Notes under the pieces: model-generated
Database searches by the model: none
What the model was told of the DNA's origin: nothing
Seen by the model: the letters and a program-made list of their open reading frames with translations, nothing else
Shown: positions 1 to 64,000 of the stretch, piece after piece
Numbering within the stretch: the first letter of the stretch is position 1
Layout: each line of letters begins with the position of its first letter
NCBI GenBank assembly: GCA_031551725.1
Contig: JAVBNF010000002.1
Coordinates: forward strand, 2,296 to 66,295
DNA: 64,000 nucleotides
DNA from: Bacteroidales bacterium
GTDB taxonomy: Bacteria > Bacteroidota > Bacteroidia > Bacteroidales > P3
Reading direction: 5' to 3'
Translations under genes and position numbers: made by a program

Positions 1-2
1 CC

Positions 3-3000
3 AACGAATGGTACATCTCAGTTTTGTCCAAATATGCCGGAAGATATGCCGCTTATATTTCCAATACAAGCGACAATACAAATACCTACGATGCCTCGGT
101 ACGTACGGTTTCGCACTTGTATCGCGATATCTCTTTACCCGATGGGCATAATCATTTTGTACTGAAATTTTATTGGAAATCAAACGGCTCTACATCCGCA
201 AACTTGAAAGTGTATGCGGTCGAAACTACCGTTGTGCCTGTATCCGGCGTATTGCCGGCATCAGCTGCACTTGGAACTTTTATGCTGTCGGAAAACCAGT
301 GGAAATACGATTCGGTGATACTTCCGGCGAAAGCAAATCAGAATTTCCGGCTTGTATTTACCTGGGACAACGATATAGCCGCTGCTAATCAGCCTCCTGT
401 TACGATTGATAATTTAACAATTACTGCAAGTTGCGCGGCGCCCGTTTCCGAATATCCATACGCTAAACTTATTGAAGCGACAGAAATTGATTTGGCATGG
501 CAAGCCGGCGGCACCGAGTCGGCGTGGGAATTGGCAATGAATGAGGTTTATAAATTCAACCCCAATGATGTCGCTCCGGTTGCCGTTGCAGATTCCCATT
601 TTCGTGTTTTGGCTCCCGGTTATGTGCAGGCCTATTATGTGCGTGCAGTTTGTGGAAACGCGACTTACAGCTCATGGGCAGGTCCGTACATTGTTCCTTC
701 TCCCGTGCCGTTCTTCGAAGATTTTGAAAAAGAAAACGGTTGGTATATTTCCAATAAAGGTTCCGATAATAAATGGATCATTGGCAGTGTTGCCGTTAAG
801 AGCGGCAATGCGTCGGCATACATTTCCAAAGACGATGGTAGTACGAATTCGTATGATGTAACGGACATCAGCGGAGATTATCTGTATCGCGATTTCTTTA
901 TAAAAGGCGGTACGCAAACCGTTCTGAATTTCGACTGGCGTTCGATGGGAACCTGTCCCGGCGCAACCTTGAATGTATATGCGTTGAGTACCGATGTTGA
1001 TATCGAAAACGATTTCTTTTCTGCACTTTCGCCTGCAAATGCGTTGGAATCTTATTCGCTTCAAAATACATGGCAGAACGCAACGGTTAATCTGCCTGTA
1101 TATACGGTAGATACGGTGATACGGCTTGCATTTGAATGGCAGGTTGATATTTTTGGCGGCGCCATAGCTGTAAATCCTCCGGCAGCGGTGGATAATATTC
1201 GATTGCTTCGTTCGCCTGCGCCTGCGCCACGGGCATTTACGGTTTATACACAAGGGATAGATGCTTTTAAGTTAAAGTGGAGCCCTTTTGGAAGTGAGCA
1301 GTTGTGGAAAATAAAATATGCACAAGCTGTTGATTTCGATCCGAATACATCGGGTATTTTTGTTTCTACAACCCAGCCGGAAGTGAATATAACGGGAGTG
1401 ACAACCACTGCTGTTTATGCATTCTATGTGAAAACGTTCAATACTACAGGCGATTCCAACGAATGGGTAGGACCTTATCACAATATCGAAAATTTCGCGA
1501 ACGGCATTTCGGTCGATTGGGAAGCGAGAAACGGTTGTCAACTCAATCGCTGGGAACTGGGAACAGCCGCCGCGTATGTGGATAATTCCAAAACCCTTTA
1601 TATCTCGAGCGATGATGGAGTATCGAATGATTATATACAAGGTCAGACTTCGGTTGTCCATTTTTGCAAAGAAATTATGCTGCAGGCCAAGCAAAAGGCT
1701 GCCAAGATTGAGTTTGATTTGAATATGCAGGAAGAATGTGAGAAGGAATTTTATTTGCGTATATACTTGGTAGATCCGAATATCAAACCTCGTCCGGGAA
1801 CTTCGTTGAGGTATTATGCCGGTGCCCAAATGATTGGAGAGTACAGTATTTCGAATGGATATTTTATAACGAAAACGATTAACCTGCCCGATGTTTTGAA
1901 AGATGTATCCAAGCGATTGGTGTTTTCATTTGAACAGCGTTTTTCGATATGGCCGGTAACTACGGCAACCGTTCCGCCGGCAATCAACAATATCCGCATA
2001 TTGTCCGATGTTTTACCCATTCCTCAAGCCTTGACAGCTTTTCAAACAAGTCCTACATCCGCATTTTTGGAATGGGAAGCAGGATTGAATGAAACAAGTT
2101 GGACCATTGCTTTCGCTGAAGGAATTCAGACAGCCGCTGTAGGATCGAAAATTTCGGTAAACACTCAAAATCGTATTATTTCCATTGATGGAACAAAGAA
2201 TTACACCTTCTGGGTGAGTGCGAATGATGCTGCCGGAAATTCGCTCGAGCGTTACAATGGACCGTTTTTCTTGAATGAAACATTTGAACTGGATGCATTC
2301 AACTTTTCGAAGTTAAGTTTATGGAAAATAAATAATGGTTGTCAAACAAACCAATTTTACCATAGCGACGTTGTTCACCCTCTCGGTGGAAGCGGATATT
2401 CGGTTTATATATCCAATCACGATGGAAATACATATAGCTATGACAGCAGTGCGGCATCGCGAGTTTATATGTCGAGAGATGTGATGTTTCCGGAAGGTTT
2501 TCAGAAAGTGCAATTAACGTTTGATGTAAGAATAAAAGGAGACTGCAGCAGCGATTATCTCGCAGTTTATGCAACAGATCCGGACGATTATGTATTTCCG
2601 GGCACTTGGTTTCTGCCGGATGATAAATATTTACTAAAAAAAATCAGCGACCCTAATGGCATTTCGGGTACAATTGTTATTGATATTCCTAAAGAATTTG
2701 TTGGTAAAAAACGATTGGCATTTGCATGGATCAACGGCCCGGGATTGGCGCACGGAAATCCACCCGCTGCCATTGATAATATCCGCCTAACGGCATCCAA
2801 TATTGTTTATCCGGAACATCTAACTGTTTATCGCGAACGCAATACAGCCCTTAACGACGGCTTTATTGCAAGTTGGGAAAAAATTAAAGATGCCAAGTAT
2901 TATGTTTTGAGTTATGGTGGAAATACGGTGAATGTATATGGAACAGACACCGTTATCCGCATGAATTTAACCGGATTAAATCCTGTTTTTAAAATTCAAA

Positions 3001-6000
3001 CCGTTTACCAAACTAACACGAGCGATTGGTCGCCCGCTGTGAAATTAATTCATGATTTTGAAACGGATGTGGATGCTTGGAAATTGATTAATGAATGCGG
3101 AAATCGTTGGGTAATTGGGGCGAAAGCGACGGCTACGAAAGCGGCTTATATTGCACCTTATGGCAAAGATACAAACGATTACCTGTTTCCGACAAGTTTG
3201 GCATACTTGGCCTTGCCGGTATCATTTCCCACCCATGCCGCATCTTGTCAAATGATTTTTGATTGGCGTTCCTTGGGAGATTATTGCGATTATATGAAGT
3301 TCTTTATTTCCGATGCGTTGCCGAAAGCAGGAGTGGAGATCAATACTTCTTTTACGGATATCCGTTATCGTTTCAAAGATACATGGCAAACCGATACGTT
3401 TAATTTCGATCCATCGTATATAGGAAAGACGGCATATTTAATTTTTGAATGGAGCAATTCTTTTGGGACTGTGAAAAGTCCGCCGATTGCCCTTGATAAT
3501 ATTCGCTTTCAAGCCTCTTCGTGTGGTGCCGCACCAAGAGCGATCACTCCATTTCATCGCGGAAACAATAGTGTCGTTTTAGATTGGACAAACAACGGCC
3601 GAGATACGGCCTGGGATATTTTTTATGGAAGAAAAGGGGATGATATTTCATCTTTTACAACGATTCATACAAAAACAAAGCCTGCCGTTTTTACAATTAC
3701 TTCCGGGATTTCGTACGAACTTTATATGCAGGCATATTACCAAGATGGCTGTAAAAGTGAGCTTTCTCAAGCTGTTTCTTTGGATGAAAACTTCGATCAT
3801 GCCAGCGTTCGTAACTGGAATTTTGTAAATGGAACGCAGCCTAATCAATGGTTTGTCGGTGATGTTGCCGGTCCTGCAAATAATCCTGCGGCATATATTT
3901 CTGCACATTGTGGTGCCGATTATTATAGTTTTGGAGCAAGTCAAACATATTTTTATCGAGATATTACAATTCCTAACGGCTACAGGAAAGTGAAAGTTTC
4001 ATTCGAATGGAAAAATAAAGGCAGTAAAGATGATTATATGCAGGTGGCTTTGGGATATCCTTCGCAAATGCCTGTTCCCGGAGAATATTACCCGGGTGTG
4101 GCCATCCCTGATGCTGCTACCTATTTTTTCGGTGCCGATTGTTGGACATCGGCCTCTGTTGATGTGCCTTCATTTTTTTATGGAAAAACCGCACGCTTGG
4201 TGTTTTCATACAAAACAGTGGGGCTGGGAGTAAGTTCCCCGGCAGCCATTGACAGCATTAGCTTTAGTGTCGATAACTATCCTGCGCCGATAGCGATGAG
4301 TGCATTTTCTAAAACCGACACATCGGCCTTGCTTTCTTGGGCCGCGTTTGGAAATGAAATACGGTGGAAAGTAAAATATGCACCAAGAATGTTTTTACCA
4401 AATGAAACGATAGGCGTAGATTCAATAACGGTTACCGAGAATATGTGTGCAATCTCTCTAAAAACAACGGGCGATTACCATTACTATGTACAGGCAGATT
4501 ATGGAATAGGAGGCTGGAGTACATGGGCAGGGCCTTTCGAATTTAAGGAAACATTTGAAACGGCAAGTGCTGCGCAATGGCATGCGGTAAATGCTTGCGA
4601 AACAAGTCAATGGGTGCTTGGAACTGCTGCCGGTGGAGATGGCAAAACGGCTTACATTTCGAAAGACAATGGAACTACAAATACATACGATAATACCCAA
4701 AAATCCATCGTTTATTTTTATCGCGATATTTATCTTCCGCGCGGATACCAGCATGCATTTATGATGTTCGATTGGAGATCTATGGGGCAAACGGGAGATG
4801 AACTGCAAGTCTATTTGCAAAATATAAACTCTGTACCTGTACCCGGTACAGAGCCTTCCGGAAAACTATTGGGAATATTCTCCGGTTCTTCGCAATGGAA
4901 ATCACAACGTGTGAATTTCGGTATGGATGCAAGCGGTCCCGTCCATTTGCTTTTTGTTTGGAAAAATAAAGTAAGTGCAAGTGCACAGCAACCACCCGTG
5001 GCGATTGATAATATTCAATTTTTCTTGCGTTGTGTTCCGCCTAATGAAATTACAGTTGACCCTACGGTAACGAAAGACCTCGTGAGTGTTATGACCTGGC
5101 AGCAGGGCGAAAGCGAAACCCGTTGGCAAGTGCAATATGGTCCGCAAGGCTTTAATTTGGGCAATGGAACAATTCATAACGTTTCGATTTTGACGGATAC
5201 GTTGAAAAATCTTCAACAAGATGGTTATTATGATACCTATATCCATTCTGTTTGTTCGGAGGTTTCTTTTAGTGATACTGCCGGTCCATATACTTTCCGT
5301 GCACCCGCATTTATCGACATATCCGATAAACTGTCGAACCCGGTGAGTAAACTTGATGGAGCCTCTGCATTATGGATGGATTATGATAATGATAATTTAC
5401 TTGATGTATTTATAAGCGGTTACGATACGGTTATGAAAAAGCCGCGAATGTTTGTATATAAAAACGCTGTTACAGGAAATTTAATTGCTCAAAATGCCGA
5501 ATTTATGGGCTTCGACACGGTATTGGCGTATGGAACATTGAATGCAGTTGATTTCGATAACGACGGAAATATTGACATCTTAATGACCGGAAGTAAAACA
5601 CAGTCGACTGCCGGAGCAGCTGCCTTCCTTTATAAAAACAATGGAGACGGAACGTTTTTGAAATCCTTCATACAGCTTCCTGCTGTTTGGAAAAGTACCG
5701 TCGCTGTCGGCGATTTTAATAACGATGGTTTTCCGGATATTTTGATTGCCGGACAAACACCTAACGGAACTTCGATTACCAAATTATATAAAAATAAAAA
5801 CGGAAAATCACTTCTCGAAAATACAACTGCCTTCCCCTTATTAAATGAAGGAGCAGTGGCTTTCGCTGATTTGCAGAGAAGTGGAGTTTTGGATATTGTT
5901 GTTTCCGGACATTCTGCTTCGAAAATACAGGTGTTTTCCAACAATAAAAACGAAACTTTTACTATTAAATCCATTGACATCCCAAATATGAAACGCAGTG

Positions 6001-8231
6001 CAATTGCTGTTGGCGATGTTGATAACGACGGCTTGCTCGATATTGCTGTCGCCGGAGAGCGTTCTGCCGGAACTTCATCAGCATCCATGTTAATGGTCTA
6101 TAAAAACGGTGGGAATCTGAATTTTACCAATATATACAGTCTCCAAGAATATTGGCGGTCGGGAACCGTCGCTTTCGCAGATTATGATAACGACGGATTT
6201 CAGGATTTGATTTATTCAGGTATTTCCGCTGCCAATCAGTATGAAGCAAAAGTGTTGCAAAATACAAAAACATCATCATTTACACAAGCATCCATTTTTA
6301 AAACCGCAAAAAATCCGAAAATTTATTTTTGTGATTATGATAAAGACAATCGTATTGATGCTTTCCAAGTCAATGAAACCGGCGGATTTTTATATCGAAA
6401 TAAAATAGATGCAGTCAATACAACTCCTCCAAAACCCACAGAATTACGATCGGTAATTGATACTTGCGGCATTACTCCCGATGGACGAACTCCTTGCAGC
6501 GTTGTGCATTTTTATTGGACAAAACAAAACGATGTATTGTCAGGAGTGAATGGAACAACATGTAATATTCGCATATCCGACAATCGGAATACCGTTAATT
6601 TGCGTGCTCCACAAGCCGAAATCCAAGTAATCGACAACGGTTATAAGCGTACGGTTTCACAAGGTGAAATTATTGGAAACACTTGGTCGTATGCCGCATG
6701 CCTATTGGGAGGAACTTATTATTGGAATGTGCAGGCGATTGATGGAAGTATCGAAGGTAGTCCGTTTTCCGATATTGATTCTATTGTAATTCCCAATGTC
6801 TACGCCCAAGCAATGAACGACACCGTTATTTGTTCCGGCGATTCGCTTATGCTATATATGATTGCGGCACAAGAAACGCCCACGTGGTCGGACGGCACAA
6901 AAACATGGGTGCAACCAACTCTCGCGGTATTGCCTAAGCCCGATACATCGTATTACTACGTAAGTGTTCCCGCTCTTTGCGGATTATACAAAGACACTGT
7001 CATGGTGTATGCAAAAAACTGCGATTTGCCGTTTGTGCAATATACGCTTTCGGGAAAAGATACACTGTGTTATTTGGAAACGAACACTATCACGCTCAGC
7101 GGCTCCGAAGAACAAACCTATTACCAACTCTATTTGAATGGCGATACGCTTGGTACGCAAGTTTTGGGCGATGGGAATCCGATTATATGGAGATATACGA
7201 AGCCCGGCGAATATACCGTTGAGGTCTATAGACATAAACGTTTTGAATTTCTGCAAACAAAATTAAAGGTGGTTGTTGATTCAATGCCAATGCTCATTCT
7301 GCCGGGAGATACTACCGTTTGCCAGTATCAAATAGTGAATGCACAGCCTTTCATCTACAATGGAAAATTAGATCCGGCGTTTAATCAATTGGCCTTTCGT
7401 GTTGAACACGATACAACACTTACTGTTACGGCTTCAAATACCTGCGGTCAAGCCAAAGACAGCATTAAAATTATGACACTGCCTGCACCTTATTTTACCT
7501 TTGTCGGCGACACCGCAATTTGTAAAAACGACACCTTGTATTTGAGTATTAATTGTGATGATGCCGCGGCTACTGTTGTTTGGAATACCGGCGAAACAAC
7601 AAAAAATATTCAGAAGCGGATGACGACTTCGCAAAATTTTATTGCAACCACCTATTCGTCAACCAATCAATGCAGCTATACCGATACATTCTCCGTTAGA
7701 GTGGAAAGTATAACAGCACAGTTGGACTATCAGCCCGACCGCATTTATATTGAAGATCCTACCGTTCATTTTGTCGATAGTTCGCAGGGAGCTGTTAAGC
7801 ACTCATGGAAATTTAGCGACGGATATACTTCCTCTGCCGCATCGTTCGACCATACATTCGATTTGTCGTCGGATACCGTTTTAGTGCTTTTGAAAACAAC
7901 TTCCGCGTTTGGCTGTACGGATTCTATTATACAATTATTGCTTGTCGAGTATGGTGTGCGTATTTATGCTCCAACTGCATTTACTCCGAATGGAGACGGA
8001 TTAAACGATGAATTTTATTTGATGATTCCCAATGTTGAAACCATTGAATGGTACGTATTTACACGCTGGGGCGAAAAAATATTTTCTGCCGATAACATTC
8101 AAGCGCGTTGGGATGGCTACTATTCCGGAAAACGCATGCCGCCGGGCGTTTATACGTGGAAAGCAAAATTTAAAGTAGAGAAAAACTCCGAGATTCATAC
8201 TGCTACCGGCTTTGTAACAATTGTTGAATAA
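3..8231 (+). CDS. Giant secreted multidomain surface/adhesin-like protein, 5' end outside window. It has at least 7 repeated beta-sandwich modules alternating with Fn3-like modules, an FG-GAP/VCBS repeat block, Ig-like repeats and a C-terminal T9SS type-B sorting domain
   Basis: The ORF is open to the window edge (frame from nt 3). A module ending motif recurs 7 times: PPVTIDNL, PPAAVDNIRL, VPPAINNIRIL, PPAAIDNIRL, PPIALDNIRF, SPAAIDSISF, PPVAIDNIQF. FG-GAP-like DxDNDGxxDI repeats are present (DFDNDGNIDIL, GDFNNDGFPDIL, GDVDNDGLLDIAV, ADYDNDGFQDLIY). The C-terminus PTAFTPNGDGLNDEFYL...GVYTWKAKF matches the gliding-motility/T9SS type-B CTD. Confidence 0.85.
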   Translation, partial: NEWYISVLSKYAGRYAAYISNTSDNTNTYDASVRTVSHLYRDISLPDGHNHFVLKFYWKSNGSTSANLKVYAVETTVVPVSGVLPASAALGTFMLSENQWKYDSVILPAKANQNFRLVFTWDNDIAAANQPPVTIDNLTITASCAAPVSEYPYAKLIEATEIDLAWQAGGTESAWELAMNEVYKFNPNDVAPVAVADSHFRVLAPGYVQAYYVRAVCGNATYSSWAGPYIVPSPVPFFEDFEKENGWYISNKGSDNKWIIGSVAVKSGNASAYISKDDGSTNSYDVTDISGDYLYRDFFIKGGTQTVLNFDWRSMGTCPGATLNVYALSTDVDIENDFFSALSPANALESYSLQNTWQNATVNLPVYTVDTVIRLAFEWQVDIFGGAIAVNPPAAVDNIRLLRSPAPAPRAFTVYTQGIDAFKLKWSPFGSEQLWKIKYAQAVDFDPNTSGIFVSTTQPEVNITGVTTTAVYAFYVKTFNTTGDSNEWVGPYHNIENFANGISVDWEARNGCQLNRWELGTAAAYVDNSKTLYISSDDGVSNDYIQGQTSVVHFCKEIMLQAKQKAAKIEFDLNMQEECEKEFYLRIYLVDPNIKPRPGTSLRYYAGAQMIGEYSISNGYFITKTINLPDVLKDVSKRLVFSFEQRFSIWPVTTATVPPAINNIRILSDVLPIPQALTAFQTSPTSAFLEWEAGLNETSWTIAFAEGIQTAAVGSKISVNTQNRIISIDGTKNYTFWVSANDAAGNSLERYNGPFFLNETFELDAFNFSKLSLWKINNGCQTNQFYHSDVVHPLGGSGYSVYISNHDGNTYSYDSSAASRVYMSRDVMFPEGFQKVQLTFDVRIKGDCSSDYLAVYATDPDDYVFPGTWFLPDDKYLLKKISDPNGISGTIVIDIPKEFVGKKRLAFAWINGPGLAHGNPPAAIDNIRLTASNIVYPEHLTVYRERNTALNDGFIASWEKIKDAKYYVLSYGGNTVNVYGTDTVIRMNLTGLNPVFKIQTVYQTNTSDWSPAVKLIHDFETDVDAWKLINECGNRWVIGAKATATKAAYIAPYGKDTNDYLFPTSLAYLALPVSFPTHAASCQMIFDWRSLGDYCDYMKFFISDALPKAGVEINTSFTDIRYRFKDTWQTDTFNFDPSYIGKTAYLIFEWSNSFGTVKSPPIALDNIRFQASSCGAAPRAITPFHRGNNSVVLDWTNNGRDTAWDIFYGRKGDDISSFTTIHTKTKPAVFTITSGISYELYMQAYYQDGCKSELSQAVSLDENFDHASVRNWNFVNGTQPNQWFVGDVAGPANNPAAYISAHCGADYYSFGASQTYFYRDITIPNGYRKVKVSFEWKNKGSKDDYMQVALGYPSQMPVPGEYYPGVAIPDAATYFFGADCWTSASVDVPSFFYGKTARLVFSYKTVGLGVSSPAAIDSISFSVDNYPAPIAMSAFSKTDTSALLSWAAFGNEIRWKVKYAPRMFLPNETIGVDSITVTENMCAISLKTTGDYHYYVQADYGIGGWSTWAGPFEFKETFETASAAQWHAVNACETSQWVLGTAAGGDGKTAYISKDNGTTNTYDNTQKSIVYFYRDIYLPRGYQHAFMMFDWRSMGQTGDELQVYLQNINSVPVPGTEPSGKLLGIFSGSSQWKSQRVNFGMDASGPVHLLFVWKNKVSASAQQPPVAIDNIQFFLRCVPPNEITVDPTVTKDLVSVMTWQQGESETRWQVQYGPQGFNLGNGTIHNVSILTDTLKNLQQDGYYDTYIHSVCSEVSFSDTAGPYTFRAPAFIDISDKLSNPVSKLDGASALWMDYDNDNLLDVFISGYDTVMKKPRMFVYKNAVTGNLIAQNAEFMGFDTVLAYGTLNAVDFDNDGNIDILMTGSKTQSTAGAAAFLYKNNGDGTFLKSFIQLPAVWKSTVAVGDFNNDGFPDILIAGQTPNGTSITKLYKNKNGKSLLENTTAFPLLNEGAVAFADLQRSGVLDIVVSGHSASKIQVFSNNKNETFTIKSIDIPNMKRSAIAVGDVDNDGLLDIAVAGERSAGTSSASMLMVYKNGGNLNFTNIYSLQEYWRSGTVAFADYDNDGFQDLIYSGISAANQYEAKVLQNTKTSSFTQASIFKTAKNPKIYFCDYDKDNRIDAFQVNETGGFLYRNKIDAVNTTPPKPTELRSVIDTCGITPDGRTPCSVVHFYWTKQNDVLSGVNGTTCNIRISDNRNTVNLRAPQAEIQVIDNGYKRTVSQGEIIGNTWSYAACLLGGTYYWNVQAIDGSIEGSPFSDIDSIVIPNVYAQAMNDTVICSGDSLMLYMIAAQETPTWSDGTKTWVQPTLAVLPKPDTSYYYVSVPALCGLYKDTVMVYAKNCDLPFVQYTLSGKDTLCYLETNTITLSGSEEQTYYQLYLNGDTLGTQVLGDGNPIIWRYTKPGEYTVEVYRHKRFEFLQTKLKVVVDSMPMLILPGDTTVCQYQIVNAQPFIYNGKLDPAFNQLAFRVEHDTTLTVTASNTCGQAKDSIKIMTLPAPYFTFVGDTAICKNDTLYLSINCDDAAATVVWNTGETTKNIQKRMTTSQNFIATTYSSTNQCSYTDTFSVRVESITAQLDYQPDRIYIEDPTVHFVDSSQGAVKHSWKFSDGYTSSAASFDHTFDLSSDTVLVLLKTTSAFGCTDSIIQLLLVEYGVRIYAPTAFTPNGDGLNDEFYLMIPNVETIEWYVFTRWGEKIFSADNIQARWDGYYSGKRMPPGVYTWKAKFKVEKNSEIHTATGFVTIVE

Positions 8232-9166
8232 TGCGTATCAAATCCAATAAATTAAAAGATATTCGTCGTTTTTTTCTTTCGGAATTGAATACATTCTATT
8301 CTGAAAGGGAAATTGATAACTTCTTTTTTCTATGTTGCTACTCATTTTCCAATTTGGGAAAAACGCAAGTCCTTTCAAACCTTGAAAAAACCGTTAGCGA
8401 AAGCGTTTTGCTGAAATATAACTTTGCAGTAAAAGATTTAAAAAATCAAAAACCCATTCAATACATTTTACATACGGCACATTTCTTCGATTTGGAATTA
8501 GAAGTTGATGAAAACGTTTTGATTCCGCGTCCCGAAACGGAAGAACTCGTTGCTTGGATTTTGGAAGAAACCAAACCTCATTCAATGCTTGCCGATTTTT
8601 GTACCGGTAGCGGATGCATTGCGCTTGCGCTGAAAAAGCATCATCTTGAACTACAAATCCAAGCATTTGATATCTCAAAAGAAGCATTAAATATTGCCAA
8701 AAAAAATGCGCAAAAATACAGTTTGGATGTTGATTTTGTTGAAAAAGATGTTTTGCAAACAGAATTATTTTCAGATGATAAATGGGACGTCATTGTAAGC
8801 AATCCGCCTTATGTCCGTAATTTGGAAAAACAGCAGATGCATGCCAATGTCCTCAATTACGAGCCGCATTTGGCGCTATTTGTTGATGATGAAAACCCGT
8901 TGATTTTCTACAAATCCATACTGAAAATTGCACAAAAATCATTAAATCCCAACGGTGTCATTTATTTTGAAATAAACGAAGCCTTGGCGCAAGAAACCAT
9001 CGAACTCGCAAATCAAATGGGGTTTCCAAATCACGAATTGCGCATCGACATGCAAAATAAAAACCGCATGTTGAAATTAACCAATGGGCAAACACGTGGG
9101 TTTGCCTCTACAATCCTCAACCCTCAATCCTCAACCCTCAACCCTCAACCCTCAACCCTTAAATGA
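8231..9166 (+). CDS. prmC: Peptide chain release factor N5-glutamine methyltransferase
   Basis: NPPY motif (VSNPPYV) and SAM-binding DFCTGSGCIALAL. The ATG overlaps the upstream stop (TAATG). The C-terminal tail is encoded by a heptamer repeat. Confidence 0.85.
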   Translation: MRIKSNKLKDIRRFFLSELNTFYSEREIDNFFFLCCYSFSNLGKTQVLSNLEKTVSESVLLKYNFAVKDLKNQKPIQYILHTAHFFDLELEVDENVLIPRPETEELVAWILEETKPHSMLADFCTGSGCIALALKKHHLELQIQAFDISKEALNIAKKNAQKYSLDVDFVEKDVLQTELFSDDKWDVIVSNPPYVRNLEKQQMHANVLNYEPHLALFVDDENPLIFYKSILKIAQKSLNPNGVIYFEINEALAQETIELANQMGFPNHELRIDMQNKNRMLKLTNGQTRGFASTILNPQSSTLNPQPSTLK

Positions 9167-9972
9167 GCCGCTATTTCGCACATATCGCCTACAACGGAAA
9201 ACCCTTTCACGGCTGGCAGGAACAAGAAAATGCCATTACTGTGCAAGGTGAAATCCAGCGTGCACTATCGCTATTGCTGAAACAAAAAATCGAAATCGTT
9301 GGTGCCGGCCGTACCGATACCGGCGTTCATGCCCGTTCCTATTATTTCCATTTCGATTGGGTAAGGGCTCAAGATTTTGAGTCCCTGCAATCCTCAACCC
9401 TCAACCCTCAACCCTTGCTCTACAAACTCAACAACTTCCTCTCACACGAAATCGTCATTTATGATATTTTTCCTGTGAAACCCGACGCTCACGCTCGTTT
9501 CTCTGCGCTTTCGCGAACATACAAATACTACATCAACTATCAAAAAAATCCGTTCCAACAAGATTTTGCTTGTTATTATTATGGAAAATTGGATTTGGAT
9601 TTGATGAATCAAGCTGCGCAAAAATTGTTTGATTATACCGATTTCACTTGCTTTTCCAAACTCCACTCGCAAACGAAAACCAACAACTGCAAAATCATGC
9701 AGGCCTTTTGGACAGAAGAAAACGGACAATACGTTTTCACCATTCAGGCCGATCGTTTCTTGCGCAACATGGTGCGTGCCATTGTCGGCACTTTATTTCA
9801 GGTGGGATTACACAAAATTTCTATTGAAGAATTTTGCCAAATCATCGAAAGTAAAAACCGCTGCAACGCCGGCACCTCCATGCCCGCCCATGCTTTATTT
9901 TTAGAAGAAGTGGAATACGACTGGACGCAATTATTAATTGTTAATGAGAAGGCAATACTCCGAAGAAGTTAG
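9163..9972 (+). CDS. truA: tRNA pseudouridine(38-40) synthase TruA
   Basis: N-terminus YFAHIAYNGKPFHGWQEQ and catalytic GAGRTDTGVHA. ATGA overlap with prmC. Confidence 0.9.
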   Translation: MSRYFAHIAYNGKPFHGWQEQENAITVQGEIQRALSLLLKQKIEIVGAGRTDTGVHARSYYFHFDWVRAQDFESLQSSTLNPQPLLYKLNNFLSHEIVIYDIFPVKPDAHARFSALSRTYKYYINYQKNPFQQDFACYYYGKLDLDLMNQAAQKLFDYTDFTCFSKLHSQTKTNNCKIMQAFWTEENGQYVFTIQADRFLRNMVRAIVGTLFQVGLHKISIEEFCQIIESKNRCNAGTSMPAHALFLEEVEYDWTQLLIVNEKAILRRS

Positions 9973-10140
9973 TTGGAAAAAAGAGCATCCTTCGGGTATC
10001 GGTGAAGGCTTTCGCTCCGAAGGAGCATAGCTACAATAACCCAGGACATTGTCCTGGGTTGATAATGCTCCACCACGCCCATAACCTGTGTTTTCGGCGA
10101 AGCCGAAAATGATTAATTTCATTATCTCAAAAATTATTTC

Positions 10141-10148
10141 TATCTTTG
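10141..10148 (+). promoter_or_regulatory. Bacteroidota -7 promoter box TATCTTTG
   Basis: Exact match to the TAnnTTTG consensus, upstream of the structured leader and the FISUMP gene. Confidence 0.5.
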
Positions 10149-10195
10149 CACAAACAAAAACAATTTATATAGAAAAAACACTAATTAAACATAAA

Positions 10196-10370
10196 TAAAA
10201 AAAGCGTAAGCTTAAATTCTTGTAACGAAAACGGCCAAAATTTTCACAATCAAAGAATTCGTAAGCGATGCGCTCATGCTGTGTTCCGGCGTGAGTTGTG
10301 TCTTATTTTGATTGTGGGTGCTTGGCCGTACCTCGTTGCAAATAAGAATTCAACTCGCGCCTTTTTATTT
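10196..10370 (+). ncRNA. Conserved structured leader element, copy 1 (unassigned family), ending in a U-tract
   Basis: Aligns with 48384-48555. A 48-nt core is identical (10262-10309 = 48449-48496). Three flanking helices keep complementarity through compensatory changes. Confidence 0.55.
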
Positions 10371-10429
10371 ACATACAGCCCCTTCGGGGCTTGTTGGAAA
10401 TGAAATTAACAAACAAAATAAAACACAAC

Positions 10430-12727
10430 ATGAAAACAAATTTACAATTTCCGAATGCGGCCTGTACGGGTTACCCTTGCGGTTGCCCTGCCAATGAAAA
10501 TGCGCCATCGCTTGCTGTACGGGCACCCCTTGCGGTTGCCCCTTTGAACGACAATGTACGGGCGTATTGCATACGCCCATCAAAAGGGCACCCGCAAGGG
10601 GTGCCCCTACGATTTGCCCAATGGATTTTTCTGCAATTCTGCATTTTTGCATTTCTGCCCATTTTCGCTCAAACGGTTGGCACAACCAAAACCTTCACCG
10701 ATACTCGCGACGGACAAGAATACAAAGCCGTCTTCATGCCCGACGGACGCTGGTGGATGGCTGAAAATCTAAAATACCGCAAGGATTTGACAAATCCGGT
10801 GTTTTCGAATATGCCTGTCATTACCAATACACAAGCGAGTTTACAAGCACAGTATTACTGTCCCGGTTATGGTCCGCTTGTAGCGGGGGTTGGAGCTACA
10901 CAAGCAGATCCGGTGGCTTGCGAATATTGGGGAGTACTGTATCCTTGGTGGGCGGCAATGATGATTCGGAACGATGGAAGCGCGCCTTATTATTCTGATT
11001 TAGCAGGATCGCAAGGCATTTGTCCGCAAGGCTGGCACTTACCCAGCGATAAAGAATGGGGATATTTGTTAGATTCTGTGGAACGGAGTTTTAATCCGGC
11101 TTACGCGCTTTTACATACGACAACGACAACCGCTTATTACGGAACAACTTCAACCAACAAAGCTGGTTCTTATCTGAAATCAAGCAGTGTGCAAGCCGGA
11201 AATTGTGAAGAATGCAATCCTAAATGGATTTCGGGCACTTCAACTGATAACTATGGTTTCAATGTAATCCCAACAGGCTATAGAACCTGGAATGGCGCTT
11301 CGTATGTCGGCCGGGGAAGCGAAACCTATTTTTGGACATCCACCAAATCGACAACGGCTAATTATGCCATTTACAGAGGTTTCACGGCAGCAGAAGTCCG
11401 TGCAGGCCGCTGGGATGGATACGCTTCCTATGGGCTTTCTGTTCGTTGTGTAGAAGGAGGATATGCAAAGATAGAACTGACATTATGTCAAAGTAACGAC
11501 GTGTACGAGATAGCAGTGAAAAATTTTGTTAATTACACGAAATATGTTTTCAGCATTGATGATGTGGATCAAACTGAAAGTGTTGAGTCTTATCGCTTCT
11601 TTAAGTCTTCGGATCTTGGTAAAAGAATTAAGGTTAGAGGGTATACCACTGAAGGAGCTTGGAGTGCTGTTTCCGAAGAGTTAATTATTGGAGAAGCAAT
11701 GGATACAATTCCGAATGCACCTCGTTTAGCTGTGAACACAGGTTCTGCGACAGGGTACAATGTCGCAATAACTACGACGGCTACTGCTATTCCGGGATGT
11801 ATTGTAAATTTTTTAACCACAGCTTCCAATGGAGCTATTTCAGCAGCAAATACTTTGACTTATGGAGGGACTCAATATACCGTTTATGCAGCCAGCGTGA
11901 ATCTATCTAATGGTTGTGTCAGTTCCGATCGGGGAATGTCGACGGTTATTCTCTACTCGGGGAATTATGTGCAACGAAATTTAATTCCGGGTACCTATCA
12001 AATGGAATGCTGGGGGGCCAAAGGAGGTAATAATGTCGGCGGATACTATGGTACGGGAGGGAATGGAGGTTACACTAAAGGCTTGCTCACTCTTTCAAAT
12101 ACAGATACGGTTTACGTATATGTAGGAGCATTGGGGGTGAATGGCGTCACAGGAAATAATACATATACGTCTGCTATCTATAATGGTGGAGGGCAAGGAC
12201 GTAGTTCTTGCGATTATGATGATGGTGGAGGAGCTGGAGGTGGAGCATCTGATATACGTTTGCTTCCGGGGGCATGGAATTTATCAAGTGGATTGAAGAG
12301 TAGAATTATGGTTGCAGGTGGTGGTGGCGGCGGCGATATTGTGCAAGCGTATGCTGTTAGTGGTGCTCATGGAGGAGGATTGACAGGAGTTGGAAATGTA
12401 CAGTATTGGCCAAATGTTGTTGTAAGTGGAGCATCCGTTAATGGAACACAAACATCTGGTGCGAGTTTTGGAGGTGGTGGAATAGGCTGGTGTGGCAACG
12501 GCGGCGGCGGTGGCGGTTATTACGGCGGAAAAAGTAATGGTGGTGGTGGTGGTGGATCTGGTTTTATATCGGGTCATCTTGGATGTGATGCCATTACAAG
12601 TGAAACAGATGGAACGCATACCGGCCAACCTAATCACTATAGTGGACTGGTCTTTACAAATACCACCATGTCGGCAGGTGTTCGTAATAGCTATGGGTCG
12701 GTTGTCATTGTCCGCACTGGAAATTAA
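10430..12727 (+). CDS. Secreted FISUMP (Fibrobacter succinogenes major paralogous) domain protein with Ig-like middle region and C-terminal glycine-rich domain
   Basis: TFTDTRDGQEYKAVFMPDGRWWMAENLKY...YGLSVRCVEG is the TIGR02145-type signature. The C-terminus has GTYQMECWGAKGG...GGGAGGGASDIRL...VAGGGGGG glycine-rich repeats. ATG at 10430 was chosen by alignment with the paralogue start (AAAACACAACATGAAAACA). An in-frame GTG at 10601 is an alternative start. Confidence 0.8.
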   Translation: MKTNLQFPNAACTGYPCGCPANENAPSLAVRAPLAVAPLNDNVRAYCIRPSKGHPQGVPLRFAQWIFLQFCIFAFLPIFAQTVGTTKTFTDTRDGQEYKAVFMPDGRWWMAENLKYRKDLTNPVFSNMPVITNTQASLQAQYYCPGYGPLVAGVGATQADPVACEYWGVLYPWWAAMMIRNDGSAPYYSDLAGSQGICPQGWHLPSDKEWGYLLDSVERSFNPAYALLHTTTTTAYYGTTSTNKAGSYLKSSSVQAGNCEECNPKWISGTSTDNYGFNVIPTGYRTWNGASYVGRGSETYFWTSTKSTTANYAIYRGFTAAEVRAGRWDGYASYGLSVRCVEGGYAKIELTLCQSNDVYEIAVKNFVNYTKYVFSIDDVDQTESVESYRFFKSSDLGKRIKVRGYTTEGAWSAVSEELIIGEAMDTIPNAPRLAVNTGSATGYNVAITTTATAIPGCIVNFLTTASNGAISAANTLTYGGTQYTVYAASVNLSNGCVSSDRGMSTVILYSGNYVQRNLIPGTYQMECWGAKGGNNVGGYYGTGGNGGYTKGLLTLSNTDTVYVYVGALGVNGVTGNNTYTSAIYNGGGQGRSSCDYDDGGGAGGGASDIRLLPGAWNLSSGLKSRIMVAGGGGGGDIVQAYAVSGAHGGGLTGVGNVQYWPNVVVSGASVNGTQTSGASFGGGGIGWCGNGGGGGGYYGGKSNGGGGGGSGFISGHLGCDAITSETDGTHTGQPNHYSGLVFTNTTMSAGVRNSYGSVVIVRTGN
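10464..10610. repeat. Cluster of four GTACGGGC-type palindromic (REP-like) units inside the 5' coding region
   Basis: Units at 10464-10488, 10517-10542, 10556-10578 and 10586-10610 (the last inverted). Same family as 17229-17253 and 30267-30290. Confidence 0.8.
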
Positions 12728-12870
12728 AAAATATATTTTGCAAACAAGGTGTTTTTGGTTCATCACGCCCGCGAATCTGCTGTTTGCGGGCGAAAAATTC
12801 AAGGACAAACAGGTGGTTTGGTAAACCGCACGCGTTGCGGTGGACATTGTTGAAAGGGTTTGTTTTTCTT

Positions 12871-12898
12871 GTAGAGACGTTGCATGCAACGTCTCTAC
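12871..12898. repeat. Perfect 28-nt palindrome GTAGAGACGTTGCATGCAACGTCTCTAC
   Basis: Self-complementary sequence read directly. Confidence 0.85.
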
Positions 12899-12905
12899 GT
12901 CATTG

Positions 12906-12931
12906 TCGCCGGTTTTAACCGGCGATTTTTT
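12906..12931 (+). terminator. Intrinsic terminator-like hairpin TCGCCGGTTTTAACCGGCGA followed by a T-run
   Basis: 8-bp GC-rich stem followed by TTTTTT. Confidence 0.6.
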
Positions 12932-13007
12932 CATGCCTAAATTCTCTATTTTTGAAAAATTGTCTCTTCATTAACAATTAACCATTAATAATTAATAATT
13001 ATTTTTG

Positions 13008-13015
13008 TATCTTTG
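13008..13015 (+). promoter_or_regulatory. -7 promoter box TATCTTTG for dnaX
   Basis: TAnnTTTG match 9 nt upstream of the ATG, implying a very short leader. Confidence 0.5.
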
Positions 13016-13023
13016 CATCTGCT

Positions 13024-14760
13024 ATGGAAAACTACATCGTATCCGCCAGAAAATATCGTCCCGAAACATTCGATACTGTTGTTGGGCAGTCTGCCATTAC
13101 CACAACGCTGAAAAACGCCATCAAAAGCGGACATTTGGCGCAAGCTTTCTTGTTTTGCGGTCCGCGTGGAGTAGGTAAGACTACTTGTGCGCGTATTTTG
13201 GCCAAAACCATCAACTGTTTGAATCCGACGGAAGATATGGAAGCCTGTGGCGAATGCGAATCCTGTGTAAGTTTCAAAAACTCGAACTCCTATAATATTT
13301 ACGAACTCGATGCCGCTTCAAACAACTCTGTGGACGACATCCGCAGTTTGGTTGAACAAGTGCGTATTCCGCCCCAAGTTGGCAAATACAAGATCTATAT
13401 CATCGATGAGGTTCACATGTTGTCGCAAGCCGCTTTCAACGCGTTCTTGAAAACACTGGAAGAACCGCCGGCTTATGCCAAATTTATTTTGGCCACGACC
13501 GAAAAACATAAAATTATCCCAACTATTTTGTCGCGTTGTCAAATATTTGATTTCAAACGCATCAAAATCGAAGATATTGCAGGACATTTGGCCAATATCG
13601 CTGCCAAAGAAGGCGTAACGGCCGAGCCCGACGCTCTACATATCATCGCTCAAAAAGCCGATGGTGGTTTGCGCGATGCCTTGTCCATGTTCGACCAGTT
13701 GGTCAGCTTCGCCGGAAATCATTTGACTTACGACCGCATCATTGATAACTTGAACGTTCTCGATTACGATTATTATTTCAAAATTGTAGATGCTTTCCTT
13801 GCCGGAGATGTTTCTACTTGCTTGATTTTGTTCAATCAAGTTATGGAGCGCGGTTTCGATGGACAGCATTTCATTACTGGTCTTGGCGAACATTTGCGCA
13901 ATCTTTTGGTTTGCAAAGATCCCGGAACAATTGAATTGATTGAAGTAGGGGAGAATATTAAAGAAAAATATTTGAAACAATCGCAAACATGCACGGTGCC
14001 TTTTATCATCAAAGCGCTTGACGTGAATAACCAATGCGATCAGAACTATAAAGGAAGCAACAACAAACGCTTGTGTATCGAAATAGCATTGATGAAAATC
14101 TGTTCATTTCAAATGCAAATGAACGATGTGCCTGCGCAACCGGTTTCTATTCCGCACCCCACACCCCGTACCTCGAACCCTGTACCCGCTCATCCGGATG
14201 GACACGCTACGCAAGCCATTACGCCCCCTCAACCATTATCAACTCCGGTTCAAAATATTGAACCGCTCCAATCCTCAACCTCCAATCCTCAACCCTCGTT
14301 CCGAAGCTCCACGCCCTCATTAAAAAACATCGGTCAACCCACCGAGGACGAAAAAAAAAAATCAATAATTGAGGAAGTTGCTCCAGTCGAAAACAAACCG
14401 CTTTCAAAAAATACCCTCGAAGCGCTGATTTTGGAATTTGCCAAACAAATTGAAACAACATCTCCTTCTACATCAAGCGTTTTAATCGCTTCAAATCCAA
14501 CTATCGACGAACGAAATCTTATTTGCCTGGAAGTCGTAAATCGCATTCAAGAGTCAGATATAAAGGATGTTCGATTGGATTTATTAGGGTTTTTGAAAAA
14601 ACGTGCAGAAAATAATTTATTGCAAATTGAAATAAAAATCAACGAGCAACGCACCAAAGAAGTTTTATACTCTCCTCAAGATAAGTACAACAAAATGAAA
14701 GAGGAAAATCCTCATTTATCCGAATTACGTAAGGCGTTAGACTTGGACTTGGAACTCTAA
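13024..14760 (+). CDS. dnaX: DNA polymerase III subunit gamma/tau
   Basis: ARKYRPETFDTVVGQ, Walker A GPRGVGKTT, zinc module CGECESC. Low-complexity P/S/T-rich linker. Confidence 0.9.
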   Translation: MENYIVSARKYRPETFDTVVGQSAITTTLKNAIKSGHLAQAFLFCGPRGVGKTTCARILAKTINCLNPTEDMEACGECESCVSFKNSNSYNIYELDAASNNSVDDIRSLVEQVRIPPQVGKYKIYIIDEVHMLSQAAFNAFLKTLEEPPAYAKFILATTEKHKIIPTILSRCQIFDFKRIKIEDIAGHLANIAAKEGVTAEPDALHIIAQKADGGLRDALSMFDQLVSFAGNHLTYDRIIDNLNVLDYDYYFKIVDAFLAGDVSTCLILFNQVMERGFDGQHFITGLGEHLRNLLVCKDPGTIELIEVGENIKEKYLKQSQTCTVPFIIKALDVNNQCDQNYKGSNNKRLCIEIALMKICSFQMQMNDVPAQPVSIPHPTPRTSNPVPAHPDGHATQAITPPQPLSTPVQNIEPLQSSTSNPQPSFRSSTPSLKNIGQPTEDEKKKSIIEEVAPVENKPLSKNTLEALILEFAKQIETTSPSTSSVLIASNPTIDERNLICLEVVNRIQESDIKDVRLDLLGFLKKRAENNLLQIEIKINEQRTKEVLYSPQDKYNKMKEENPHLSELRKALDLDLEL

Positions 14761-14799
14761 GCACTTTCAAAAAAACTTGCTTTTCTCGAAAAAAAACAG

Positions 14800-14807
14800 T
14801 ACTTTTG
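14800..14807 (+). promoter_or_regulatory. -7 promoter box TACTTTTG
   Basis: TAnnTTTG match upstream of 14841. Confidence 0.45.
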
Positions 14808-14840
14808 CAAAGAACCCTCTTGTAAAAGAATTTCTCATAA

Positions 14841-15140
14841 ATGGAAGATTTAATTGCTTTATTTTCAGGCGTAGATTATAAGATCAGGAAATTAATCCAA
14901 GCCAATGAACAATTACGGCGCGAGCGTTCTGTTTTGGAAATAAAATTACAAGAGCAAGAATTAGTAATTAATAATCAAAAACATAAAATAACCGAACTGG
15001 AGAATAAAGTAAACGTGTTAAAGATAAGCACGGGTTTAGCGTCCGAAAAGGACAACTCCAAAGCCAAAAAAGCGATCAACGAACTGATAAAAGACATTGA
15101 TAAATGTATCAGTTTTTTAGATAAAGAAAACCATGGATGA
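14841..15140 (+). CDS. Small coiled-coil protein (hypothetical; upstream partner of zapA)
   Basis: Heptad-rich sequence LRRERSVLEIKLQEQELVINNQKHKITELENKVNVLK. Overlaps the zapA start. Confidence 0.55.
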   Translation: MEDLIALFSGVDYKIRKLIQANEQLRRERSVLEIKLQEQELVINNQKHKITELENKVNVLKISTGLASEKDNSKAKKAINELIKDIDKCISFLDKENHG

Positions 15141-15426
15141 AATTTCAATAACCGTTAATCTGGCCGATCGTCCATATAAATTGATCATCAAAAGAGACGA
15201 AGAAGAGGTGTTTAGAGAAGCTGCTAAAATCATCAACGACCGATTGAAAAGCTACTCAACAAACTACGCCTTTAAGGACAGACAGGATTTATTAGCCATG
15301 GTTGCGCTACAATATACGACCAATGCGTTGAAGAATGAAAAAGTAATCGCATTCAGAGATACTGAACTGATTAGCCGCCTTCAACAACTGGATAATACTT
15401 TGGACAAAGAACTTGCTCGTGATTAG
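15133..15426 (+). CDS. zapA: Cell division protein ZapA
   Basis: ISITVNLADRPYKLIIKRDEEE...LLAMVALQY resembles the ZapA family. Sits upstream of rny. Confidence 0.7.
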   Translation: MDEISITVNLADRPYKLIIKRDEEEVFREAAKIINDRLKSYSTNYAFKDRQDLLAMVALQYTTNALKNEKVIAFRDTELISRLQQLDNTLDKELARD

Positions 15427-15437
15427 TATTTTGAACT

Positions 15438-15630
15438 CTTGCCGCATCTGTGCAGAATTCAGTTTGTAAACTCAACATTTTTACAATTAGGGTTATGCTC
15501 AGAGTTGGGAAAACAGGCCGTGACTCGTAGAGTTGCACTTTGTGCACAACGGAAGTTTGAAAAACAAGGCGCCCTATGAATTTCATTTTTGGAGTTTATT
15601 CAAAACTCAACGTATGGGTGCGGCTTTTTT
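15438..15630 (+). ncRNA. Candidate ~190-nt sRNA, 6S-like by size, rod-like pairing and position downstream of zapA
   Basis: 5' GCCGCA...AGTTT.TAAACTC pairs in order with 3' GAGTTTA..AAACT...TGCGGC, followed by TTTTTT. No ORF. Imperfect -7-like box at 15427-15433. Confidence 0.4.
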
Positions 15631-15682
15631 ACCGCTCGCGTTTGCAAATTTAACAGTTCCCTAAAAAACTTTTTTAACATTT

Positions 15683-17221
15683 ATGGATACATTTACCCTC
15701 ATCATCGCTCTTGTCTGTTTCGCCGCCGGCTTAGGACTTTGGGCGCTCATCAGCCACTTGCTTTTAAAACTAAAAGTACAACGCATATTGAAAGAAGCCG
15801 ACGAAAAAGCTGAAATTATTAAAAAACAACGAATCTTAGAAGCAAAGGAAAACTTCTTACAACAAAAAGCCGAACACGAAAAACAGGTTAACGAAAGAAA
15901 TAACAAAGTTCAACAAGGCGAAACCCGCATCAAACAAAAAGAAACAACGCTTAATCAAAAGATAGAAGAAAATCAACGTAAACAAAACGAACTCCAATCG
16001 CAAAAAGATAAACTCAACGCGCAAATGGAGATGGTTGCCAAAAAGCAAAGCGATCTCGACCGTTTGCACAAGCAAAACGTTGAAAAGCTCGAAACCGTTG
16101 CCAATCTTTCTGCCGAAGATGCCATAAAAGAATTGGTGGAAACCCTACAGGAAGAAGCTAAAGCGGAAGCGCTCAGCCGTATCAAAGATATTGTGGACGA
16201 AGCTCGCATGACTGCCGGTAAAGAAGCGAAGAAGATTGTTATCGAAACTATTCAACGTACTGCTACCGAGCATGCTGTTGAAAATACGGTTTCCGTTTTT
16301 AACATTGAAAATGAAGAAGTAAAAGGCCGTATCATCGGTCGCGAAGGTCGTAACATCCGCACACTGGAGTCGTTGACAGGCGTGGAAATTATCATCGACG
16401 ATTCGCCGGATGCAATTATCCTTTCCGGTTTTGACCCCGTACGTCGTGAAATTGCACGTCTTTCCCTACATAAATTGGTTACCGATGGACGTATTCACCC
16501 TGCACGTATTGAAGAAGTAGTTGCGAAAACGCAGAAACAAATCGAACAGGAAATTATCGAAATTGGTAAGAAGACCTGTATTGACTTGGGAATTCTAAAC
16601 ATGCACAGCGAATTGATGCGTATGGTTGGACGTATGAAATATCGTTCTTCATACGGTCAAAATCTTTTGCAACACTCGCGCGAAACAGCAAATATGTGTG
16701 CAATTATGGCATCTGAGTTAGGATTAAATCCGAAAATCGCCAAACGTGCCGGATTGCTTCACGATATTGGAAAAGTGCCTGATAACGAACCTGAATTGCC
16801 GCACGCAATTTTAGGCATGAAATTGGCTGAAAAATTCAAAGAACGTCCTGACATTTGCAATGCTATTGGTGCTCACCACGACGAAGTGGAAATGGATAAT
16901 TTGATTTCGCCGATTGTACAGGTTTGCGATGCTATTTCCGGTGCCCGGCCGGGTGCTCGCCGCGAAGTGGTGGAAGCATACATCAACCGTCTGAACAACT
17001 TGGAAGCAATGGCTTATACCTATCCGGGAGTGATAAAAACTTATGCTATTCAAGCAGGTCGCGAATTACGCGTGATTGTCGGCGCAGAAAAAGTGTCTGA
17101 TGCCGAAGCAACGCAAATATCCTTGGATTTATCAAAGAAAATTCAAGAAGAAATGACGTACCCCGGACAAATTAAAGTAACTGTAATCCGCGAAACACGC
17201 GCGGTGAATTTTGCAAAATAA
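15683..17221 (+). CDS. rny: Ribonuclease Y
   Basis: N-terminal TM helix, long coiled coil, KH domain ([12 protein letters not shown]), HD domain (LLHDIGK). Confidence 0.95.
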
Positions 17222-17228
17222 TTTTGTA

Positions 17229-17253
17229 GGGGCAGGCCTTGCGCCTGCCCTTT
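17229..17253. terminator. GTAGGGGCAGGC-CTTGC-GCCTGCCC hairpin between convergent genes (REP-like/bidirectional terminator)
   Basis: 8-bp GC stem followed by TTTAT, located between the rny stop and the thioesterase stop. Confidence 0.6.
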
Positions 17254-17277
17254 ATAAATTAGGCGTTCTGATTTTAT

Positions 17278-17682
17278 TTAAAATGCCGGACGCAATTTTT
17301 CCAAAAACCACTCCGGACAACGTCCCGGACGGCGAGAAACGGCATCAATAAAGATAAGAACAGTTTCTCCTGTATTTAAAAGATCGCCTTGCTCGTTGAA
17401 AATTTCATAAATAAAACGCATTCGGGTGCTCGGAAGTTCCGAGATTGTAGTACGAATGGTTAATTCGTTATCATAGCGCGCAGGACGTTTATAAACAATG
17501 TTCATCGAAATAACCGGCATCATCACACCACGCTCTTCCATTTCTCGGTAAGAAGTGTTTAATTGCCGCATGGCTTCAGTTCGCCCGACTTCATAGAAAG
17601 CAGGATAGTTGCCATAATAAACGAAGCCCATTTGATCAACTTCGGAATAACGAACGCGAATTTTGGTTTCAGAAACGAGCAT
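17278..17682 (-). CDS. Acyl-CoA thioesterase, 4HBT/YbgC family
   Basis: VRYSEVDQMGFVYYGNYPAFYEVGRTEAMR is the hot-dog fold signature. Start moved to the internal ATG (MLVSETK). Confidence 0.8.
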   Translation of the reverse strand: MLVSETKIRVRYSEVDQMGFVYYGNYPAFYEVGRTEAMRQLNTSYREMEERGVMMPVISMNIVYKRPARYDNELTIRTTISELPSTRMRFIYEIFNEQGDLLNTGETVLIFIDAVSRRPGRCPEWFLEKLRPAF

Positions 17683-17878
17683 GATAAAGTAAAATAAAGT
17701 TGATAAAAAGTTAACGCCTAAATTTACGAATTTTTTTTTGAAAAAACAATAGTAAAAAAGATTTGTTTTTAGAAAAAAAATTAACATATTTGCTGTACTG
17801 AAAAAATAAATCTAATATTTGAGATTCCGCTTGGATATTAGGGATTTAAAAAAACAACGACAGAAAAAAAGATTTAAT

Positions 17879-19306
17879 ATGGAGCAAGATTGCAATAGCG
17901 CATGGAGCAAGTGTCTGGAAATCATACGTGATAATTTGGGCAATGGTCGTGTGTTTGATACTTGGTTCGAACCTATCAAACCTATTCGTTTGGAAAATAG
18001 CGTTCTGACTATACAAGTTCCCAGCCAATTCTTTTACGAATGGTTGGAAGAACATTATATTGATCTACTTCGTAAAACAATAAAACGTGTTTTTGGTCCC
18101 GACGGCCGTTTGGAATACAGCATCATTATGGATAGTAGTACGGCTTACGGCATATCTGCACCGATGTCGAACCGCAAAGAAACTCAAAATCCACCAACGG
18201 TTATGCCTTTCAATTTCAATCCCGAAAATATGAAAAGCATTCCCGATCCTTTTGTTATTCCCGGTTTGAGAAAAGTAAAAATCAATTCTCAACTTAACGA
18301 AAATTATTCTTTTGATACATTTATTGAAGGCGACTGCAACCGTTTGGCGCGAGCTGCCGGGTATGCAATTGCTGAAAATCCCGGTAAAACTGCTTTCAAT
18401 CCGCTTTTGCTTTATAGCCCCAGCGGTTTAGGTAAAACACATTTGATTCAAGCAATCGGTATTCAAACCAAACGTAATTTTCCCGATTCTACCGTACTTT
18501 ATGTAACAGCGGATCAATTCATCCAACAATTTACAGAAGCGGTGCGCAATGGAAATTATAATGATTTCTCTCACTTCTATCAACTGATTGATGTGTTGTT
18601 GATTGATGATATTCATAAATTTGCCGGAAAAGATAAGACACAGGACCAATTTTTCCATATCTTCAACTATCTCCACCAAAACGGAAAGCAAATTATCATG
18701 ACCTCCGACAAAGCTCCGGTGGACTTGGTAGGTATTGAGCCGCGCTTGCTTTCACGTTTCAAATGGGGATTGGCAACCGACTTGCAAGTGCCCGATGTGG
18801 AAACACGCATGTCGATTTTGAAAAGCAAAATCCATCAAAACGGCGTGGAAATGCCGCAAGATGTAATTGAATATATTGCTTACAGTATTTCTACCAATGT
18901 TCGAGAACTCGAAGGAGCGCTCAACTCATTGTTGGCGCAATCGATTTTGACGAAAAAAGATATCACGCTCGATTTGGCAAAACAAATGATTGATAAAATC
19001 GTTCGTAACTCTGCCAAAGAAATTTCAATTGATTACATTCAAAAAATTGTTTGCGATTATTTCGAAATTCCAATCGACCAAATCAATTCGAAAACGCGTC
19101 GTCGCGAAATCGTACAAGCGCGTCAGTTGGCGATGTATTTTTCGCGCAAGCATACCAAACTTTCCTTGGCAAGCATTGGTGATGCATGTGGAAATAAAGA
19201 TCACGCTACCGTACTTCATGCAAGTAAAACGGTAGAAAATCTTCTCGAAACCGACAAACAATTCCGCCAACACGTGGAAGAATTGGATAAACGGATAAAA
19301 CTTTAA
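17879..19306 (+). CDS. dnaA: Chromosomal replication initiator protein DnaA
   Basis: Walker A GLGKTHL, Walker B LLIDDIH, sensor NVRELEGAL, C-terminal DNA-binding HATVLHA. ATG at 17879 is preferred over the TTG at 17819. Confidence 0.95.
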   Translation: MEQDCNSAWSKCLEIIRDNLGNGRVFDTWFEPIKPIRLENSVLTIQVPSQFFYEWLEEHYIDLLRKTIKRVFGPDGRLEYSIIMDSSTAYGISAPMSNRKETQNPPTVMPFNFNPENMKSIPDPFVIPGLRKVKINSQLNENYSFDTFIEGDCNRLARAAGYAIAENPGKTAFNPLLLYSPSGLGKTHLIQAIGIQTKRNFPDSTVLYVTADQFIQQFTEAVRNGNYNDFSHFYQLIDVLLIDDIHKFAGKDKTQDQFFHIFNYLHQNGKQIIMTSDKAPVDLVGIEPRLLSRFKWGLATDLQVPDVETRMSILKSKIHQNGVEMPQDVIEYIAYSISTNVRELEGALNSLLAQSILTKKDITLDLAKQMIDKIVRNSAKEISIDYIQKIVCDYFEIPIDQINSKTRRREIVQARQLAMYFSRKHTKLSLASIGDACGNKDHATVLHASKTVENLLETDKQFRQHVEELDKRIKL

Positions 19307-19330
19307 AAATTGTTGTTTCTAAATAAGGTG

Positions 19331-19370
19331 ACCGCTGTTGAAGTTAGTTAATTTCAGCAGCGGTTTTTTA
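19331..19370 (+). terminator. Intrinsic terminator after dnaA
   Basis: ACCGCTGTTGAA...TTCAGCAGCGGT stem followed by TTTTTT. Confidence 0.7.
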
Positions 19371-19675
19371 TTTGCTGATTTTTGATTGCTAAATTGTGAA
19401 AATGATTCATTGCCGTCAGCTTCAGCTGACGGATTTGGAATGGTTACAAAATCATTCGGCTTTAGGTAGAGAAATTGTAATTTTATTTGCATCTACTGCG
19501 TAAATCTGCGCAATTTTTTAAAATCTGCGATAAACCGAGCCGCAGGCGAGCTCATGAGCCGATAGGCGAATAAACAGTCAGCGAAGCTGACCATTACGCG
19601 TAGCGTTACCGCAAAATAAAAATAATTGTTTCCTTTCATTAACAATTAATCATTAATAATTAACAATTATTTTAT

Positions 19676-19683
19676 TATCTTTG
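19676..19683 (+). promoter_or_regulatory. -7 promoter box TATCTTTG
   Basis: TAnnTTTG match 9 nt upstream of the ATG at 19692. Confidence 0.5.
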
Positions 19684-19691
19684 TACATCAA

Positions 19692-20396
19692 ATGACACCA
19701 AACAAACTATATCTCATCCCCACCGTTATAGGTGATGTGCCGTGGCAGCAAGTGCTTCCGCCGGCAAACATTGATGTGGTTGCAAGCATCCGTACATTCA
19801 TTGTCGAAGATGTGCGCACCGCCCGCCGTTTCCTGCGCAAGTTCGGATATACGGCCAATTTCGATGAAGTAACGTTTTTGGAATTAAACCAGCATTCAAA
19901 ACCCGAAGAAATTTCTACCTATTTAAATAGTATCAAACAAGGTTCTATCGGCTTACTTTCTGAAGCCGGCGTGCCTTGTGTGGCCGACCCCGGTGCGGTG
20001 ATTGTGAAAATGGCCCACGAGAAAAACATCGAAGTTGTTCCATTGGTCGGACCGTCCTCCATATTAATGGGCTTGATGGCATCCGGTTTCAATGGACAAA
20101 ATTTTGCGTTTATCGGTTATCTACCGATTGACAAACACGAACGTTCGAAAAAAATTAAGGAACTCGAAACATGGATATATAAAAACAGCCAAACACAAAT
20201 TTTTATCGAAACGCCTTATCGAAATAATGCATTATTAGATGCTCTTTTCGAAACGTGCAATCCGCAAACCAAACTTTGCATCGCCGCCAACATCAGCATG
20301 GAAAACCAATTCATTAAAACAAAATCCATCGCCGATTGGAAAAAATCCAAACCCGATTTATCCAAACAAAACACGGTGTTTTTAATATATAAATAA
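19692..20396 (+). CDS. SAM-dependent methyltransferase, tetrapyrrole-methylase fold (RsmI-like)
   Basis: LYLIPTVIGD...SEAGVPCVADPG...VPLVGPSS resembles the RsmI/TP_methylase family. Confidence 0.7.
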   Translation: MTPNKLYLIPTVIGDVPWQQVLPPANIDVVASIRTFIVEDVRTARRFLRKFGYTANFDEVTFLELNQHSKPEEISTYLNSIKQGSIGLLSEAGVPCVADPGAVIVKMAHEKNIEVVPLVGPSSILMGLMASGFNGQNFAFIGYLPIDKHERSKKIKELETWIYKNSQTQIFIETPYRNNALLDALFETCNPQTKLCIAANISMENQFIKTKSIADWKKSKPDLSKQNTVFLIYK

Positions 20397-20467
20397 GTTT
20401 CAAAGTTTCAATAGTTTCAGATGTTTGATTGAAACCAGAAACCAGAAACTAAAAACCAGAAACTAAA

Positions 20468-21727
20468 ATGAAGCCTCTCGCCGAACTCCTCCGCCCCCAA
20501 ACACTCGAAGACTACATCGGGCAAAAACACCTGATGGGAGAGGGGGCCGTTTTGCGCAAAGCCATTGAAAGCGGAAACATCCCGTCCATGATTCTTTGGG
20601 GACCTCCCGGCGTTGGAAAAACCACGCTGGCACAACTCATTTCAAACTATCTGAACAAACCGTTTTTCACGCTTAGCGCGATAAGTAGCGGAGTGAAAGA
20701 AGTGCGCGAAGTAATCGAACATGCAAAACAATTGCAAAATGCAATTCTGTTCATCGATGAGATCCATCGGTTCAACAAATCACAACAAGATTCGTTACTC
20801 AATGCGGTCGAGCGCGGCATCATTACTTTGATTGGTGCAACAACTGAAAATCCTTCATTCGAAGTTATCTCGGCTTTGCTTTCGCGCTGTCAAACGTACA
20901 TTTTAAAAGCCTTTGATGAAAATGATTTAATCGATATGTTAAATCATGCCGTAAAATATCTTAAAGAATCGCAAAACATAGAAATAGTTTTAGATGAAAC
21001 GGAAGCGCTATTGCGTGTGTCGGGCGGCGATGGTCGCAAACTCTTAAATGCACTCGAATTAGTTGTCAATTCATCGAAAATAGAGGGGGCGTTGCACATT
21101 ACCAACCCAATGGTGTTGGATATTGTGCAGGCAAATCTTGCCATGTACGACAAAGGCGGTGAAATGCACTATGATGTCATTTCTGCCTTTATCAAATCCA
21201 TCCGCGGAAGCGATCCCAATGCCGCCGTATATTACTTGGCACGCATGATTAATGGCGGCGAAGATCCCAAATTCATCGCTCGCCGATTACTTATTTTGGC
21301 TTCCGAAGACATTGGAAATGCCAATCCCAACGCGCTTTTACTTGCAAATGCTTGTTTTGAAGCCGTGCATAAAGTCGGATATCCGGAGTGTCGCATTCCG
21401 TTGAGTCAAACCACAATTTATCTGGCAACATCGCCCAAAAGCAATGCTTCATACGTGGCCATTGACGATGCGTTAGCTTTGGTTGAAAAAACAGGAAACT
21501 TGCCTGTGCCTTTGCATTTGCGCAATGCGCCAACGAAACTGATGAAAAATATTGGTTATGGCAAAGAATATAAATACGCTCACAGTTTTGAAAATAATTT
21601 TGTAGAGCAAGAATTCCTTCCGGAAAAAATCGAGGGAACTACATTTTATGCTCCGCAAAACAATGCCAAAGAACGCGATATTAAAAAATTCTTGAATTTC
21701 CTTTGGAAAGGAAAATATGGGTATTAG
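20468..21727 (+). CDS. rarA: Replication-associated recombination protein A (AAA+ ATPase)
   Basis: LRPQTLEDYIGQKHL, Walker A GPPGVGKTT, Walker B LFIDEIHRFNK, C-terminal MgsA domain DPNAAVYYLARM. Confidence 0.92.
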   Translation: MKPLAELLRPQTLEDYIGQKHLMGEGAVLRKAIESGNIPSMILWGPPGVGKTTLAQLISNYLNKPFFTLSAISSGVKEVREVIEHAKQLQNAILFIDEIHRFNKSQQDSLLNAVERGIITLIGATTENPSFEVISALLSRCQTYILKAFDENDLIDMLNHAVKYLKESQNIEIVLDETEALLRVSGGDGRKLLNALELVVNSSKIEGALHITNPMVLDIVQANLAMYDKGGEMHYDVISAFIKSIRGSDPNAAVYYLARMINGGEDPKFIARRLLILASEDIGNANPNALLLANACFEAVHKVGYPECRIPLSQTTIYLATSPKSNASYVAIDDALALVEKTGNLPVPLHLRNAPTKLMKNIGYGKEYKYAHSFENNFVEQEFLPEKIEGTTFYAPQNNAKERDIKKFLNFLWKGKYGY

Positions 21728-21898
21728 TAGAATGCCTCTACCGCGTAAATTTGCGTAATCTCCGAAAATCAGCGATTACCTCTCGCCGTGAGGCGAAATT
21801 ACACACAGCGTCCCGTGCAATAAAAAATATATTTGCATGGTTGAATCTACGTGAATCTACTCTTTGTAAATATTATTAAAAAATCCCCAATATTTTTG

Positions 21899-21906
21899 TA
21901 TCTTTG
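21899..21906 (+). promoter_or_regulatory. -7 promoter box TATCTTTG
   Basis: TAnnTTTG match about 90 nt upstream of the ATG at 21997. Confidence 0.45.
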
Positions 21907-21996
21907 CAGATTGACAAATTTTAGATTTATAATTTGCGATCAAATACATCGTATATCGTACATTGTAAATCATAAATCGTATATTTAATTAAATCT

Positions 21997-23430
21997 ATGG
22001 AAGAAAATATAAACACTACCGAACTCGAAGATACTTTTGTTGAAGGGGAGGTAAGAAGAATAAAACCTGAAAACGTTTACGCTACGCGCGGCTGTTGCGG
22101 AAAAATAAAACTCGACGATAATTCGAGAGAACATCAAATGGCCAGCTGTGGAAAAATGCACGCTTACGGTTGGACACAAAAACTTGAAATTCCCAATCCC
22201 GAAAGACAGTTTAACATTGTGGAAGTCCGCTTTAAAAACTCGCGCAAAGACTTTTTTCGTTTTAACCCCACTTGCGAACAACGCTATCAAATAGGTGATA
22301 TTGTCACTGTTGATGGTGTAAGTGGATACGACGTCGGCATCATTACCTTGGTTGGCGATATTGTTAAACTACAATTGAAAAAACGCAATATCGCTCCGGA
22401 TTCCGATACAATTAAAAAGTTACATCGTTTGGCAAATGCAAACGACATTGAAAAATGGAACAGCACAATTGAAACCGAAAACCAAACCCAAGAACGCTCA
22501 CGCAAAATAGCAATGGATTTAGGTTTGGCAATGAAAATAAATAGTGTCGAATATCAAGGCGATTTTACAAAAGCAACTTTTTATTATACCGCTGACGACC
22601 GTGTGGATTTTCGCCAACTTATCCGTGTTTTAGCTGAAACATTTCGTGTGAAAATCGAAATGAAACAAATCGGACTTCGTCAAGAAGCCCAACTGCTTGG
22701 AGGTGTCGGTTCTTGCGGTCGCGAACTTTGTTGCGCAACATGGAAAAATCAATTCCAATCCGTAGGAACACAAGCCGCACGTGTGCAACAATTGTCGCCA
22801 AATCCACAAAAATTGGCCGGTCAATGCAGCAAAATCAAATGTTGCTTGAACTACGAATACGAAACCTATCAAGAAGCACTGAAAAATTTCCCGAACGAAC
22901 AGCCGATCGAAACCATTAAAGGTCGTGCACATTGCGTGAAAATTGATGTCTTCAAAGAACTCATGTACTACGCTTACGATGCAACGCCCAATAACTTTAT
23001 GACTTTTTCTGTACAAACAATTAAAGATTTATTGGAAAAAGTAAAACTCGGCGAAAAAATCGAAATGCTCGAAGAATACACCATCGAAGCTCAAAAACAC
23101 GTTGCCCCTGAAGCAAAAGTCGATTTTGAAAATGTAGTCGGGCAAGACGATCTTACCCGTTTCGATACGCCAAAATCTAATAATAAAAAACACAAGGGAA
23201 ATCGCCCCGGAGGAAATAGAAACAATCAACAAAGATCTGAACCCAGATCCGGAAAACAGAAACCAGAAACTAGAAACCAGAAACCAGAAATTTCCGCTAA
23301 TGCACCACAGCAAAAAAGCGGTGACGGAAATCAACAACATCGACATAAACATAAGCCCCACCACAAGCCAAATCCGAAAAACCAGCAAAAACCACAAAAT
23401 CCGCAGAATCAACAAAAAAATGAAAACTAA
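21997..23430 (+). CDS. PSP1 domain protein (RicT/YaaT-like) with K/P/Q/N-rich low-complexity tail
   Basis: Conserved PSP1 C-terminal region GVGSCGRELCCATW...GQCSKIKCCLNYE. The tail is partly encoded by AACCAGA repeats. Confidence 0.8.
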   Translation: MEENINTTELEDTFVEGEVRRIKPENVYATRGCCGKIKLDDNSREHQMASCGKMHAYGWTQKLEIPNPERQFNIVEVRFKNSRKDFFRFNPTCEQRYQIGDIVTVDGVSGYDVGIITLVGDIVKLQLKKRNIAPDSDTIKKLHRLANANDIEKWNSTIETENQTQERSRKIAMDLGLAMKINSVEYQGDFTKATFYYTADDRVDFRQLIRVLAETFRVKIEMKQIGLRQEAQLLGGVGSCGRELCCATWKNQFQSVGTQAARVQQLSPNPQKLAGQCSKIKCCLNYEYETYQEALKNFPNEQPIETIKGRAHCVKIDVFKELMYYAYDATPNNFMTFSVQTIKDLLEKVKLGEKIEMLEEYTIEAQKHVAPEAKVDFENVVGQDDLTRFDTPKSNNKKHKGNRPGGNRNNQQRSEPRSGKQKPETRNQKPEISANAPQQKSGDGNQQHRHKHKPHHKPNPKNQQKPQNPQNQQKNEN

Positions 23431-23905
23431 GAACTTTTCAAAAACCGTTTTACTTGCACTTTTTGTTGCGATTGCTTGTTTTGCTTGCGATAAAACAGTG
23501 TTTTATGCCGATACACAAAGTGTGGACGAAGGCGGTTGGCCGGCTACACAAAAACTGAAATTCGAAATCAATGTAACCGATACGGTGCAGGCTTATAATT
23601 TCTATTTCTTGCTTCGCCATACGGCCAATTTCGAATGGATGAATGCATTTTTTTTTATGCAGACAACGTTTCCGAATAAAGAGATTGCCCACGATACGCT
23701 TGAATGTGTTCTTGCTGATGAAAATGGAGAATGGTTTGGTCGCGGTCGCGGAACCGTAAAAGATAATAAAATTATGTTCAAACCTTGTGTCCGCTTCCCA
23801 ATGAAAGGAAGATATACCTTCGAAATTCAACACGGAATGCGTGAACTCAATTTAAAAAACATCAAAGACGTTGGACTCCGCCTCGAAAATTGCACCATGA
23901 AATAA
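23420..23905 (+). CDS. gldH: Gliding motility lipoprotein GldH
   Basis: Lipoprotein signal LFVAIACFAC, then GWPATQKLKFEI...FEWMNAFFFMQTTFP...GRGRG typical of GldH. Overlaps the PSP1 gene end by 11 nt. Confidence 0.8.
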   Translation: MKTKNFSKTVLLALFVAIACFACDKTVFYADTQSVDEGGWPATQKLKFEINVTDTVQAYNFYFLLRHTANFEWMNAFFFMQTTFPNKEIAHDTLECVLADENGEWFGRGRGTVKDNKIMFKPCVRFPMKGRYTFEIQHGMRELNLKNIKDVGLRLENCTMK

Positions 23906-23951
23906 ACTTCTCAAACTATTCAAACTTCTCAAACTATTCAAACTTTTAAAC

Positions 23952-26231
23952 ATGGAACCTGTCCGCAAAATACGTAACAAACCGGAAGTAAAAACCCAAA
24001 ACAACAAAGAACCTCGCAAACGCTTTTGGGTAATCTTCGGTGCATGTTGGGGATTTGTAATCTTGATATTCCTCTTCCTTTCTTTGGGTTGGATTGGTTT
24101 CATGCCGAGTTTCGAAGAACTCGAAAATCCGAAAAGCAACCTCGCCTCTGAAGTCGTTTCTGCCGACCAGCAGATCTTGGGAACTTATTATGTTGAAAAC
24201 CGTTCTAACGTTCATTATTCGGAACTTTCTCCATACATTGTTCAAGCGCTTATCGCGACCGAAGATGTGCGCTATTTCGAACATCCCGGTATCGACTTGA
24301 AATCTTTGGCACGTGTATTTACAAAAACAATTATCGGCGGACAAAAAAGTTCCGGTGGTGGTAGTACAATTACTCAGCAGTTGGCTAAAAACTTATTCCC
24401 TCGTAAGCGCCAATCCAAAATATCACTTGCTTTCCGCAAATTAAAAGAATGGATCATTGCCGCCAAACTTGAACATAACTATTCGAAAGAAGAAATTTTG
24501 GCAATGTATTTGAACACCGTCGATTTTGGAAACAATGCTTTCGGTATCAAAATTGCTGCCAATGCCTATTTCGGAAAAACACCAGACTCATTGAATATTC
24601 AGGAATCGGCAATGCTGATTGGTTTGCTTAAAGCGCCGACCTATTACAGCCCTATCCGCAATCCTGAAAACGCTTTGCGCCGACGTAGTGTCGTATTACA
24701 TCAGATGCTCAAAGCTGATTTTATTACCGAAGATCAATATGAAACCTTGAATAAGACACCTATCGAAGTTTCCAGATTTGCTCAACAAGATCATACCACC
24801 GGATTGGCAACTTACTTCCGTGAATACTTGCGTCAATGGATGCTTGATTGGTGTAAAACACATAAAAAATCCGACGGCTCAAACTATAATTTATATAAAG
24901 ATGGATTGAAAATCTACACAACCATCAACTCTCGTATGCAACGCTACGCAGAAGAAGCTGTTGCCGAACACATGGGCAAAGATATCCAACCTGCTTTCTA
25001 TGCGCACATGAAGAATTATAAAACTGCACCTTTTGTAAATCTTTCGGAAGAAGAAATCCAACGTACATTGCAACAAGCACAAAAAAATTCTGAACGGTAT
25101 AAGGATATGCGCGAAGAAGGAGCGTCAAAAGCTGAAATCGAAACAGCTTTTCATACAAAAGTGCGTATGAAAGTCTTCACTTGGCAAGGCGAAAAAGACA
25201 CCGTCATGTCGCCTTGGGATTCACTTATTTATTACAAGTATTTCCTACATTCAGGTTTGATGTCCATGGAGCCGCAAACCGGTTATGTACGCGCTTACGT
25301 GGGTGGCATTAACTATAAACACTTTCAATTTGATAATGTTGAATATGGAAAACGTCAGGTAGGATCCACTTTTAAACCATTTGTTTACACCCTCGCTATG
25401 CAGGAAGGCGAATATAGCCCTTGTACCGAAGTGCCTAACACACCTGTGTGTATTTCTACGCCTGGCCAGCCCGATTGGTGCCCTAAAAACTCCAACAAAG
25501 ACAAAGAAGGAGAAATGGTCACCCTCAAATGGGCATTGGCAAACTCCATAAACTATGTTTCTGCATACTTGATGAAACGTTTTACGCCGCAAGCCGTTGT
25601 TCAGATTGCTCAAAAAATGGGTATTACATCTCCCCTTGATCCTGTTCCTTCTATTTGCCTTGGAACCGTTGATGTTTCTGTTGCCGAAATGACCGGCGCA
25701 ATGTCCACTTTCGTAAATAAGGGAATTCATATTGAACCGATTTTTGTTACACGTATCGAAGATCGTAATGGCGTCGTTATTGATCGCTTCACTGCTCCGC
25801 AAAACGAAGCTGTCAGCGAAGAAACGGCTTATTTAATGCTTTCGCTGATGCAAGGTGTTGTGGATGGCGGAACCGGCGTTCGCTTGCGCTATAAATATGG
25901 TATTACATATCCGATTGCCGGACAAACCGGAACCACGCAAAACAACTCCGATGGTTGGTTTATGGGATTAACACCTTCATTAGTGACCGGTATTTGGGTA
26001 GGAGGAGAGGTGCGATCCGTGCATTTCCGCTCCACTGCACTCGGACAAGGTGCCAATACCGCATTGCCGATTTGGGCTATCTATATGAAGAAAGTATATG
26101 ATGATCCTGTGCTTAATGTGTCGAAAGAAAATTTTGAATATCCATCAAAACCGCTTTCTGTCGAACTCGATTGTGCGAAGTATAAACAAACACATCATAA
26201 TTCCGAACCCGTATTTGATGATGGAATTTAA
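23952..26231 (+). CDS. Penicillin-binding protein 1A (bifunctional transglycosylase/transpeptidase)
   Basis: GT51 motifs EDVRYFEHPGID and GGSTITQQLAKN. Transpeptidase motifs STFKP, SNS and KTGT-like (GQTGTT). Confidence 0.9.
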   Translation: MEPVRKIRNKPEVKTQNNKEPRKRFWVIFGACWGFVILIFLFLSLGWIGFMPSFEELENPKSNLASEVVSADQQILGTYYVENRSNVHYSELSPYIVQALIATEDVRYFEHPGIDLKSLARVFTKTIIGGQKSSGGGSTITQQLAKNLFPRKRQSKISLAFRKLKEWIIAAKLEHNYSKEEILAMYLNTVDFGNNAFGIKIAANAYFGKTPDSLNIQESAMLIGLLKAPTYYSPIRNPENALRRRSVVLHQMLKADFITEDQYETLNKTPIEVSRFAQQDHTTGLATYFREYLRQWMLDWCKTHKKSDGSNYNLYKDGLKIYTTINSRMQRYAEEAVAEHMGKDIQPAFYAHMKNYKTAPFVNLSEEEIQRTLQQAQKNSERYKDMREEGASKAEIETAFHTKVRMKVFTWQGEKDTVMSPWDSLIYYKYFLHSGLMSMEPQTGYVRAYVGGINYKHFQFDNVEYGKRQVGSTFKPFVYTLAMQEGEYSPCTEVPNTPVCISTPGQPDWCPKNSNKDKEGEMVTLKWALANSINYVSAYLMKRFTPQAVVQIAQKMGITSPLDPVPSICLGTVDVSVAEMTGAMSTFVNKGIHIEPIFVTRIEDRNGVVIDRFTAPQNEAVSEETAYLMLSLMQGVVDGGTGVRLRYKYGITYPIAGQTGTTQNNSDGWFMGLTPSLVTGIWVGGEVRSVHFRSTALGQGANTALPIWAIYMKKVYDDPVLNVSKENFEYPSKPLSVELDCAKYKQTHHNSEPVFDDGI

Positions 26232-26253
26232 AACTTTGTAGAAAAATAAAAAA

Positions 26254-26286
26254 TCCCGTAAGTGTTTCATTTACGGGGTTTTTTGT
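26254..26286 (+). terminator. Intrinsic terminator after the PBP1A gene
   Basis: CCCGTAA...TTACGGGG stem followed by a T-run. Confidence 0.7.
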
Positions 26287-26380
26287 TTTTAAGAATATGT
26301 TTTGTTAATAACTTTCACAACGAAAAATAAATAATTTGCCACCCCATCGCGTTTATATATATACTAAAATTTATTTCGCT

Positions 26381-27010
26381 ATGGAATTACAAATTATTCA
26401 AAACAAAATTTATGAGCTCCGCGGAGAACGTGTGATGCTCGATTATGATCTCGCTCAACTTTATGAAATTGAAACAAAACGTCTGAAAGAAGCTGTTCGT
26501 CGAAATGTTGATCGCTTCCCGTCCGACTTTATGTTTGAGCTATCAAAAGAAGAATTGGCAGATTTAAAATCTCAAAATGTAAATGATTCGAAATCAGCAA
26601 ACTGTTTGAGGATGCAATTTGCGTCCTCAAACAGTTTGCTGGAGGTCAGCGAGTTAGAAAACGGAGATTTAAACCTCTTGATTAATGCCCAACTACTATC
26701 AAAAGGAAGAGGCGGAATCCGTTATCATCCGTTTGCTTTTACCGAACAAGGAGTGGCAATGCTTGCCAGAGTGTTAAATAGTTCTAAAGCAATAGAAGTC
26801 AATATCTCAATTGTTCGTGCTTTTGTTGCTTTACGCAGATACGCCGTGGATTACGCCGATTTAAATTTGAAGTTGGAGAAATTTATGTCAGACACAAATC
26901 TTCAAATTGATGATATTTATCAAGTTTTGAAGGAATTAACAAATAGAAAGAAGCCGGAACAGAAGCCTCGTAATCCGGTCGGCTATCTCTATCCTAACAA
27001 AAAGCCTTAG
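26381..27010 (+). CDS. ORF6N domain protein (KilA-N-related DNA-binding) with an internal hairpin-encoded insertion
   Basis: IQNKIYELRGERVMLDYDLAQLYEIETKRLKEAVRRNVDRFPSDFMFEL and PFAFTEQGVAMLARVLNS match the ORF6N family. Confidence 0.8.
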   Translation: MELQIIQNKIYELRGERVMLDYDLAQLYEIETKRLKEAVRRNVDRFPSDFMFELSKEELADLKSQNVNDSKSANCLRMQFASSNSLLEVSELENGDLNLLINAQLLSKGRGGIRYHPFAFTEQGVAMLARVLNSSKAIEVNISIVRAFVALRRYAVDYADLNLKLEKFMSDTNLQIDDIYQVLKELTNRKKPEQKPRNPVGYLYPNKKP

Positions 27011-27133
27011 TTTTCAATCTTTTTTTTAATTGTTAATAACTTTTATGTGTTGTTTTTCAGAGTATTAGCTTTTTCTAAATGTCAAACATGAAAAAAAATA
27101 TAGAAAGTGCATTGATAATAAGAAAATTTTTAT

Positions 27134-27141
27134 TACCTTTG
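27134..27141 (+). promoter_or_regulatory. -7 promoter box TACCTTTG upstream of rpsL
   Basis: TAnnTTTG match. Confidence 0.5.
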
Positions 27142-27197
27142 CAATCCCCATTTTGGGTAGAAGTAAGAAAAAGTAACTATAACAAAGACAAAATAAT

Positions 27198-27605
27198 ATG
27201 CCAACAATTCAACAATTAGTTCGCAAAGGTCGGAAAAAATTGACGGATAAAAGCAAATCTCCTGCACTCGATTCTTGCCCGCAAAAACGCGGTGTTTGTG
27301 TGCGTGTGTACACGACTACTCCGAAAAAACCTAACTCGGCTATGCGTAAAGTAGCTCGTGTTCGTCTGACTAAAACGAACAAAGAAGTGAATGCCTACAT
27401 TCCGGGTGAAGGTCACAACCTCCAAGAACACTCCATCGTGATGATCCGTGGCGGTCGTGTGAAAGACCTTCCAGGTGTTCGCTACCACATCATCCGTGGC
27501 GCACTCGATACATCTGGCGTAGAGGGCCGTCGTCAACGCCGTTCTAAATACGGTGCTAAACGTCCGAAAGCCGGTGCTGCAGCTGCTCCTGCTAAAAAGA
27601 AATAA
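27198..27605 (+). CDS. rpsL: 30S ribosomal protein S12
   Basis: [12 protein letters not shown]...[11 protein letters not shown]. Confidence 0.97.
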
Positions 27606-27682
27606 TTAAGAAAATAAGAACAGGGGCGGCACTATGCTCGCCTTTGAGTAAATAACAATTGAAGCATACTTAATAAAGTACA

Positions 27683-28150
27683 ATGAGAAAATCAAAACCG
27701 AAAAAGCGAATTATTCTGCCGGATCCTAAATTCAACGATCCTACAGTTACAAAATTCATCAACAACATGATGTATAGTGGAAAAAAGAGCCTCGCTCACC
27801 AAATTTTCTACGATGCTATCGAAGTTGTATCTGAAAAAACAAAAGAAGATGGTCTCGAAGTTTGGAAAAAAGCATTGGTAAACGTTACACCGTCTATCGA
27901 AGTAAAAAGCCGCCGTATCGGTGGTGCTAACTTCCAAATCCCCACCGAAATCAGACCCGATCGTAAACAATCAATCGGTATGAAAGCCTTGATCTCGTTC
28001 GCTCGTAAACGTAACGAAAAATCAATGAGCCTAAAACTCGCCGGTGAAATCATGGCCGCCTACAAAGAAGAAGGTGCTGCTTTCAAACGTAAAGAAGATA
28101 CTCACCGTATGGCTGAAGCAAACAAGGCTTTTGCACACTACAGAGCATAA
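27683..28150 (+). CDS. rpsG: 30S ribosomal protein S7
   Basis: [20 protein letters not shown]; str operon order. Confidence 0.96.
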
Positions 28151-28171
28151 TTATAGCAAGAAAAAGAAAAA

Positions 28172-30259
28172 ATGGCAGATCTTAGATATACAAGAAACAT
28201 CGGTATCATGGCCCACATCGACGCCGGTAAAACTACAACCTCTGAGCGGATTCTGTTCTACACCGGTAAAACTCATAAACTTGGTGAAGTACATGATGGA
28301 GGGGCTACAATGGACTGGATGGTACAAGAGCAAGAACGTGGTATCACCATCACTTCCGCTGCAACCACCGTCTTTTGGGATTATAATAAAAATAACTACA
28401 AAATCAATTTGATCGATACCCCGGGCCACGTCGACTTCACCGTTGAAGTTGAACGTTCTCTCCGCGTACTCGATGGTGCTGTCGCTCTCTTTTGCGCCGT
28501 AGGGGGGGTACAACCTCAATCCGAAACCGTATGGCGTCAAGCAAACAAATATAAAGTACCGCGTATTTGTTTTGTTAATAAAATGGATCGTACTGGTGCC
28601 GACTTCTTTAATGTTCTTAATCAAATTAAAGAAAGACTTGGCGCAAACCCACTTCCTTTACAAATCCCTATTGGAGCCGAAGAATCTTTCAAAGGCGTAG
28701 TCGATTTGGTAGGTAATAAAGCATACGAATTTTCGGAAGAAGATAAAGGAATGACTCCTATTGAAGTTCCAATTCCTGAAAACCTAAAAGAACTCGCTGC
28801 AGAATATCGTGCTAAATTAATAGAAACAGTAGCAGAACAAGACGAAGCACTAATGGAGAAATTCTTCTCCGATCCGGATTCGATTACTGAAGATGAAATT
28901 ATCGAACAAGTACGAAAAGCGGTAGTTGAAATGCGTATCAATCCGGTAATGTGTGGAACAGCTTTCAAAAATAAAGGTATTCCTTTGTTGATCGATGCTA
29001 TTTGTCGATTCTTGCCAAGCCCAATGGATATTGAAGCTGTTGAAGGTATCAACCCGAAAACAGATGCCATGGAAACTCGCAAACCGGATGCAAAAGAACC
29101 TTTCGCTGCACTCGCATTTAAAATCGCTACAGACCCATTTGTTGGTCGTATCGCTTTCTTCCGCGTATATTCAGGTGCACTCGATGCAGGCTCATACGTC
29201 TTAAATGCCTCTACCGGTAAAAAAGAGCGCATCTCCCGTATCATGCAAATGCACTCCAACAAACAAAATCCGATCGACCGCATCGAAGCAGGTGACATCG
29301 GAGCTGCTGTTGGTTTCAAAGAAATAAAAACCGGTAATACATTGTGCGACGAAGAGCGTCCAATCATCCTTGAATCAATGACTTTCCCGGATCCCGTTAT
29401 CAGCGTTTCTATCGAGCCTAAAACCACTGCCGATATGGACAAACTTACAAACGGTTTGATCAAATTGGCTGAAGAAGACCCTACATTTACTGTTAAAACC
29501 GACGAAAATAGCGGTCAAACAGTTATCAGCGGTATGGGTGAACTTCACCTCGACGTTCTTATCGATCGTTTGCGTCGCGAATTCAAAGTAGAATGTAACC
29601 AAGGTCGTCCGCAAGTAGCATACAAAGAAGCAATCACTGCTGCCGTTCAACACCGCGAAGTCTACAAAAAACAATCCGGTGGTAAAGGTAAATTTGCTGA
29701 TATCGTTTTCGAAATTTCACCCGCAGACGAAGGGGTAAAAGGCCTTCAATTTGTTAATGAAATTAAAGGTGGTAACATCCCGAAAGAATTTATCGCTCCG
29801 ATCGAAAAAGGCTTCAAAGCATCTTTAGATAATGGTGTATTGGCGGGCTATCCAATGGAAAGCATGAAAGTACGTGTCATCGATGGTTCGTTCCACGCAG
29901 TCGATTCAGATGCATTATCTTTCGAACTTTGTGCAAAAATTGGTTTCAAAGAGGCTTGCCGAAAAGCAAAACCAATCCTCCTCGAGCCTATCATGTCTGT
30001 GGAAGTTGAAACACCCGATGCTAACGTCGGCGATGTAACCGGAGACTTGAACCGCCGTCGCGGATTGCTTGAAGGTGTGGATGCTAAAATGGGTGGACAA
30101 GCTGTTCGTGCAAAAGTGCCTTTGTCCGAAATGTTCGGTTACGTAACATCTTTGCGTACCATCACTTCCGGACGTGCAAGTTCCACAATGGAATACGCAT
30201 ACCACGCACCAGCTCCGAACAACGTTGCCGAAGAAGTAATCAAAGCCGCAAATAAATAA
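28172..30259 (+). CDS. fusA: Elongation factor G
   Basis: [29 protein letters not shown]. Confidence 0.97.
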
Positions 30260-30266
30260 TATATGG

Positions 30267-30290
30267 TAGGGGCAACCCTCGCGGTTGCCC
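30267..30290. repeat. GTAGGGGCAACC-CTCGC-GGTTGCCC palindromic unit between fusA and rpsJ
   Basis: Same family as 17229 and the 10464-10610 units. Confidence 0.75.
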
Positions 30291-30338
30291 TCCAACCATT
30301 ATAAAAAGAAAAATATAATCACAAAAACACTATAAAAC

Positions 30339-30644
30339 GTGAGCCAAAGGATTAGAATAAAATTAAAATCATACGACTACAACTTGGTAGACAAATCTGC
30401 TGAGAAAATCGTAAAAACCGTAAAAGCAACAGGTGCGTTGATCAGTGGTCCTATTCCATTGCCAACCAACAAAAAAATCTTCACGGTTAACCGTTCAACG
30501 TTCGTTAACAAAAAATCTCGCGAACAATTTGAACTCGCTGCTTACAAAAGATTAATCGACATCCACAGCAGCAGTTCCAAAACCATCGATGCTTTGATGA
30601 AATTGGAATTGCCTAGCGGTGTTGAAGTTGAAATCAAAGTTTGA
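30339..30644 (+). CDS. rpsJ: 30S ribosomal protein S10 (GTG start)
   Basis: [11 protein letters not shown]...[15 protein letters not shown]. Confidence 0.95.
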
Positions 30645-30735
30645 TAATTAAATAAATTTTTGCCACGCCTTATCGTCCTTTCAGAAGAAGTTCGATCAAT
30701 AAGCGTCGCTCATTTAAAAAGTAAACAATAAGAAA

Positions 30736-31365
30736 ATGTCCGGATTAATTGGAAAAAAAATCGGAATGACTAGCATCTGGGATGCCTCCGGCAACAATGT
30801 GCCGTGCACTGTGATCCAAGCTGGTCCTTGCGTTGTTACGCAAGTGAAAACAAAAGAGACTGATGGCTACGAAGCTATCCAGTTGTCTTTTGACGAACGT
30901 AAAGAAAAACACGCCTCTAAAGCGCTTAAAGGCCACTTCGCAAAAGCGAACACCACCCCGAAAAAAGTTTCGATGGAGTTCACTCGCTTTGAAGAAGGTA
31001 GCCGTAAAGCTTTTGGTGAAACAATCGGGGTTGACGTATTCGTAGAAGGCGAATATATTGACGTTGCCGGTATCACTAAAGGTAAAGGCTTTCAAGGGGT
31101 AGTAAAACGCCACGGTTTCGGTGGGGTAGGGCAATCTACTCACGGTCAACATAACCGTTTGAGAGCTCCCGGTTCTGTGGGCGCTTCTTCATACCCTTCT
31201 CGCGTATTCAAAGGTCTTCGTATGGCCGGACGCATGGGTGGTGACCATTGCAAAATGATTAACATCGAAGTGGTGAAAATCGTTCCTGAAATGAATTTAA
31301 TTTTAGTTAAAGGTTCCGTTCCCGGTCCTAAAGGCTCATATTTAAAATTGGAAAGATGGAGTTAG
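30736..31365 (+). CDS. rplC: 50S ribosomal protein L3
   Basis: [10 protein letters not shown]...[14 protein letters not shown]. Confidence 0.96.
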
Positions 31366-31988
31366 TAGTATATAATATCGAAGGAAAAGAAACCGGTAGA
31401 AAAGTTAAAGTTAACGACGCCGTTTTCGCAATTGAGCCAAATGATCACGCGATCTATTTGGACGTTAAACAATACTTGGCTAACCAACGTCAAGGTACAC
31501 ACAAAGCCAAAGAACGTAGCGAAGTTTCTGGTAGTACCCGTAAACTAATCAAACAAAAAGGTGGTGGTGGTGCACGTCGTGGAGATATCAATTCACCTCT
31601 ATTAGTAGGTGGTGGACGCGCTTTTGGTCCGAGACCGAGAAGCTATAGCTTTAAATTGAATAAAAAGCTGAAACGTCTCGCTCGTAAATCGGCTCTTTCA
31701 TACAAAGCTCAGGGCAATCAAATCATGGTTATTGAAGACTTTGATTTCCAGACACCTAAGACAAAAGAGATGATCAAGATATTAAATAATTTAAAAATAT
31801 CTGAAAAAAAATCACTTTTTGTATTGAAAAGTCCAAATAAAAACGTATCTTTGTCGTCCCGTAATTTACAAACGATAGAAGTCGTAAATCAATCGGATTT
31901 AAACACATACGATATTATGCGCGCTCAAAACATGGTATTTTTGGAAAGCGCAATCGTAGAATTCGATAAAACTTACGCAGAATTGTAA
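31356..31988 (+). CDS. rplD: 50S ribosomal protein L4
   Basis: S10 operon order; [11 protein letters not shown] motif. Confidence 0.95.
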
Positions 31989-32016
31989 GAGGGGTAAATA
32001 GCTTAAAATTAGAGAA

Positions 32017-32307
32017 ATGAGTATCATAATTAAACCTATCGTAACCGAAAAAATGACCGGCATCAGCGAAAAATTTAATCGCGTCGGTTTCGTGGTCGAT
32101 AAAAGAGCAAATAAATTAGAAATCAAAAACGAAGTTGAAACACTTTATAATGTAAAAGTAACTGACGTTAATACCATCAGCTACGCAGGTAAAGTGAAAA
32201 CACGCTTCACTAAAGCAGGATTCCTTAAAGGTCGTACAAATGCTTTCAAAAAAGCAATTATTACCTTGGCAGAAGGAGATACTATCGATTTCTATAGCAG
32301 CATCTAA
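32017..32307 (+). CDS. rplW: 50S ribosomal protein L23
   Basis: IIKPIVTEK...; operon order. Confidence 0.95.
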   Translation: MSIIIKPIVTEKMTGISEKFNRVGFVVDKRANKLEIKNEVETLYNVKVTDVNTISYAGKVKTRFTKAGFLKGRTNAFKKAIITLAEGDTIDFYSSI

Positions 32308-32357
32308 AAAATTAATGTAAATTATGGGCGCTGAGTTCGCCCGATAAAACAAAAACA

Positions 32358-33182
32358 ATGGCTTTAAAAAAATTAAAACCGACAACACCGGGACAACGCT
32401 TCAAAACAGCGATCACGTTTGAGGAAATCACAACCTCTGCGCCCGAAAAATCGTTGTTGTTGCCGAAACGTAAATCAGGCGGTCGTAACAACACTGGTAA
32501 AATGACGATGCGCTACATCGGCGGTGGTCATAAACAAATGTACCGTATCATCGATTTCAAACGCGACAAGGAAAACATTCCTGCTACCGTTAAATCAATC
32601 GAATATGACCCGAACCGTACAAGCCGTATTGCACTTTTAGTATATGCTGATGGTGAAAAAAGATACATCATCGCTCCGCAAGGATTGAAAGTAGGTACAA
32701 AAGTAATGGCTGGTAAAGGTGCTACACCTGACGTTGGAAATGCTTTATATATGAGCGAAATTCCTTTGGGAACTATCATTCATAATATTGAATTGCGCCC
32801 GGGACAAGGTGCTAAAATGGCACGTAGTGCAGGTACATACGCTCAATTAATGTCGCGTGAAGATAAATATGCCATTATCAAATTGCCTTCTGGCGAAACT
32901 CGCAAAATGTTGCAGGCTTGCAAAGCTACAATCGGTGTTGCTTCTAACTCCGATCATAGCTTGGAACGCTCTGGTAAAGCTGGTCGTAGCCGTTGGTTGG
33001 GCCGCCGCCCACGCGTTCGTGGTGTTGTAATGAATCCGGTTGATCACCCGATGGGTGGTGGTGAAGGACGTGCGTCCGGAGGTCACCCACGCTCTCGCAA
33101 CGGTATGCCGGCTAAAGGTTACAAAACACGTAAACCTAAAAATACTTCTTCTCAATTTATTATTGAAAGACGTAAAAAATAG
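32358..33182 (+). CDS. rplB: 50S ribosomal protein L2
   Basis: KPTTPGQRF...[13 protein letters not shown]. Confidence 0.97.
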
Positions 33183-33216
33183 TAAACAGATAAAATAACG
33201 ATTAAAGAGAATATCA

Positions 33217-33495
33217 ATGAGCCGTTCATTAAAAAAAGGACCATATATCCATTTCAAACTCGAGAAGAAAGTCTTGGCTGCCGTAGAAAGCAAAAAGAAA
33301 TCAACGATCAAAACTTGGTCGCGCGCATCCATGATCTCTCCCGACTTTGTTGGTCAAACGATCGCTGTTCATAATGGTAATAAATTCATCCCTGTTTACG
33401 TTACCGAAAATATGGTAGGTCACAAATTGGGCGAATTTGCACCCACGCGTATCTTCAGAGGTCACGCCGGAAACAAAGATAAAGGTAAAAAATAA
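33217..33495 (+). CDS. rpsS: 30S ribosomal protein S19
   Basis: SRSLKKGPY...[18 protein letters not shown]. Confidence 0.97.
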
Positions 33496-33541
33496 TCTCC
33501 GGAAAACTCGTTGATTGAACAAATTTGAAAAAAAACAGAAA

Positions 33542-33973
33542 ATGGGATCAAGAAAACATATTCGAGCAGAAGAAAGAAAAAGTGCAAAACGCACAACTTA
33601 CATGGCTAAGCTGACTGATAATCCAACGTCGCCTCGCAAAACTCGTCTTACCGCCGATTTAGTTCGTGGTATGGATGTTGAAAAAGCATTGGGCGTGTTG
33701 CAATACAGTTCACGTGAAGCTGCTCCTAAAATTCATAAATTGCTTCGCTCTGCAATCGCTAACTGGCAAAGCAAAAACGAAGGACAACGTATGGAAGACG
33801 CGAAACTTTACATCCAAGAAATCTTTGTAGATGGCGGTGCCATGCTTAAAAGATTGCGTACGGCTCCTCAAGGTAGAGGATATCGTATCCGTAAACGCTC
33901 AAACCATGTTACTTTAATTTTGGGAAGCCGCGTGGCAGCTCCCGCCGTTGAATCAACTGAGTCAGAAAATTAA
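33542..33973 (+). CDS. rplV: 50S ribosomal protein L22
   Basis: [14 protein letters not shown]; ATG at 33542 is preferred over the TTG at 33515. Confidence 0.93.
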
Positions 33974-33987
33974 TCATTATACGAAGA

Positions 33988-34734
33988 ATGGGACAAAAAA
34001 CAAATCCGATAGGTAACAGATTAGGAATTATCCGTGGATGGGATTCCAACTGGTTTGGCGGTAAAAAATTTGAACACAAACTCGTAGAAGACGAAAAAAT
34101 CAGAAAATATTTGAATGCTCGTCTTGCTCGTGCAGGTGTTGCTAAAATCAATATCGAACGTACATTGAAATTAGTTACAGCTACGATCCACACTGCTCGC
34201 CCCGGTTTCATCATCGGTAAAGCCGGATCGGAAGTTGATAAATTAAAAGAAGAGTTGAAAAAACTTACTAATAAAGAAGTTCAAATCAATATCTTGGAAG
34301 TAAAACGCCCGGAATTGGATGCAACTTTGGTAGCAAGTGCAATCGCTCGTCAATTGGAAGCTCGTGTTTCTTACCGTAAAGCAATCAAAATGGCTATTGC
34401 ATCCGCAATGCGTTTAGGAGCTGAAGGTATCAAAGTTCAAATCTCTGGTCGTTTGGGTGGTGCTGAAATGGCACGTACCGAACATTTCAAAGAAGGTCGT
34501 ACTCCGCTTCACACCTTGCGTGCTGATATCGATTACGCTTTGGGCGAAGCTCATACTACATACGGTCGTTTGGGCGTAAAAGTGTGGATCTGTAAAGGTT
34601 TAGTTTATGGAAAACGCGAAATCGTTCCTGCTTTCAGCGGAATTCAAACCGACAAACCGGGTAGACCTGGTGGATCAGCTCCAAGACAAGGTGGCGGCGC
34701 TCCAAGAGGTGGCGGAAACCAAAGAAGAAAATAA
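33988..34734 (+). CDS. rpsC: 30S ribosomal protein S3
   Basis: [14 protein letters not shown]; KH domain. Confidence 0.97.
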
Positions 34735-34765
34735 TAAGTTAGAAAGATTTAAATAACGATAAGTA

Positions 34766-35191
34766 ATGTTACAACCGAAGAGAACAAAGTTTAGAAAACA
34801 ACAGAAAGGCAAGATGAAAGGCAACACGAAACGTGGTGCTGAAATCGCTTTCGGTTCGTTCGCCATCAAAGCACTTGAACCAGCTTTGATCACCGGCCGT
34901 CAAATCGAAGCTGCTCGTCAAGCCATCTCTCGTTATATGAAACGTGAAGGCCAAATGTGGATTCGTATTTTCCCTGATAAGCCCATCACTAAAAAACCGA
35001 ATGAGGTACGTATGGGTAAAGGTAAAGGTGCTCCTGAATACTTCGTGGCTCGCGTAACTCCGGGAAGAATTTTGTTTGAAGCAGAAGGCGTGCCTTTGGA
35101 TATCGCTCAAGAAGCTCTCCGCTTAGGGTCTCAAAAACTCCCGATCGCAGTGAAATTCATCGTAAGAAGAGATTACGAAGCTGAAGCATAA
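34766..35191 (+). CDS. rplP: 50S ribosomal protein L16
   Basis: [14 protein letters not shown]. Confidence 0.97.
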
Positions 35192-35245
35192 TAACCGAAT
35201 AAAACAAAAATAGCATTCGCAAGTTTGCTTAAAAATAAAAAAAGG

Positions 35246-35449
35246 ATGAAACCAGAAGTTATAAGAGAATTATCCACGCCCGAGCTGAAAGAACGTTTGG
35301 AAGAGGAAAGAGCACAACTTACAAAAAATAAGTTGACTCACGCAATTTCTCCTATTGATAATTCAAACGTGCTCAAATCTCACAGAAAAACTGTTGCTCG
35401 TCTTTTGACGGAAATGCGCAGCAGAGAATTGGCAGAGCAAAAAGCTTAA
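35246..35449 (+). CDS. rpmC: 50S ribosomal protein L29
   Basis: [17 protein letters not shown]; ATG at 35246 is preferred. Confidence 0.93.
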
Positions 35450-35460
35450 CAAATCAGAAC

Positions 35461-35715
35461 ATGGAAAGAAATTTAAGAAAAGAAAGAATTGGCTTGGTTG
35501 CCAGCTCAAAAATGGATAAATCCATTACTGTAGTAGTTGAACGTAAGGTGAAACACCCCAAGTATGGTAAGTTTGTAAAGCAATCTAAAAAGTTCATGGC
35601 TCATGACGAAAAAAATGAGTGTAACGAGGGAGATACAGTGCGTATCATGGAAACTCGCCCATTGAGCAAGAACAAATGCTGGAGATTAGTCGAAATTATT
35701 GAAAGAGTAAAATAA
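35461..35715 (+). CDS. rpsQ: 30S ribosomal protein S17
   Basis: [20 protein letters not shown]. Confidence 0.96.
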
Positions 35716-36083
35716 TGATACAACAAGAATCAAGATTATCTGTTGCCGACAACAGTGGAGCGAAAAACGTTCTCTGCATTCGAGTACTCGGTGGCACAAA
35801 AAGAAGATACGCCAGTGTTGGCGATAAGATCGTTGTGGCGGTAAAAGATGCATTACCTTCCGGCAACGTGAAAAAAGGAGCTGTATCGAAAGCTGTAATC
35901 GTTAGAACTAAAAAAGAAGTACGTCGCGCCGACGGATCATACATCCGCTTCGATGACAATGCCGTTGTTCTTTTGACTGCTAATGAAGAGTTGCGCGGAA
36001 CCCGTATTTTCGGACCCGTTGCAAGAGAGCTTCGCGAAAAACAGTTTATGAAAATTGTTTCATTAGCACCTGAAGTGCTTTAA
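35715..36083 (+). CDS. rplN: 50S ribosomal protein L14
   Basis: [17 protein letters not shown]. Confidence 0.97.
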
Positions 36084-36102
36084 CCCATAAGAAAATCATA
36101 TT

Positions 36103-36417
36103 ATGAAACTGCATATTAAAAAAGGTGATACCGTGAAGGTGCTTGCGGGTGAAAGCAAAGGCAGCCAAGGCCGCGTGCTCTCTGTTAATATTGAAAAATA
36201 CAGAGCAATCGTTGAAGGCGTAAACATGGTGAAAAAACACACCAAACCGAATGCCAAAAGCCCTCAAGGCGGCATTGTAGAAAAAGAAGCTGCTATTCAT
36301 ATCTCAAACCTAATGGTGGTTAGCGACGGCGTCGCTACTCGCGTGGGTAGAAGAGTGGATGAAAAAACAGGAAAGTTAGTTCGTTATTCCAAAAAAAGCG
36401 GGGAGGCTATTAAGTAA
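36103..36417 (+). CDS. rplX: 50S ribosomal protein L24
   Basis: [19 protein letters not shown] (KOW motif). Confidence 0.96.
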
Positions 36418-36977
36418 TGAGTTACACACCCAGATTAAAAGAAAAGTATAAAAACGAAGTAGTTCCTGCTTTAAAGGAACAATTTCAATACACAAGCGTT
36501 ATGCAAGTTCCTCGCTTGACCAAAATTTGTTTGAATCAAGGTTTGGGCGGAGCTGTTGCTGATAAAAAATTGATCGAATCAGGTCTCGAAGAAATGACGA
36601 TTATCGCAGGTCAACGCGCAGTATCAACTAAATCGAAAAAAGATATCTCGAACTTCAAAGTTCGTAAAGGTATGCCGATCGGTGTACGTGTAACCCTTCG
36701 CGGCGAACGTATGTACGAATTTTTGGATCGTTTGATCGCTGTGGCTATCCCACGTGTTCGTGACTTCAGAGGTATCAGCGATAAAGGTTTCGACGGAAAA
36801 GGTAACTATACTTTCGGTATCACCGAACAAATTATCTATCCTGAAATCAACATCGACAAGGTAAATAAAATTGCCGGTATGGATATCACGTTTGTTACAA
36901 CAGCAAACACCGACAAAGAAGCATACGCTTTGTTGAAAGAATTCGGATTACCATTTCAAAAACAAAACAACCAATAG
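36417..36977 (+). CDS. rplE: 50S ribosomal protein L5
   Basis: [15 protein letters not shown]...; spc operon order. Confidence 0.96.
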
Positions 36978-36981
36978 AGAT

Positions 36982-37251
36982 ATGGCTAAAGAATCAATGA
37001 AAGCCAGAGAGCTGAAGAGAGAAAAATTAGTTGCTAAATATGCCGCAAAACGTGCCGCTTTGATCGAAGCAGGTGATTATGTAGGTTTGCAAAAATTACC
37101 TAAAAATGCATCTCCTGTACGTTTGCACAACCGTTGCAAATTGACCGGTCGTCCTAAAGGATATATGCGTACGTTTGGTATCTCTCGTATCAACTTCCGC
37201 GAAATGGCATTGAACGGATTGATTCCGGGTGTTAAAAAGGCATCTTGGTAA
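36982..37251 (+). CDS. rpsN: 30S ribosomal protein S14
   Basis: [12 protein letters not shown]...NRC..TGRPKGY. Confidence 0.96.
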
Positions 37252-37297
37252 TCCAATAAAGAAGAAAAGAATTTATAATTATAATTAAGACAATCCA

Positions 37298-37693
37298 ATG
37301 GTAACAGATCCAATTGCAGACTTCCTAACACGGATTCGAAATGCAGTGATGGCCAAACATCAAATGGTAGAAATTCCTGCTTCTAAAATGAAGCAAGAAA
37401 TGACCAAGATCTTGTTTGAAAAAGGTTATATCGCAAACTATAAATTTGAAGAAGGCGAAAAACCATCTATCAAAATTGCTTTGAAATATCATCCGGTAAC
37501 AAAAGTTTCTGCGATCAAAAGTATCGAAAGAATTAGTAAACCGGGTTTGCGTAAATATGCTCACACTGAAGACTTACCTCGCGTAATGAACGGTTTGGGT
37601 ATCGCTATCATCTCAACCTCTAAAGGTTTGATGACTGATAAAGAAGCGAAAACGCAAAACGTAGGTGGTGAAGTCGTTTGTTATGTTTGCTAA
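37298..37693 (+). CDS. rpsH: 30S ribosomal protein S8
   Basis: [14 protein letters not shown]. Confidence 0.97.
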
Positions 37694-37730
37694 TTCCTAA
37701 GGGAACAGAAAAAATAAGGAGAAAAGAAAA

Positions 37731-38294
37731 ATGTCAAGAATTGGTAAAGCACCGATTAGCATTCCACAAGGCGTAGATATCGCAGTAGCGTCTAACAACG
37801 TGGTAACGGTTAAAGGACCGAAAGGCGAGTTGAATCTTGCTGTAGATCCGGATATTACGGTAAATGTAGATAAAGAAGCAAAAGTATTGGCTGTAACTCG
37901 TCCGACTGACCAAAAACGTCATCGTTCGTTGCACGGTTTGTACAGAGCATTGTTGAACAACATGGTTACCGGCGTTTCTACCGGATTTAAAACTACGTTG
38001 GAAATCGTAGGGGTGGGTTATAAAGCGAATATCGCCGGACAAATCCTCGAATTGTCGCTTGGTTTCTCTCACAACTTGTTTATGGAGTTGCCGAAAGAAA
38101 TCAAATGCCAAACAACCGCTGAAAAAGGTAAAAACCCTACAATTATTCTTGAGTCGCACGACAAAGAATTGTTAGGAATGGTTGTTTCTAAAATTCGTTC
38201 TTATCGTAAGCCTGAACCTTACAAAGGAAAAGGTATCAAATTCGAAGGCGAAGTTCTTAGAAGAAAAGCAGGTAAATCTGCATCGAGCAAATAG
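37731..38294 (+). CDS. rplF: 50S ribosomal protein L6
   Basis: MSRIGKAPISIPQGV. Confidence 0.97.
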   Translation: MSRIGKAPISIPQGVDIAVASNNVVTVKGPKGELNLAVDPDITVNVDKEAKVLAVTRPTDQKRHRSLHGLYRALLNNMVTGVSTGFKTTLEIVGVGYKANIAGQILELSLGFSHNLFMELPKEIKCQTTAEKGKNPTIILESHDKELLGMVVSKIRSYRKPEPYKGKGIKFEGEVLRRKAGKSASSK

Positions 38295-38321
38295 TATAAC
38301 ATATAAAAAGATACTGATAAA

Positions 38322-38675
38322 ATGGTTATTACAAAAGAATACAGAAGAAAGCGTATCAAACAACGCATTCGTAAACGCCTTGCGGGTACTGCAGCTGCAC
38401 CTCGTCTCAGCGTTTTCAGAAGCAATAAAGAAATTTACGCTCAAATCATCAACGACGCAGAAGGTAAAACGTTGGTGGCAGCTTCTTCACGCGACAAAGG
38501 TTTTTCAGCTAAAGGACCGAAAAGCGACATTGCAAAACAAGTGGGATTGGAGATTGCTAAAAAAGCAACCGCTGCCGGTATTACCACAGTTGTTTTTGAT
38601 AGAAACGGTTATTTGTATCACGGAAGAGTAAAATCTTTGGCAGATGCTGCTAGAGAAGGTGGTCTTAAATTCTAA
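38322..38675 (+). CDS. rplR: 50S ribosomal protein L18
   Basis: [19 protein letters not shown]. Confidence 0.96.
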
Positions 38676-38683
38676 AAATTATT

Positions 38684-39202
38684 ATGACAGACGCAAACGT
38701 AAAAAGAGTAAAGTCGAGCGAAATCGAGTTTAAAGATAAATTGGTTGCCATCAACCGTGTAACGAAAGTTACTAAAGGGGGACGTACATTCAGTTTTTCC
38801 GCCATCGTGGTTGTTGGTAACGAAAATGGTGTTGTTGGATATGGCTTGGGTAAAGCGAAAGAAGTTCAACAAGCTATCAGCAAAGGCCTCGAAGATGCTA
38901 AGAAAAATCTTGTGAAAGTACCTATCCTTAAGGGAACTGTACCTCACGCGCAAGAAGGAAAATATAGTGGAGCGAAAGTGTTTTTGAAACCTGCTTCTCA
39001 CGGTACTGGAGTTATCGCCGGTGGTGCTATGCGTGCCGTACTTGAAAGCGTGGGAGTGAAAGACGTGTTGGCAAAAAGTAAAGGTTCTTCTAACCCACAC
39101 AGCGTGGTAAAAGCAACCATTGATGCGTTAACTCAAATGCGTGATGCACACACTGTTGCTCAATTGCGTGGTGTTGAATTAGACAAAGTATTTAACGGCT
39201 AA
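38684..39202 (+). CDS. rpsE: 30S ribosomal protein S5
   Basis: [18 protein letters not shown]. Confidence 0.97.
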
Positions 39203-39238
39203 TTTTCCGTTTTTTAATTCGAAAAAAAGAAAGAGATA

Positions 39239-39418
39239 ATGAAAAAGTTGAGATTAACCCAACAAAAAAGCGGCATCGACAGACCTTTGCGTCAAAAAAG
39301 AACGTTGCAAGCCTTAGGATTAGGAAAACCGGGACAAGTTTCTGAAGTAACCGTTACTGAGCCTATCGCAGGTATGATTGCAAAAATCAGCCATTTAATC
39401 AAGATCGAAGAAATTTAG
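39239..39418 (+). CDS. rpmD: 50S ribosomal protein L30 (59 aa; below the ORF-track cutoff)
   Basis: My own translation gives MKKLRLTQQKSGIDRPLRQKRTLQALGLGKPGQVSEVTVTEPIAGMIAKISHLIKIEEI, between rpsE and rplO. Confidence 0.9.
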   Translation: MKKLRLTQQKSGIDRPLRQKRTLQALGLGKPGQVSEVTVTEPIAGMIAKISHLIKIEEI

Positions 39419-39465
39419 TATAACTCTTTTACAAGAGAAACAATCGCAGAAAAGAATTTAAGACT

Positions 39466-39912
39466 ATGGAATTAAATAATCTACAACCGGCTCAAGGTTC
39501 TGTAAGAAACAATTATCGCGCAGGACGCGGATACGGTTCAGGAAACGGAAAAACTTCCGGCCGCGGTCACAAAGGAGCACAATCTCGTTCAGGTTACAGC
39601 CGTAAACCTGGATTCGAAGGTGGTCAAATGCCTTTGTACAGACGCGTGCCGAAGTTCGGTTTTAAAAACATCAATCGTGTTGAATACAACGCGATCAATT
39701 TGGATACTTTGCAAAAATTGGCTGAAACTAAAAACGTGAAAGCAGTTGACCTTGATGTGTTGGTGCAAAACGGTTTGGCTTCGAAACATGATTTAATCAA
39801 AGTATTGGGAAGAGGTGAGTTGACAGCAGCTCTCGAAGTGAAAGCACACGCTTTTTCCGCAACAGCAAAACAAGCTATTGAAGCTAAAGGTGGTTCAGTT
39901 ACTGTTCTGTAG
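39466..39912 (+). CDS. rplO: 50S ribosomal protein L15
   Basis: [10 protein letters not shown]...GRGHKG. Confidence 0.96.
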
Positions 39913-39949
39913 TCTGACCAAGTAGCAATCGAAAATAGAAAAAGACCTG

Positions 39950-41293
39950 ATGAAAAGATTTATAGAAACATTGAGAAATATCTCCAAGATTGAAGAATTG
40001 CGCAAACGCATTCTTTATACCTTGGGTATTGTCATTATTTACCGTATCGGTTCGTACGTAATTCTCCCTGGAGTCGATCCTACCATGCTTAGCGGTTTGC
40101 AAAAGCAAACAAGCGAAGGTTTGTTAGGGTTGTTGAACATGTTCTCCGGAGGTGCATTCTCGAATGCTTCGATCTTTGCGTTGGGTATTATGCCTTATAT
40201 CTCTGCATCCATCGTGATTCAGTTGATGACTATGGCAGTTCCTTATTTCCAAAAAATGCAAAGAGAAGGCGAAAGCGGACGTCGTAAGATGAATCAAATT
40301 ACACGTTTGTTGACGATCGTTATCACTGCTTTCCAAGCTCCTGCATATTTAACTAATTTGATGAACCAAGTTCCTACGGTTGGTTTCGCTCCGTTTACAG
40401 GTGAAGTTCCGGGGATTTTCTTCTGGATTTCATCTACAATTATCTTAACCGCAGGAACGTTGTTCGTAATGTGGTTGGGAGAAAAAATTACTGATAAAGG
40501 TATCGGAAACGGTATTTCATTAATCATTATGATTGGTATTATCGCACGCTTACCGTTCGCATTGTTTGCAGAGTTCACCACTCGTTTGGGAGCTTCCGGC
40601 GGTGGTTTGGTATTCTTTGCTATTGAGTTGGTGATGTTGATTGTGGTAATCTTCTTGTGTATCTTATTGGTACAAGGAACGCGCCGCGTGCCGGTACAAT
40701 ATGCAAAACGTATTGTGGGTAACAAACAATATGGAGGTGTTCGTCAATATTTGCCGATGAAAGTTAACTCTGCAGGTGTAATGCCTATCATCTTTGCGCA
40801 AGCAATCATGTTTATACCGGTAACGGTCGCAGGTTTTGTTTCTCCCGAGTCGGTAAACTCCGGTTTTTGGAGAGCATTGATGAACTTCAACGGATTTTGG
40901 TATAACTTCGTATTTGCAGTGATGATTATTGCGTTCACTTACTTCTATACAGCAGTAACAATGAATTCGCAACAAATAGCAGACGATATGAAGAAAAACG
41001 GCGGCTTTATTCCCGGTATCAAACCCGGTAGAAAAACCGCAGAGTTTATTGATGAAATTATTTCGAGAATAACGTTGCCCGGTTCTATTTTCTTGGCGAT
41101 TGTGGCTATCATGCCTGCTATCGTGAGATTGACCGGAGTGAATACACAATTTGCACAATTTTACGGTGGTACTTCGCTTTTGATCTTGGTGGGTGTTGTT
41201 TTAGACACTTTGCAACAAATCGAAAGTCATTTGTTGATGCGTCACTATGATGGTTTGACAAAATCCGGACGTATCAAAGGCCGTAACGGATAA
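39950..41293 (+). CDS. secY: Preprotein translocase subunit SecY
   Basis: 10-TM profile; LGIMPYISASIVIQL. Confidence 0.96.
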   Translation: MKRFIETLRNISKIEELRKRILYTLGIVIIYRIGSYVILPGVDPTMLSGLQKQTSEGLLGLLNMFSGGAFSNASIFALGIMPYISASIVIQLMTMAVPYFQKMQREGESGRRKMNQITRLLTIVITAFQAPAYLTNLMNQVPTVGFAPFTGEVPGIFFWISSTIILTAGTLFVMWLGEKITDKGIGNGISLIIMIGIIARLPFALFAEFTTRLGASGGGLVFFAIELVMLIVVIFLCILLVQGTRRVPVQYAKRIVGNKQYGGVRQYLPMKVNSAGVMPIIFAQAIMFIPVTVAGFVSPESVNSGFWRALMNFNGFWYNFVFAVMIIAFTYFYTAVTMNSQQIADDMKKNGGFIPGIKPGRKTAEFIDEIISRITLPGSIFLAIVAIMPAIVRLTGVNTQFAQFYGGTSLLILVGVVLDTLQQIESHLLMRHYDGLTKSGRIKGRNG

Positions 41294-41302
41294 TAAATTT
41301 GA

Positions 41303-42097
41303 ATGTTGAAATTGTTTAAGATGGTCAACATTTATAACGACCAAGAGGTCGAGTTAATAAGAGAAAGTTCTTTACTTGTTGGAAAAACGCTGGCAGAAGT
41401 AGCGAAGCATGTCAAACCGGGTGTTGAAACCTTGAAGCTGGACACAATTGCAGAGGCTTTTATCCGCGACCACGGTGCAGTTCCGGGTTTCAAGGGATAT
41501 GGAGGATTTCCTTATACTTTGTGTATTTCGGTAAACGAAGTAGTGGTACACGGACTTCCAAGCAAATACGTGTTGCAAGAAGGCGATATTGTTTCTGTTG
41601 ACTGCGGTGCTATAAAAAATGGTATGAATGGCGATGTTGCTTATACCTTTGCAGTTGGAGAGATTTCTCCGGAAAAGAAACAGTTGATGCAGGTGACCAA
41701 AGATGCTTTGTACAAAGGTATTGAAATGGCAGTTGCAGGTTTGCGCACAGGCGATATTGGAAATGCAGTTCAAACGTATAGCGAATCGTTTGGCTACGGA
41801 GTGGTTAGAGAATTAATCGGACACGGAGTGGGACGGAAGTTACATGAAAAACCGGATGTTCCGAATTATGGACACAAAGGAAGCGGATCCATGCTGAAAG
41901 ACGGGATGGTGATTGCAATTGAGCCGATGATTACGCTTGGGCATCATAAGATTTGGATGGCTAAAGACGGTACGGTAAGTACGGTTGATAAACGTCCGGC
42001 TGCACATTATGAGCATGATGTTGTGATTCGCAAAGGTAAAGCCGATATTTTGTCGAGCTACGATGAGATTGAGAAAGTGTTAGCGTTGAACAATTAG
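41303..42097 (+). CDS. map: Type I methionine aminopeptidase
   Basis: VVHGLP, DCGA..NGM.GD, HGVGR.LHE metal-ligand motifs. The start (41303 or 41321) is uncertain. Confidence 0.92.
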   Translation: MLKLFKMVNIYNDQEVELIRESSLLVGKTLAEVAKHVKPGVETLKLDTIAEAFIRDHGAVPGFKGYGGFPYTLCISVNEVVVHGLPSKYVLQEGDIVSVDCGAIKNGMNGDVAYTFAVGEISPEKKQLMQVTKDALYKGIEMAVAGLRTGDIGNAVQTYSESFGYGVVRELIGHGVGRKLHEKPDVPNYGHKGSGSMLKDGMVIAIEPMITLGHHKIWMAKDGTVSTVDKRPAAHYEHDVVIRKGKADILSSYDEIEKVLALNN

Positions 42098-42135
42098 TAG
42101 AAAAAAAATAAAAGTTATTTAAACAATAAAAAAAG

Positions 42136-42354
<219 letters not shown>

Positions 42355-42436
42355 AGAAATGTTGATTTGCTTGTTTGCGAATTTGAATGGCTCAAATAAA
42401 CGGATAATCAAATAAACGAAAAAAACAAAAAGAACA

Positions 42437-42553
42437 ATGAAAGTAAGACCTTCAGTAAAGAAAAGATCTCCCGAATGCAAGATTGTTCGCAGAAACGGAG
42501 TTGTTTACGTAATCAACAAAAAAAATCCTAAGTACAAACAACGTCAAGGATAA
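42437..42553 (+). CDS. rpmJ: 50S ribosomal protein L36 (38 aa; below the ORF-track cutoff)
   Basis: My own translation gives [38 protein letters not shown]. Confidence 0.92.
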
Positions 42554-42608
42554 TTTGGTTTCGTAAGAAAAAAACATTAAATTTGTAAAATAAATTCAAT
42601 ATTAAAGA

Positions 42609-42986
42609 ATGGCACGTATAGCAGGTATCGATTTACCGAAAAACAAGAGAGGTGAGATTGGATTGACCTATATTTACGGTATAGGACGTAGCACCGCTCA
42701 AAAGATTTTAGCGCAAGCAGGCATTGATTTCAACAAAAAAGTTCAAGATTGGAATGACGATGAATTGGGAAAAATTCGTAACATTATCAATGATGAGTTG
42801 AAAGTGGAAGGTGCATTGCGTTCGGAAGTACAAATGAATATCAAACGTTTGATGGACATTGGTTGCTACCGCGGTATTCGTCATCGTTTGGGCTTACCTT
42901 TGAGAGGACAAAGCACGAAAAACAATGCTCGTACACGTAAAGGTCGCAAGAAAACGGTTGCAAATAAAAAGAAAGCACCTAAATAA
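42609..42986 (+). CDS. rpsM: 30S ribosomal protein S13
   Basis: [14 protein letters not shown]. Confidence 0.97.
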
Positions 42987-43076
42987 TAATTGACAATGGC
43001 GAATTGACAATTGATAATGTTTTCAATTGTTGCTTCGAGAATAATTGACGAAAATAAGAATAAAGATAATAAAAAC

Positions 43077-43466
43077 ATGGCAAAGACTGCTAAAGTAACA
43101 AAAAAACGGATCGTAAAGATTGAGCCTCAAGGTAAGGCGTATGTTTGTGCGTCGTTCAACAATGTAATTATTTCATTGACGAACAATGCCGGACAGGTGA
43201 TTTCTTGGTCGTCGGCAGGAAAAATGGGATTCAAAGGATCTAAAAAGAACACTCCGTATGCAGCTCAAGTAGCGGCGAGTGACTGCGCAAAAGTAGCATT
43301 CGACCTCGGTTTGAGAAAAGTAAAAGTATTCGTAAAAGGTCCAGGAGCAGGTCGTGAATCTGCAATCCGTACCATTCATGGTGCCGGTATCGAGGTGACG
43401 GAAATTATGGATGTAACTCCACTTCCGCACAATGGTTGCCGTCCTCCGAAAAGACGTAGAATCTAA
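43077..43466 (+). CDS. rpsK: 30S ribosomal protein S11
   Basis: [12 protein letters not shown]...SWSSAG; ATG at 43077 is preferred. Confidence 0.95.
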
Positions 43467-43535
43467 TTTTAGTTAAGAAAAATAATCGAGTTGACCTTGT
43501 TTTAATCAACTCAATAAATCAGCATAAGTAAAAAT

Positions 43536-44141
43536 ATGGCACGATACAGAGGTCCCAAATCAAAAATCGCAAGAAAGTTTCAAGAACCGATTTTTGGCGC
43601 GGATAAAGCGTTAGAAAGAAAAAAATACGGTCCGGGTCAACACGGTCCGAGCAAACGCCGTGGAAAGCAATCTGAATACGGTATTCAGTTGCAAGAAAAA
43701 CAAAAGGCAAAATACACTTACGGTATTTTGGAAAAACAATTCCGTAAATTGTTTGCTCAAGCAACCCGTAAAAAAGGTATTACCGGTGAAGTATTGCTTC
43801 AATTGATCGAATCTCGTTTGGATAACGTTGTTTACCGTTTAGGAATTTCTCCTTCTCGTTGCGGAGCGCGCCAATTGGTTGGCCACCGTCACATCACTGT
43901 AAACGGTGAAGTTGTAAATGTTGCTTCTTACTTGTTGAGACCGGGCGATATCGTTGCAGTTCGCGAAAAATCCAAATCGATGGAGGTGATCGTAAACTCT
44001 TTAGAAGGTTCGGTAAATCAACACAACTGGTTGGAATGGGACAGAAACTCTATGAGCGGTAAGTTCATCAGCTATCCGGAAAGAGAAAGCATTCCTGAAA
44101 ACATCAAGGAACAATTGATCGTTGAGTTGTACTCTAAATAA
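43536..44141 (+). CDS. rpsD: 30S ribosomal protein S4
   Basis: [15 protein letters not shown]; S4 domain. Confidence 0.97.
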
Positions 44142-44254
44142 TAGTTTGAGTGTTTAGAAAGTTTGAGAAGTTTGGATAGTTTCAACGGTTTCAAAGTTTC
44201 AAAAGTCAGCATTCAACGTTAAAAAAAGTTTTTAAACAATAAAAAAATAAATAA

Positions 44255-45247
44255 ATGGCCATTTTAGCTTTTCAGAAACCCGAGAAGGTGATAATGCTCA
44301 AATCGGATGACACGCAAGGTTTGTTTGAGTTTCGTCCATTGGAGCCGGGCTACGGTATTACGATTGGTAATGCATTACGTAGAATTTTGTTATCCTCTCT
44401 CGAAGGTTATGCCATTACATCCGTTCGTATTGAAGGCGTAGAACACGAATTTGCAACTATGAAAGGCGTGCTCGAAGATGTAACAAATATCGTTTTGAAT
44501 TTGAAACAAGTGCGCTTCAAACAACAAATTGAAGGAGTAAATAATGAGAAAATCAAAGTTTCTATCTCCGGTCAAAATGTTCTTAAAGCAGGTGATTTCA
44601 ACAAATATTTGAATGGTTTCCAAGTTTTGAATCCGGATTTCGAAATTTGCCACATGGAGCCGAATGTGAAGTTGGTAATGGAGTTGACGGTCAACAAAGG
44701 TCGCGGTTACGTTCCTTCTGAGGAAAATAAAGGTGTTTCGGACGCAATCGGAACGATTGCCATGGATTCTATCCATACACCTATCCGCAACGTGAAATAC
44801 GAGATTGAAAACTATCGTGTGGAACAAAAAACCGACTATGAAAAATTGGTTTTAGAAGTAACCACCGACGGTTCGATTGCACCGAAAGATGCATTGAAAG
44901 AAGCGGCTAAAATTTTGGTTTTCCACTTCATGTTGTTCTCTGACGAGAAAATCGCAGTTAGCCTTGAAGAAAAAACATTGAATGAGTCGTTTGACGAAAA
45001 TGATTTGCACATGCGTCAATTGTTGAAAACCAAATTGGTTGATATGGATCTTTCTGTTCGCGCATTGAACTGCTTGCGCGCTGCAGAAGTAGAAACACTC
45101 GGCGAACTTGTAGCTTTCAATAAAAACGATTTATTGAAATTCCGCAATTTCGGAAAGAAATCCTTGACAGAGCTTGAACAACTTGTTAAGAGCAAAAGTT
45201 TGGAATTCGGTATGAATGTTGCTAAATACAAATTGGATAAAGACTAG
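44255..45247 (+). CDS. rpoA: DNA-directed RNA polymerase subunit alpha
   Basis: [25 protein letters not shown]; C-terminal LSVRALNCL. Confidence 0.97.
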
Positions 45248-45341
45248 TTAGTCGATAATAATAACGGGATGGCCACGCTGCGCTCGCCATGATAGGAGAG
45301 TAGCTAATTGATAAGAACAAAGAAAAAAAGAATAGACCGCA

Positions 45342-45947
45342 ATGAGACACGGAAAGAAATTTAATAAATTAAGCAGAACACACGCACACAGACAACAAAT
45401 GTTGTCGAATATGGCTTCTTCATTGATTATGCACAAACGTATCAATACGACGTTGGCGAAAGCAAAAGCTTTGAGAATCTATGTAGAACCTTTGTTGACT
45501 AAATCGAAAGAAGATTCTACGAATTCTCGCCGTGTTGTTTTCAGTTATTTGCAAAATAAAGAAGCGGTAACTGAATTGTTCAGAGAAGTAGCTCAAAAAA
45601 TTGCAAATCGTCCAGGTGGTTACACACGTATCTTGAAAACAGGATACCGTATCGGTGACAATGCTGAAATGGCGATGGTTGAGTTGGTGGATTACAACGA
45701 AAACATGTTGGGAGGTGGTAAAAAAGCTGCAGCTAAAGCGAAAACTCGTCGTGCCGGCGGTGCTCGCAAAAAAGCCGAAACCGCAGAAGTTGAAGCATCT
45801 GAAGTAGCAGAAGTTGCTGTTGAAGGCGAAGTGGCAGAAGCTGCTCCAAAAGCGGCTAAAAAACCTGCTGCAAAGAAACCGAAAGCAGAAGGCGAAGAAG
45901 CTCCTAAACCGAAGAAAACTGCTGCTAAAAAAGCAACAGAGGAGTAG
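45342..45947 (+). CDS. rplQ: 50S ribosomal protein L17 with an A/K/E-rich C-terminal extension
   Basis: [16 protein letters not shown]; tail [22 protein letters not shown]. Confidence 0.95.
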
Positions 45948-45965
45948 TCTTACAAAATCAAATAG

Positions 45966-46001
45966 AAAAAAGCCATCGAAAGAGATTTCGATGGCTTTTT
46001 T
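45966..46001 (+). terminator. Intrinsic terminator ending the alpha operon
   Basis: AGCCATCGAAA...TTTCGATGGCT stem followed by TTTTT. Confidence 0.8.
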
Positions 46002-46105
46002 AGTTTACGGAATGTTCAATTAATTTTTGTTTTGTGAAAGGAGTCTAAACTTTAAAAACGACACAGGTTCGTTTGAAAGTCGCGCAATAAATTAGATTTG
46101 TTCTT

Positions 46106-47011
46106 TTAGGAATTTCGAAGTTGTTTTTTTTCTTTCCAGATTTGGTAAATCATATCAGCACTGTATAGAGCCAAGCCCACCCAGATAAAGGAAAAACAGA
46201 TGGTGTGCGCTTTTGTGAAACTTTCGTTGAAAAAGAAAATACCTAAAAATAACTGACAAGTCGGCGAGATATATTGCAAAAAGCCGTTGGTTGAAAATGG
46301 AATTTTTGTTGCTGATATTCCAAACCACAATAACGGTAATGCTGTTACGATACCGGCGCAAATCAACAAAGCATCAGTTGAAATCGATATGTTTGTAAAA
46401 GCGCTTTGCCCGGTACTTATCAAGTAAATTAAATAAGCCAGCGCAAACGGCAGCATCATGGCCGTTTCAAGGGTTAAACTGAGCATTGACTCAATTTTCA
46501 ATTGCTTTTTGATGCTTCCATAAATGGCAAATGAAATAGCAATCACCATACCAACCACCGGAAAACTTCCGTGCTGCCATGTGAAATAAGCCACACCAAC
46601 GAATGCTAAAATAATGGCAATGAGTTGGGTGAGATTAAATTTTTCTTTAAAGAAAATCGCGCCAATCGCTACTAAAATCAATGGAATAATAAAATATCCC
46701 AAACTTGCATCTAATACGTGATTATGTGTAACTGCCCAAATGTAAACGCCCCAATTGATGCTCATGACCGCACCGCAGATGAAAAGTTGCAGCATCAGTT
46801 TTCTATCTTTTACCAGATAAAGGATTTTTTCTTTTTTCCATAGTGTACAATAAAGCAACATGAAAAAGAATGACCAAATAATGCGGTTGGCTAACACTTC
46901 CGTGGCTTCAACGTCTTTTAAAAGTATCCAATACAATGGGAAAAAACCCCATGCCAAATTGCTGATGATGCCGTAAAATAAACCTTGTAAATAGGTTTTT
47001 CGATTTTCCAT
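46106..47011 (-). CDS. rarD: EamA/RarD family transporter
   Basis: 10-TM profile; GIISNLAWGFFPLYW; internal ATG (MENRKTY) is preferred. Confidence 0.8.
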   Translation of the reverse strand: MENRKTYLQGLFYGIISNLAWGFFPLYWILLKDVEATEVLANRIIWSFFFMLLYCTLWKKEKILYLVKDRKLMLQLFICGAVMSINWGVYIWAVTHNHVLDASLGYFIIPLILVAIGAIFFKEKFNLTQLIAIILAFVGVAYFTWQHGSFPVVGMVIAISFAIYGSIKKQLKIESMLSLTLETAMMLPFALAYLIYLISTGQSAFTNISISTDALLICAGIVTALPLLWFGISATKIPFSTNGFLQYISPTCQLFLGIFFFNESFTKAHTICFSFIWVGLALYSADMIYQIWKEKKQLRNS

Positions 47012-47168
47012 AAAGAATAGTTCTAAATTTTTATGCAAATATACAACATTCAAATCAAAATTGTTGATTTTTTGCAAATTTGCAGCTTAAAAAACAGTAA
47101 GACCTGTAAGATTGTAAAAAAAAATCTTACCATCTTACGCGTCTTACGGTTTTACGATCTTTTTTTTG

Positions 47169-47176
47169 TACCTTTG
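47169..47176 (+). promoter_or_regulatory. -7 promoter box TACCTTTG, 6 nt before the mnmA ATG
   Basis: TAnnTTTG match. Confidence 0.45.
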
Positions 47177-47181
47177 TACAA

Positions 47182-48258
47182 ATGTCCTCAAAAATGAAAA
47201 TTGCAGCTTTAGTTTCCGGTGGTGTCGATAGTTCCGTAGTTGTTCATCAACTCAAGGAACAAGGCTATGATCCGACCATTTTCTATATTAAAATCGGTAT
47301 GGAGGATGAGCACGGTTATGTCGATTGTCCGTCGGAAGAAGATATTGAAATTACAGATTATATTGCAAAAAAATACGGCTGTAAGTTTGAAATTATTTCA
47401 TTGCATGATGAATATTGGGAAAATGTGGTGAAATACACCATCGAATCTGTTCGTCGCGGACAAACGCCCAATCCGGATATGATGTGCAACAAGCTCATCA
47501 AATTCGGCGCTTTCGAGCAGAAATACGGACATGAATTTGATAAAATTGCAACCGGACATTATGCTACAACAACGATTGTTGATGGCAAAACGTTCCTTTC
47601 CACCGCAAAAGATAAAATTAAGGACCAAACCTATTTTCTCGGACAAATCAACTACATGCAATTGTCGAAACTCATGTTTCCGATTGGACATTTGTTGAAA
47701 TCCGAAGTGCGTGAAATAGCGTTGCAACAAAAGTTGCCGAGTGCAACCAGAAAAGACAGTCAGGGCATTTGTTTTTTAGGGAAAATCAATTACAACGATT
47801 TTATCAAACGTTATTTGGGCGAACAGGAAGGTCCGATTATCGAGCTTGAAACCGGGAAAATTTTAGGTAAACATAAAGGTTATTGGTTTCACACCATTGG
47901 TCAACGTCGTGGCTTGGAGCTCAGTGGTGGGCCGTGGTTTGTGGTGAAAAAAGACATGGAGCAAAACATTGTTTATGTTGCCAATGGTTACGATCCGGAA
48001 TTGCAATATGGAAAAACTGTGAAATTGCGAGGCTTTGAGTTCTTAACCGAAGATGTTTGGAACGGTTTGCCCGAAGAGCGCGACATCCTTTTCAAAATCC
48101 GCCATACGCCTGATTTTACACAAGGTCGTATTCGCAAAGAAAACGATTTATACATTATCGAATCCACTGAAAAAATCCAAGGCATTGCCGCCGGACAATT
48201 CGGGGTTGTGTATGATACCGAAGCTAAACTTTGCTTGGGGAGCGGAGTGATAATGTAA
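47182..48258 (+). CDS. mnmA: tRNA 2-thiouridine(34) synthase MnmA
   Basis: PP-loop [11 protein letters not shown]; TPNPDMMCN; ATGHYA. Confidence 0.93.
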
Positions 48259-48288
48259 AACAGATTTTGTATTTTTGAAAATAATTCA

Positions 48289-48296
48289 TACCTTTG
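48289..48296 (+). promoter_or_regulatory. -7 promoter box TACCTTTG
   Basis: TAnnTTTG match upstream of structured leader copy 2. Confidence 0.5.
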
Positions 48297-48383
48297 CGAA
48301 ATAAAATAACAAGTTAACGAGGTGACAAGTTAACAAGAAAATAGAAAGTAAAAAATATCGAATAAATTAAACATCATTAAATA

Positions 48384-48555
48384 AAAAGAAAGCGTAAGCT
48401 TTATTCTTTTCAAGAAAACCGCCAAAATTTTCAGAGCAAAAAGAATAATAAGCGATGCGCTCATGCTGTGTTCCGGCGTGAGTTGTGTCTTATTTTTGCT
48501 CGGGTGCTTGGCGGTACCTCTTGAAATAAGAATTCAACTCGCGCCTTTTTATTTA
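48384..48555 (+). ncRNA. Conserved structured leader element, copy 2 (unassigned family)
   Basis: Paralogue of 10196-10370 with an identical 48-nt core and covarying helices. Ends CTCGCGCCTTTTTATTT, 25 nt before the ATG. Confidence 0.55.
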
Positions 48556-48579
48556 ATTCACAATTAAATAAAACACAAC

Positions 48580-50439
48580 ATGAAAACACAATTACTTTGT
48601 AGCAGAAACTCAAGCATGCAGAAATGCAGAAAAATGTTCTATTTCTGCATTTTTACACTTTTGCACTTCTCCTTTATTCCCTCAACCTTTGCCCAAAATG
48701 TGGGCGACATCAAAACTTTCACCGATTCGCGCGATGGGCAAAGCTACAAAGCGGTTTTTATGCCTGACGTCAGATGGTGGATGGCAGAAAATTTAAAATT
48801 TCATACAGGGTTGAATAATCCTGTGTTTGCAGATCATACAACTGCAAATACACTTGCCGCACTGAAAAATACGTATTATTGCCCGGGTTTCGGTCCGTTA
48901 AACACATCACAGAACAAGCAATCAGATCCTTTGTCGTGTGAATATTGGGGAGCTTTATATCCGTGGTGGGCGGCAAATTCAACAGCTCCGGGATATGGCA
49001 TTTGTCCGAATGGATGGCATTTACCGACGGATTTCGAATGGCAATTTCTTATTGATCTTTGCGGTGGAGCAAATGCCGGGAAATTATTGAAAGACAGTAG
49101 ACGTGGGGATTTTGATAATAATCAATCTTGGAATGTTTTATGGACAAATGCTGCTTCTGTAAATAGTGATGCTTTTGGGTTTAAAGTATTGGCTGCGGGC
49201 TTGCGTACTGCTGGCGGAACCTTTGATGGTAACGGAACGCAAGCCCATTTTTGGACAAGCACACCTGTTAATGAAACGGATGTTGCAGCCGGCATTTCTC
49301 GTGGGTTTGGAAACAAGCAGGATAATGTTTCCCGAAATGCTTTAACAACGAATCTCCGGTCGAATGCATATTCGGTGAGATGTGTAGAAGGAGAGTGTAA
49401 AGAAACTATGAATGCGACACTCTCTCCGGTAACACAGGGATGTAATCAGTATCGCACAGTTGCATCGTTTGATGTGATTGAATTTATTCCCGGACAAATT
49501 AAATACCAGACATTTGCTATTTCCGGCCTTTCCGGTGCATCTTATACCACTCCTGTTATTTCGGATATTCCAAGCGGAGTCAGCATAACTTCGTCTGCGA
49601 TAGCGTCTAATCAATTTACATTGACAATTTCCGGAATTACGAATAGAAACCTCAATGCTGCATTTAAAATTAAATTAACGGCAACTCATCCCAAATATTG
49701 TGGCAAAATGGAGCAGGAATTTGTTATTCGACTGCAAATGTATGGAAATAATGGGTATTTTACTGATGCGCGGGACGGTAAAGAATATAGGGCAGTGAAA
49801 ATGCCGGACGGTAAATGGTGGATGGCGGAGGATTTGAATTACAGGACAGGCTTAAGCCAGGGAAGTCAATACTATTGCTATAACAATAATGCTGCAGATT
49901 GTGATGCCTATGGCGCTTTATATACGTTCACTACGGCGATGTCTTTAAATGGAGTAGGGGGATTTTCGAATAGCACTTATTGTGGAACCTTGGGGGCGTG
50001 CCATGTAAATGCTCAAGCGGGCGGCCGAGGAGTGTGTCCCGTTGGCTGGCATGTTCCAACAGACCTTGAATGGAAAACAATGTATAATACAATTGAAAAT
50101 ATTACAGGAGGATTGGCAAATCAGACCAATAGAACCGGCGAATTTGGAACAAATGCAGCCAATTATCTTCGTAAGTGCAATGATATGCAGTACGATTATT
50201 CAGCCATTGATAGGTATGGGTTTTCTGTACGGGCAAGAGGAGGTTATAATACAGACCCCTTTGATACAGGATGGGGATTGGGGTATGTTCAGCAAAATTG
50301 GACTGCATTTTTTTGGACATCATCACCACAAAATAGTCTTTATGCTCGTTATAACTTGATGTACATAGGTTGGGAGAAAGTTGCACATTATGAGCATCCG
50401 TACACAACAGCTTTTGGTGTCCGCTGTGTGGCGAATTAG
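48580..50439 (+). CDS. Secreted protein with two FISUMP domains separated by an Ig-like region
   Basis: Signal peptide FYFCIFTLLHFSFIPSTFAQ. Two copies of the F(T)D.RDG..Y.AV.MPD..WWMAE(N/D)L ... VRCV signature. Confidence 0.85.
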   Translation: MKTQLLCSRNSSMQKCRKMFYFCIFTLLHFSFIPSTFAQNVGDIKTFTDSRDGQSYKAVFMPDVRWWMAENLKFHTGLNNPVFADHTTANTLAALKNTYYCPGFGPLNTSQNKQSDPLSCEYWGALYPWWAANSTAPGYGICPNGWHLPTDFEWQFLIDLCGGANAGKLLKDSRRGDFDNNQSWNVLWTNAASVNSDAFGFKVLAAGLRTAGGTFDGNGTQAHFWTSTPVNETDVAAGISRGFGNKQDNVSRNALTTNLRSNAYSVRCVEGECKETMNATLSPVTQGCNQYRTVASFDVIEFIPGQIKYQTFAISGLSGASYTTPVISDIPSGVSITSSAIASNQFTLTISGITNRNLNAAFKIKLTATHPKYCGKMEQEFVIRLQMYGNNGYFTDARDGKEYRAVKMPDGKWWMAEDLNYRTGLSQGSQYYCYNNNAADCDAYGALYTFTTAMSLNGVGGFSNSTYCGTLGACHVNAQAGGRGVCPVGWHVPTDLEWKTMYNTIENITGGLANQTNRTGEFGTNAANYLRKCNDMQYDYSAIDRYGFSVRARGGYNTDPFDTGWGLGYVQQNWTAFFWTSSPQNSLYARYNLMYIGWEKVAHYEHPYTTAFGVRCVAN

Positions 50440-50468
50440 TGAGTCTTGTCGTGTTATGAAGAATTTAT

Positions 50469-51575
50469 CTAAAGAATCTTAATTCCGTAGGTCCATTCGA
50501 TAAAGTCAACCGATCCGCCGTGAGCACGGACGCTAACGCCTGCAAATTGCGAATGGTTTTCAGTTAAGTAAACGCGGAAACCGGCGCGTTCGTAATAGGG
50601 CGTGTGGTAATCCCAATCCGGAATAGGACGTAGATATAAGGCTAAACCGACGTGTATGCCTACTCGACCGTATAATACTTCAAACGAACCGAATGCAGCC
50701 GGATACCATTGCATGATTTGCTTGTATGATGTTCCTTGGCTTACACCGTCTTCGTAATAAGCCGGGGTGGAAGAATTGTAGCTTAAATCAAGTCCTGCAC
50801 CCCATGTGAAAAGAGGAGAGAACTGACGTTCGAAACTTGCTTCCAAATTCAGGACAAAATAGCGGTTGTCGTCGTATGCTTCGCGAAGGCTGGGAGATAC
50901 ACACACATACCAAAAATCTTTGGGAGTGAAGGCTTCGTATGTTTTATGAATAAATTCCGGGCGCGGATTTTTGTCGAAGTAATAGCGTAAACCAATTTCT
51001 TGACTGAAGTTATTCATTCCTAAATTCGGACGTTGTAAAGCTCCGTTCGACGAATGTGTGAATTGGGCGGCTGCAAACAGATCTAAATTGTTTGTCAATT
51101 TATAATCTAAGTTTAATTCCAGGTCGATGTAACAGTTAATATACGAACCGATGAAGTCGTTGTTCGGATTAGTTACAGAATCAAAAGGATTGGAAAAATA
51201 TGCAAGTCCGAGGCCTGCTTGATAGTTAAATGAAAAGCGTTCGCCACGGTAAATAGGTGCATTGATAAAGCCGTATGCCGCAGCGCTCGACTGTAACACA
51301 TTATAGCTGAACTTATAATATCGAATTCCCATTCCAAATTTTGGATAGTTGTGCAGCTGTTCAATTTGAGTGTTGCCGAGTGTTTGAACGCCGAATTTTG
51401 CATCAAAGCCATAACCTTGACAATCTTTCCACAGGTCTTTGTATTGTGTGGAATTAGGAATCATGTTGGAATGCAGGAAGCCGATTTCTGAAAACCAAAG
51501 TTTTTTTGCATCTTGCGAAAATGCAAAATGGATAGAGAATAGTAGCAAAAGAGCTGCTGTTAAAACCTTTTTCAT
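50469..51575 (-). CDS. Outer-membrane beta-barrel protein, acyloxyacyl hydrolase/PagL-like (tentative)
   Basis: Signal peptide MKKVLTAALLLLFSIHFAFSQ. Alternating beta-strand pattern with an aromatic-rich C-terminus. The family assignment is from memory only. Confidence 0.5.
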   Translation of the reverse strand: MKKVLTAALLLLFSIHFAFSQDAKKLWFSEIGFLHSNMIPNSTQYKDLWKDCQGYGFDAKFGVQTLGNTQIEQLHNYPKFGMGIRYYKFSYNVLQSSAAAYGFINAPIYRGERFSFNYQAGLGLAYFSNPFDSVTNPNNDFIGSYINCYIDLELNLDYKLTNNLDLFAAAQFTHSSNGALQRPNLGMNNFSQEIGLRYYFDKNPRPEFIHKTYEAFTPKDFWYVCVSPSLREAYDDNRYFVLNLEASFERQFSPLFTWGAGLDLSYNSSTPAYYEDGVSQGTSYKQIMQWYPAAFGSFEVLYGRVGIHVGLALYLRPIPDWDYHTPYYERAGFRVYLTENHSQFAGVSVRAHGGSVDFIEWTYGIKIL

Positions 51576-51600
51576 ACTCTTTTAGTTTGTACAAAAACAA

Positions 51601-51625
51601 AAAAGCACTTCGAAAAGTGCTTTTT
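51601..51625. terminator. Bidirectional terminator hairpin AAAAGCACTT-CGAA-AAGTGCTTTT
   Basis: Perfect 10-bp stem flanked by A- and T-runs, downstream of tRNA-Ala. Confidence 0.75.
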
Positions 51626-51628
51626 ATG

Positions 51629-51702
51629 TGGAGAATAACGGAGTCGAACCGTTGACCTCTTGAATGCAAATCAAGCGCTCTAGCCAACTGAGCTAATCCC
51701 CC
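51629..51702 (-). tRNA. tRNA-Ala (anticodon TGC)
   Basis: Reverse complement reads GGGGGATTAGCTCAGTTGGCTAGAGCGCTTGATTTGCATTCAAGAGGTCAACGGTTCGACTCCGTTATTCTCCA. Cloverleaf fits, with G3:U70, anticodon loop TTTGCAT and T-loop GGTTCGA. Confidence 0.92.
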
Positions 51703-51757
51703 TTAGTTGTTTTGAGGATGCAAAGGTACAACTTTTTTTTGAATTACCAAAAAAAAA

Positions 51758-52657
51758 TTAACTTTTTTTCTCAGAAAGTGGTCTAAACCCTTTTCCCAAG
51801 ATTTCAAATGCCGGTAGAATAGTTATAAATGCCTCAGGATCTATCTCGTGGATTTTTTTACGCAAAGTAAGGACATCTCGGCTTGGAATAATGGTGTAAA
51901 TAATTTCTTTTTCTTTATGTTCGTACATGCCTTGTCCGTGGAAAAAAGTGCCGCCGCGATCCATGTCCTTTAAAATTATTTCGGATAAGGCCTCGTGTTT
52001 TTCCGAGATGATAAATACTGCACGATTGACATTTAAGCCTTCTTGAATAATATCAACGACTTTTCCATAAACAAAAATGGCAATCCAGGAATATAGAGGT
52101 ACAGACCAATCGCGGAAAGCGATTAATCCCAATAAAACCACGCAAGAATCGACAATGACGATGCAGTAACCAACGGAAACATTGGTGTATTTGGCAATAA
52201 TTCGGGAAATTACATCGGTGCCGGCGCTGGTTGAGCCTGCGCTGAAAATCAAAGCAACACCTAATCCGATTAGCGTACCGCCGTAGATAGCAGCCAAAAG
52301 CGGGTCGCCGCTTACAAGTTGTTTAAGTCCGTTTGTATAGCTTAAGGTATCTGTGAAAAAAGCGGTGGATGCAAAAGTAACAATCGTTTTTGGAATCGCA
52401 CTTGCACCTAAAAGCCGGTGTGCTAAAATCACTAACGGAATATTAAAAACCAAAGCAGTGGTTCCGATGGGCAAACCACTTGGGAAAATCGAAAACCAGC
52501 CTTCCGTCACATAATGGATGACTATGCTGATGCCATAAACGCCTCCGGGTACAATTTTATAGGGGGTGACAAAGAAAACGTAGGCTGTTGCGATTAACAA
52601 CGATCCAAGAACAATGCGGCTGTAGTCGTTTATGTTTTTTTTGAGGATTGGATTCAT
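51758..52657 (-). CDS. YitT family membrane protein (DUF2179 C-terminal domain)
   Basis: 5-6 TM helices followed by a soluble C-terminal domain. Paralogous to the next gene. Confidence 0.75.
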   Translation of the reverse strand: MNPILKKNINDYSRIVLGSLLIATAYVFFVTPYKIVPGGVYGISIVIHYVTEGWFSIFPSGLPIGTTALVFNIPLVILAHRLLGASAIPKTIVTFASTAFFTDTLSYTNGLKQLVSGDPLLAAIYGGTLIGLGVALIFSAGSTSAGTDVISRIIAKYTNVSVGYCIVIVDSCVVLLGLIAFRDWSVPLYSWIAIFVYGKVVDIIQEGLNVNRAVFIISEKHEALSEIILKDMDRGGTFFHGQGMYEHKEKEIIYTIIPSRDVLTLRKKIHEIDPEAFITILPAFEILGKGFRPLSEKKS

Positions 52658-52701
52658 GAAAATGAAAAATCAGTGTGCCGTTATTGAAATGGAACCGGAA
52701 T

Positions 52702-53637
52702 TTATGAACGATATTGGTCGAAACCTTTTCCATATACGCCGGAAACATTGGCAATACTGGTAAATGCTTCCGGGTCGATGACTTTTACTTTATGTAAAAT
52801 GCTTTGCAACTCGGTTTTTTTAGCTAAAACGACAACGATATCAGATTCCTGTTTTGTGTACCAACCTTGACCTTTGATAACTGTTACGCCGCGTTTCACA
52901 TCGAAGCTAATCATATCGGCAATTTCCTCGTGTTTTTTCGAAAAAATGAACAATTGAACGGATTGGCGTTCTCCCAAAATAACCATATCGATTACATAGG
53001 CAGTTACGAACATCATTACAAAACCGTAAACCACCGTGCGGAAAGAATCCATGGCATCTCTTCCTAAATAAAAGTAGAATACTAAAAATGCCGAGCAGAT
53101 GATGGCAACGTCCACAGAAAGAATGACTTTTCCGGGAGTGATGTTTCTATACTTGTTCACAATCAAAGCCACAATATCTGTACCTCCCGTACTTCCGCCT
53201 TCATTGAAGATGGTGCCAATACTAAAGCCAACCAAGATTCCTCCAATCACTACGGAAAGTGCCACATCGTCACCCATAAACGGTTCTGGAAGATAGACTT
53301 GGGCTAGTCCGATAAAAAATGAAGAAGCAAAAATAGCGTAGATTGTTTTTATACCGAAGGCGTTGCCTAATATTTTAAAAGCCAGAATGAGCAAAGCCAA
53401 GTTAATAATGAAACTTGTAACACCGACGGGAAGAGTACGCATGGAAGCGTGGAAAATAAGTGTAGCCAAACCGTTTACGCCACCGCCAACGATGTCTGCG
53501 TTAATAACAAAGCCAACCAATGAAACCGAATAAACGATTAGGAAAAAGGTGATAATGATATAGCTTCTAACCTCGCGTTTAAACTCGGATTTTGTGAGTT
53601 TCGGACCTTTTTTAATAAAAGATGATAATTTGCTCAT
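52702..53637 (-). CDS. YitT family membrane protein (paralogue)
   Basis: Same architecture; GGSTGGTDI motif shared with 51758-52657 (GSTSAGTDV). Confidence 0.75.
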   Translation of the reverse strand: MSKLSSFIKKGPKLTKSEFKREVRSYIIITFFLIVYSVSLVGFVINADIVGGGVNGLATLIFHASMRTLPVGVTSFIINLALLILAFKILGNAFGIKTIYAIFASSFFIGLAQVYLPEPFMGDDVALSVVIGGILVGFSIGTIFNEGGSTGGTDIVALIVNKYRNITPGKVILSVDVAIICSAFLVFYFYLGRDAMDSFRTVVYGFVMMFVTAYVIDMVILGERQSVQLFIFSKKHEEIADMISFDVKRGVTVIKGQGWYTKQESDIVVVLAKKTELQSILHKVKVIDPEAFTSIANVSGVYGKGFDQYRS

Positions 53638-53751
53638 AGAAAATGTTCGTATTTAGGATGCAAATTTACGAAAATTAATTGAGAATAGAAATTAAAATAA
53701 AAAATAAGGCTAAAAGCATGGTTATAGTTGTGATTTAATCATATTTTTTCG

Positions 53752-53759
53752 TATATTTG
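53752..53759 (+). promoter_or_regulatory. -7 promoter box TATATTTG
   Basis: TAnnTTTG match about 95 nt upstream of the fba ATG. Confidence 0.45.
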
Positions 53760-53855
53760 CAAGATGAATTTATGATTTCAGATTTACGATAAATCAAGGA
53801 TTGTCCCACACATCGTACATCGTATATTTTATTCAATATTAAAAAATAAAAAACA

Positions 53856-54848
53856 ATGGTAAGCTACAAAGATCTTGGCTTGGTGAACAGTAGAGAGCTG
53901 TTCCAAAAAGCAATGGCAGGAAAATATGCAATTCCGGCTTTCAATTTTAACAATATGGAACAAATGCAAGCCATTGTTCAGGCTTGTGTTGAAACGAAAT
54001 CACCCGTTATTCTTCAGGTATCAAGCGGTGCTCGCAAATATGCCAACCAAACGTTGCTCCGCTACATGGCGCAAGGTGCGGTTGAATATGCAAAAGAACT
54101 CGGATTTAACGTTCCGATCGTTTTGCACTTGGATCATGGAGATACTTTCGAATTATGTAAATCGTGTATCGAATACGGTTTTTCTTCCGTGATGATCGAC
54201 GGTTCGCACCACGATTATAACCACAACGTAGAATTGACCCACCAAGTGGTTGAATATGCTCACAAATATGATGTGACTGTTGAAGGCGAATTGGGCGTGT
54301 TGGCCGGTGTGGAAGACGAAGTTTCTGCCGAACATCATACCTATACACAACCTGAAGAAGTGCAAGACTTCTTGAAAAAAACAGGCGTGGACTCATTGGC
54401 TATTTCCATCGGAACATCGCACGGTGCCAATAAATTCAAGCCGGAACAATGCACGCGCAATGCGGAAGGTGTTTTGGTTCCGCCGCCGTTGCGTTTCGAT
54501 ATTTTGGAAGCGATTGAAAAATTAATTCCGGGTTTCCCGATTGTGTTGCACGGCGCATCAAGCGTTCCGCAAGACCAAGTGGCCCTCATCAACAAGTATG
54601 GCGGTGCACTTAAAGACGCCATCGGTATTCCGGAAGAACAGTTGCGCAAAGCCGCAGCCTCTGCAGTATGCAAAATCAACATTGATAGCGACGGTCGCTT
54701 GGCAATGACTGCTGCCATACGTAAAGTAATGGCAGAAAGTCCTGCTGAATTTGATCCCCGCAAGTACCTCGGGCCCGCTCGCGATTCATTGAAGGCTTTG
54801 TATATGCACAAAATTCAAAATGTATTAGGAAGCGCTAATAAAGGATAA
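53856..54848 (+). CDS. fba: Class II fructose-bisphosphate aldolase
   Basis: AIPAFNFNN.EQ..A; LHLDHG; SIGTSHG. Confidence 0.93.
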   Translation: MVSYKDLGLVNSRELFQKAMAGKYAIPAFNFNNMEQMQAIVQACVETKSPVILQVSSGARKYANQTLLRYMAQGAVEYAKELGFNVPIVLHLDHGDTFELCKSCIEYGFSSVMIDGSHHDYNHNVELTHQVVEYAHKYDVTVEGELGVLAGVEDEVSAEHHTYTQPEEVQDFLKKTGVDSLAISIGTSHGANKFKPEQCTRNAEGVLVPPPLRFDILEAIEKLIPGFPIVLHGASSVPQDQVALINKYGGALKDAIGIPEEQLRKAAASAVCKINIDSDGRLAMTAAIRKVMAESPAEFDPRKYLGPARDSLKALYMHKIQNVLGSANKG

Positions 54849-54862
54849 TTTAAATTATTTTT

Positions 54863-55618
54863 ATGAGAATTTTTGCGCTCCTTTTGCTTTTTTTTGCGAC
54901 AGGCACGGCTTTGGCATCTGAGCCCTCTTTTTCGGAGGGCTCAGCTACTAGTCGAGTATCGGGTTTTATGTATAATAAAGCTCGCATGGAAGGGAAATAC
55001 CTAATCGGCTTTAACGGTAATTTTATATTGCCGATGGGCACTTTGGGAGATCAATTGAAACCCACTCCGGGATTTGGTTTGTCGGGAAAATATTTCGGAA
55101 CCGATTATTTCGCTTTCGGTTTTAATTTCTCCTTTTCGGCACCCAAAGTAAAAGATGTATATATTGAAGAGGTTGATAACGAATATTTAACAGGATTGGT
55201 TGAGCTGCGAGATAATGGGCAAGTGCCAGATTCTGCAAACTTGATTGAAGTTGTTTCCGGTGCACATTACATTCCGTTTTTTGTTTCATTGGAATTTTAT
55301 CTTCCTTCTCAAATGCAAAAAAAGTTTAGACCCTATGCTGCATTGGATTTGGGCATTGTGTTGGTGAATGAAAATTATGAAGGTGTGTATAACGTTCCGC
55401 GAAATCAAGCTATTCAGAACATGGAGAATAATACCGGCATGTCTTTTCAGCAACCGTTTTTCGGCGCAGGAGCACGTATCGGATTCCTGGCTTCGCTCGA
55501 CGAATTGTGGCATATCGATATGAATATGGCATACGCCTACCTTTCATCCGAAAAAATGAAATCGTCGGCATTGACTTTCAATGTCGGACTGGTTTTTAAT
55601 TTAGCGTATAAGTACTAA
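54863..55618 (+). CDS. Outer-membrane beta-barrel protein (hypothetical)
   Basis: Signal peptide, alternating amphipathic strands, C-terminal aromatic residue (..NLAYKY). Confidence 0.55.
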   Translation: MRIFALLLLFFATGTALASEPSFSEGSATSRVSGFMYNKARMEGKYLIGFNGNFILPMGTLGDQLKPTPGFGLSGKYFGTDYFAFGFNFSFSAPKVKDVYIEEVDNEYLTGLVELRDNGQVPDSANLIEVVSGAHYIPFFVSLEFYLPSQMQKKFRPYAALDLGIVLVNENYEGVYNVPRNQAIQNMENNTGMSFQQPFFGAGARIGFLASLDELWHIDMNMAYAYLSSEKMKSSALTFNVGLVFNLAYKY

Positions 55619-55628
55619 AAAACGAAGT

Positions 55629-57953
55629 TTGAAGCGTCTTGGTAAAATAGTATTTATTACATGTTTATCGACTCTTGTGTCGTGTATTTCCACACGGAAA
55701 GTCCCCGATGGAAAACAACTTTTAACCTCCAATCAGTTAGAACTCAAAACGGAAAATCCCGGAGTTAAAAGTGCCGATTTAAAAACGTTAATCAAACAAC
55801 AACCCAACCCTCACTTTTGGATTTTTAGTCCGAAATTGTGGTTTTATGGTTTTTATAAGCCCGAGAAAACCGGTTTCATGAATCGCATTTGGAAAGCGAT
55901 GGGCGAACCTCCTGTAATATACGATTCGCTTTATGCTGAACAAACTTCAGCTCAAATTCATTCTTATTTGCTTACAAAAGGGCATTTTCGTCCGGATGTT
56001 GAATATACTACTAAAATTGCCAAAAGAAATCCGAAAAAAATGGATGTCATTTACAATGTAAATACCCATGAAGGTTATCGTTTTAGCGAAGTCGATATTC
56101 AAGTGGATGATGATACCTTGAAGCCTTATTTAGAAAGATGGCCGTACAATACAACTTTAAAAACCGGGCAATATTATGATGTAGATGCAATGAACAAAGA
56201 GCGTTTGCGTATCGAGCTTCAATTGCAAAATCAAGGTTTTTATAAATTTAACAGAGATTATATCGGATTTGTAATCGATAGTACGATTGGTGATTACAAA
56301 ATGAATGTGCTTTTGCAAGTGCATAAGCCCGAGTTTTCCGGAGATACTACGGCATCACCTTATTTTCAAAGGTATCTTATCAAAGACGTAATGTTTTATC
56401 CGGAATATAATAATAATGTCGAACATCTGGATACGACGCTGTATGTGACCAAACGTGATGGGAAAGACAAAGATACAAACGTATTTTTGTTTATTCACGA
56501 TGAAGATTTGCGTATCCGTCCGAAAGTGATGGTCAATAAATCGTTTTTAGTACCTGAACATTATTTCTCGATGAAAGATGTGGCACAAACCTACGAGAAT
56601 CTTAGCGATATGAAGGTTTTTCGTTATATCAATGTGCGTTTTACGGAAGTAAAAGATTCGACCCCGTCGTCATCGCCATACGGATTTTTGGATGCCCATA
56701 TCAATACAAAACAATCTTTAAAACAAGCATTGACTTTAGAATCGGAATTAACGACTTCGTCCGGAACGCAAGGAATTGCCGGAAGTATTTTGTTTCAAAA
56801 TAAAAATATTTTTGGCGGTGCCGAAATTCTGAATATTCGTTTACGCGGCGTCCTTCAAGTGCAAAAACGTTCCGACGACTGGTATTATTCGTTTGAAACA
56901 CGTGCCGAAGCAGGAATTGAATTTCCTCGATTTTTGGCGCCTTTCAGCCAAGAGCGGATTTCGAAGTATTTTCGCCCCAAAACAACAATAACCGGTGGGG
57001 TGAGCTACCAATATAAACCCGATCAATACGAACGTTGGATCACGACAGCTTCCTTCGGTTATAATTGGAGGAAAAATAAAGTATATCATGCCTTTTTTCC
57101 GATCGAAGCAAATGCTGTTAGCATTGTAAATATGACTGATGAGTTTAAGAAGTATATTGAAGACAATTCGAAAACCAATTTACGTTTAAAATATCAATAC
57201 ACCGACCACTTTATTTCAGATATGCGCTATGTTTTTATATACAATGGTCAGGATTTGAAGAGAAACGTTGATTTTAATTTCTTGCGTGTTACGTTGGAAT
57301 CTGCCGGAAATATTTTGGATGGAATTGCAAGTGCCACCAACTTTGAAACCGATTCCATGGGGGCGAGGAAGATATTCGGACTTGTTTATTCCCAGTACTT
57401 CCGTTTTGAAGTAGATTTTAAACATCAGTTTTATCTGCCCCAAAATCAAGTTTTTGTTGCAAGGGCATACGTTGGGGCGGGATTTCCGTACGGAAATGCA
57501 GACTATTTGCCTTATGAAAAAGGCTTTTACGGCGGTGGAACAAATAACATTCGTGCTTGGCCGTTGTATCTGTTAGGTCCCGGAAGTTACTACGATCCTA
57601 TGACTGAGAAGGATGAGCGGGTAGGGGATATGTCCATTGTATTGAATGCCGAATATCGTTTTCCGATATACAATTCCTTTAAAGGCGCATTGTTTGCGGA
57701 TATTGGGAATGTTTGGCTGAATAAACCCAACACCGAATTTCCGGATGGAGATTTTCGGTTGGATGATTTTTATAAAGAGTTTGCAGTGGGAGCAGGCATA
57801 GGTTTGCGTATTGATTGGGGATTTTTCGTTATCCGTTTGGATGCCGCTATTCCTACTGTTGATCCGGCAAAACCATTGGGCGAACGTTTTGTATTGCCTA
57901 AACAAAGGTTTAGTGATTTTGTGTTAAATTTCGGGGTTGGATACCCGTTCTAA
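55629..57953 (+). CDS. BamA/TamA-family (Omp85, surface antigen D15) outer membrane protein, TTG start
   Basis: Lipobox-like LVSC. C-terminal Omp85 barrel motifs (GG.N.IRAW, FADIGNVW, terminal GVGYPF). Confidence 0.75.
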   Translation: MKRLGKIVFITCLSTLVSCISTRKVPDGKQLLTSNQLELKTENPGVKSADLKTLIKQQPNPHFWIFSPKLWFYGFYKPEKTGFMNRIWKAMGEPPVIYDSLYAEQTSAQIHSYLLTKGHFRPDVEYTTKIAKRNPKKMDVIYNVNTHEGYRFSEVDIQVDDDTLKPYLERWPYNTTLKTGQYYDVDAMNKERLRIELQLQNQGFYKFNRDYIGFVIDSTIGDYKMNVLLQVHKPEFSGDTTASPYFQRYLIKDVMFYPEYNNNVEHLDTTLYVTKRDGKDKDTNVFLFIHDEDLRIRPKVMVNKSFLVPEHYFSMKDVAQTYENLSDMKVFRYINVRFTEVKDSTPSSSPYGFLDAHINTKQSLKQALTLESELTTSSGTQGIAGSILFQNKNIFGGAEILNIRLRGVLQVQKRSDDWYYSFETRAEAGIEFPRFLAPFSQERISKYFRPKTTITGGVSYQYKPDQYERWITTASFGYNWRKNKVYHAFFPIEANAVSIVNMTDEFKKYIEDNSKTNLRLKYQYTDHFISDMRYVFIYNGQDLKRNVDFNFLRVTLESAGNILDGIASATNFETDSMGARKIFGLVYSQYFRFEVDFKHQFYLPQNQVFVARAYVGAGFPYGNADYLPYEKGFYGGGTNNIRAWPLYLLGPGSYYDPMTEKDERVGDMSIVLNAEYRFPIYNSFKGALFADIGNVWLNKPNTEFPDGDFRLDDFYKEFAVGAGIGLRIDWGFFVIRLDAAIPTVDPAKPLGERFVLPKQRFSDFVLNFGVGYPF

Positions 57954-57963
57954 TATTTGTTTT

Positions 57964-58524
57964 ATGCGTTTATTAGCAAGATTTATTTTGAGAATTTGCG
58001 GCTGGAAGATTGTTGGAAATCCGCCTGTTGACGACAAATGTGTGATGATTATGGCGCCGCATACCAGTTCGTCTGATTTTGTGTGGGGGCGTTTGTTTTT
58101 TTACGCTTTCGGCATTCCTGCGAAATTCCTAATCAAACAAGAATTCTTCGCATTCCCGATTGGCGGATTGATGAGGGCATTGGGAGGAATTCCGATTAAT
58201 CGGGAACAGAGCCGCAATGCTGTGAAATATGCGATTGAGTTATTCGATCGTTATGATAAAATTGCCTTAACCATCACGCCGGAAGGTACTCGTAATTATA
58301 CGGATACTTGGAAAAAAGGCTTTTATTTTATCGCACAGCATGCAAATGTGCCTATTTATATCGGATTTTTGGATTATAAAGAAAAAAAAGGTGGAATTAA
58401 GGCCAAGTTCGAAATCACCGGGGATTATGAAGAAGATCTTAAAAAGCTCCAGAGTTATTTTCGCGGACTTCATGCCAAATATCCCGAACGATTTAATTTA
58501 AGTGAAGAGGAGCCAACAAAATGA
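57964..58524 (+). CDS. 1-acyl-sn-glycerol-3-phosphate acyltransferase family protein
   Basis: HxxxxD motif (HTSSSD) and PEGTR motif. Confidence 0.8.
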   Translation: MRLLARFILRICGWKIVGNPPVDDKCVMIMAPHTSSSDFVWGRLFFYAFGIPAKFLIKQEFFAFPIGGLMRALGGIPINREQSRNAVKYAIELFDRYDKIALTITPEGTRNYTDTWKKGFYFIAQHANVPIYIGFLDYKEKKGGIKAKFEITGDYEEDLKKLQSYFRGLHAKYPERFNLSEEEPTK

Positions 58525-58955
58525 TTACATTAACGAAAATATTTACCTTCGAGATGGCGCACGCCTTACTGCAGCACGATGGCGCTTGTGCGAATATTCA
58601 CGGACACTCGTACCGTTTGGAGGTAACGGTAACCGGTAAGCCGCTCAACAAACCGCAAGATCCGAAAAATGGAATGATTATCGATTTTTCCGATTTAAAA
58701 AAAATTGTGAACAATGCTGTGATTTCCAGATTTGATCATGCTTTGGTACTCAATGCGGCGTCGAATGAAGGTTTGCTGAAAACATTGCAACAACAATTTC
58801 CGAATATTGTTACGGTAAATTTTCAACCGACAAGCGAAAATTTATTGTTGGACTTCGTCGAAAAAATAAATGCACTTCTTCCGGAAACCGTATTACTAAA
58901 GCGTTTGCGCTTATATGAAACAGCAACTTCGTATGCCGAATATATCTGTGATTAA
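58521..58955 (+). CDS. queD: 6-carboxytetrahydropterin synthase QueD
   Basis: FEMAHAL...HGHSYRLEVTV; ATGA overlap with the upstream gene. Confidence 0.85.
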   Translation: MITLTKIFTFEMAHALLQHDGACANIHGHSYRLEVTVTGKPLNKPQDPKNGMIIDFSDLKKIVNNAVISRFDHALVLNAASNEGLLKTLQQQFPNIVTVNFQPTSENLLLDFVEKINALLPETVLLKRLRLYETATSYAEYICD

Positions 58956-58972
58956 TTAAAATTTTGTAGAAA

Positions 58973-59971
58973 ATGAAGAAAATTTTAGTATTTATCGTTG
59001 CGTTGAGCGCATTTGCATGTGGGCATAAGCAAGAAATGACGGCGATTGACGGCACAGCACTCGGCACTTATTATTCGATAAAATATTTTGATAATGAAAA
59101 TCGCAATTTTCAACCGCAAATAGATTCGTTGTTTCATGCATTCAATCAATCGGTTTCCTTGTGGGAAAAGGGCTCTGTTATTAATCGTGTGAATGATAAC
59201 GAAGATGTGGAATTGGACGCGTTTTTCATTGATATTTTTAATAAATCGCAAGAAATTTCGGCCATTACCGATGGCGCTTTTGATGTTACGGTTGGCGCTT
59301 TGGTACGTGTTTATGGTTTCGGAAATGCCGAGCGTTCGCCTGAAGAAATCCGTAAAATCGATAGTTTGTTAATGTATGTAAACTATAAAAATGTTCATAT
59401 CGAAGACAAGCATTTATATAAATTTCATAAAAACACACAGCTCGATTTCAATGCCATTGCTAAAGGTTATTGCGTGGATTTAGTTGGCAGATTTTTGCAA
59501 GAGCGTGGGGTTGAAAATTATTTGGTGGATATTGGCGGTGAGGTATTAGCCAAAGGTATTAAGCCCAATGGCGATTTGTGGATTATCGGTATCGAAAAGC
59601 CGGCCGAAAATGCAGCAGCCGAACAGCAAGTTCAACAACGTTTATCACTCACCGATTGCGCTGTTGCAACATCCGGCAATTATCGTAAATACTATGAGTT
59701 CGAAGGTCGGCGTTATGCTCATTGCATCAGTCCGAAAACGGGAGAACCGGTGCGTCATAATGTACTAAGCGTAACTGTTCTTGCTAAAGAATGCTGGCGC
59801 GCAGATGCTTATGCGACAGCCTTTTTGGTAATGGGGTTAAATGAATCTTTGAAAATATTGGAACAACACCCGGAGCTTGGAGCTTATTTTATCTATGCCG
59901 ATGATCAAAAAGGCAGACAGCAGTATTCAACGTATGCAACGGAGAATCTGAAAGCGTTGGAGATGGAGTAG
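58973..59971 (+). CDS. apbE: FAD:protein FMN transferase ApbE (lipoprotein)
   Basis: Lipobox ALSAFAC; AKGY.VD; VATSGNYRKY. Confidence 0.85.
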   Translation: MKKILVFIVALSAFACGHKQEMTAIDGTALGTYYSIKYFDNENRNFQPQIDSLFHAFNQSVSLWEKGSVINRVNDNEDVELDAFFIDIFNKSQEISAITDGAFDVTVGALVRVYGFGNAERSPEEIRKIDSLLMYVNYKNVHIEDKHLYKFHKNTQLDFNAIAKGYCVDLVGRFLQERGVENYLVDIGGEVLAKGIKPNGDLWIIGIEKPAENAAAEQQVQQRLSLTDCAVATSGNYRKYYEFEGRRYAHCISPKTGEPVRHNVLSVTVLAKECWRADAYATAFLVMGLNESLKILEQHPELGAYFIYADDQKGRQQYSTYATENLKALEME

Positions 59972-60005
59972 TTGTGAATTGCTTTCAAATTTGTATCTTT
60001 GTTCC

Positions 60006-60167
60006 TTGAAAATATCAGACCTTGATTTATCTTTCATGAATCGAACGATTTATAGGAGAAAATAGAAAGAAAAAATCAAATCTGAAAGGAACAAGATGAA
60101 ACACAACTAAAGATTTTTTCAAATTAAAAAAGGACGTTTCAATTTTGAGAAACGTCCTTTTGTTTTT
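60006..60167 (+). ncRNA. Candidate ~160-nt sRNA unit (promoter box + imperfect long hairpin + terminator)
   Basis: TATCTTTG box at 59994-60001. Nested pairings TCAGA/TCTGA, TTGATTT/AAATCAA and TCTTTC/GAAAGA. Terminator hairpin at 60129-60160 followed by a T-run. Only 4-9 codon ORFs. Confidence 0.3.
60124..60167. terminator. Bidirectional intrinsic terminator AAAGGACGTTTC-AATTTTGA-GAAACGTCCTTT
   Basis: 12-bp perfect stem flanked by A-run and T-run. Confidence 0.75.
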
Positions 60168-60449
60168 AGAAAAGTTCCAATTGCTGTGGAACATCCGGTA
60201 AATCTTGTTCTTTCTTTCCGTAGAAAAGTTCCATGGAACCGAATTGCTTATCCGTAATACACAATATCCCCACTTGCCCTCGAGGGGGCAACGATTTCTT
60301 GACCCTTTTAGGTGCTTCTTCATCGCGTCCGCGTGTGAAGTTTGATAACTATCTGTTCGTTTTTCAAGCTAAGATAAGCCGGATTGCTGAAAAAGAGGGT
60401 ACGGTTAAGTATCCAATGGTAATAAACGGATTTGTATTCACTTTTTGCA
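60166..60449 (-). pseudogene. Possible degraded gene remnant with an intact promoter box and ATG but three reading-frame pieces
   Basis: TATCTTTG (minus strand) at 60471-60464 and ATG at 60449. MQKVNTNPFITIGYLTVPSF.. (28 codons, stop) is followed by frame-shifted pieces ending ..GILCITDKQFGSMELFYGKKEQDLPDVPQQLELF, just before the terminator. Confidence 0.3.
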
Positions 60450-60688
60450 TGTCTTAATTTTTTACAAAGATAATAAAAATTTCGCAAAATGCGTAATGCA
60501 AAATGAGAAATTTTATAACTTATTAGTAATTAGCATCGCTTATAGGGATTGTTTGTCCAATGTGATTAATTCGTACTTTTATTGGGTTGAGAGCTAATAA
60601 AGAGCCTAAATTTCTTATATTGTAGAATCTCTTAGATTCTTTTGTACCTACTGTATTTTTTAATTCTGTATTCTTTATATTTATGCTT

Positions 60689-61430
60689 ATCTATAATAGT
60701 AGAAATTTAAAGGGTCGTCTTGACTTGTCGGATAATTCCCGAAAGTATCTTCCATCTACAATAGTAGAAATTTAAAGGGTCGTCTTGACCAATTCGACCA
60801 ACATAGGGCGCCCAACATCTACAATAGTAGAAATTTAAAGGGTCGTCTTGACGCAAGCAAGTGACAGGCTCGCAATCAACCATCTACAATAGTAGAAATT
60901 TAAAGGGTCGTCTTGACTATATGAAGCGCTATTATATGAGCCATATCTACAATAGTAGAAATTTAAAGGGTCGTCTTGACTAGATTTAGCCTACAAGGTT
61001 ATGTACGAATCTACAATAGTAGAAATTTAAAGGGTCGTCTTGACGATTTAGATAAGAATTTACGTGTATATTGCATCTACAATAGTAGAAATTTAAAGGG
61101 TCGTCTTGACTTGAAATATGGGAAAATGGTAAACAAAAATCTACAATAGTAGAAATTTAAAGGGTCGTCTTGACTTGAAATATGGGAAAATGGTAAACAA
61201 AAATCTACAATAGTAGAAATTTAAAGGGTCGTCTTGACGTTTCTTAACTCCGTCAATACGGTTGATATCTACAATAGTAGAAATTTAAAGGGTCGTCTTG
61301 ACTTGTTCCATTCGGAAGCTATCAATACGAATCTACAATAGTAGAAATTTAAAGGGTCGTCTTGACACATCGTCGGAATGCAGTAAATCCAGGGATCTAC
61401 AATAGTAGAAATTTAAAGGGTCGTCTTGAC
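60689..61430 (-). CRISPR. Type V-A CRISPR array: 12 x 36-nt repeats, 11 spacers of 27-30 nt (10 unique)
   Basis: Minus-strand repeat is GTCAAGACGACCCTTTAAATTTCTACTATTGTAGAT. Repeats start (plus strand) at 60689, 60754, 60817, 60882, 60945, 61009, 61075, 61139, 61203, 61267, 61331 and 61395. The leader-distal repeat carries one mismatch. Confidence 0.97.
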
Positions 61431-61613
61431 CCCATATGTCCAAAAGGACAGCGCAAAGATATAGATTTTTAATGAATTAAACAAATAGAAGAAATATGAT
61501 TTTTCTCCCACTTGATTCTTCGATTAAATGCAAACAATACGTCAAAGAGCTAAATGCCAGGATGATAATTTATTTATAATGGAGGCTGTTTCGAAAATAA
61601 AGACAGACCCTTG
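61431..61613 (-). promoter_or_regulatory. CRISPR leader with -7 promoter box (TATCTTTG on the minus strand at 61461-61454)
   Basis: AT-rich 183 nt between the cas2 stop and the first repeat. The box lies about 24 nt upstream of that repeat. Confidence 0.55.
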
Positions 61614-61889
61614 TTAATCGAAATAAATCAAATCCTGATCTCGATGAATGGCATTGCCATATTTAAGGGCTGTTTTTTCATCGGTACTGAAAATAAAAAC
61701 ACTGTCGCCTCCGCCAAATTTTTTCGAATAGTAGTTTTCAATTCGGATAATTAAATTGTCTAATATTCGCTTTGAATTATTGAGTTCGAAGACAGAATAC
61801 TGTAAACGAATACCGCCCTGTTTGATCAGTGTTTTGGAAAATTTTGCACGAAGTTTATTGTCCGAAATATCATAACTTACAACTAACAT
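61614..61889 (-). CDS. cas2: CRISPR-associated endoribonuclease Cas2
   Basis: MLVVSYDISDNKLRAKFSK.L...G.RLQYSVFE; adjacent to cas1 and the array. Confidence 0.92.
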   Translation of the reverse strand: MLVVSYDISDNKLRAKFSKTLIKQGGIRLQYSVFELNNSKRILDNLIIRIENYYSKKFGGGDSVFIFSTDEKTALKYGNAIHRDQDLIYFD

Positions 61890-61901
61890 AATTTTACAAA
61901 T

Positions 61902-62870
61902 TTAAATTAAAAACATTGGATAATCAGGAGCACTTTTGCGTCCCATAAAACAACGATAATATTGTTGCATGTATTTGAAAACATCAGATTTATGAGCGAT
62001 CAGTACATCATAAAACATTTTGGTATAAACACTGTTCTTTTCTCGCTTCAAAATATATTCATTTTTAATTAGCAAAAAATCTTCTTTTGTACATTGTTTG
62101 GTGTTGAATGCCTTACGCACTTGTGTGTCAATCAGGCAACGGAATGGTTCCATCAAATCGCAAATCAAGGATTTACGTTTGAACCACAATCGGTGGTAAA
62201 CGCCCACATACGGATCAAATCCGAATAAGCGGGTAAACGCCTCTATATAATTGAATAAAATGGTATAACCAATGTCCAAAGTGGCATTAACCGGATCGAT
62301 TTTGGTTCGTGGACTGCGCAATTTCCAATCGTGCTGTTCGAAGTAGGAAGCAAAAAAAGCTTTGGCAACTCCTCCTTCCAATCCCATTAAACTATCATAA
62401 TCATCAACAGTTGGTACGATTGACAAGTAGTTTATACATTTCTCTTTGGCTTCGGTTATTCGAGGCGATTTCATTCTTGTTTTTTCAAGCAACCGCAGTT
62501 GGTTACGAATTTTATTCTCTACCAATATCCGGGCTATTCGTAATTCTGTTTTCGGATATTCGTACTGCTTTTGGCGTAACAGATAATTGGCTTCGGCGGT
62601 AATGGAATAGAAAAAAACCGGACGAAAATTGGGCTTCATTACAACAATCGGAATACCATGCAATCGACATTTGTCGATCAAGGCGGTAGTAACTGTAATA
62701 TGTCCAATGACAAACAATGCCAATATCTTTTGAAAGGGTAGCTTGGTCAATGTTTTATTTTGTTCAACATCTTCCAGCAACAATTCACCGCTATGCACAC
62801 GAAGATTTTTCTCTTCAATGCTGTTGATTACAAAAACAGACCGGTATTCAATATCTTTATGAGTAAACAT
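61902..62870 (-). CDS. cas1: CRISPR-associated endonuclease Cas1
   Basis: 322 aa, positioned between cas4 and cas2. Cas1-like central and C-terminal region (..DPVNATLDIGYTILFN.., ..LMEPFR..). Confidence 0.9.
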   Translation of the reverse strand: MFTHKDIEYRSVFVINSIEEKNLRVHSGELLLEDVEQNKTLTKLPFQKILALFVIGHITVTTALIDKCRLHGIPIVVMKPNFRPVFFYSITAEANYLLRQKQYEYPKTELRIARILVENKIRNQLRLLEKTRMKSPRITEAKEKCINYLSIVPTVDDYDSLMGLEGGVAKAFFASYFEQHDWKLRSPRTKIDPVNATLDIGYTILFNYIEAFTRLFGFDPYVGVYHRLWFKRKSLICDLMEPFRCLIDTQVRKAFNTKQCTKEDFLLIKNEYILKREKNSVYTKMFYDVLIAHKSDVFKYMQQYYRCFMGRKSAPDYPMFLI

Positions 62871-63423
62871 TTTCCGTATTCGTTTTATCGCACAAATTGC
62901 AGTAAATGCAATGCGTGCATTTGTTTGGATTTATTTGAATTTCCTGAGCAGGGTCATACGTTTTGAAACGATGGATAAATTGTTTTAATTCATTTCGTTG
63001 CTCTTCTTCGGGAATTTCTACCGGAAAAGTGCTATTCGTCGAAATAGCATAGAATGCTAAATTTTCTACTTCATAACCCATTTCAACCATGCAGAAATAC
63101 TGCGCCCACAGCTGATAAATCTGTCCTTGATAGATTTTCAGCAGTTTATGTTTGCGTTCAATCAACAGTTTTTCGTTGCCTTTATACAAATCGATTTTCC
63201 CGCAAATACCCAAATCATTGCTATATACGCCAATTCCGGAAATATCGGCTTTGCGGCTGCTGTATTTTTTTTGATCAATCGCTTCATGGCTTGCCGTGCC
63301 TTGCGTTTGAGGTGCAGCCTTTACCAAATCTTCGCCCCCACCCATATACACATTGTGCAGGTAGATGGAATAGGGACAGAAGATAAAGTCGTTCAATTCG
63401 GATATAGGTATGTAGTCGTGCAT
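62857..63423 (-). CDS. cas4: CRISPR-associated exonuclease Cas4
   Basis: N-terminal Cys (FCPYS) plus C-terminal CTHCIYCNLC for an Fe-S cluster. RecB-type motif GKIDL...IERK. Confidence 0.9.
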   Translation of the reverse strand: MHDYIPISELNDFIFCPYSIYLHNVYMGGGEDLVKAAPQTQGTASHEAIDQKKYSSRKADISGIGVYSNDLGICGKIDLYKGNEKLLIERKHKLLKIYQGQIYQLWAQYFCMVEMGYEVENLAFYAISTNSTFPVEIPEEEQRNELKQFIHRFKTYDPAQEIQINPNKCTHCIYCNLCDKTNTENVYS

Positions 63424-63425
63424 GG

Positions 63426-64000
63426 TTATTTATTAGTCTTTTGTACAAACTGCAACCATTCTTTGTTTGGACACCATTGGCTTACTTTCTTCTTTTTCTT
63501 ATCCCCTTTTTCAAATGTTATCTCTTTAGGTTCTTTGAGCCCATTAAATTCAGCAACAGCCTTTTCTTTTTCTTCAGTTTTATCTAATTGCTTTAATAGC
63601 CACAAGCCTTTGCGAGCAATGTTGTAAGCGCCGTTGGCATCGGCATCGACAGGTAGTACCGATTTCCATTTTCCATGCTCAGTCTTCCCTTTTTGTATTT
63701 CCACTTCGCTACTAAAAAATGTATTTGAACCTTTTTTCAATTCAACCGATGAAACAATAGTGTCGTGTTCCATATTATTCTCATCTTTCCATGTATGTCG
63801 TAGTGATAGCAATGCTGAAAGACATTTTAATAATTCTTCAAAAAATGCAGCATCTTGGATATTAATAATAGATTTTTTCAAACAATTACCATTGTTATAA
63901 GCAATATTTTTCTCTTTAAATAAGCGGATCAATTGATCATTAACATTAATTTGTTGCCGTATCCATTTGTTATTTAGCTGCACAGACATTGAACGCTTTG
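63426..64000 (-). CDS. cas12a: Cas12a (Cpf1) C-terminal ~190 aa (Nuc/RuvC-III region); the rest of the gene is beyond the window
   Basis: PVDADANGAYNIARKGLWLLKQL (RuvC-III) and LLSLRHT...DTIVSSV (Nuc region). ORF open to nt 64000. The repeat carries the canonical Cas12a handle. Confidence 0.9.
   Translation of the reverse strand, partial: KRSMSVQLNNKWIRQQINVNDQLIRLFKEKNIAYNNGNCLKKSIINIQDAAFFEELLKCLSALLSLRHTWKDENNMEHDTIVSSVELKKGSNTFFSSEVEIQKGKTEHGKWKSVLPVDADANGAYNIARKGLWLLKQLDKTEEKEKAVAEFNGLKEPKEITFEKGDKKKKKVSQWCPNKEWLQFVQKTNK

Follow-up and report, generated by a model that had tools for sequence, protein, structure and literature searches.

Proteobacteria and Firmicutes have supplied the textbook cases of attenuation by terminators. 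To our knowledge, few are on record for Bacteroidota, in which accounts of gene control usually centre on sigma/anti-sigma pairs, hybrid two-component systems and small RNAs. The classical attenuators, such as the E. coli trp leader and the B. subtilis pyr (PyrR) and trp (TRAP) leaders, have four ordered segments with exclusive 1:2, 2:3 and 3:4 pairings, a 3:4 hairpin made of a GC-rich stem followed by a U-tract, and an antiterminator that matches a few nucleotides, and they serve biosynthetic enzymes. In ANTAR systems (two tandem hexaloop hairpins) and BglG/SacY-type systems (the RAT hairpin of BglG) it is a protein-stabilised fold that competes with the terminator. Other long hairpins near the 5' ends of transcripts include the RNase III-processed leader hairpins of E. 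coli rnc, pnp and adhE, and the Correia elements of Neisseria and ERIC elements of enterobacteria, imperfect palindromes of 100–180 nt in 5' leaders that form long RNA hairpins and can affect mRNA processing, and that occur in tens to hundreds of dispersed copies with defined ends in unrelated contexts. The general principle of attenuation (terminator, antiterminator and anti-antiterminator) has been summarised previously (PMC3369936).

The stretch of DNA analysed here (64 kb, hereafter the window) comes from an uncultured Bacteroidales bacterium and contains two homologous intervals, 10193–10370 (copy 1) and 48379–48554 (copy 2), both on the + strand. Each lies upstream of a gene with a Fib_succ_major match, as the earlier note had proposed when it placed the element before paralogous FISUMP genes: paralogue 1 (10430–12727, +) combines FISUMP with ALK_LTK_GRD, paralogue 2 (48580–50439, +) carries two Fib_succ_major domains, and no other Fib_succ_major gene was found in the window. 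By BLAST the homology covered 10183–10371 and 48365–48555 (85% over 195 nt), starting 5' of the rod described below with the shared flank AATTAAACAT (10183–10192, +, in copy 1; 48365–48374 in copy 2), and a second block ran across the start codons (10404–10445 and 48555–48595). BLAST of each leader against the window returned no further copies, so that there are exactly two. The reported alignment of the copies around an invariant 48-nt core was reproduced, the exact string TAAGCGATGCGCTCATGCTGTGTTCCGGCGTGAGTTGTGTCTTATTTT being present without differences at 10262–10309 and 48449–48496; other blocks identical between the copies were 13 nt at 10201, 13 nt at 10234, 11 nt at 10316 and, the longest of these, 32 nt at 10340–10371 (AAATAAGAATTCAACTCGCGCCTTTTTATTTA). 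An extra GC hairpin, CAGCCCCUUCGGGGCUUG (10377–10394, +), lies within an insert of ~33 nt seen in copy 1 only.

A further homologue, P0019 (FISUMP + ALK_LTK_GRD), was encoded on Logan contig L001 from run SRR23967709, a run in which the copy-2 protein was also found. This contig begins with AACTCGCGCCTTTTTATTTA, 40 nt before the ATG of what is a third FISUMP paralogue; the start region AATTCATAATTAAATAAAACACACCATG is kept, and the 3' terminator strand (a', see below) and the U-tract are identical to those of the other copies. Judged from sequence, two FISUMP paralogues are thus preceded by a conserved RNA of ~180 nt and the third probably likewise, on the evidence of paralogues from one genome or sample (two full-length sequences and one fragment). 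The question raised in the earlier note, namely which genes lie downstream of the copies, received a uniform answer, as the element was associated with a FISUMP gene in three of three cases. While the leaders are 85% identical, the coding sequences of the two paralogues in the window share only 52% amino acid identity over the best-aligned 236 residues, and at the third positions of their conserved four-fold codons identity has fallen to 40%, close to saturation. Nearly saturated silent sites together with this level of protein identity indicate an old duplication, and a leader that is still 85% identical despite such old paralogy must be under constraint. Gene conversion was considered as the source of the leader identity and rejected, since the identity is patchy and interleaved with compensated helices, which is not the pattern expected.

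A Bacteroidota -7 promoter box of the TAnnTTTG type, TATCTTTG, was confirmed at 10141–10148 (+) upstream of copy 1, with a transcription start inferred at ~10154, and copy 2 has the box TACCTTTG at 48289–48296 (+) with a TTTG ~20 nt further 5'. If transcription starts at the TAnnTTTG box, the leaders would be ~275–280 nt long, in agreement with the long leader first proposed for copy 1; several neighbouring genes have their box 5–8 nt before the ATG, and short leaders are typical of Bacteroidota, with a median 5' UTR of 32 nt in B. thetaiotaomicron (PMC7366714). No other + strand TAnnTTTG was found between the box at 10141 and the ATG at 10430, and between element and ATG there is no promoter box common to both copies, which means that transcription of the gene has to pass through the element. 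The same absence of a shared alternative gene promoter speaks against the idea that the region is an sRNA of ~215–255 nt, 5'-UTR-derived or independent, reaching from the TAnnTTTG box as far as the U-tract and acting in trans, with leak-through as the only source of FISUMP expression. A promoter box and a terminator-like end do bracket the element, and UTR-derived sRNAs ending at terminators are known in Bacteroides (PMC7366714), but the element is always found with a FISUMP gene (3/3) and the only target that could be proposed is the start region of the family itself, and we regard an sRNA as quite improbable.

Both copies fold into a long rod, which in copy 1 (10193–10370, +) consists of ~70 bp in helices P1–P7 capped by the apical loop UGUUC (10282–10286) and in copy 2 occupies 48379–48554 (+); the covariance model R1 scored them at 211 and 188 bits, respectively. 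The minimum free energy (MFE) of the rod was -67.8 kcal/mol in copy 1 (z -7.3) and -65.2 kcal/mol in copy 2 (z -7.7), and none of 200 shuffles (0/200) was as good. With no branch points, ~70 bp in each copy, internal loops of at most 6 nt and a longest unbroken helix of ~12–14 bp, the rod-like shape described in the earlier note was confirmed; the one refinement is that a second fold competes with the rod, in which the 3' half makes up a self-contained predicted terminator. 6S RNA is likewise a rod of ~180 nt, but it is a single-copy RNA with a large central bubble, and it was rejected as an identity for the element, which has no bubble beyond these short internal loops, gave no 6S match at E<=10 and is present in two to three copies, all in mRNA leaders.

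Three helices that exist in the rod only differ in sequence between the copies and remain complementary. Their 5' arms in copy 1 span 10221–10254 (+; P4 10221–10228, P5 10231–10238, P6 10243–10254) and their 3' arms 10307–10340 (+; P6 10307–10318, P5 10322–10329, P4 10333–10340), the latter being loops in the alternative hairpin H3'; the counterparts in copy 2 (+) are P4 48409–48415:48519–48525, P5 48418–48425:48508–48515 and P6 48430–48442:48493–48504. All twelve arm strings that had been quoted for the three helices were recovered at the expected places. On the structure-guided (covariance-model) alignment, in which 97% of the 139 cells pair, seven pairs were changed on both sides (three in P4, one in P5 and three in P6), and sliding the partners by 1–3 columns as a control lowered this count to 0–1. 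When the independent MFE folds were compared instead, up to nine two-sided changes and one deleted base pair were counted, with no disrupted pair in P4–P6. In P4 the copies differ by two double substitutions, one G.U-to-A-U change and the one deleted base pair, P5 has a single G-C to C-G swap, and up to six of the inner nine pairs of P6 differ with none broken. The compensatory changes claimed for these helices are therefore real (7–9 two-sided changes without disruptions), and the proposal of selection on a folded RNA, not shared ancestry alone, is upheld within this one genome or sample by the covariation, by the strand asymmetry of the fold and by a leader that is far better conserved than the coding sequence.

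The strand asymmetry amounts to 6–10 kcal/mol in favour of the + strand over its reverse complement, with 8–10 G.U pairs in the rod, and can be traced to G.U wobbles between the 5' half and the strands of the terminator; better folding of the + strand by means of G.U pairs points to an RNA rather than a DNA palindrome. This bears on the possibility that the element has no RNA function and is a DNA-level palindrome, either an inverted repeat of MITE-like or otherwise selfish type or a quasi-palindrome whose symmetry is maintained by template switching during replication. The entire element is indeed an imperfect palindrome, assembly contigs break at it, and template switching during replication can produce compensatory changes in one step, with no need for selection (PMC8794818), so that apparent covariation could arise in this way. 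Against such an origin, homology passes both ends of the rod (AATTAAACAT upstream, and through the ATG downstream), no convincing target-site duplication was seen, the copies are found only before paralogous genes and in one orientation, conservation is higher in the loops than in the helices, the leader is conserved far above the silent coding sites, and the phage and plasmid collections contained no matches. Taken with the G.U pairs and the asymmetry, these observations make a purely DNA-level explanation very improbable. A MITE or dispersed palindromic repeat, for which the earlier note had pointed to scattered copies and target-site duplications as signs, was rejected: two copies were found in 64 kb, both before FISUMP paralogues, with homology on both sides that continues upstream of the rod and through the ATG and without a consistent flanking direct repeat. 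Unlike the Correia and ERIC repeats, the element has two to three copies, all linked to a single gene family; the homology takes in the flanks, and the interior helices covary. Integron attC sites, invertible promoters, retrons and DGRs were rejected on anatomy.

Folded alone, the 3' half of each copy (10284–10372 and 48471–48557) adopts another stable structure, with energies of -34.5 and -35.4 kcal/mol, a z-score of -6.3 and 0/200 shuffles as good. In copy 1 this hairpin, H3' (10288–10361, +), comprises 25 pairs in three helices and abuts a U-tract: T1 (10288–10298:10351–10361, +) has 11 bp, GGCGUGAGUUG with CAACUCGCGCC, including 7 G-C pairs; T2 (10301–10308:10340–10347, +) has 8 bp, UCUUAUUU with AAAUAAGA; and T3 (10316–10321:10328–10333, +) has 6 bp, GGGUGC with GUACCU. 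The H3' of copy 2 occupies 48475–48545 (+; -35.4 kcal/mol, z -6.3), with its T1 at 48475–48485:48535–48545. The U-tract UUUUUAUUU lies directly 3' of T1 (10362–10370 in copy 1, 48546–48554 in copy 2, +) and is identical in all three copies. A stable, GC-rich stem-loop that is followed at once by a U-tract of 7–9 nt corresponds to the sequence criteria for an intrinsic terminator, and as modelled here H3' is canonical in form; gene-end terminators of the window share this A-tract/GC-hairpin/U-tract form (19330, 12905, 46001(-), 51625(-) and 60128).

The distribution of substitutions follows the two folds. All 25 of the H3' pairs (25/25) are invariant between the copies, and within the 3' half none of the 50 H3'-paired columns differed as compared with 10 of the 38 others (Fisher p = 1e-4), each of these ten substitutions falling in loops of H3', which are the 3' arms of P4, P5 and P6. 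Across the whole element, columns paired in both folds differed in 2 of 57 cases and those elsewhere in 31 of 126 (p = 3e-4). Nucleotides with two partners are thus frozen and those with one partner covary, and the invariance of the core and of the 3' block is explained by the need to pair with two partners. Since H3' never varies its covariation count is nil, and its support comes from substitutions that avoid its helices; the invariance could also have another cause, e.g., a protein-binding site. The signature that is seen among these paralogues (dually paired positions frozen, singly paired positions covarying) would be useful for finding bistable RNAs where orthologues are lacking.

The covariation directly backs the helices of the rod, and the rod, with ~70 bp and z about -7.5, is the MFE structure by a wide margin, as would be expected if it were a constitutive dsRNA leader module, i.e., a site for processing or stability recognised by RNase III (or another dsRNA-binding protein) that sets mRNA half-life or 5'-end maturation, with the 3'-half hairpin as a folding intermediate. 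The internal loops are conserved in sequence, as protein-recognition features would be, and the rnc, pnp and adhE leaders offer a parallel, being long irregular hairpins 5' of the start codon whose integrity could set translation or stability, although they have no homology to the element and lack an embedded stand-alone terminator. Such a module leaves unexplained why a near-perfect terminator sits in the 3' half at a conserved U-tract, and not in the 5' half, and why substitutions avoid exactly the helices of H3'; moreover, its longest uninterrupted helix would be ~12–14 bp. For these reasons we consider it rather unlikely.

Our preferred reading, held tentatively and at a little less than even chances, is that the element is a cis-acting transcription attenuator with four pairing segments in the 5' leader of a FISUMP paralogue family. 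On the folding models its closest class is that of the terminator/antiterminator leaders, among which its antiterminator is unusually complete, and it looks like a new transcription attenuator, so far in one genome. The 5' half (10193–10283, +), the proposed antiterminator strand, is only weakly structured alone (z about -1.5, not significant) and is complementary to the whole terminator (~75 nt); it contains segment 1 (a, AGCGUAAGCUU, 10203–10213) and segment 2 (b, AUGCGCUCAUGCUG, 10268–10281). Segments 3 (b', GGCGUGAGUUG) and 4 (a', CAACUCGCGCC), together with two inner helices, would form the stand-alone intrinsic terminator that runs into UUUUUAUUU. Segment 2, just 5' of segment 3, would pair with it in an apical hairpin (10267–10302, +) that is rich in G.U pairs and sequesters 9 of the 11 nt of the terminator 5' strand, in the manner of a classical antiterminator; after this 2:3 nucleation the remaining 5' half would zip onto the remaining terminator via P6, P5, P4 and P3 to complete the rod, in which a' has a weak and irregular partner (a). 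Pairing of segment 1 with segment 2 would in turn act as an anti-antiterminator and free segment 3 so that the terminator forms. In the rod state RNA polymerase would read through, the A-rich start region would be unpaired and the gene would be ON, while a factor that holds or masks the 5' half would let the terminator form and turn the gene OFF. We infer that the rod reads through, that H3' terminates and that a trans factor (protein, sRNA or ribosome) sets the choice; the antiterminator role of the 5' half is assigned by analogy.

Predicted duplex energies were -20.6 kcal/mol for 3:4, -14.8 for 2:3 (b:b'), -9.4 for 1:2 (a:b) and -6.5 for 1:4, i.e., strengths in the order 3:4 > 2:3 > 1:2 > 1:4 as in a classical attenuator. 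The rod and the two-hairpin state are mutually exclusive; b:b' pairing covers 9/11 nt of the 5' strand of T1. For a transcript whose segment 4 has only just emerged, the rod was computed at -62.6 kcal/mol against -50.5 for the two-hairpin state in copy 1, and at -57.9 against -51.0 in copy 2, which makes it the thermodynamic ground state at the decision point by 7–12 kcal/mol and the expected default as long as nothing occupies the 5' half. In favour of the weak 1:2 hairpin there is a single compensatory pair: a substitution in copy 2 that breaks a rod pair (column 25/160) is matched by an A-U to U-A change in the 1:2-side hairpin. A different caution comes from the base of the rod, where a GC stem of 4 bp stands only 1 nt away from the U-tract, which means that the rod might also act as a terminator.

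The element thus resembles the trp and pyr leaders in its four ordered segments with exclusive 1:2, 2:3 and 3:4 pairings, in a 3:4 hairpin that is a GC-rich stem followed by a U-tract, and in a weak 1:2 hairpin that could likewise need a factor to win. It differs from them in having no sequence or Rfam similarity, in an antiterminator whose complementarity takes in all ~75 nt of the terminator instead of a few nucleotides, with a ~70-bp rod as the read-through state, in the additional pairing of segments 1 and 4, and in serving a surface or secreted protein of a Bacteroidales host in place of a biosynthetic enzyme. A protein-stabilised fold that competes with the terminator, as in ANTAR and BglG/SacY-type systems, is plausible for the element too, although the RNA motifs of these systems are not evident in it, and no ANTAR/BglG-type regulator gene adjoins either copy. 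Should the attenuator reading be correct, the locus would provide a clean and tractable Bacteroidota example of unusual design, with an antiterminator complementary to the whole terminator, and would place an expanding family of FISUMP surface proteins under dedicated RNA-level control.

In a ribosome-mediated attenuator the choice of hairpin would be made by translation of a leader peptide, and a putative mini-ORF of 8 codons, AUG CGC UCA UGC UGU GUU CCG GCG UGA (MRSCCVPA; 10269–10295, +), does lie inside the invariant core, where it covers segment 2, the loop and part of segment 3. Its AUG in segment 2 has an A-rich upstream region in a position analogous to that of the main AUG, and it ends inside the terminator 5' strand. 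Nevertheless, the start of this ORF is buried in both folds, it is not obvious how its Cys-Cys codons would relate to a surface protein, the peptide of classical systems overlaps segment 1 and not segments 2 and 3, and coding selection is not assessable in an ORF that falls wholly within the invariant core; attenuation by translation of this peptide is barely credible.

The A-rich translation initiation region of copy 1 (AAAUAAAACACAAC-AUG, 10404–10429, +) is conserved in the three paralogues and unpaired in the rod, and its core AAAUAAAACACAAC is found in copy 2 at 48566–48579 (+), with the complement at 48482–48495; the mean unpaired probability of the start region in the rod was 0.91 in copy 1 and 0.72 in copy 2. 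A stretch of the element (10295–10315, +) is complementary to the translation initiation region of its own gene over 19/21 nt in copy 1, and the part shared by the copies, GUUGUGUCUUAUUU (10295–10308), is complementary to AAAUAAAACACAAC over 13/14 nt in both. RNAduplex gave -19.9 and -14.9 kcal/mol for this pairing, with 0/500 shuffles as good, and it could add translational control or cross-talk between paralogues to the attenuator. Taken as the main function, it would make the element a translational switch, in which GUUGUGUCUUAUUU, released from the rod by cleavage, by a factor or in trans after processing, pairs with AAAUAAAACACAAC just ahead of the start codon, either in its own mRNA or in that of a sister FISUMP gene, and so prevents initiation. 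The extent of the complementarity in the two copies, the unusual conservation of the start region across three paralogues and its accessibility in the rod would fit, but neither the rod nor H3' leaves the anti-start stretch unpaired, and upon removal of the 5' half the start region was still mostly free in copy 1 (mean unpaired probability 0.96) and no more than partly sequestered in copy 2 (0.45). Moreover, the extension of the complementarity in copy 1 has no counterpart in copy 2, and the start region resembles the 3' strand AAAUAAGAAUUCAAC, so an old duplication may have produced the match incidentally. We therefore judge a translational switch improbable.

A broader version of the attenuator reading, which we consider distinctly unlikely, is that the leaders make up a family-wide RNA control circuit. 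Every FISUMP paralogue would have its own bistable rod/terminator, the invariant parts (terminator, 14-nt anti-start sequence and loops) would be recognised by a trans factor common to the family or by the sister leaders, and the private P4–P6 would keep each antiterminator specific to its own terminator. Expression of a surface-protein family would in that case be coordinated or mutually exclusive, purely at the RNA level.

The element could not be assigned to any named family, as the earlier note had suspected. At the gathering thresholds of Rfam 15 the whole window gave a single match, a tRNA at 51629–51702, and with both copies as queries at E<=10 only miRNA/snoRNA matches of 12–17 bits were obtained, which are at chance level and far below the cut-offs. 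The covariance model R1 was searched against 181 kb of sequence and recovered the two copies, weak reverse-strand echoes and the L001 fragment, and no others. Scans for exact blocks in IMG/VR (a core 23-mer, a 3' 19-mer and a gapped P5-loop pattern) yielded zero matches or one chance match in a coding sequence, the exact 3' 19-mer had five matches in GTDB species genomes, all unrelated, the exact core 26-mer had none in JGI metagenomes, and a scan with a gapped base-of-rod pattern returned three unrelated GC-rich matches. Neither BLAST against the phage and plasmid collections nor a concatenated six-frame peptide query for spurious ORFs across the element in other assemblies found a match. A metabolite riboswitch was rejected, as the fold is an unbranched hairpin and the exact-block scans of GTDB, JGI and IMG/VR gave no homologues across species.

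The closest FISUMP homologues (P0002–P0020) share 36–43% identity. Among more distant FISUMP genes (L015, L016–L020) leaders were short or absent, which shows that the element is not common to FISUMP genes at large. In the one relative checked for a FISUMP gene beside mnmA (P0130, 80% identical, three contigs) none was present. The lineage itself appears poorly sampled, given that the best non-self matches of MnmA are only ~80% identical and belong to Bacteroidales such as Ca. Symbiothrix, Ca. Azobacteroides, Dysgonomonadaceae and Microbacter.

The FISUMP genes downstream of both leader copies in the window carry inserts close to their N-termini. In the copy-1 ORF, which is read from the ATG at 10430, a GC-rich repeat insert of ~165 nt (10455–10620) follows the first 9 codons and precedes a signal-peptide-like stretch. 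This insert is in frame and stop-free and looks REP/REPIN-like: a direct repeat of 27 nt occurs in it twice (at 10462 and 10515), and it has 31-nt inverted arms (10517–10547/10580–10610) that are 90% complementary. Its presence makes the true start codon of the copy-1 gene uncertain. In the copy-2 gene another, different insert of ~17 codons, within which lies the inverted repeat ATGCAGAAAT...ATTTCTGCAT, is found between MKT and the signal peptide (48589–48640). In the third paralogue, located on a contig from the Logan assembly of run SRR23967709 (L001, positions 59–130), the ATG is directly followed by a plain signal peptide. Compared with this arrangement, the inserts in copies 1 and 2 indicate that the conserved ATG and the A-rich start region before it were retained despite disruption of the N-terminus.

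The leaders themselves also contain features private to one copy. Only in copy 1 is the U-tract of the terminator hairpin separated from the start region by an insert of ~33 nt (10372–10404), which includes a GC hairpin, CAGCCCCUUCGGGGCUUG, whose loop is UUCG; it resembles another small hairpin of the terminator type, but one that lacks a U-tract. Within the element, a TATTTTTG box is present in copy 2 only (48491–48498), at the junction between T2, a part of the terminator hairpin, and the rod-only helix P6; this box, which is not conserved in copy 1, could start a transcript from which the 5' strand of the terminator is missing.

Both contigs from SRR23967709, L001 and L007, break exactly within leader blocks at their position 1, the former inside the 3' block known from all three copies and the latter in the start-codon region common to copies 1 and 2. 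Breaks at these positions fit a leader that is a multi-copy repeat and fragments assemblies of short reads, so that copies may be systematically absent from them.

In several other genes of the window (13008–13024, 19676–19692, 47169–47182) the TAnnTTTG box, the Bacteroidota -7 promoter element, lies just 5–8 nt upstream of the ATG, in contrast to the FISUMP leaders of ~275 nt; this spacing implies that their mRNAs are leaderless or near-leaderless. Both dnaX and the gene that begins at 19692 are preceded by an AT-rich stretch of 49 nt ending in the -7 box TATCTTTG (12967–13015 and 19635–19683). The two stretches are 92% identical and look like a promoter cassette common to the two genes; a further stretch of this kind lies at 21875–21908.

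Repeats of other kinds were present as well. Tandem heptanucleotide repeats of CCTCAAC and its variants (9089–9157, 9366–9420, 14247–14301) are situated inside housekeeping ORFs (methyltransferase, truA, and dnaX), and GAAACCA-type runs occur at two further sites (20431–20482, 23238–23289); these heptamer repeats may represent low-complexity inserts that are in frame and typical of this genome. Internal repeats with a period of ~720–756 nt are seen in a giant ORF (24–8231; 2735 aa). Finally, a type V-A CRISPR-Cas locus occupies 60680–63989, with an array of about 12 repeats (period 64 nt; + strand repeat ATCTACAATAGTAGAAATTTAAAGGGTCGTCTTGAC). After the array, the - strand encodes a small ORF that is possibly cas2 (61614–61889), cas1 (61902–62870), cas4 (62857–63423), and the RuvC/NUC C-terminus of a Cas12a-like protein that is truncated by the window end.

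Follow-up and report, generated by a model that had tools for sequence, protein, structure and literature searches.

A rod-forming leader RNA repeated upstream of FISUMP genes in a Bacteroidales chromosome and its possible role in two-state premature termination

Two FISUMP genes and their shared leader

The 64-kb stretch of DNA analysed here (the window) is ordinary chromosome, carrying dnaA and the genes for RNase Y, EF-G, a penicillin-binding protein and a giant type IX secretion substrate. A 2735-aa open-reading frame (24–8231), which continues beyond the 5′ side of the window, encodes MAM, fibronectin type III and FG-GAP repeats and a C-terminal CHU_C type IX secretion signal. Two genes in the window encode secreted FISUMP proteins, and their domain contents are as stated in the original prediction, one product combining a FISUMP domain with an ALK_LTK glycine-rich domain and the other carrying two FISUMP domains. 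Each gene is preceded by one copy of a leader element of ~175 nt, which spans AAAAGAAAGCG to CGCGCCTTTTTATTT in copy 2. Upstream of the two copies, on the same strand, lie mnmA and a gene for a tRNA pseudouridine synthase, both of them housekeeping genes. The coordinates of all features of the two loci are collected in Table 1. The sequence, the identity of the apex and the linker before the ATG were found as originally described, and so was the second copy.

Table 1 Features of the two leader loci, in window coordinates
Feature	Copy 1	Copy 2	Strand	Remarks
−7 box	10141..10148	48289..48296	+	Regex scan; Bacteroidetes-type in both copies; copy 1 TATCTTTG; copy 2 TACCTTTG, with TTTG 19 nt upstream (48266–48269)
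Leader rod	10196..10372	48384..48555	+	Copy 2, ~59 bp; covariance model 225 bits (copy 1) and 205 bits (copy 2)
Terminal inverted repeat		48376–48557		Wider than the element itself
Domain A hairpin (5′ half)	10203–10274	48391..48461	+	Segments 1:2
Invariant 48-nt block (apex)	10262–10309	48449–48496	+	Identical in both copies
Apex hairpin		48454–48489	+	GAUGCG-CUCAUGCUG-UGUUC-CGGCGUGAG-U-UGUGUC; antiterminator-like
Mini-ORF	10268–10294	48455–48481	+	MRSCCVPA, 8 codons, AUG CGC UCA UGC UGU GUU CCG GCG UGA
Domain B hairpin (3′ half)	10288–10361	48475..48545	+	Segments 3:4; candidate intrinsic terminator
U-tract	10362–10370	48546..48554	+	UUUUUAUUU in copy 2, adjoining the last paired C of domain B
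Linker	10416–10429	48566–48579	+	AAATAAAACACAAC, identical in both copies; adjoins ATG at 10430 (copy 1) and 48580 (copy 2)
Linker and start codon	10416..10432	48566..48582	+	A-rich initiation region, AAAUAAAACACAAC-AUG
Downstream gene	10430..12727	48580..50439	+	Secreted; copy 1, FISUMP and ALK_LTK glycine-rich domain; copy 2, two FISUMP (PF09603) domains

Conservation of the leader is far above that of the genes downstream. The two leaders share 87–91% identity, compared with 54% nucleotide and 42% amino-acid identity for the first FISUMP domains of the two genes, and the two promoter regions are 53% identical. Within the leader, the 48-nt apex is invariant, its 38-nt core having no other occurrence in the window (0/100 shuffles), and a 31-nt 3′ block ending in CGCGCCTTTTTATTT is likewise identical between the copies. 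A covariance model built from copies 1 and 2 matched these two only within the window.

A −7 box was found upstream of each copy, and the same regex scan placed no TAnnTTTG box between the element and the ATG in either, so that the FISUMP gene must be transcribed through the element. The proposed layout of promoter, structured domain, U-tract and open-reading frame was thus borne out. A TATTTTTG box within copy 2 (48491) is missing from copy 1, and an internal promoter was rejected as a general feature. In copy 2, a 40-nt insertion between promoter and rod, missing from copy 1, holds a direct repeat (48309–48337; two units of ACAAGTTAAC(G/A)AG, 16 nt apart, each with a GTTAAC palindrome), a possible candidate for a regulator binding site. 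At copy 1, the promoter, the leader and the signal-peptide part of the gene are enclosed by a 20-nt inverted repeat (18/20; 9993–10012 and 10688–10707), the right arm of which encodes the KTFTDTR start of the FISUMP domain; the repeat could be what is left of a rearrangement, or could delimit an invertible segment. A Bacteroidales invertible promoter was rejected as an explanation of the loci because such inverted repeats are present at copy 1 only and there are none at copy 2; bearing on the same reading, the orientation of a Logan contig at copy 1 matches that of the window.

The linker adjoins the start codon in all three copies that we know of (the third is described below), and the distance from U-tract to ATG is ~25, 39 or 59 nt. 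This spacing varies because copy 1 alone carries a 33-nt insertion between U-tract and linker, with a small G+C hairpin (10377–10391) that has a UUCG loop, AGCCCCTTCGGGGCT. The U-tract and linker of copy 2 (48547–48573) can form a perfect 12-bp A–U hairpin, UUUUAUUUAAUU/AAUUAAAUAAAA. The motif TAAATAAAA recurs just 5′ of the rod in both copies, giving the U-tract two possible partners.

Repeats were also observed inside the coding regions. An imperfect 32-nt inverted repeat (48601–48673) lies in the 5′ coding region of the copy-2 gene, where the DNA for the signal-peptide n-region (MQKCRK) is the reverse complement of that for the hydrophobic core (FCIF), so that the mRNA would form a hairpin ~25 nt past the AUG; the n-region is common to several paralogs. 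A REP-like, palindromic, G+C-rich 25-mer, GTACGGGCACCCCTTGCGGTTGCCC, occurs three times in frame in the copy-1 gene, after the MKT start and before the signal-peptide hydrophobic core (10464–10488 and 10517–10541 on the + strand, 10586–10610 on the − strand), and a fourth time after the EF-G gene (30266–30290, + strand). Odd inserts of a similar kind (VRAPLAGAPL, GHPQGVPLRF, CTGxPCGCPANN) were seen in ~10 paralogs in the protein alignment.

A protein search returned ~22 further FISUMP paralogs, 34–50% identical, on contigs of 22–118 kb that are probably from the same assembly as the window. When the paralogs were aligned, 22/24 started with MKT, mostly MKT(Q/N/H), and at the level of sequence this common start points to a start region shared among them. 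The Logan contig of one paralog, P0019, starts with the 3′ end of a third leader copy, AACTCGCGCCTTTTTATTTAATT...AAATAAAACACACCATG, and all three known copies have the same orientation and lie just upstream of a FISUMP paralog. The tie between element and gene family, at first argued from the duplicated gene and leader, is upheld by this third paralog and by the common MKT start. In the same sample, short-read contigs are interrupted exactly at the 5′ edge of the element, within the 3′ block and in the linker, as a multi-copy repeat causes assemblies to do, and one Logan contig ends exactly at the 5′ edge of copy 1 (10195).

Searches of Rfam 15 with both copies, at the gathering score and at E ≤ 10, produced chance-level matches only. 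An exact 21-mer from the apex had 0 matches in genome, viral and metagenome collections, and a transition-tolerant R/Y pattern of the apex had 0 matches in the viral and metagenome collections. The comparison of FISUMP leaders foreseen in the original prediction came out in two parts: it yielded the third copy at P0019, and the covariance model found the element absent from 80 distant FISUMP loci (GTDB; Bacteroidales, Fibrobacter and others; 24–36% identical). Relatives of mnmA (~80% identical), the names of which include Bacteroidales, Candidatus Symbiothrix, Dysgonamonadaceae, Azobacteroides and Microbacter, have neither a FISUMP gene nor the leader downstream; these names place the organism among uncultured Bacteroidales. 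Since Rfam gave no match and the element is absent from the 80 loci and from the collections scanned, it looks lineage-specific rather than a general feature of FISUMP genes.

Rod and two-hairpin folds of the leader

Both copies were predicted to fold as an unbranched rod (−62.3 and −65.1 kcal/mol; z = −7.1 and −6.8), and 0/200 shuffles folded as well. In the rod, segments pair 1:4 and 2:3 and the linker and AUG are single-stranded; the internal loops are at most ~4 × 3 nt in the minimum-energy fold, and the closing helix, AAAAAGCG/CGCGCC, is weak and interrupted (4 bp, a mismatch and 2 bp) where it meets the U-tract. A structure-aware alignment of the two full copies, a single pairwise comparison as the third copy is a fragment, contained 58 shared rod pairs, with 46 invariant, 2 changed on one side, 10 changed in a compensatory manner and 0 broken. 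All of the changes are confined to three helices, H3, H4 and H5. When copy 1 was mutated at random with an equal number of changes, the mutants folded at −41 ± 5.6 kcal/mol, and 0.1% reached the −59.9 kcal/mol of copy 2. In both copies the + strand folds 6–9 kcal/mol better than the − strand, a difference due to five G–U pairs in the apex. Judged by this comparison of sequences, the rod appears to be under selection as an RNA.

A second fold, of two hairpins, was also predicted for both copies. In folding of the growing transcript, the pairing of segments 1:2 (domain A) is the minimum-energy fold at 90–120 nt in both copies, with the helices AGCGUA/UGCGCU, GCUUA/UAAGC and AAUUCUU/AAGAAUU. Domain A is supported by a single compensatory change, from A:U to U:A, in a pair whose positions the rod leaves open; its energy in copy 2 (−16.0 kcal/mol, z = −2.6) is unremarkable, ~30% of rod-preserving shuffles doing as well. 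Domain B, the pairing of segments 3:4, consists of an 11-bp G+C-rich base, GGCGUGAGUUG/CAACUCGCGCC, and an 8-bp helix, UCUUAUUU/AAAUAAGA, and is followed at once by UUUUUAUUU. Its energies are −34.3 (copy 1) and −35.2 (copy 2) kcal/mol (z = −6.8 and −7.1), compared with −15 ± 3.9 kcal/mol for the 3′ half in 300 rod-preserving shuffles, 0/300 of which reached the observed value. The rod alone does not account for domain B. Its helices are invariant between the copies and cannot for that reason be tested by covariation. Gene ends within the window carry a similar hairpin and T-tract.

The two folds are mutually exclusive at one strand, GGCGUGAG, which either pairs with CUCAUGCUG in the rod and apex hairpin or builds the base of the terminator, so that formation of the apex hairpin CUCAUGCUG/CGGCGUGAG excludes that of the terminator helix GGCGUGAGUUG/CAACUCGCGCC and vice versa, as an antiterminator does. 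These models bear on two parts of the original prediction. The attenuator idea stands in outline, with the terminator relocated: on the modelled structures, the local 3′ hairpin with its 11-bp base is a better and more canonical terminator than the long-range closing helix to which termination had been ascribed. The apex is invariant in both copies, as claimed, and the ligand pocket proposed for it may not be needed, as the two alternative partners of the apex strand could explain the invariance. In the two-copy alignment, however, the columns paired in both folds are not significantly less variable than others (p = 0.55).

At the decision length, the rod is 6–11 kcal/mol more stable than the alternative, so the two-hairpin fold would matter only kinetically or with the help of a factor. 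Findpath barriers between the folds came to 32–37 kcal/mol, values that are untrustworthy because the nested model forbids the loop–loop kissing that would nucleate a real transition. The rod also puts a helix beside the U-tract, and might itself terminate transcription, which would leave no permissive state.

The leader may further be coupled to the start codon by complementarity. In the two-hairpin fold, the freed strand 2b, CAUGCUGUGUU, pairs with AACACAACAUG at 10/11 positions including the start codon, and the linker and AUG are also complementary to GUUGUGUCUUAUUU (13/14). A duplex between initiation region and leader as strong as the one observed arises in at most 0.8% of shuffles, and the sole change in the linker of the third copy is at the single mismatch of the helix between 2b and the initiation region. 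For the full-length leader, the two-hairpin fold with the AUG paired lies only 2.3–3.7 kcal/mol above the rod. Pairing of the linker with the 3′ arm of the apex on its own was rejected, as it costs 11–19 kcal/mol and is plausible only within the two-hairpin fold.

A possible termination switch and its rivals

Given two predicted, mutually exclusive folds, we tentatively favour a cis-acting, two-state leader for premature termination as the best explanation of the element, an assignment whose chances we put a little short of even. Transcription would start at the promoter ~40–80 nt upstream and pass through the element to the FISUMP gene. The rod would be the permissive fold, with a weak helix at the U-tract and with the A-rich ribosome loading region and AUG free. 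The two-hairpin fold would be the off state, in which the 3:4 hairpin acts as an intrinsic terminator ahead of UUUUUAUUU, and in any transcripts that read through in this fold the freed apex strand would mask the linker and start codon. The choice would be made during transcription, by kinetics or by a protein or RNA acting on the invariant apex or the 5′ half; control by a factor or by kinetics is probable, and no cognate regulator gene, sensor or ligand for the leader was identified. Terminated transcripts could refold to the rod, with the 5′ A-tract and 3′ U-tail paired, and persist as a stable short RNA. We infer which fold terminates, the existence of a controlling factor and any effect in vivo.

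The two-state leader could in principle extend to a family-wide RNA circuit, a proposal that we consider quite improbable. At least 20 FISUMP paralogs would each have a two-state leader, and the terminated RNAs would silence the other paralogs in trans through their invariant apex, which is complementary to the initiation region and AUG that all paralogs share, while the copy-specific covarying helices H3–H5 would give each locus its identity. If true, a variable family of lectin-like proteins, secreted or on the surface, would be expressed one at a time or in a coordinated way by RNA alone, without DNA inversion.

The most credible of the rival explanations, itself unlikely, is a small RNA of ~200–260 nt, free-standing or derived from the 5′ UTR, that acts in trans, for example on the initiation region of the paralogs. 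Its ends would be protected by the paired 5′ A-tract and 3′ U-tail, and read-through into the gene would be incidental or secondary. A strong terminator hairpin with a U-tract is what such an RNA would have, and in copy 2 a perfect 13-nt inverted repeat does let the U-tail pair with the 5′ flank. The complementarity of the apex to the linker and AUG (13/14 and 10/11; ≤0.8% of shuffles) would supply a target, and the unit of high identity is sharply bounded by the A-tract and U-tract, where the Logan contigs break. However, the gene has no promoter of its own, which places the element in its 5′ UTR regardless, and each of the three known copies stands immediately before a paralog, in one common orientation. 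Within the rod, moreover, the complementary apex strands are base-paired, an unusual state for a seed region. The small-RNA and attenuator models are compatible and not exclusive.

The long, mostly double-stranded rod, whose 8–12-bp helices are kept by compensatory changes, would also suit a constitutive mRNA element without a switch, that is, an RNase III site, a stabiliser or an insulator against read-through from housekeeping genes, and both copies do come after such genes on the same strand (mnmA and the pseudouridine synthase gene). We regard this as improbable. It leaves unexplained both the independent −35 kcal/mol hairpin of the 3′ half (0/300 controls) and the complementarity of the linker and AUG to the apex, and an insulator placed 3′ of the only promoter would silence the gene it serves.

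A repeat that acts at the level of DNA is very improbable. The element would then be a MITE-like palindrome or a gene-conversion tract, perhaps a substrate for recombination of 5′ modules, and the paired changes would come from template switching. The disparity between leader (87–91%) and coding (54%) identity is as expected under concerted evolution, the boundaries are sharp and break short-read assemblies, TAAATAAAA-like direct repeats stand on both sides, and the genome contains other palindromic, REP-like repeats. Yet the two copies in the 64 kb share one orientation and one position before a FISUMP gene, they have no definable terminal inverted repeat with a target-site duplication and no clean termini, and a transposase or recombinase gene adjoins neither. 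Conservation of bulges and internal loops, which have not been perfected, also argues against a DNA palindrome, as do the five G–U pairs of the apex, which become A–C mismatches on the other strand and make it 6–9 kcal/mol worse.

The apex contains a mini-ORF that is identical in both copies. An unpaired, A-rich loop precedes it, two Cys codons stand side by side within it, and its stop codon overlaps the 5′ strand of the terminator. In a leader-peptide attenuator, a ribosome on this frame would open the apex hairpin and free GGCGUGAG for the terminator; we give this a slim chance. The mini-ORF lies wholly in the invariant block, which allows no test of coding constraint, both folds pair its AUG, no AUG is present in or upstream of segment 1, where classical leader peptides act, and a second, overlapping frame differs between the copies (11 versus 34 codons). 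Slimmest of all is the chance of a metabolite-binding riboswitch with the apex as aptamer, as entertained in the original prediction, for which the apex is suitably invariant and a terminator-type expression platform is present, but the rod has no branches and contains neither a multi-helix junction nor a pseudoknot, Rfam gave no match at E ≤ 10, no homologue was found in the genome, metagenome and viral collections or at the 80 distant FISUMP loci, and the genes encode secreted lectin-like proteins with no obvious metabolite logic.

On the favoured two-state reading, the RNA motif is new and restricted to one lineage, and its mechanism is of a kind already known. What may set it apart is the rod versus two-hairpin architecture, the possible combination of termination with masking of the start codon, and its repetition across a large family of secreted proteins. 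To our knowledge, few cis-regulatory RNAs have been described in Bacteroidales, and we know of almost nothing on how the expression of large, fast-diverging FISUMP families is controlled. As a compact and testable model, the leader would serve the study of how secreted proteins are controlled across a family in a gut or symbiont lineage that is uncultured, and the element is a candidate for a new Rfam RNA family.

Comparison with known regulatory systems

The size of the element (~180 nt) and its rod with internal loops resemble those of 6S RNA (Rfam families 6S and 6S-Flavo). Unlike 6S RNA, the element is multi-copy, stands directly before open-reading frames and is without a large central bubble, and the 6S covariance models did not match it at E ≤ 10.

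Conditional-terminator leaders (transcription attenuators and riboregulators), in which terminator and antiterminator folds are mutually exclusive (PMC5314783), share the layout of the element, as they also lie in the 5′ UTR on the strand of the gene and have a hairpin and U-tract terminator. In these leaders, as in the element, the 5′ half of the terminator stem can instead pair with a strand upstream of it, the segments joining either 1:2 and 3:4 or 2:3. The element differs in that its 2:3 pairing comes with 1:4, giving a ~60-bp rod that again ends at the U-tract, in having no identified leader peptide, tRNA, ligand or protein sensor, and in being repeated before many paralogs of one family.

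Leaders of the BglG/SacY/LicT type, in which a RAT hairpin is coupled to a terminator, control genes by protein-dependent antitermination. They share with the element an imperfect antiterminator hairpin that overlaps the 5′ strand of a stronger terminator, and by analogy the G–U-rich apex hairpin of the element would plausibly need to be stabilised in order to win. Compared with RAT leaders, the element shows no RAT sequence similarity and its apex hairpin is embedded in a much longer rod; a gene for a CAT/PRD-domain antiterminator adjoins neither copy.

The capsule leaders controlled by UpxY and UpxZ in Bacteroides are likewise from Bacteroidales and belong to a family of surface or secreted loci in which a long leader decides elongation (PMC11685472). 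UpxY, a NusG paralog encoded by the first gene of each operon, reads paused polymerase through DNA (ops-like) signals, and the system also involves nascent RNA hairpins (PMC11685472). Elongation control in a long leader would allow family-wide or one-at-a-time regulation. Unlike the capsule loci, the loci described here have no linked NusG paralog, and what they conserve is a structured RNA with a terminator at its end. Were the terminated leader to act in trans, the element would be an RNA-based analogue of the UpxY/UpxZ logic of capsule loci.

Follow-up and report, generated by a model that had tools for sequence, protein, structure and literature searches.

At one end of the 64,000-nt stretch of a Bacteroidales contig analysed here (the window), the window edge cuts through the effector gene of a CRISPR-Cas locus that is read from the minus strand. 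The questions raised by this locus are whether it is a complete type V-A system, and whether its effector is a new kind of nuclease or a further member of a known family. Every feature was found where the first-pass annotation had placed it, with strand, gaps and overlap confirmed:

63426..64000 (-), 3′ end of cas12a, last 190 codons and stop (from translation; codons 63426-63998)
62857..63423 (-), cas4, 188 aa, type V-A (PREFRAN) (TIGR04328; Pfam Cas_Cas4)
61902..62870 (-), cas1, 322 aa, type V-A Cas1 integrase (TIGR04329; Pfam Cas_Cas1)
61614..61889 (-), cas2, 91 aa (Pfam CRISPR_Cas2, TIGR01573)
61431..61613 (-), leader, A/T-rich, 183 nt (from sequence)
60689..61430 (-), CRISPR array, 12 repeats and 11 spacers (from sequence)
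60689..60724 (-), leader-distal terminal repeat, its stem altered by one G>A change, TTATAGAT (from sequence)

The genes are closely spaced: 2 nt separate cas12a from cas4, cas4 and cas1 overlap by 14 nt, and the gap between cas1 and cas2 is 12 nt. Cas4 matches TIGR04328 cas4_PREFRAN over its full length (242 bits, cut-off 70), and its translation contains the four Fe-S cysteines (C16 and CTHCIYCNLC) and the D...ExK and QxxxY motifs; Cas1 matches TIGR04329 cas1_PREFRAN, also over its full length (427 bits, cut-off 300), as well as Pfam Cas_Cas1 (6.8e-54), while Cas2 matches Pfam CRISPR_Cas2 (9.2e-15) and TIGR01573. The part of cas12a contained in the window covers a piece of the Nuc domain, RuvC-III and the C-terminal helix; in profile searches it matched Pfam NUC and RuvC_1, and positions 1147-1270 of TIGR04330 cas_Cpf1. 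The cas4-cas1-cas2 adaptation module of type V-A follows the effector and precedes the array. Indeed, the type V-A assignment and the gene order first proposed for the locus are borne out by the V-A-specific Cas4 and Cas1 equivalogs and by the Cas12a models. The same cas4-cas1-cas2 order is present in three related loci (L002, L003 and L007), and the relatives with arrays that were examined (L002 and L003) have the crRNA handle of the window locus. Some relatives have a Bro-N or RhuM-family gene between cas12a and cas4. The view that this is the only defence system in the window is nearly right: PADLOC adds one putative single-gene candidate, an ORF6N protein at 26336-27007 (PDC-S05). For the host's EF-G, the nearest public sequence has only 84% identity.

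The functional reading of the locus depended on a full-length effector gene. When the 190-aa fragment was used as query only short fragments were retrieved, whereas a representative search and the use of a full-length relative as query gave full-length proteins. The effector, P0174, is encoded on the window's own 71,894-nt contig, and its residues 1326-1515 are 100% identical to the window's 190-aa part; the gene runs past the window edge to about 67973 (computed start coordinate) and has 1515 codons. Judged from this predicted protein of 1515 aa, cas12a is intact and uninterrupted, its 5′ 3973 nt lying outside the window.

P0174 has precomputed Pfam matches to REC1, cas_Cpf1_2nd, Cpf1_PI-like, RuvC_1 and NUC, and its domains follow the Cas12a order, that is WED, REC1/REC2, PI, a split RuvC I-III with the bridge helix, and Nuc. 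Its alignments with Cas12a proteins of solved structure run from one end to the other (ReChb, 1.5e-209; AsCas12a, 4e-170; FnCas12a, 4e-163), and all 26 PDB sequences retrieved at E<=1e-3 are Cas12a. An AF2 model of residues 568-1515 (pLDDT 83, pTM 0.75) was used for a fold search, in which all 50 matches listed were Cas12a chains, with E down to 2.5e-53 and TM up to 0.72. These data bear on the proposal that the effector is an RNA-triggered abortive-infection nuclease, similar to Cas12a2, which merely shares a Cas12a repeat. Cas12a2 uses the Cas12a crRNA handle and may adjoin the same adaptation genes, so that handle and gene content would also be compatible with it; it has the WED and RuvC regions in common with Cas12a, but neither the PI nor the Nuc region of the latter. 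P0174, on the contrary, aligns over its full length, PI included, with DNA-targeting Cas12a structures, it possesses the Nuc domain and the lysines equivalent to the PAM lysines K607 and K548 of AsCas12a, and no Cas12a2 appeared among the 26 PDB sequences or the 50 fold matches listed. A Cas12a2-like identity is thus scarcely credible.

The residues of the effector were mapped on a 23-sequence MAFFT alignment. The AsCas12a reference sequence proved self-consistent (1307 aa, each numbered residue being of the expected type); its relevant sites are D908/E993/D1263 in RuvC, R1226 in Nuc, D1235, H800/K809/K860 for processing and K548/K607 for PAM contact. In this alignment the RuvC triad corresponds to D1073, E1172 and D1445 of P0174, the Nuc arginine to R1392 and D1235 to D1404; R1392, D1404 and D1445 fall within the window. 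The pre-crRNA processing residues are H960, K969 and K1027, which are invariant in the other aligned sequences (22/22), and the PAM-contact residues T194, K625, N629, M736 and K739 are conserved, with G619 at the position of AsCas12a S542. As read from the alignment, P0174 has lost none of the residues that activity is known to require. It shares the Nuc signature LSLRHTWKD...DTIVSSVE with its long relatives P0173, P0175 and P0025. The LSLRHT stretch had been regarded as an atypical Nuc motif; this did not hold, nor was LSLRHTWKD retained as the mark of a special Nuc domain, since LRH[ST] is widespread in Cas12a of ordinary length and P0174 retains the catalytic Arg and Asp.

The array is built on a 36-nt repeat, GTCAAGACGACCCTTTAAATTTCTACTATTGTAGAT, identical in 11 of the 12 copies and recurring with a period of 63-66 nt, a regularity that cannot be attributed to chance; the 11 spacers measure 27-30 nt. 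The array's old end is the one with the degenerate distal repeat. Spacer 4 has the same sequence as spacer 5, which leaves 10 unique spacers; normal acquisition would not be expected to yield such a duplicate. Type V-A repeats carry at their 3′ end a handle of the form UCUAC-N3-5-GUAGAU; the spacer follows it on the 3′ side, and no tracrRNA is involved. The window repeat ends accordingly in AAUUUCUACUAUUGUAGAU, a Cas12a crRNA handle with a predicted fold of a 5-bp stem and a 4-nt loop; among V-A handles it is the commonest. Neither an anti-repeat nor a further handle-like sequence was found elsewhere in the window (64 kb, the region upstream of cas12a being outside), and the V-A repeat had no Rfam match, whether at the gathering score for the full 64 kb or at E<=1 in 59900-61700. 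Bacteroides promoters have the consensus -33 TTTG / -7 TAnnTTTG; the leader contains a TTTG at 61482-61485 and, after a 20-nt spacer, TATCTTTG at 61454-61461, which precedes repeat 1 by 23 nt. As this motif resembles the consensus, it is considered a candidate promoter of the Bacteroidota type. With 11 of 12 repeats identical, the degenerate copy in the distal position and the adaptation genes intact, the array looks maintained.

The first-pass annotation had suggested that the spacers be searched for targets and hence for the PAM, which yielded neither: the whole array gave only chance-level matches (E>=0.2) against isolate phages and plasmids, with no protospacer for any spacer, and 22-23 nt seeds of spacers 1, 2, 3, 4/5 and 9 had no match in IMG/VR. 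With up to 4 mismatches allowed, the window contained no self-target. On the non-target strand, Cas12a enzymes read a 5′ PAM rich in T, such as TTTV. By analogy, a 5′ T-rich PAM is predicted for this effector.

The missing protospacers, together with the duplicated spacer and a locus G+C of 33-37%, below the ~40-44% of the surrounding chromosome, could indicate a decaying or silent relic, horizontally acquired, not expressed and no longer taking up spacers. However, none of the four genes is truncated and their motifs are intact (cas12a as a predicted protein), 11 repeats are identical, the leader contains a good host-type promoter motif, and a lack of protospacer matches is usual for uncultured lineages; a relic is therefore quite improbable.

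The preferred reading, which is held with high confidence, is that of a complete, probably active type V-A locus for adaptive immunity, carried on the chromosome of an uncultured Bacteroidales bacterium, its activity being a prediction from sequence. The effector is a new orthologue of the known Cas12a family, not a new kind of system. Cas12a is distinguished by RNA-guided staggered cleavage of double-stranded DNA and by a collateral ssDNase activated by the target. Following established Cas12a biology, the leader promoter would drive transcription of the array, and Cas12a is predicted to cut the pre-crRNA upstream of the UCUACU-AUUG-UAGAU stem-loop through H960/K969/K1027, without a tracrRNA. 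The Cas12a-crRNA complex would then read a 5′ T-rich PAM; after R-loop formation one and the same RuvC site (D1073/E1172/D1445) would cut both DNA strands, with the predicted aid of Nuc Arg1392. Cas4-Cas1-Cas2 would choose PAM-flanked prespacers for insertion at the leader end.

What sets P0174 apart is its size. By sequence comparison it belongs to a rare, sparsely sampled Cas12a clade, with proteins of 1360-1617 aa, which a large score gap separates from ordinary Cas12a. Its extra length, about 165-200 aa, is distributed over roughly eight insertions relative to AsCas12a, FnCas12a and LbCas12a (P0174 residues):

136-149, insertion
315-323, insertion
661-716, insertion, a 56-aa two-helix hairpin at the WED/PI junction (AF2, pLDDT 95-97)
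759-771, insertion
797-809, insertion
986-1018, insertion, partly shared with AsCas12a
1429-1435, insertion
1466-1490, Lys-rich insertion, which with KKKKK precedes the last helix

The Lys-rich C-terminal insert had been noticed from the fragment, and it is real and clade-wide. A mere disordered tail was rejected as its description, because in the AF2 model it forms a helix and a beta-hairpin (pLDDT 70-97). The insertions vary within the clade: the hairpin occurs in only 3-4 members, and the C-terminal insert ranges from 17 to 50 aa. Other members have a different PI segment and no Lys at the K607 position, which suggests that PAM reading is evolving in the long clade. No relatives of the effector were found in viral contigs.

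It may be asked whether the long-form effector is a functional variant, in which the hairpin beside PI and the Lys-rich insert change PAM specificity or breadth, DNA binding or unwinding, the docking of a partner or accessory protein, or collateral bias. The insertions are specific to the clade, partly structured in the models and without a characterised counterpart; the score gap, the differing PI segments and the absence of the K607-position Lys in other members point in the same direction. In P0174 itself, however, PAM-contact, processing and catalytic residues are all canonical, the modelled fold matches Cas12a throughout, the crRNA handle is of the commonest V-A type, and the variation in length and presence of the inserts suggests a tolerated decoration rather than a new essential function. 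Such a change of function is accordingly regarded as unlikely, although if true it would make the long-form clade a functionally distinct Cas12a lineage. With P0174 read as an ordinary Cas12a orthologue, the insertions are expected to modulate the canonical mechanism, not to replace it.

The locus adds a rather divergent Cas12a orthologue, with its complete native locus, from an uncultured Bacteroidales lineage. It does not challenge the current view of type V-A systems, but it may provide an entry point to a poorly sampled long-form clade and to the roles of the PI-side hairpin and of the Lys-rich insert, and it would add to the range of natural variants in PAM and activity. Where genome editing is limited by delivery, existing enzymes are more attractive than P0174 with its 1515 aa.

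Among solved proteins, the best match to P0174 by both sequence and fold is ReChb (8QWD-8QWF), a reconstructed ancestral Cas12a; it is 1261 aa long and has none of the insertions of P0174. If the reconstruction is consensus-like, its top rank would reflect this and no specific relationship. AsCas12a, FnCas12a and LbCas12a (5B43, 5NFV, 5XUS) share with P0174 the domain order and fold and the catalytic, processing and PAM-contact residues, and their systems have the same UCUAC-N4-GUAGAU handle architecture and cas4-cas1-cas2 module. These three proteins are shorter than P0174 by about 200 aa. In size, P0174 can be compared with the Cas12a-M57 family from metagenomes, described as the largest Cas12a nucleases, of about 1400 aa and with a 4-nt-loop repeat (Aliaga Goltsman et al. 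2020, PMC7757703); the loop is the same, and P0174 is ~100 aa longer. Signature peptides of the long clade had no match in the supplementary text of PMC7757703, and PMC13330018 contains nothing on long Cas12a forms.

The closest relatives include P0173 (1559 aa; "type V CRISPR-associated protein Cas12a/Cpf1" at NCBI, from a Planctomycetaceae MAG, contig JAITKS010000373), P0175 (1617 aa) and P0025, all uncharacterised proteins from metagenome-assembled genomes. They are 60-64% identical to P0174 over the full length and have its insertions, among them the 56-aa helical hairpin and a Lys-rich C-terminal insert ending in KKKKVSQWCPNKEW, while ~36-40% of the residues differ and the low-complexity inserts are of other lengths. 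The occurrence of such similar effectors in Planctomycetota and Bacteroidota hosts implies horizontal transfer. Genome and metagenome scans retrieved only relatives of ~53% identity. Near-identity to a characterised Cas12a, which would have removed any novelty, is far from what was observed: the classic orthologues are ~31-35% identical to P0174 (AsCas12a about 35%), and the nearest public protein, at 63%, is an uncharacterised one annotated as Cas12a from a Planctomycetaceae MAG. The suggestion of an uncharacterised variant thus survives in part: its argument from the Nuc motif is weak, whereas P0174 does represent an uncharacterised orthologue within a rare, long Cas12a clade.

The locus at the right-hand end of the window is a genuine, complete type V-A system. 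It was read from the minus strand of 59400-64000 with an ORF list, a repeat finder and a repeat-counting script, and the gene order, coordinates, gaps and overlap, leader and 12-repeat array described in the first-pass annotation were exactly reproduced:

63426-63998, minus strand: 3' end of cas12a, in an ORF running off the window edge (190 codons plus stop)
62857-63423, minus strand: cas4 (188 aa; 2-nt gap to the upstream gene)
61902-62870, minus strand: cas1 (322 aa; 14-nt overlap with cas4)
61614-61889, minus strand: cas2 (91 aa; 12-nt gap)
61431-61613, minus strand: leader (183 nt)
60689-61430, minus strand: CRISPR array (12 repeats, 11 spacers)

Cas4 and Cas1 give full-length matches, well over the cut-offs, to the V-A-specific TIGR04328 and to TIGR04329, respectively, while Cas2 matches TIGR01573. 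The effector fragment matches Pfam NUC and RuvC_1, and positions 1147-1270 of the 1288 of the Cas12a equivalog TIGR04330, lying under its full-length cut-off solely because the visible part is just 190 aa. All testable features of type V-A membership were found, the PAM and the enzymatic activities being predicted.

The repeat, GTCAAGACGACCCTTTAAATTTCTACTATTGTAGAT (n = 12), is identical in 11 copies, the one farthest from the leader carrying a single G>A change; its 3' 19 nt form the Cas12a crRNA handle already recognized from the sequence, which folds into a 5-bp stem with a 4-nt loop. Spacer length ranges over 27-30 nt, and of the 11 spacers only 10 are unique, since spacers 4 and 5 (61111-61138 and 61175-61202, minus strand) share the sequence TTTTGTTTACCATTTTCCCATATTTCAA; duplication of a repeat-spacer unit by slippage or recombination is more likely than two separate acquisitions. 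In the leader, TTTG is followed after 20 nt by TATCTTTG, which ends 23 nt ahead of repeat 1. These motifs fit the Bacteroides promoter consensus, with its -33 and -7 elements, and may represent a promoter of that type. In the interval that separates apbE from the distal array end, a strong 13-bp palindromic hairpin (60128-60161), flanked by T-runs on both strands, is likely a bidirectional terminator insulating the array from apbE.

The full-length effector, P0174, was retrieved by a protein search with the 1437-aa effector of a related locus (L003). It is 1515 aa long, agrees with the window translation at all of its last 190 residues, and is assigned to the window's own contig, of 71,894 nt, a length also given for the contig of the window's EF-G; the cas12a gene is therefore intact, neither disrupted nor absent, with its start codon computed at window coordinate ~67973. 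The N-terminus, MKNFTNLYSLSKTLRFELKPE, is canonical for Cas12a, and end-to-end alignments were obtained with the solved structures of ReChb (1.5e-209), AsCas12a (4e-170) and FnCas12a (4e-163); none of the 26 PDB sequences matching P0174 is other than a Cas12a. Residues 568-1515 were modelled with AlphaFold2 from a 68-sequence alignment (mean pLDDT 83, pTM 0.75), and the model retrieved Cas12a chains in all 50 Foldseek matches listed, the lowest E being 2.5e-53 and the highest TM 0.72 (AsCas12a). Residues were mapped on a 23-sequence alignment anchored on AsCas12a, whose sequence was checked for length (1307 aa) and for the right type at every numbered residue.

Functional residues of AsCas12a and their P0174 equivalents, from the alignment
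RuvC: D908, E993, D1263; in P0174 D1073, E1172, D1445
Nuc: R1226, D1235; in P0174 R1392, D1404
Pre-crRNA processing: H800, K809, K860; in P0174 H960, K969, K1027
PAM contacts: T167, K548, N552, M604, K607; in P0174 T194, K625, N629, M736, K739
PAM-region position: S542; in P0174 G619

LbCas12a also has Gly at the G619 position. The spacers had no match at up to 4 mismatches in the rest of the window, and no protospacers were found in isolate phages and plasmids (whole array) or in IMG/VR (seeds of five spacers); the PAM is thus deduced solely from the conserved contact residues.

P0174 is a new, uncharacterised orthologue within a rare long-form Cas12a clade. When the window fragment was searched with HMMER against 1.84 billion representatives, scores fell in a step: 7 proteins lie below 1e-30, whereas most Cas12a proteins come only at 1e-15 and weaker. 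The clade comprises about a dozen sequences among 5.8 billion, 1359-1617 aa long, from MAGs of Bacteroidales/Bacteroidetes, Planctomycetaceae, Deltaproteobacteria and Helicobacteraceae. Full-length identities to P0174 are 63% for P0173 (a Planctomycetaceae MAG protein annotated as Cas12a by NCBI), 60% for P0175, 64% for the fragment P0025, 53% for P0177 and 48% for P0179, whereas ordinary Cas12a proteins reach 31-35%. P0171, P0172, P0026, P0176, P0027 and P0178 show 55-64% identity only from residue ~826 on, because their PI segment differs; this PI-equivalent segment (P0174 ~600-826) is unconserved inside the clade, and the same six proteins have Arg, Asn or a gap, not Lys, at the AsCas12a K607 position. 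The comparison suggests that PI-domain exchange and divergent PAMs may occur within one clade.

Compared with ordinary Cas12a, P0174 carries insertions at 136-149, 315-323, 661-716, 759-771, 797-809, 986-1018, 1429-1435 and 1466-1490. Insertion 661-716, modelled as two long antiparallel helices (pLDDT 95-97), is limited to P0174, P0173 and P0175, plus the fragment P0025; the distant P0182 has a comparable one. Two inserts lie within the window: the 7-aa GKTEHGK, which precedes DADANG, and the 25-aa TEEKEK...FEKG, which is followed by DKKKKKVSQWCPNKEW. The C-terminal insert, noticed in the first-pass annotation, proved common to the whole clade at a variable length of 17-50 aa; in the model it forms a helix and a small beta-hairpin (pLDDT 70-97). 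The supposedly atypical Nuc motif LSLRHT is not clade-specific, since several proteins of ordinary length also have LRH[ST]; what marks the clade is SSV instead of SPV, plus the C-terminal insert. In three relatives belonging to the long Cas12a clade, an extra gene lies between cas12a and cas4, coding for a 285-aa Bro-N-domain protein (L003 4998-5855; L004 4931-5788) or a 327-aa RhuM-family protein (L007 12186-13169). In the window this position is empty (2-nt gap); it resembles a slot for variable cargo within the operon.

The window comes from a Bacteroidota chromosome and encodes a T9SS CHU_C protein, TamL, RNase Y, PBP1, rpsG, fusA and fructose-bisphosphate aldolase. The first of these (24-8231, plus strand; 2735 aa), a surface protein that combines MAM, fn3 and FG-GAP repeats with a CHU_C type IX secretion sorting domain at its C-terminus, is a useful marker of a Bacteroidota host. 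For EF-G, identity to "Bacteroidales bacterium" MAG proteins reaches no more than 84%, so the host belongs to an unsampled Bacteroidales lineage. The lower G+C of the CRISPR locus (33-37% vs ~40-44% in its surroundings), together with nearest relatives in other phyla, points to a probable horizontal acquisition. That the locus is the only defence system visible is nearly right: PADLOC on 46 ORFs gave only the Cas proteins, generic housekeeping cross-matches and, as the sole defence-type match outside the CRISPR locus, one candidate, a 224-aa ORF6N-domain protein (26336-27007, plus strand), between a PBP1-type gene and rpsG, matching PDC-S05 (1.2e-53), an unvalidated candidate single-gene defence family.

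About 670 nt past the distal end of the array, a 46-nt element (59971-60016, plus strand), GTTGTGAATTGCTTTCAAATTTGTATCTTTGTTCCTTGAAAATATC, begins with the final base of apbE's stop codon. It scores 34.6 bits against Rfam CRISPR-DR49, below the gathering score of 41 (E 0.0018 on 1.8 kb). Bacteroidota type II-C arrays have ~47-nt repeats, which the element seems to resemble; it is single-copy in the window, where no cas9-sized ORF occurs, the T9SS surface protein aside. An older CRISPR locus, once at this site, may have left it behind as its last repeat, or the resemblance may be due to chance. A solitary V-A-type repeat, ...GGACGGATTAAATTTCTACTATTGTAGAT, was also met in an intergenic region of the archaeal Methanosarcina virus MetMV (L005 601-655; MK170447.1 14830-14884); its handle is identical to that of the window, and the element is a candidate for a solitary repeat unit or an RNA anti-CRISPR against a Cas12a host.

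Many Cas12a families are already known from metagenomic surveys. No tested member of the long clade was found: its signature is missing from the supplementary text of PMC7757703, and PMC13330018 is silent on long forms. Cas12a-M57 is a family of large enzymes, about 1400 aa, with a 4-nt-loop repeat (PMC7757703). The distance from effector start to first repeat is ~6.6 kb here, compared with up to 6.7 kb in loci with cas4/cas1/cas2 (PMC12375029).
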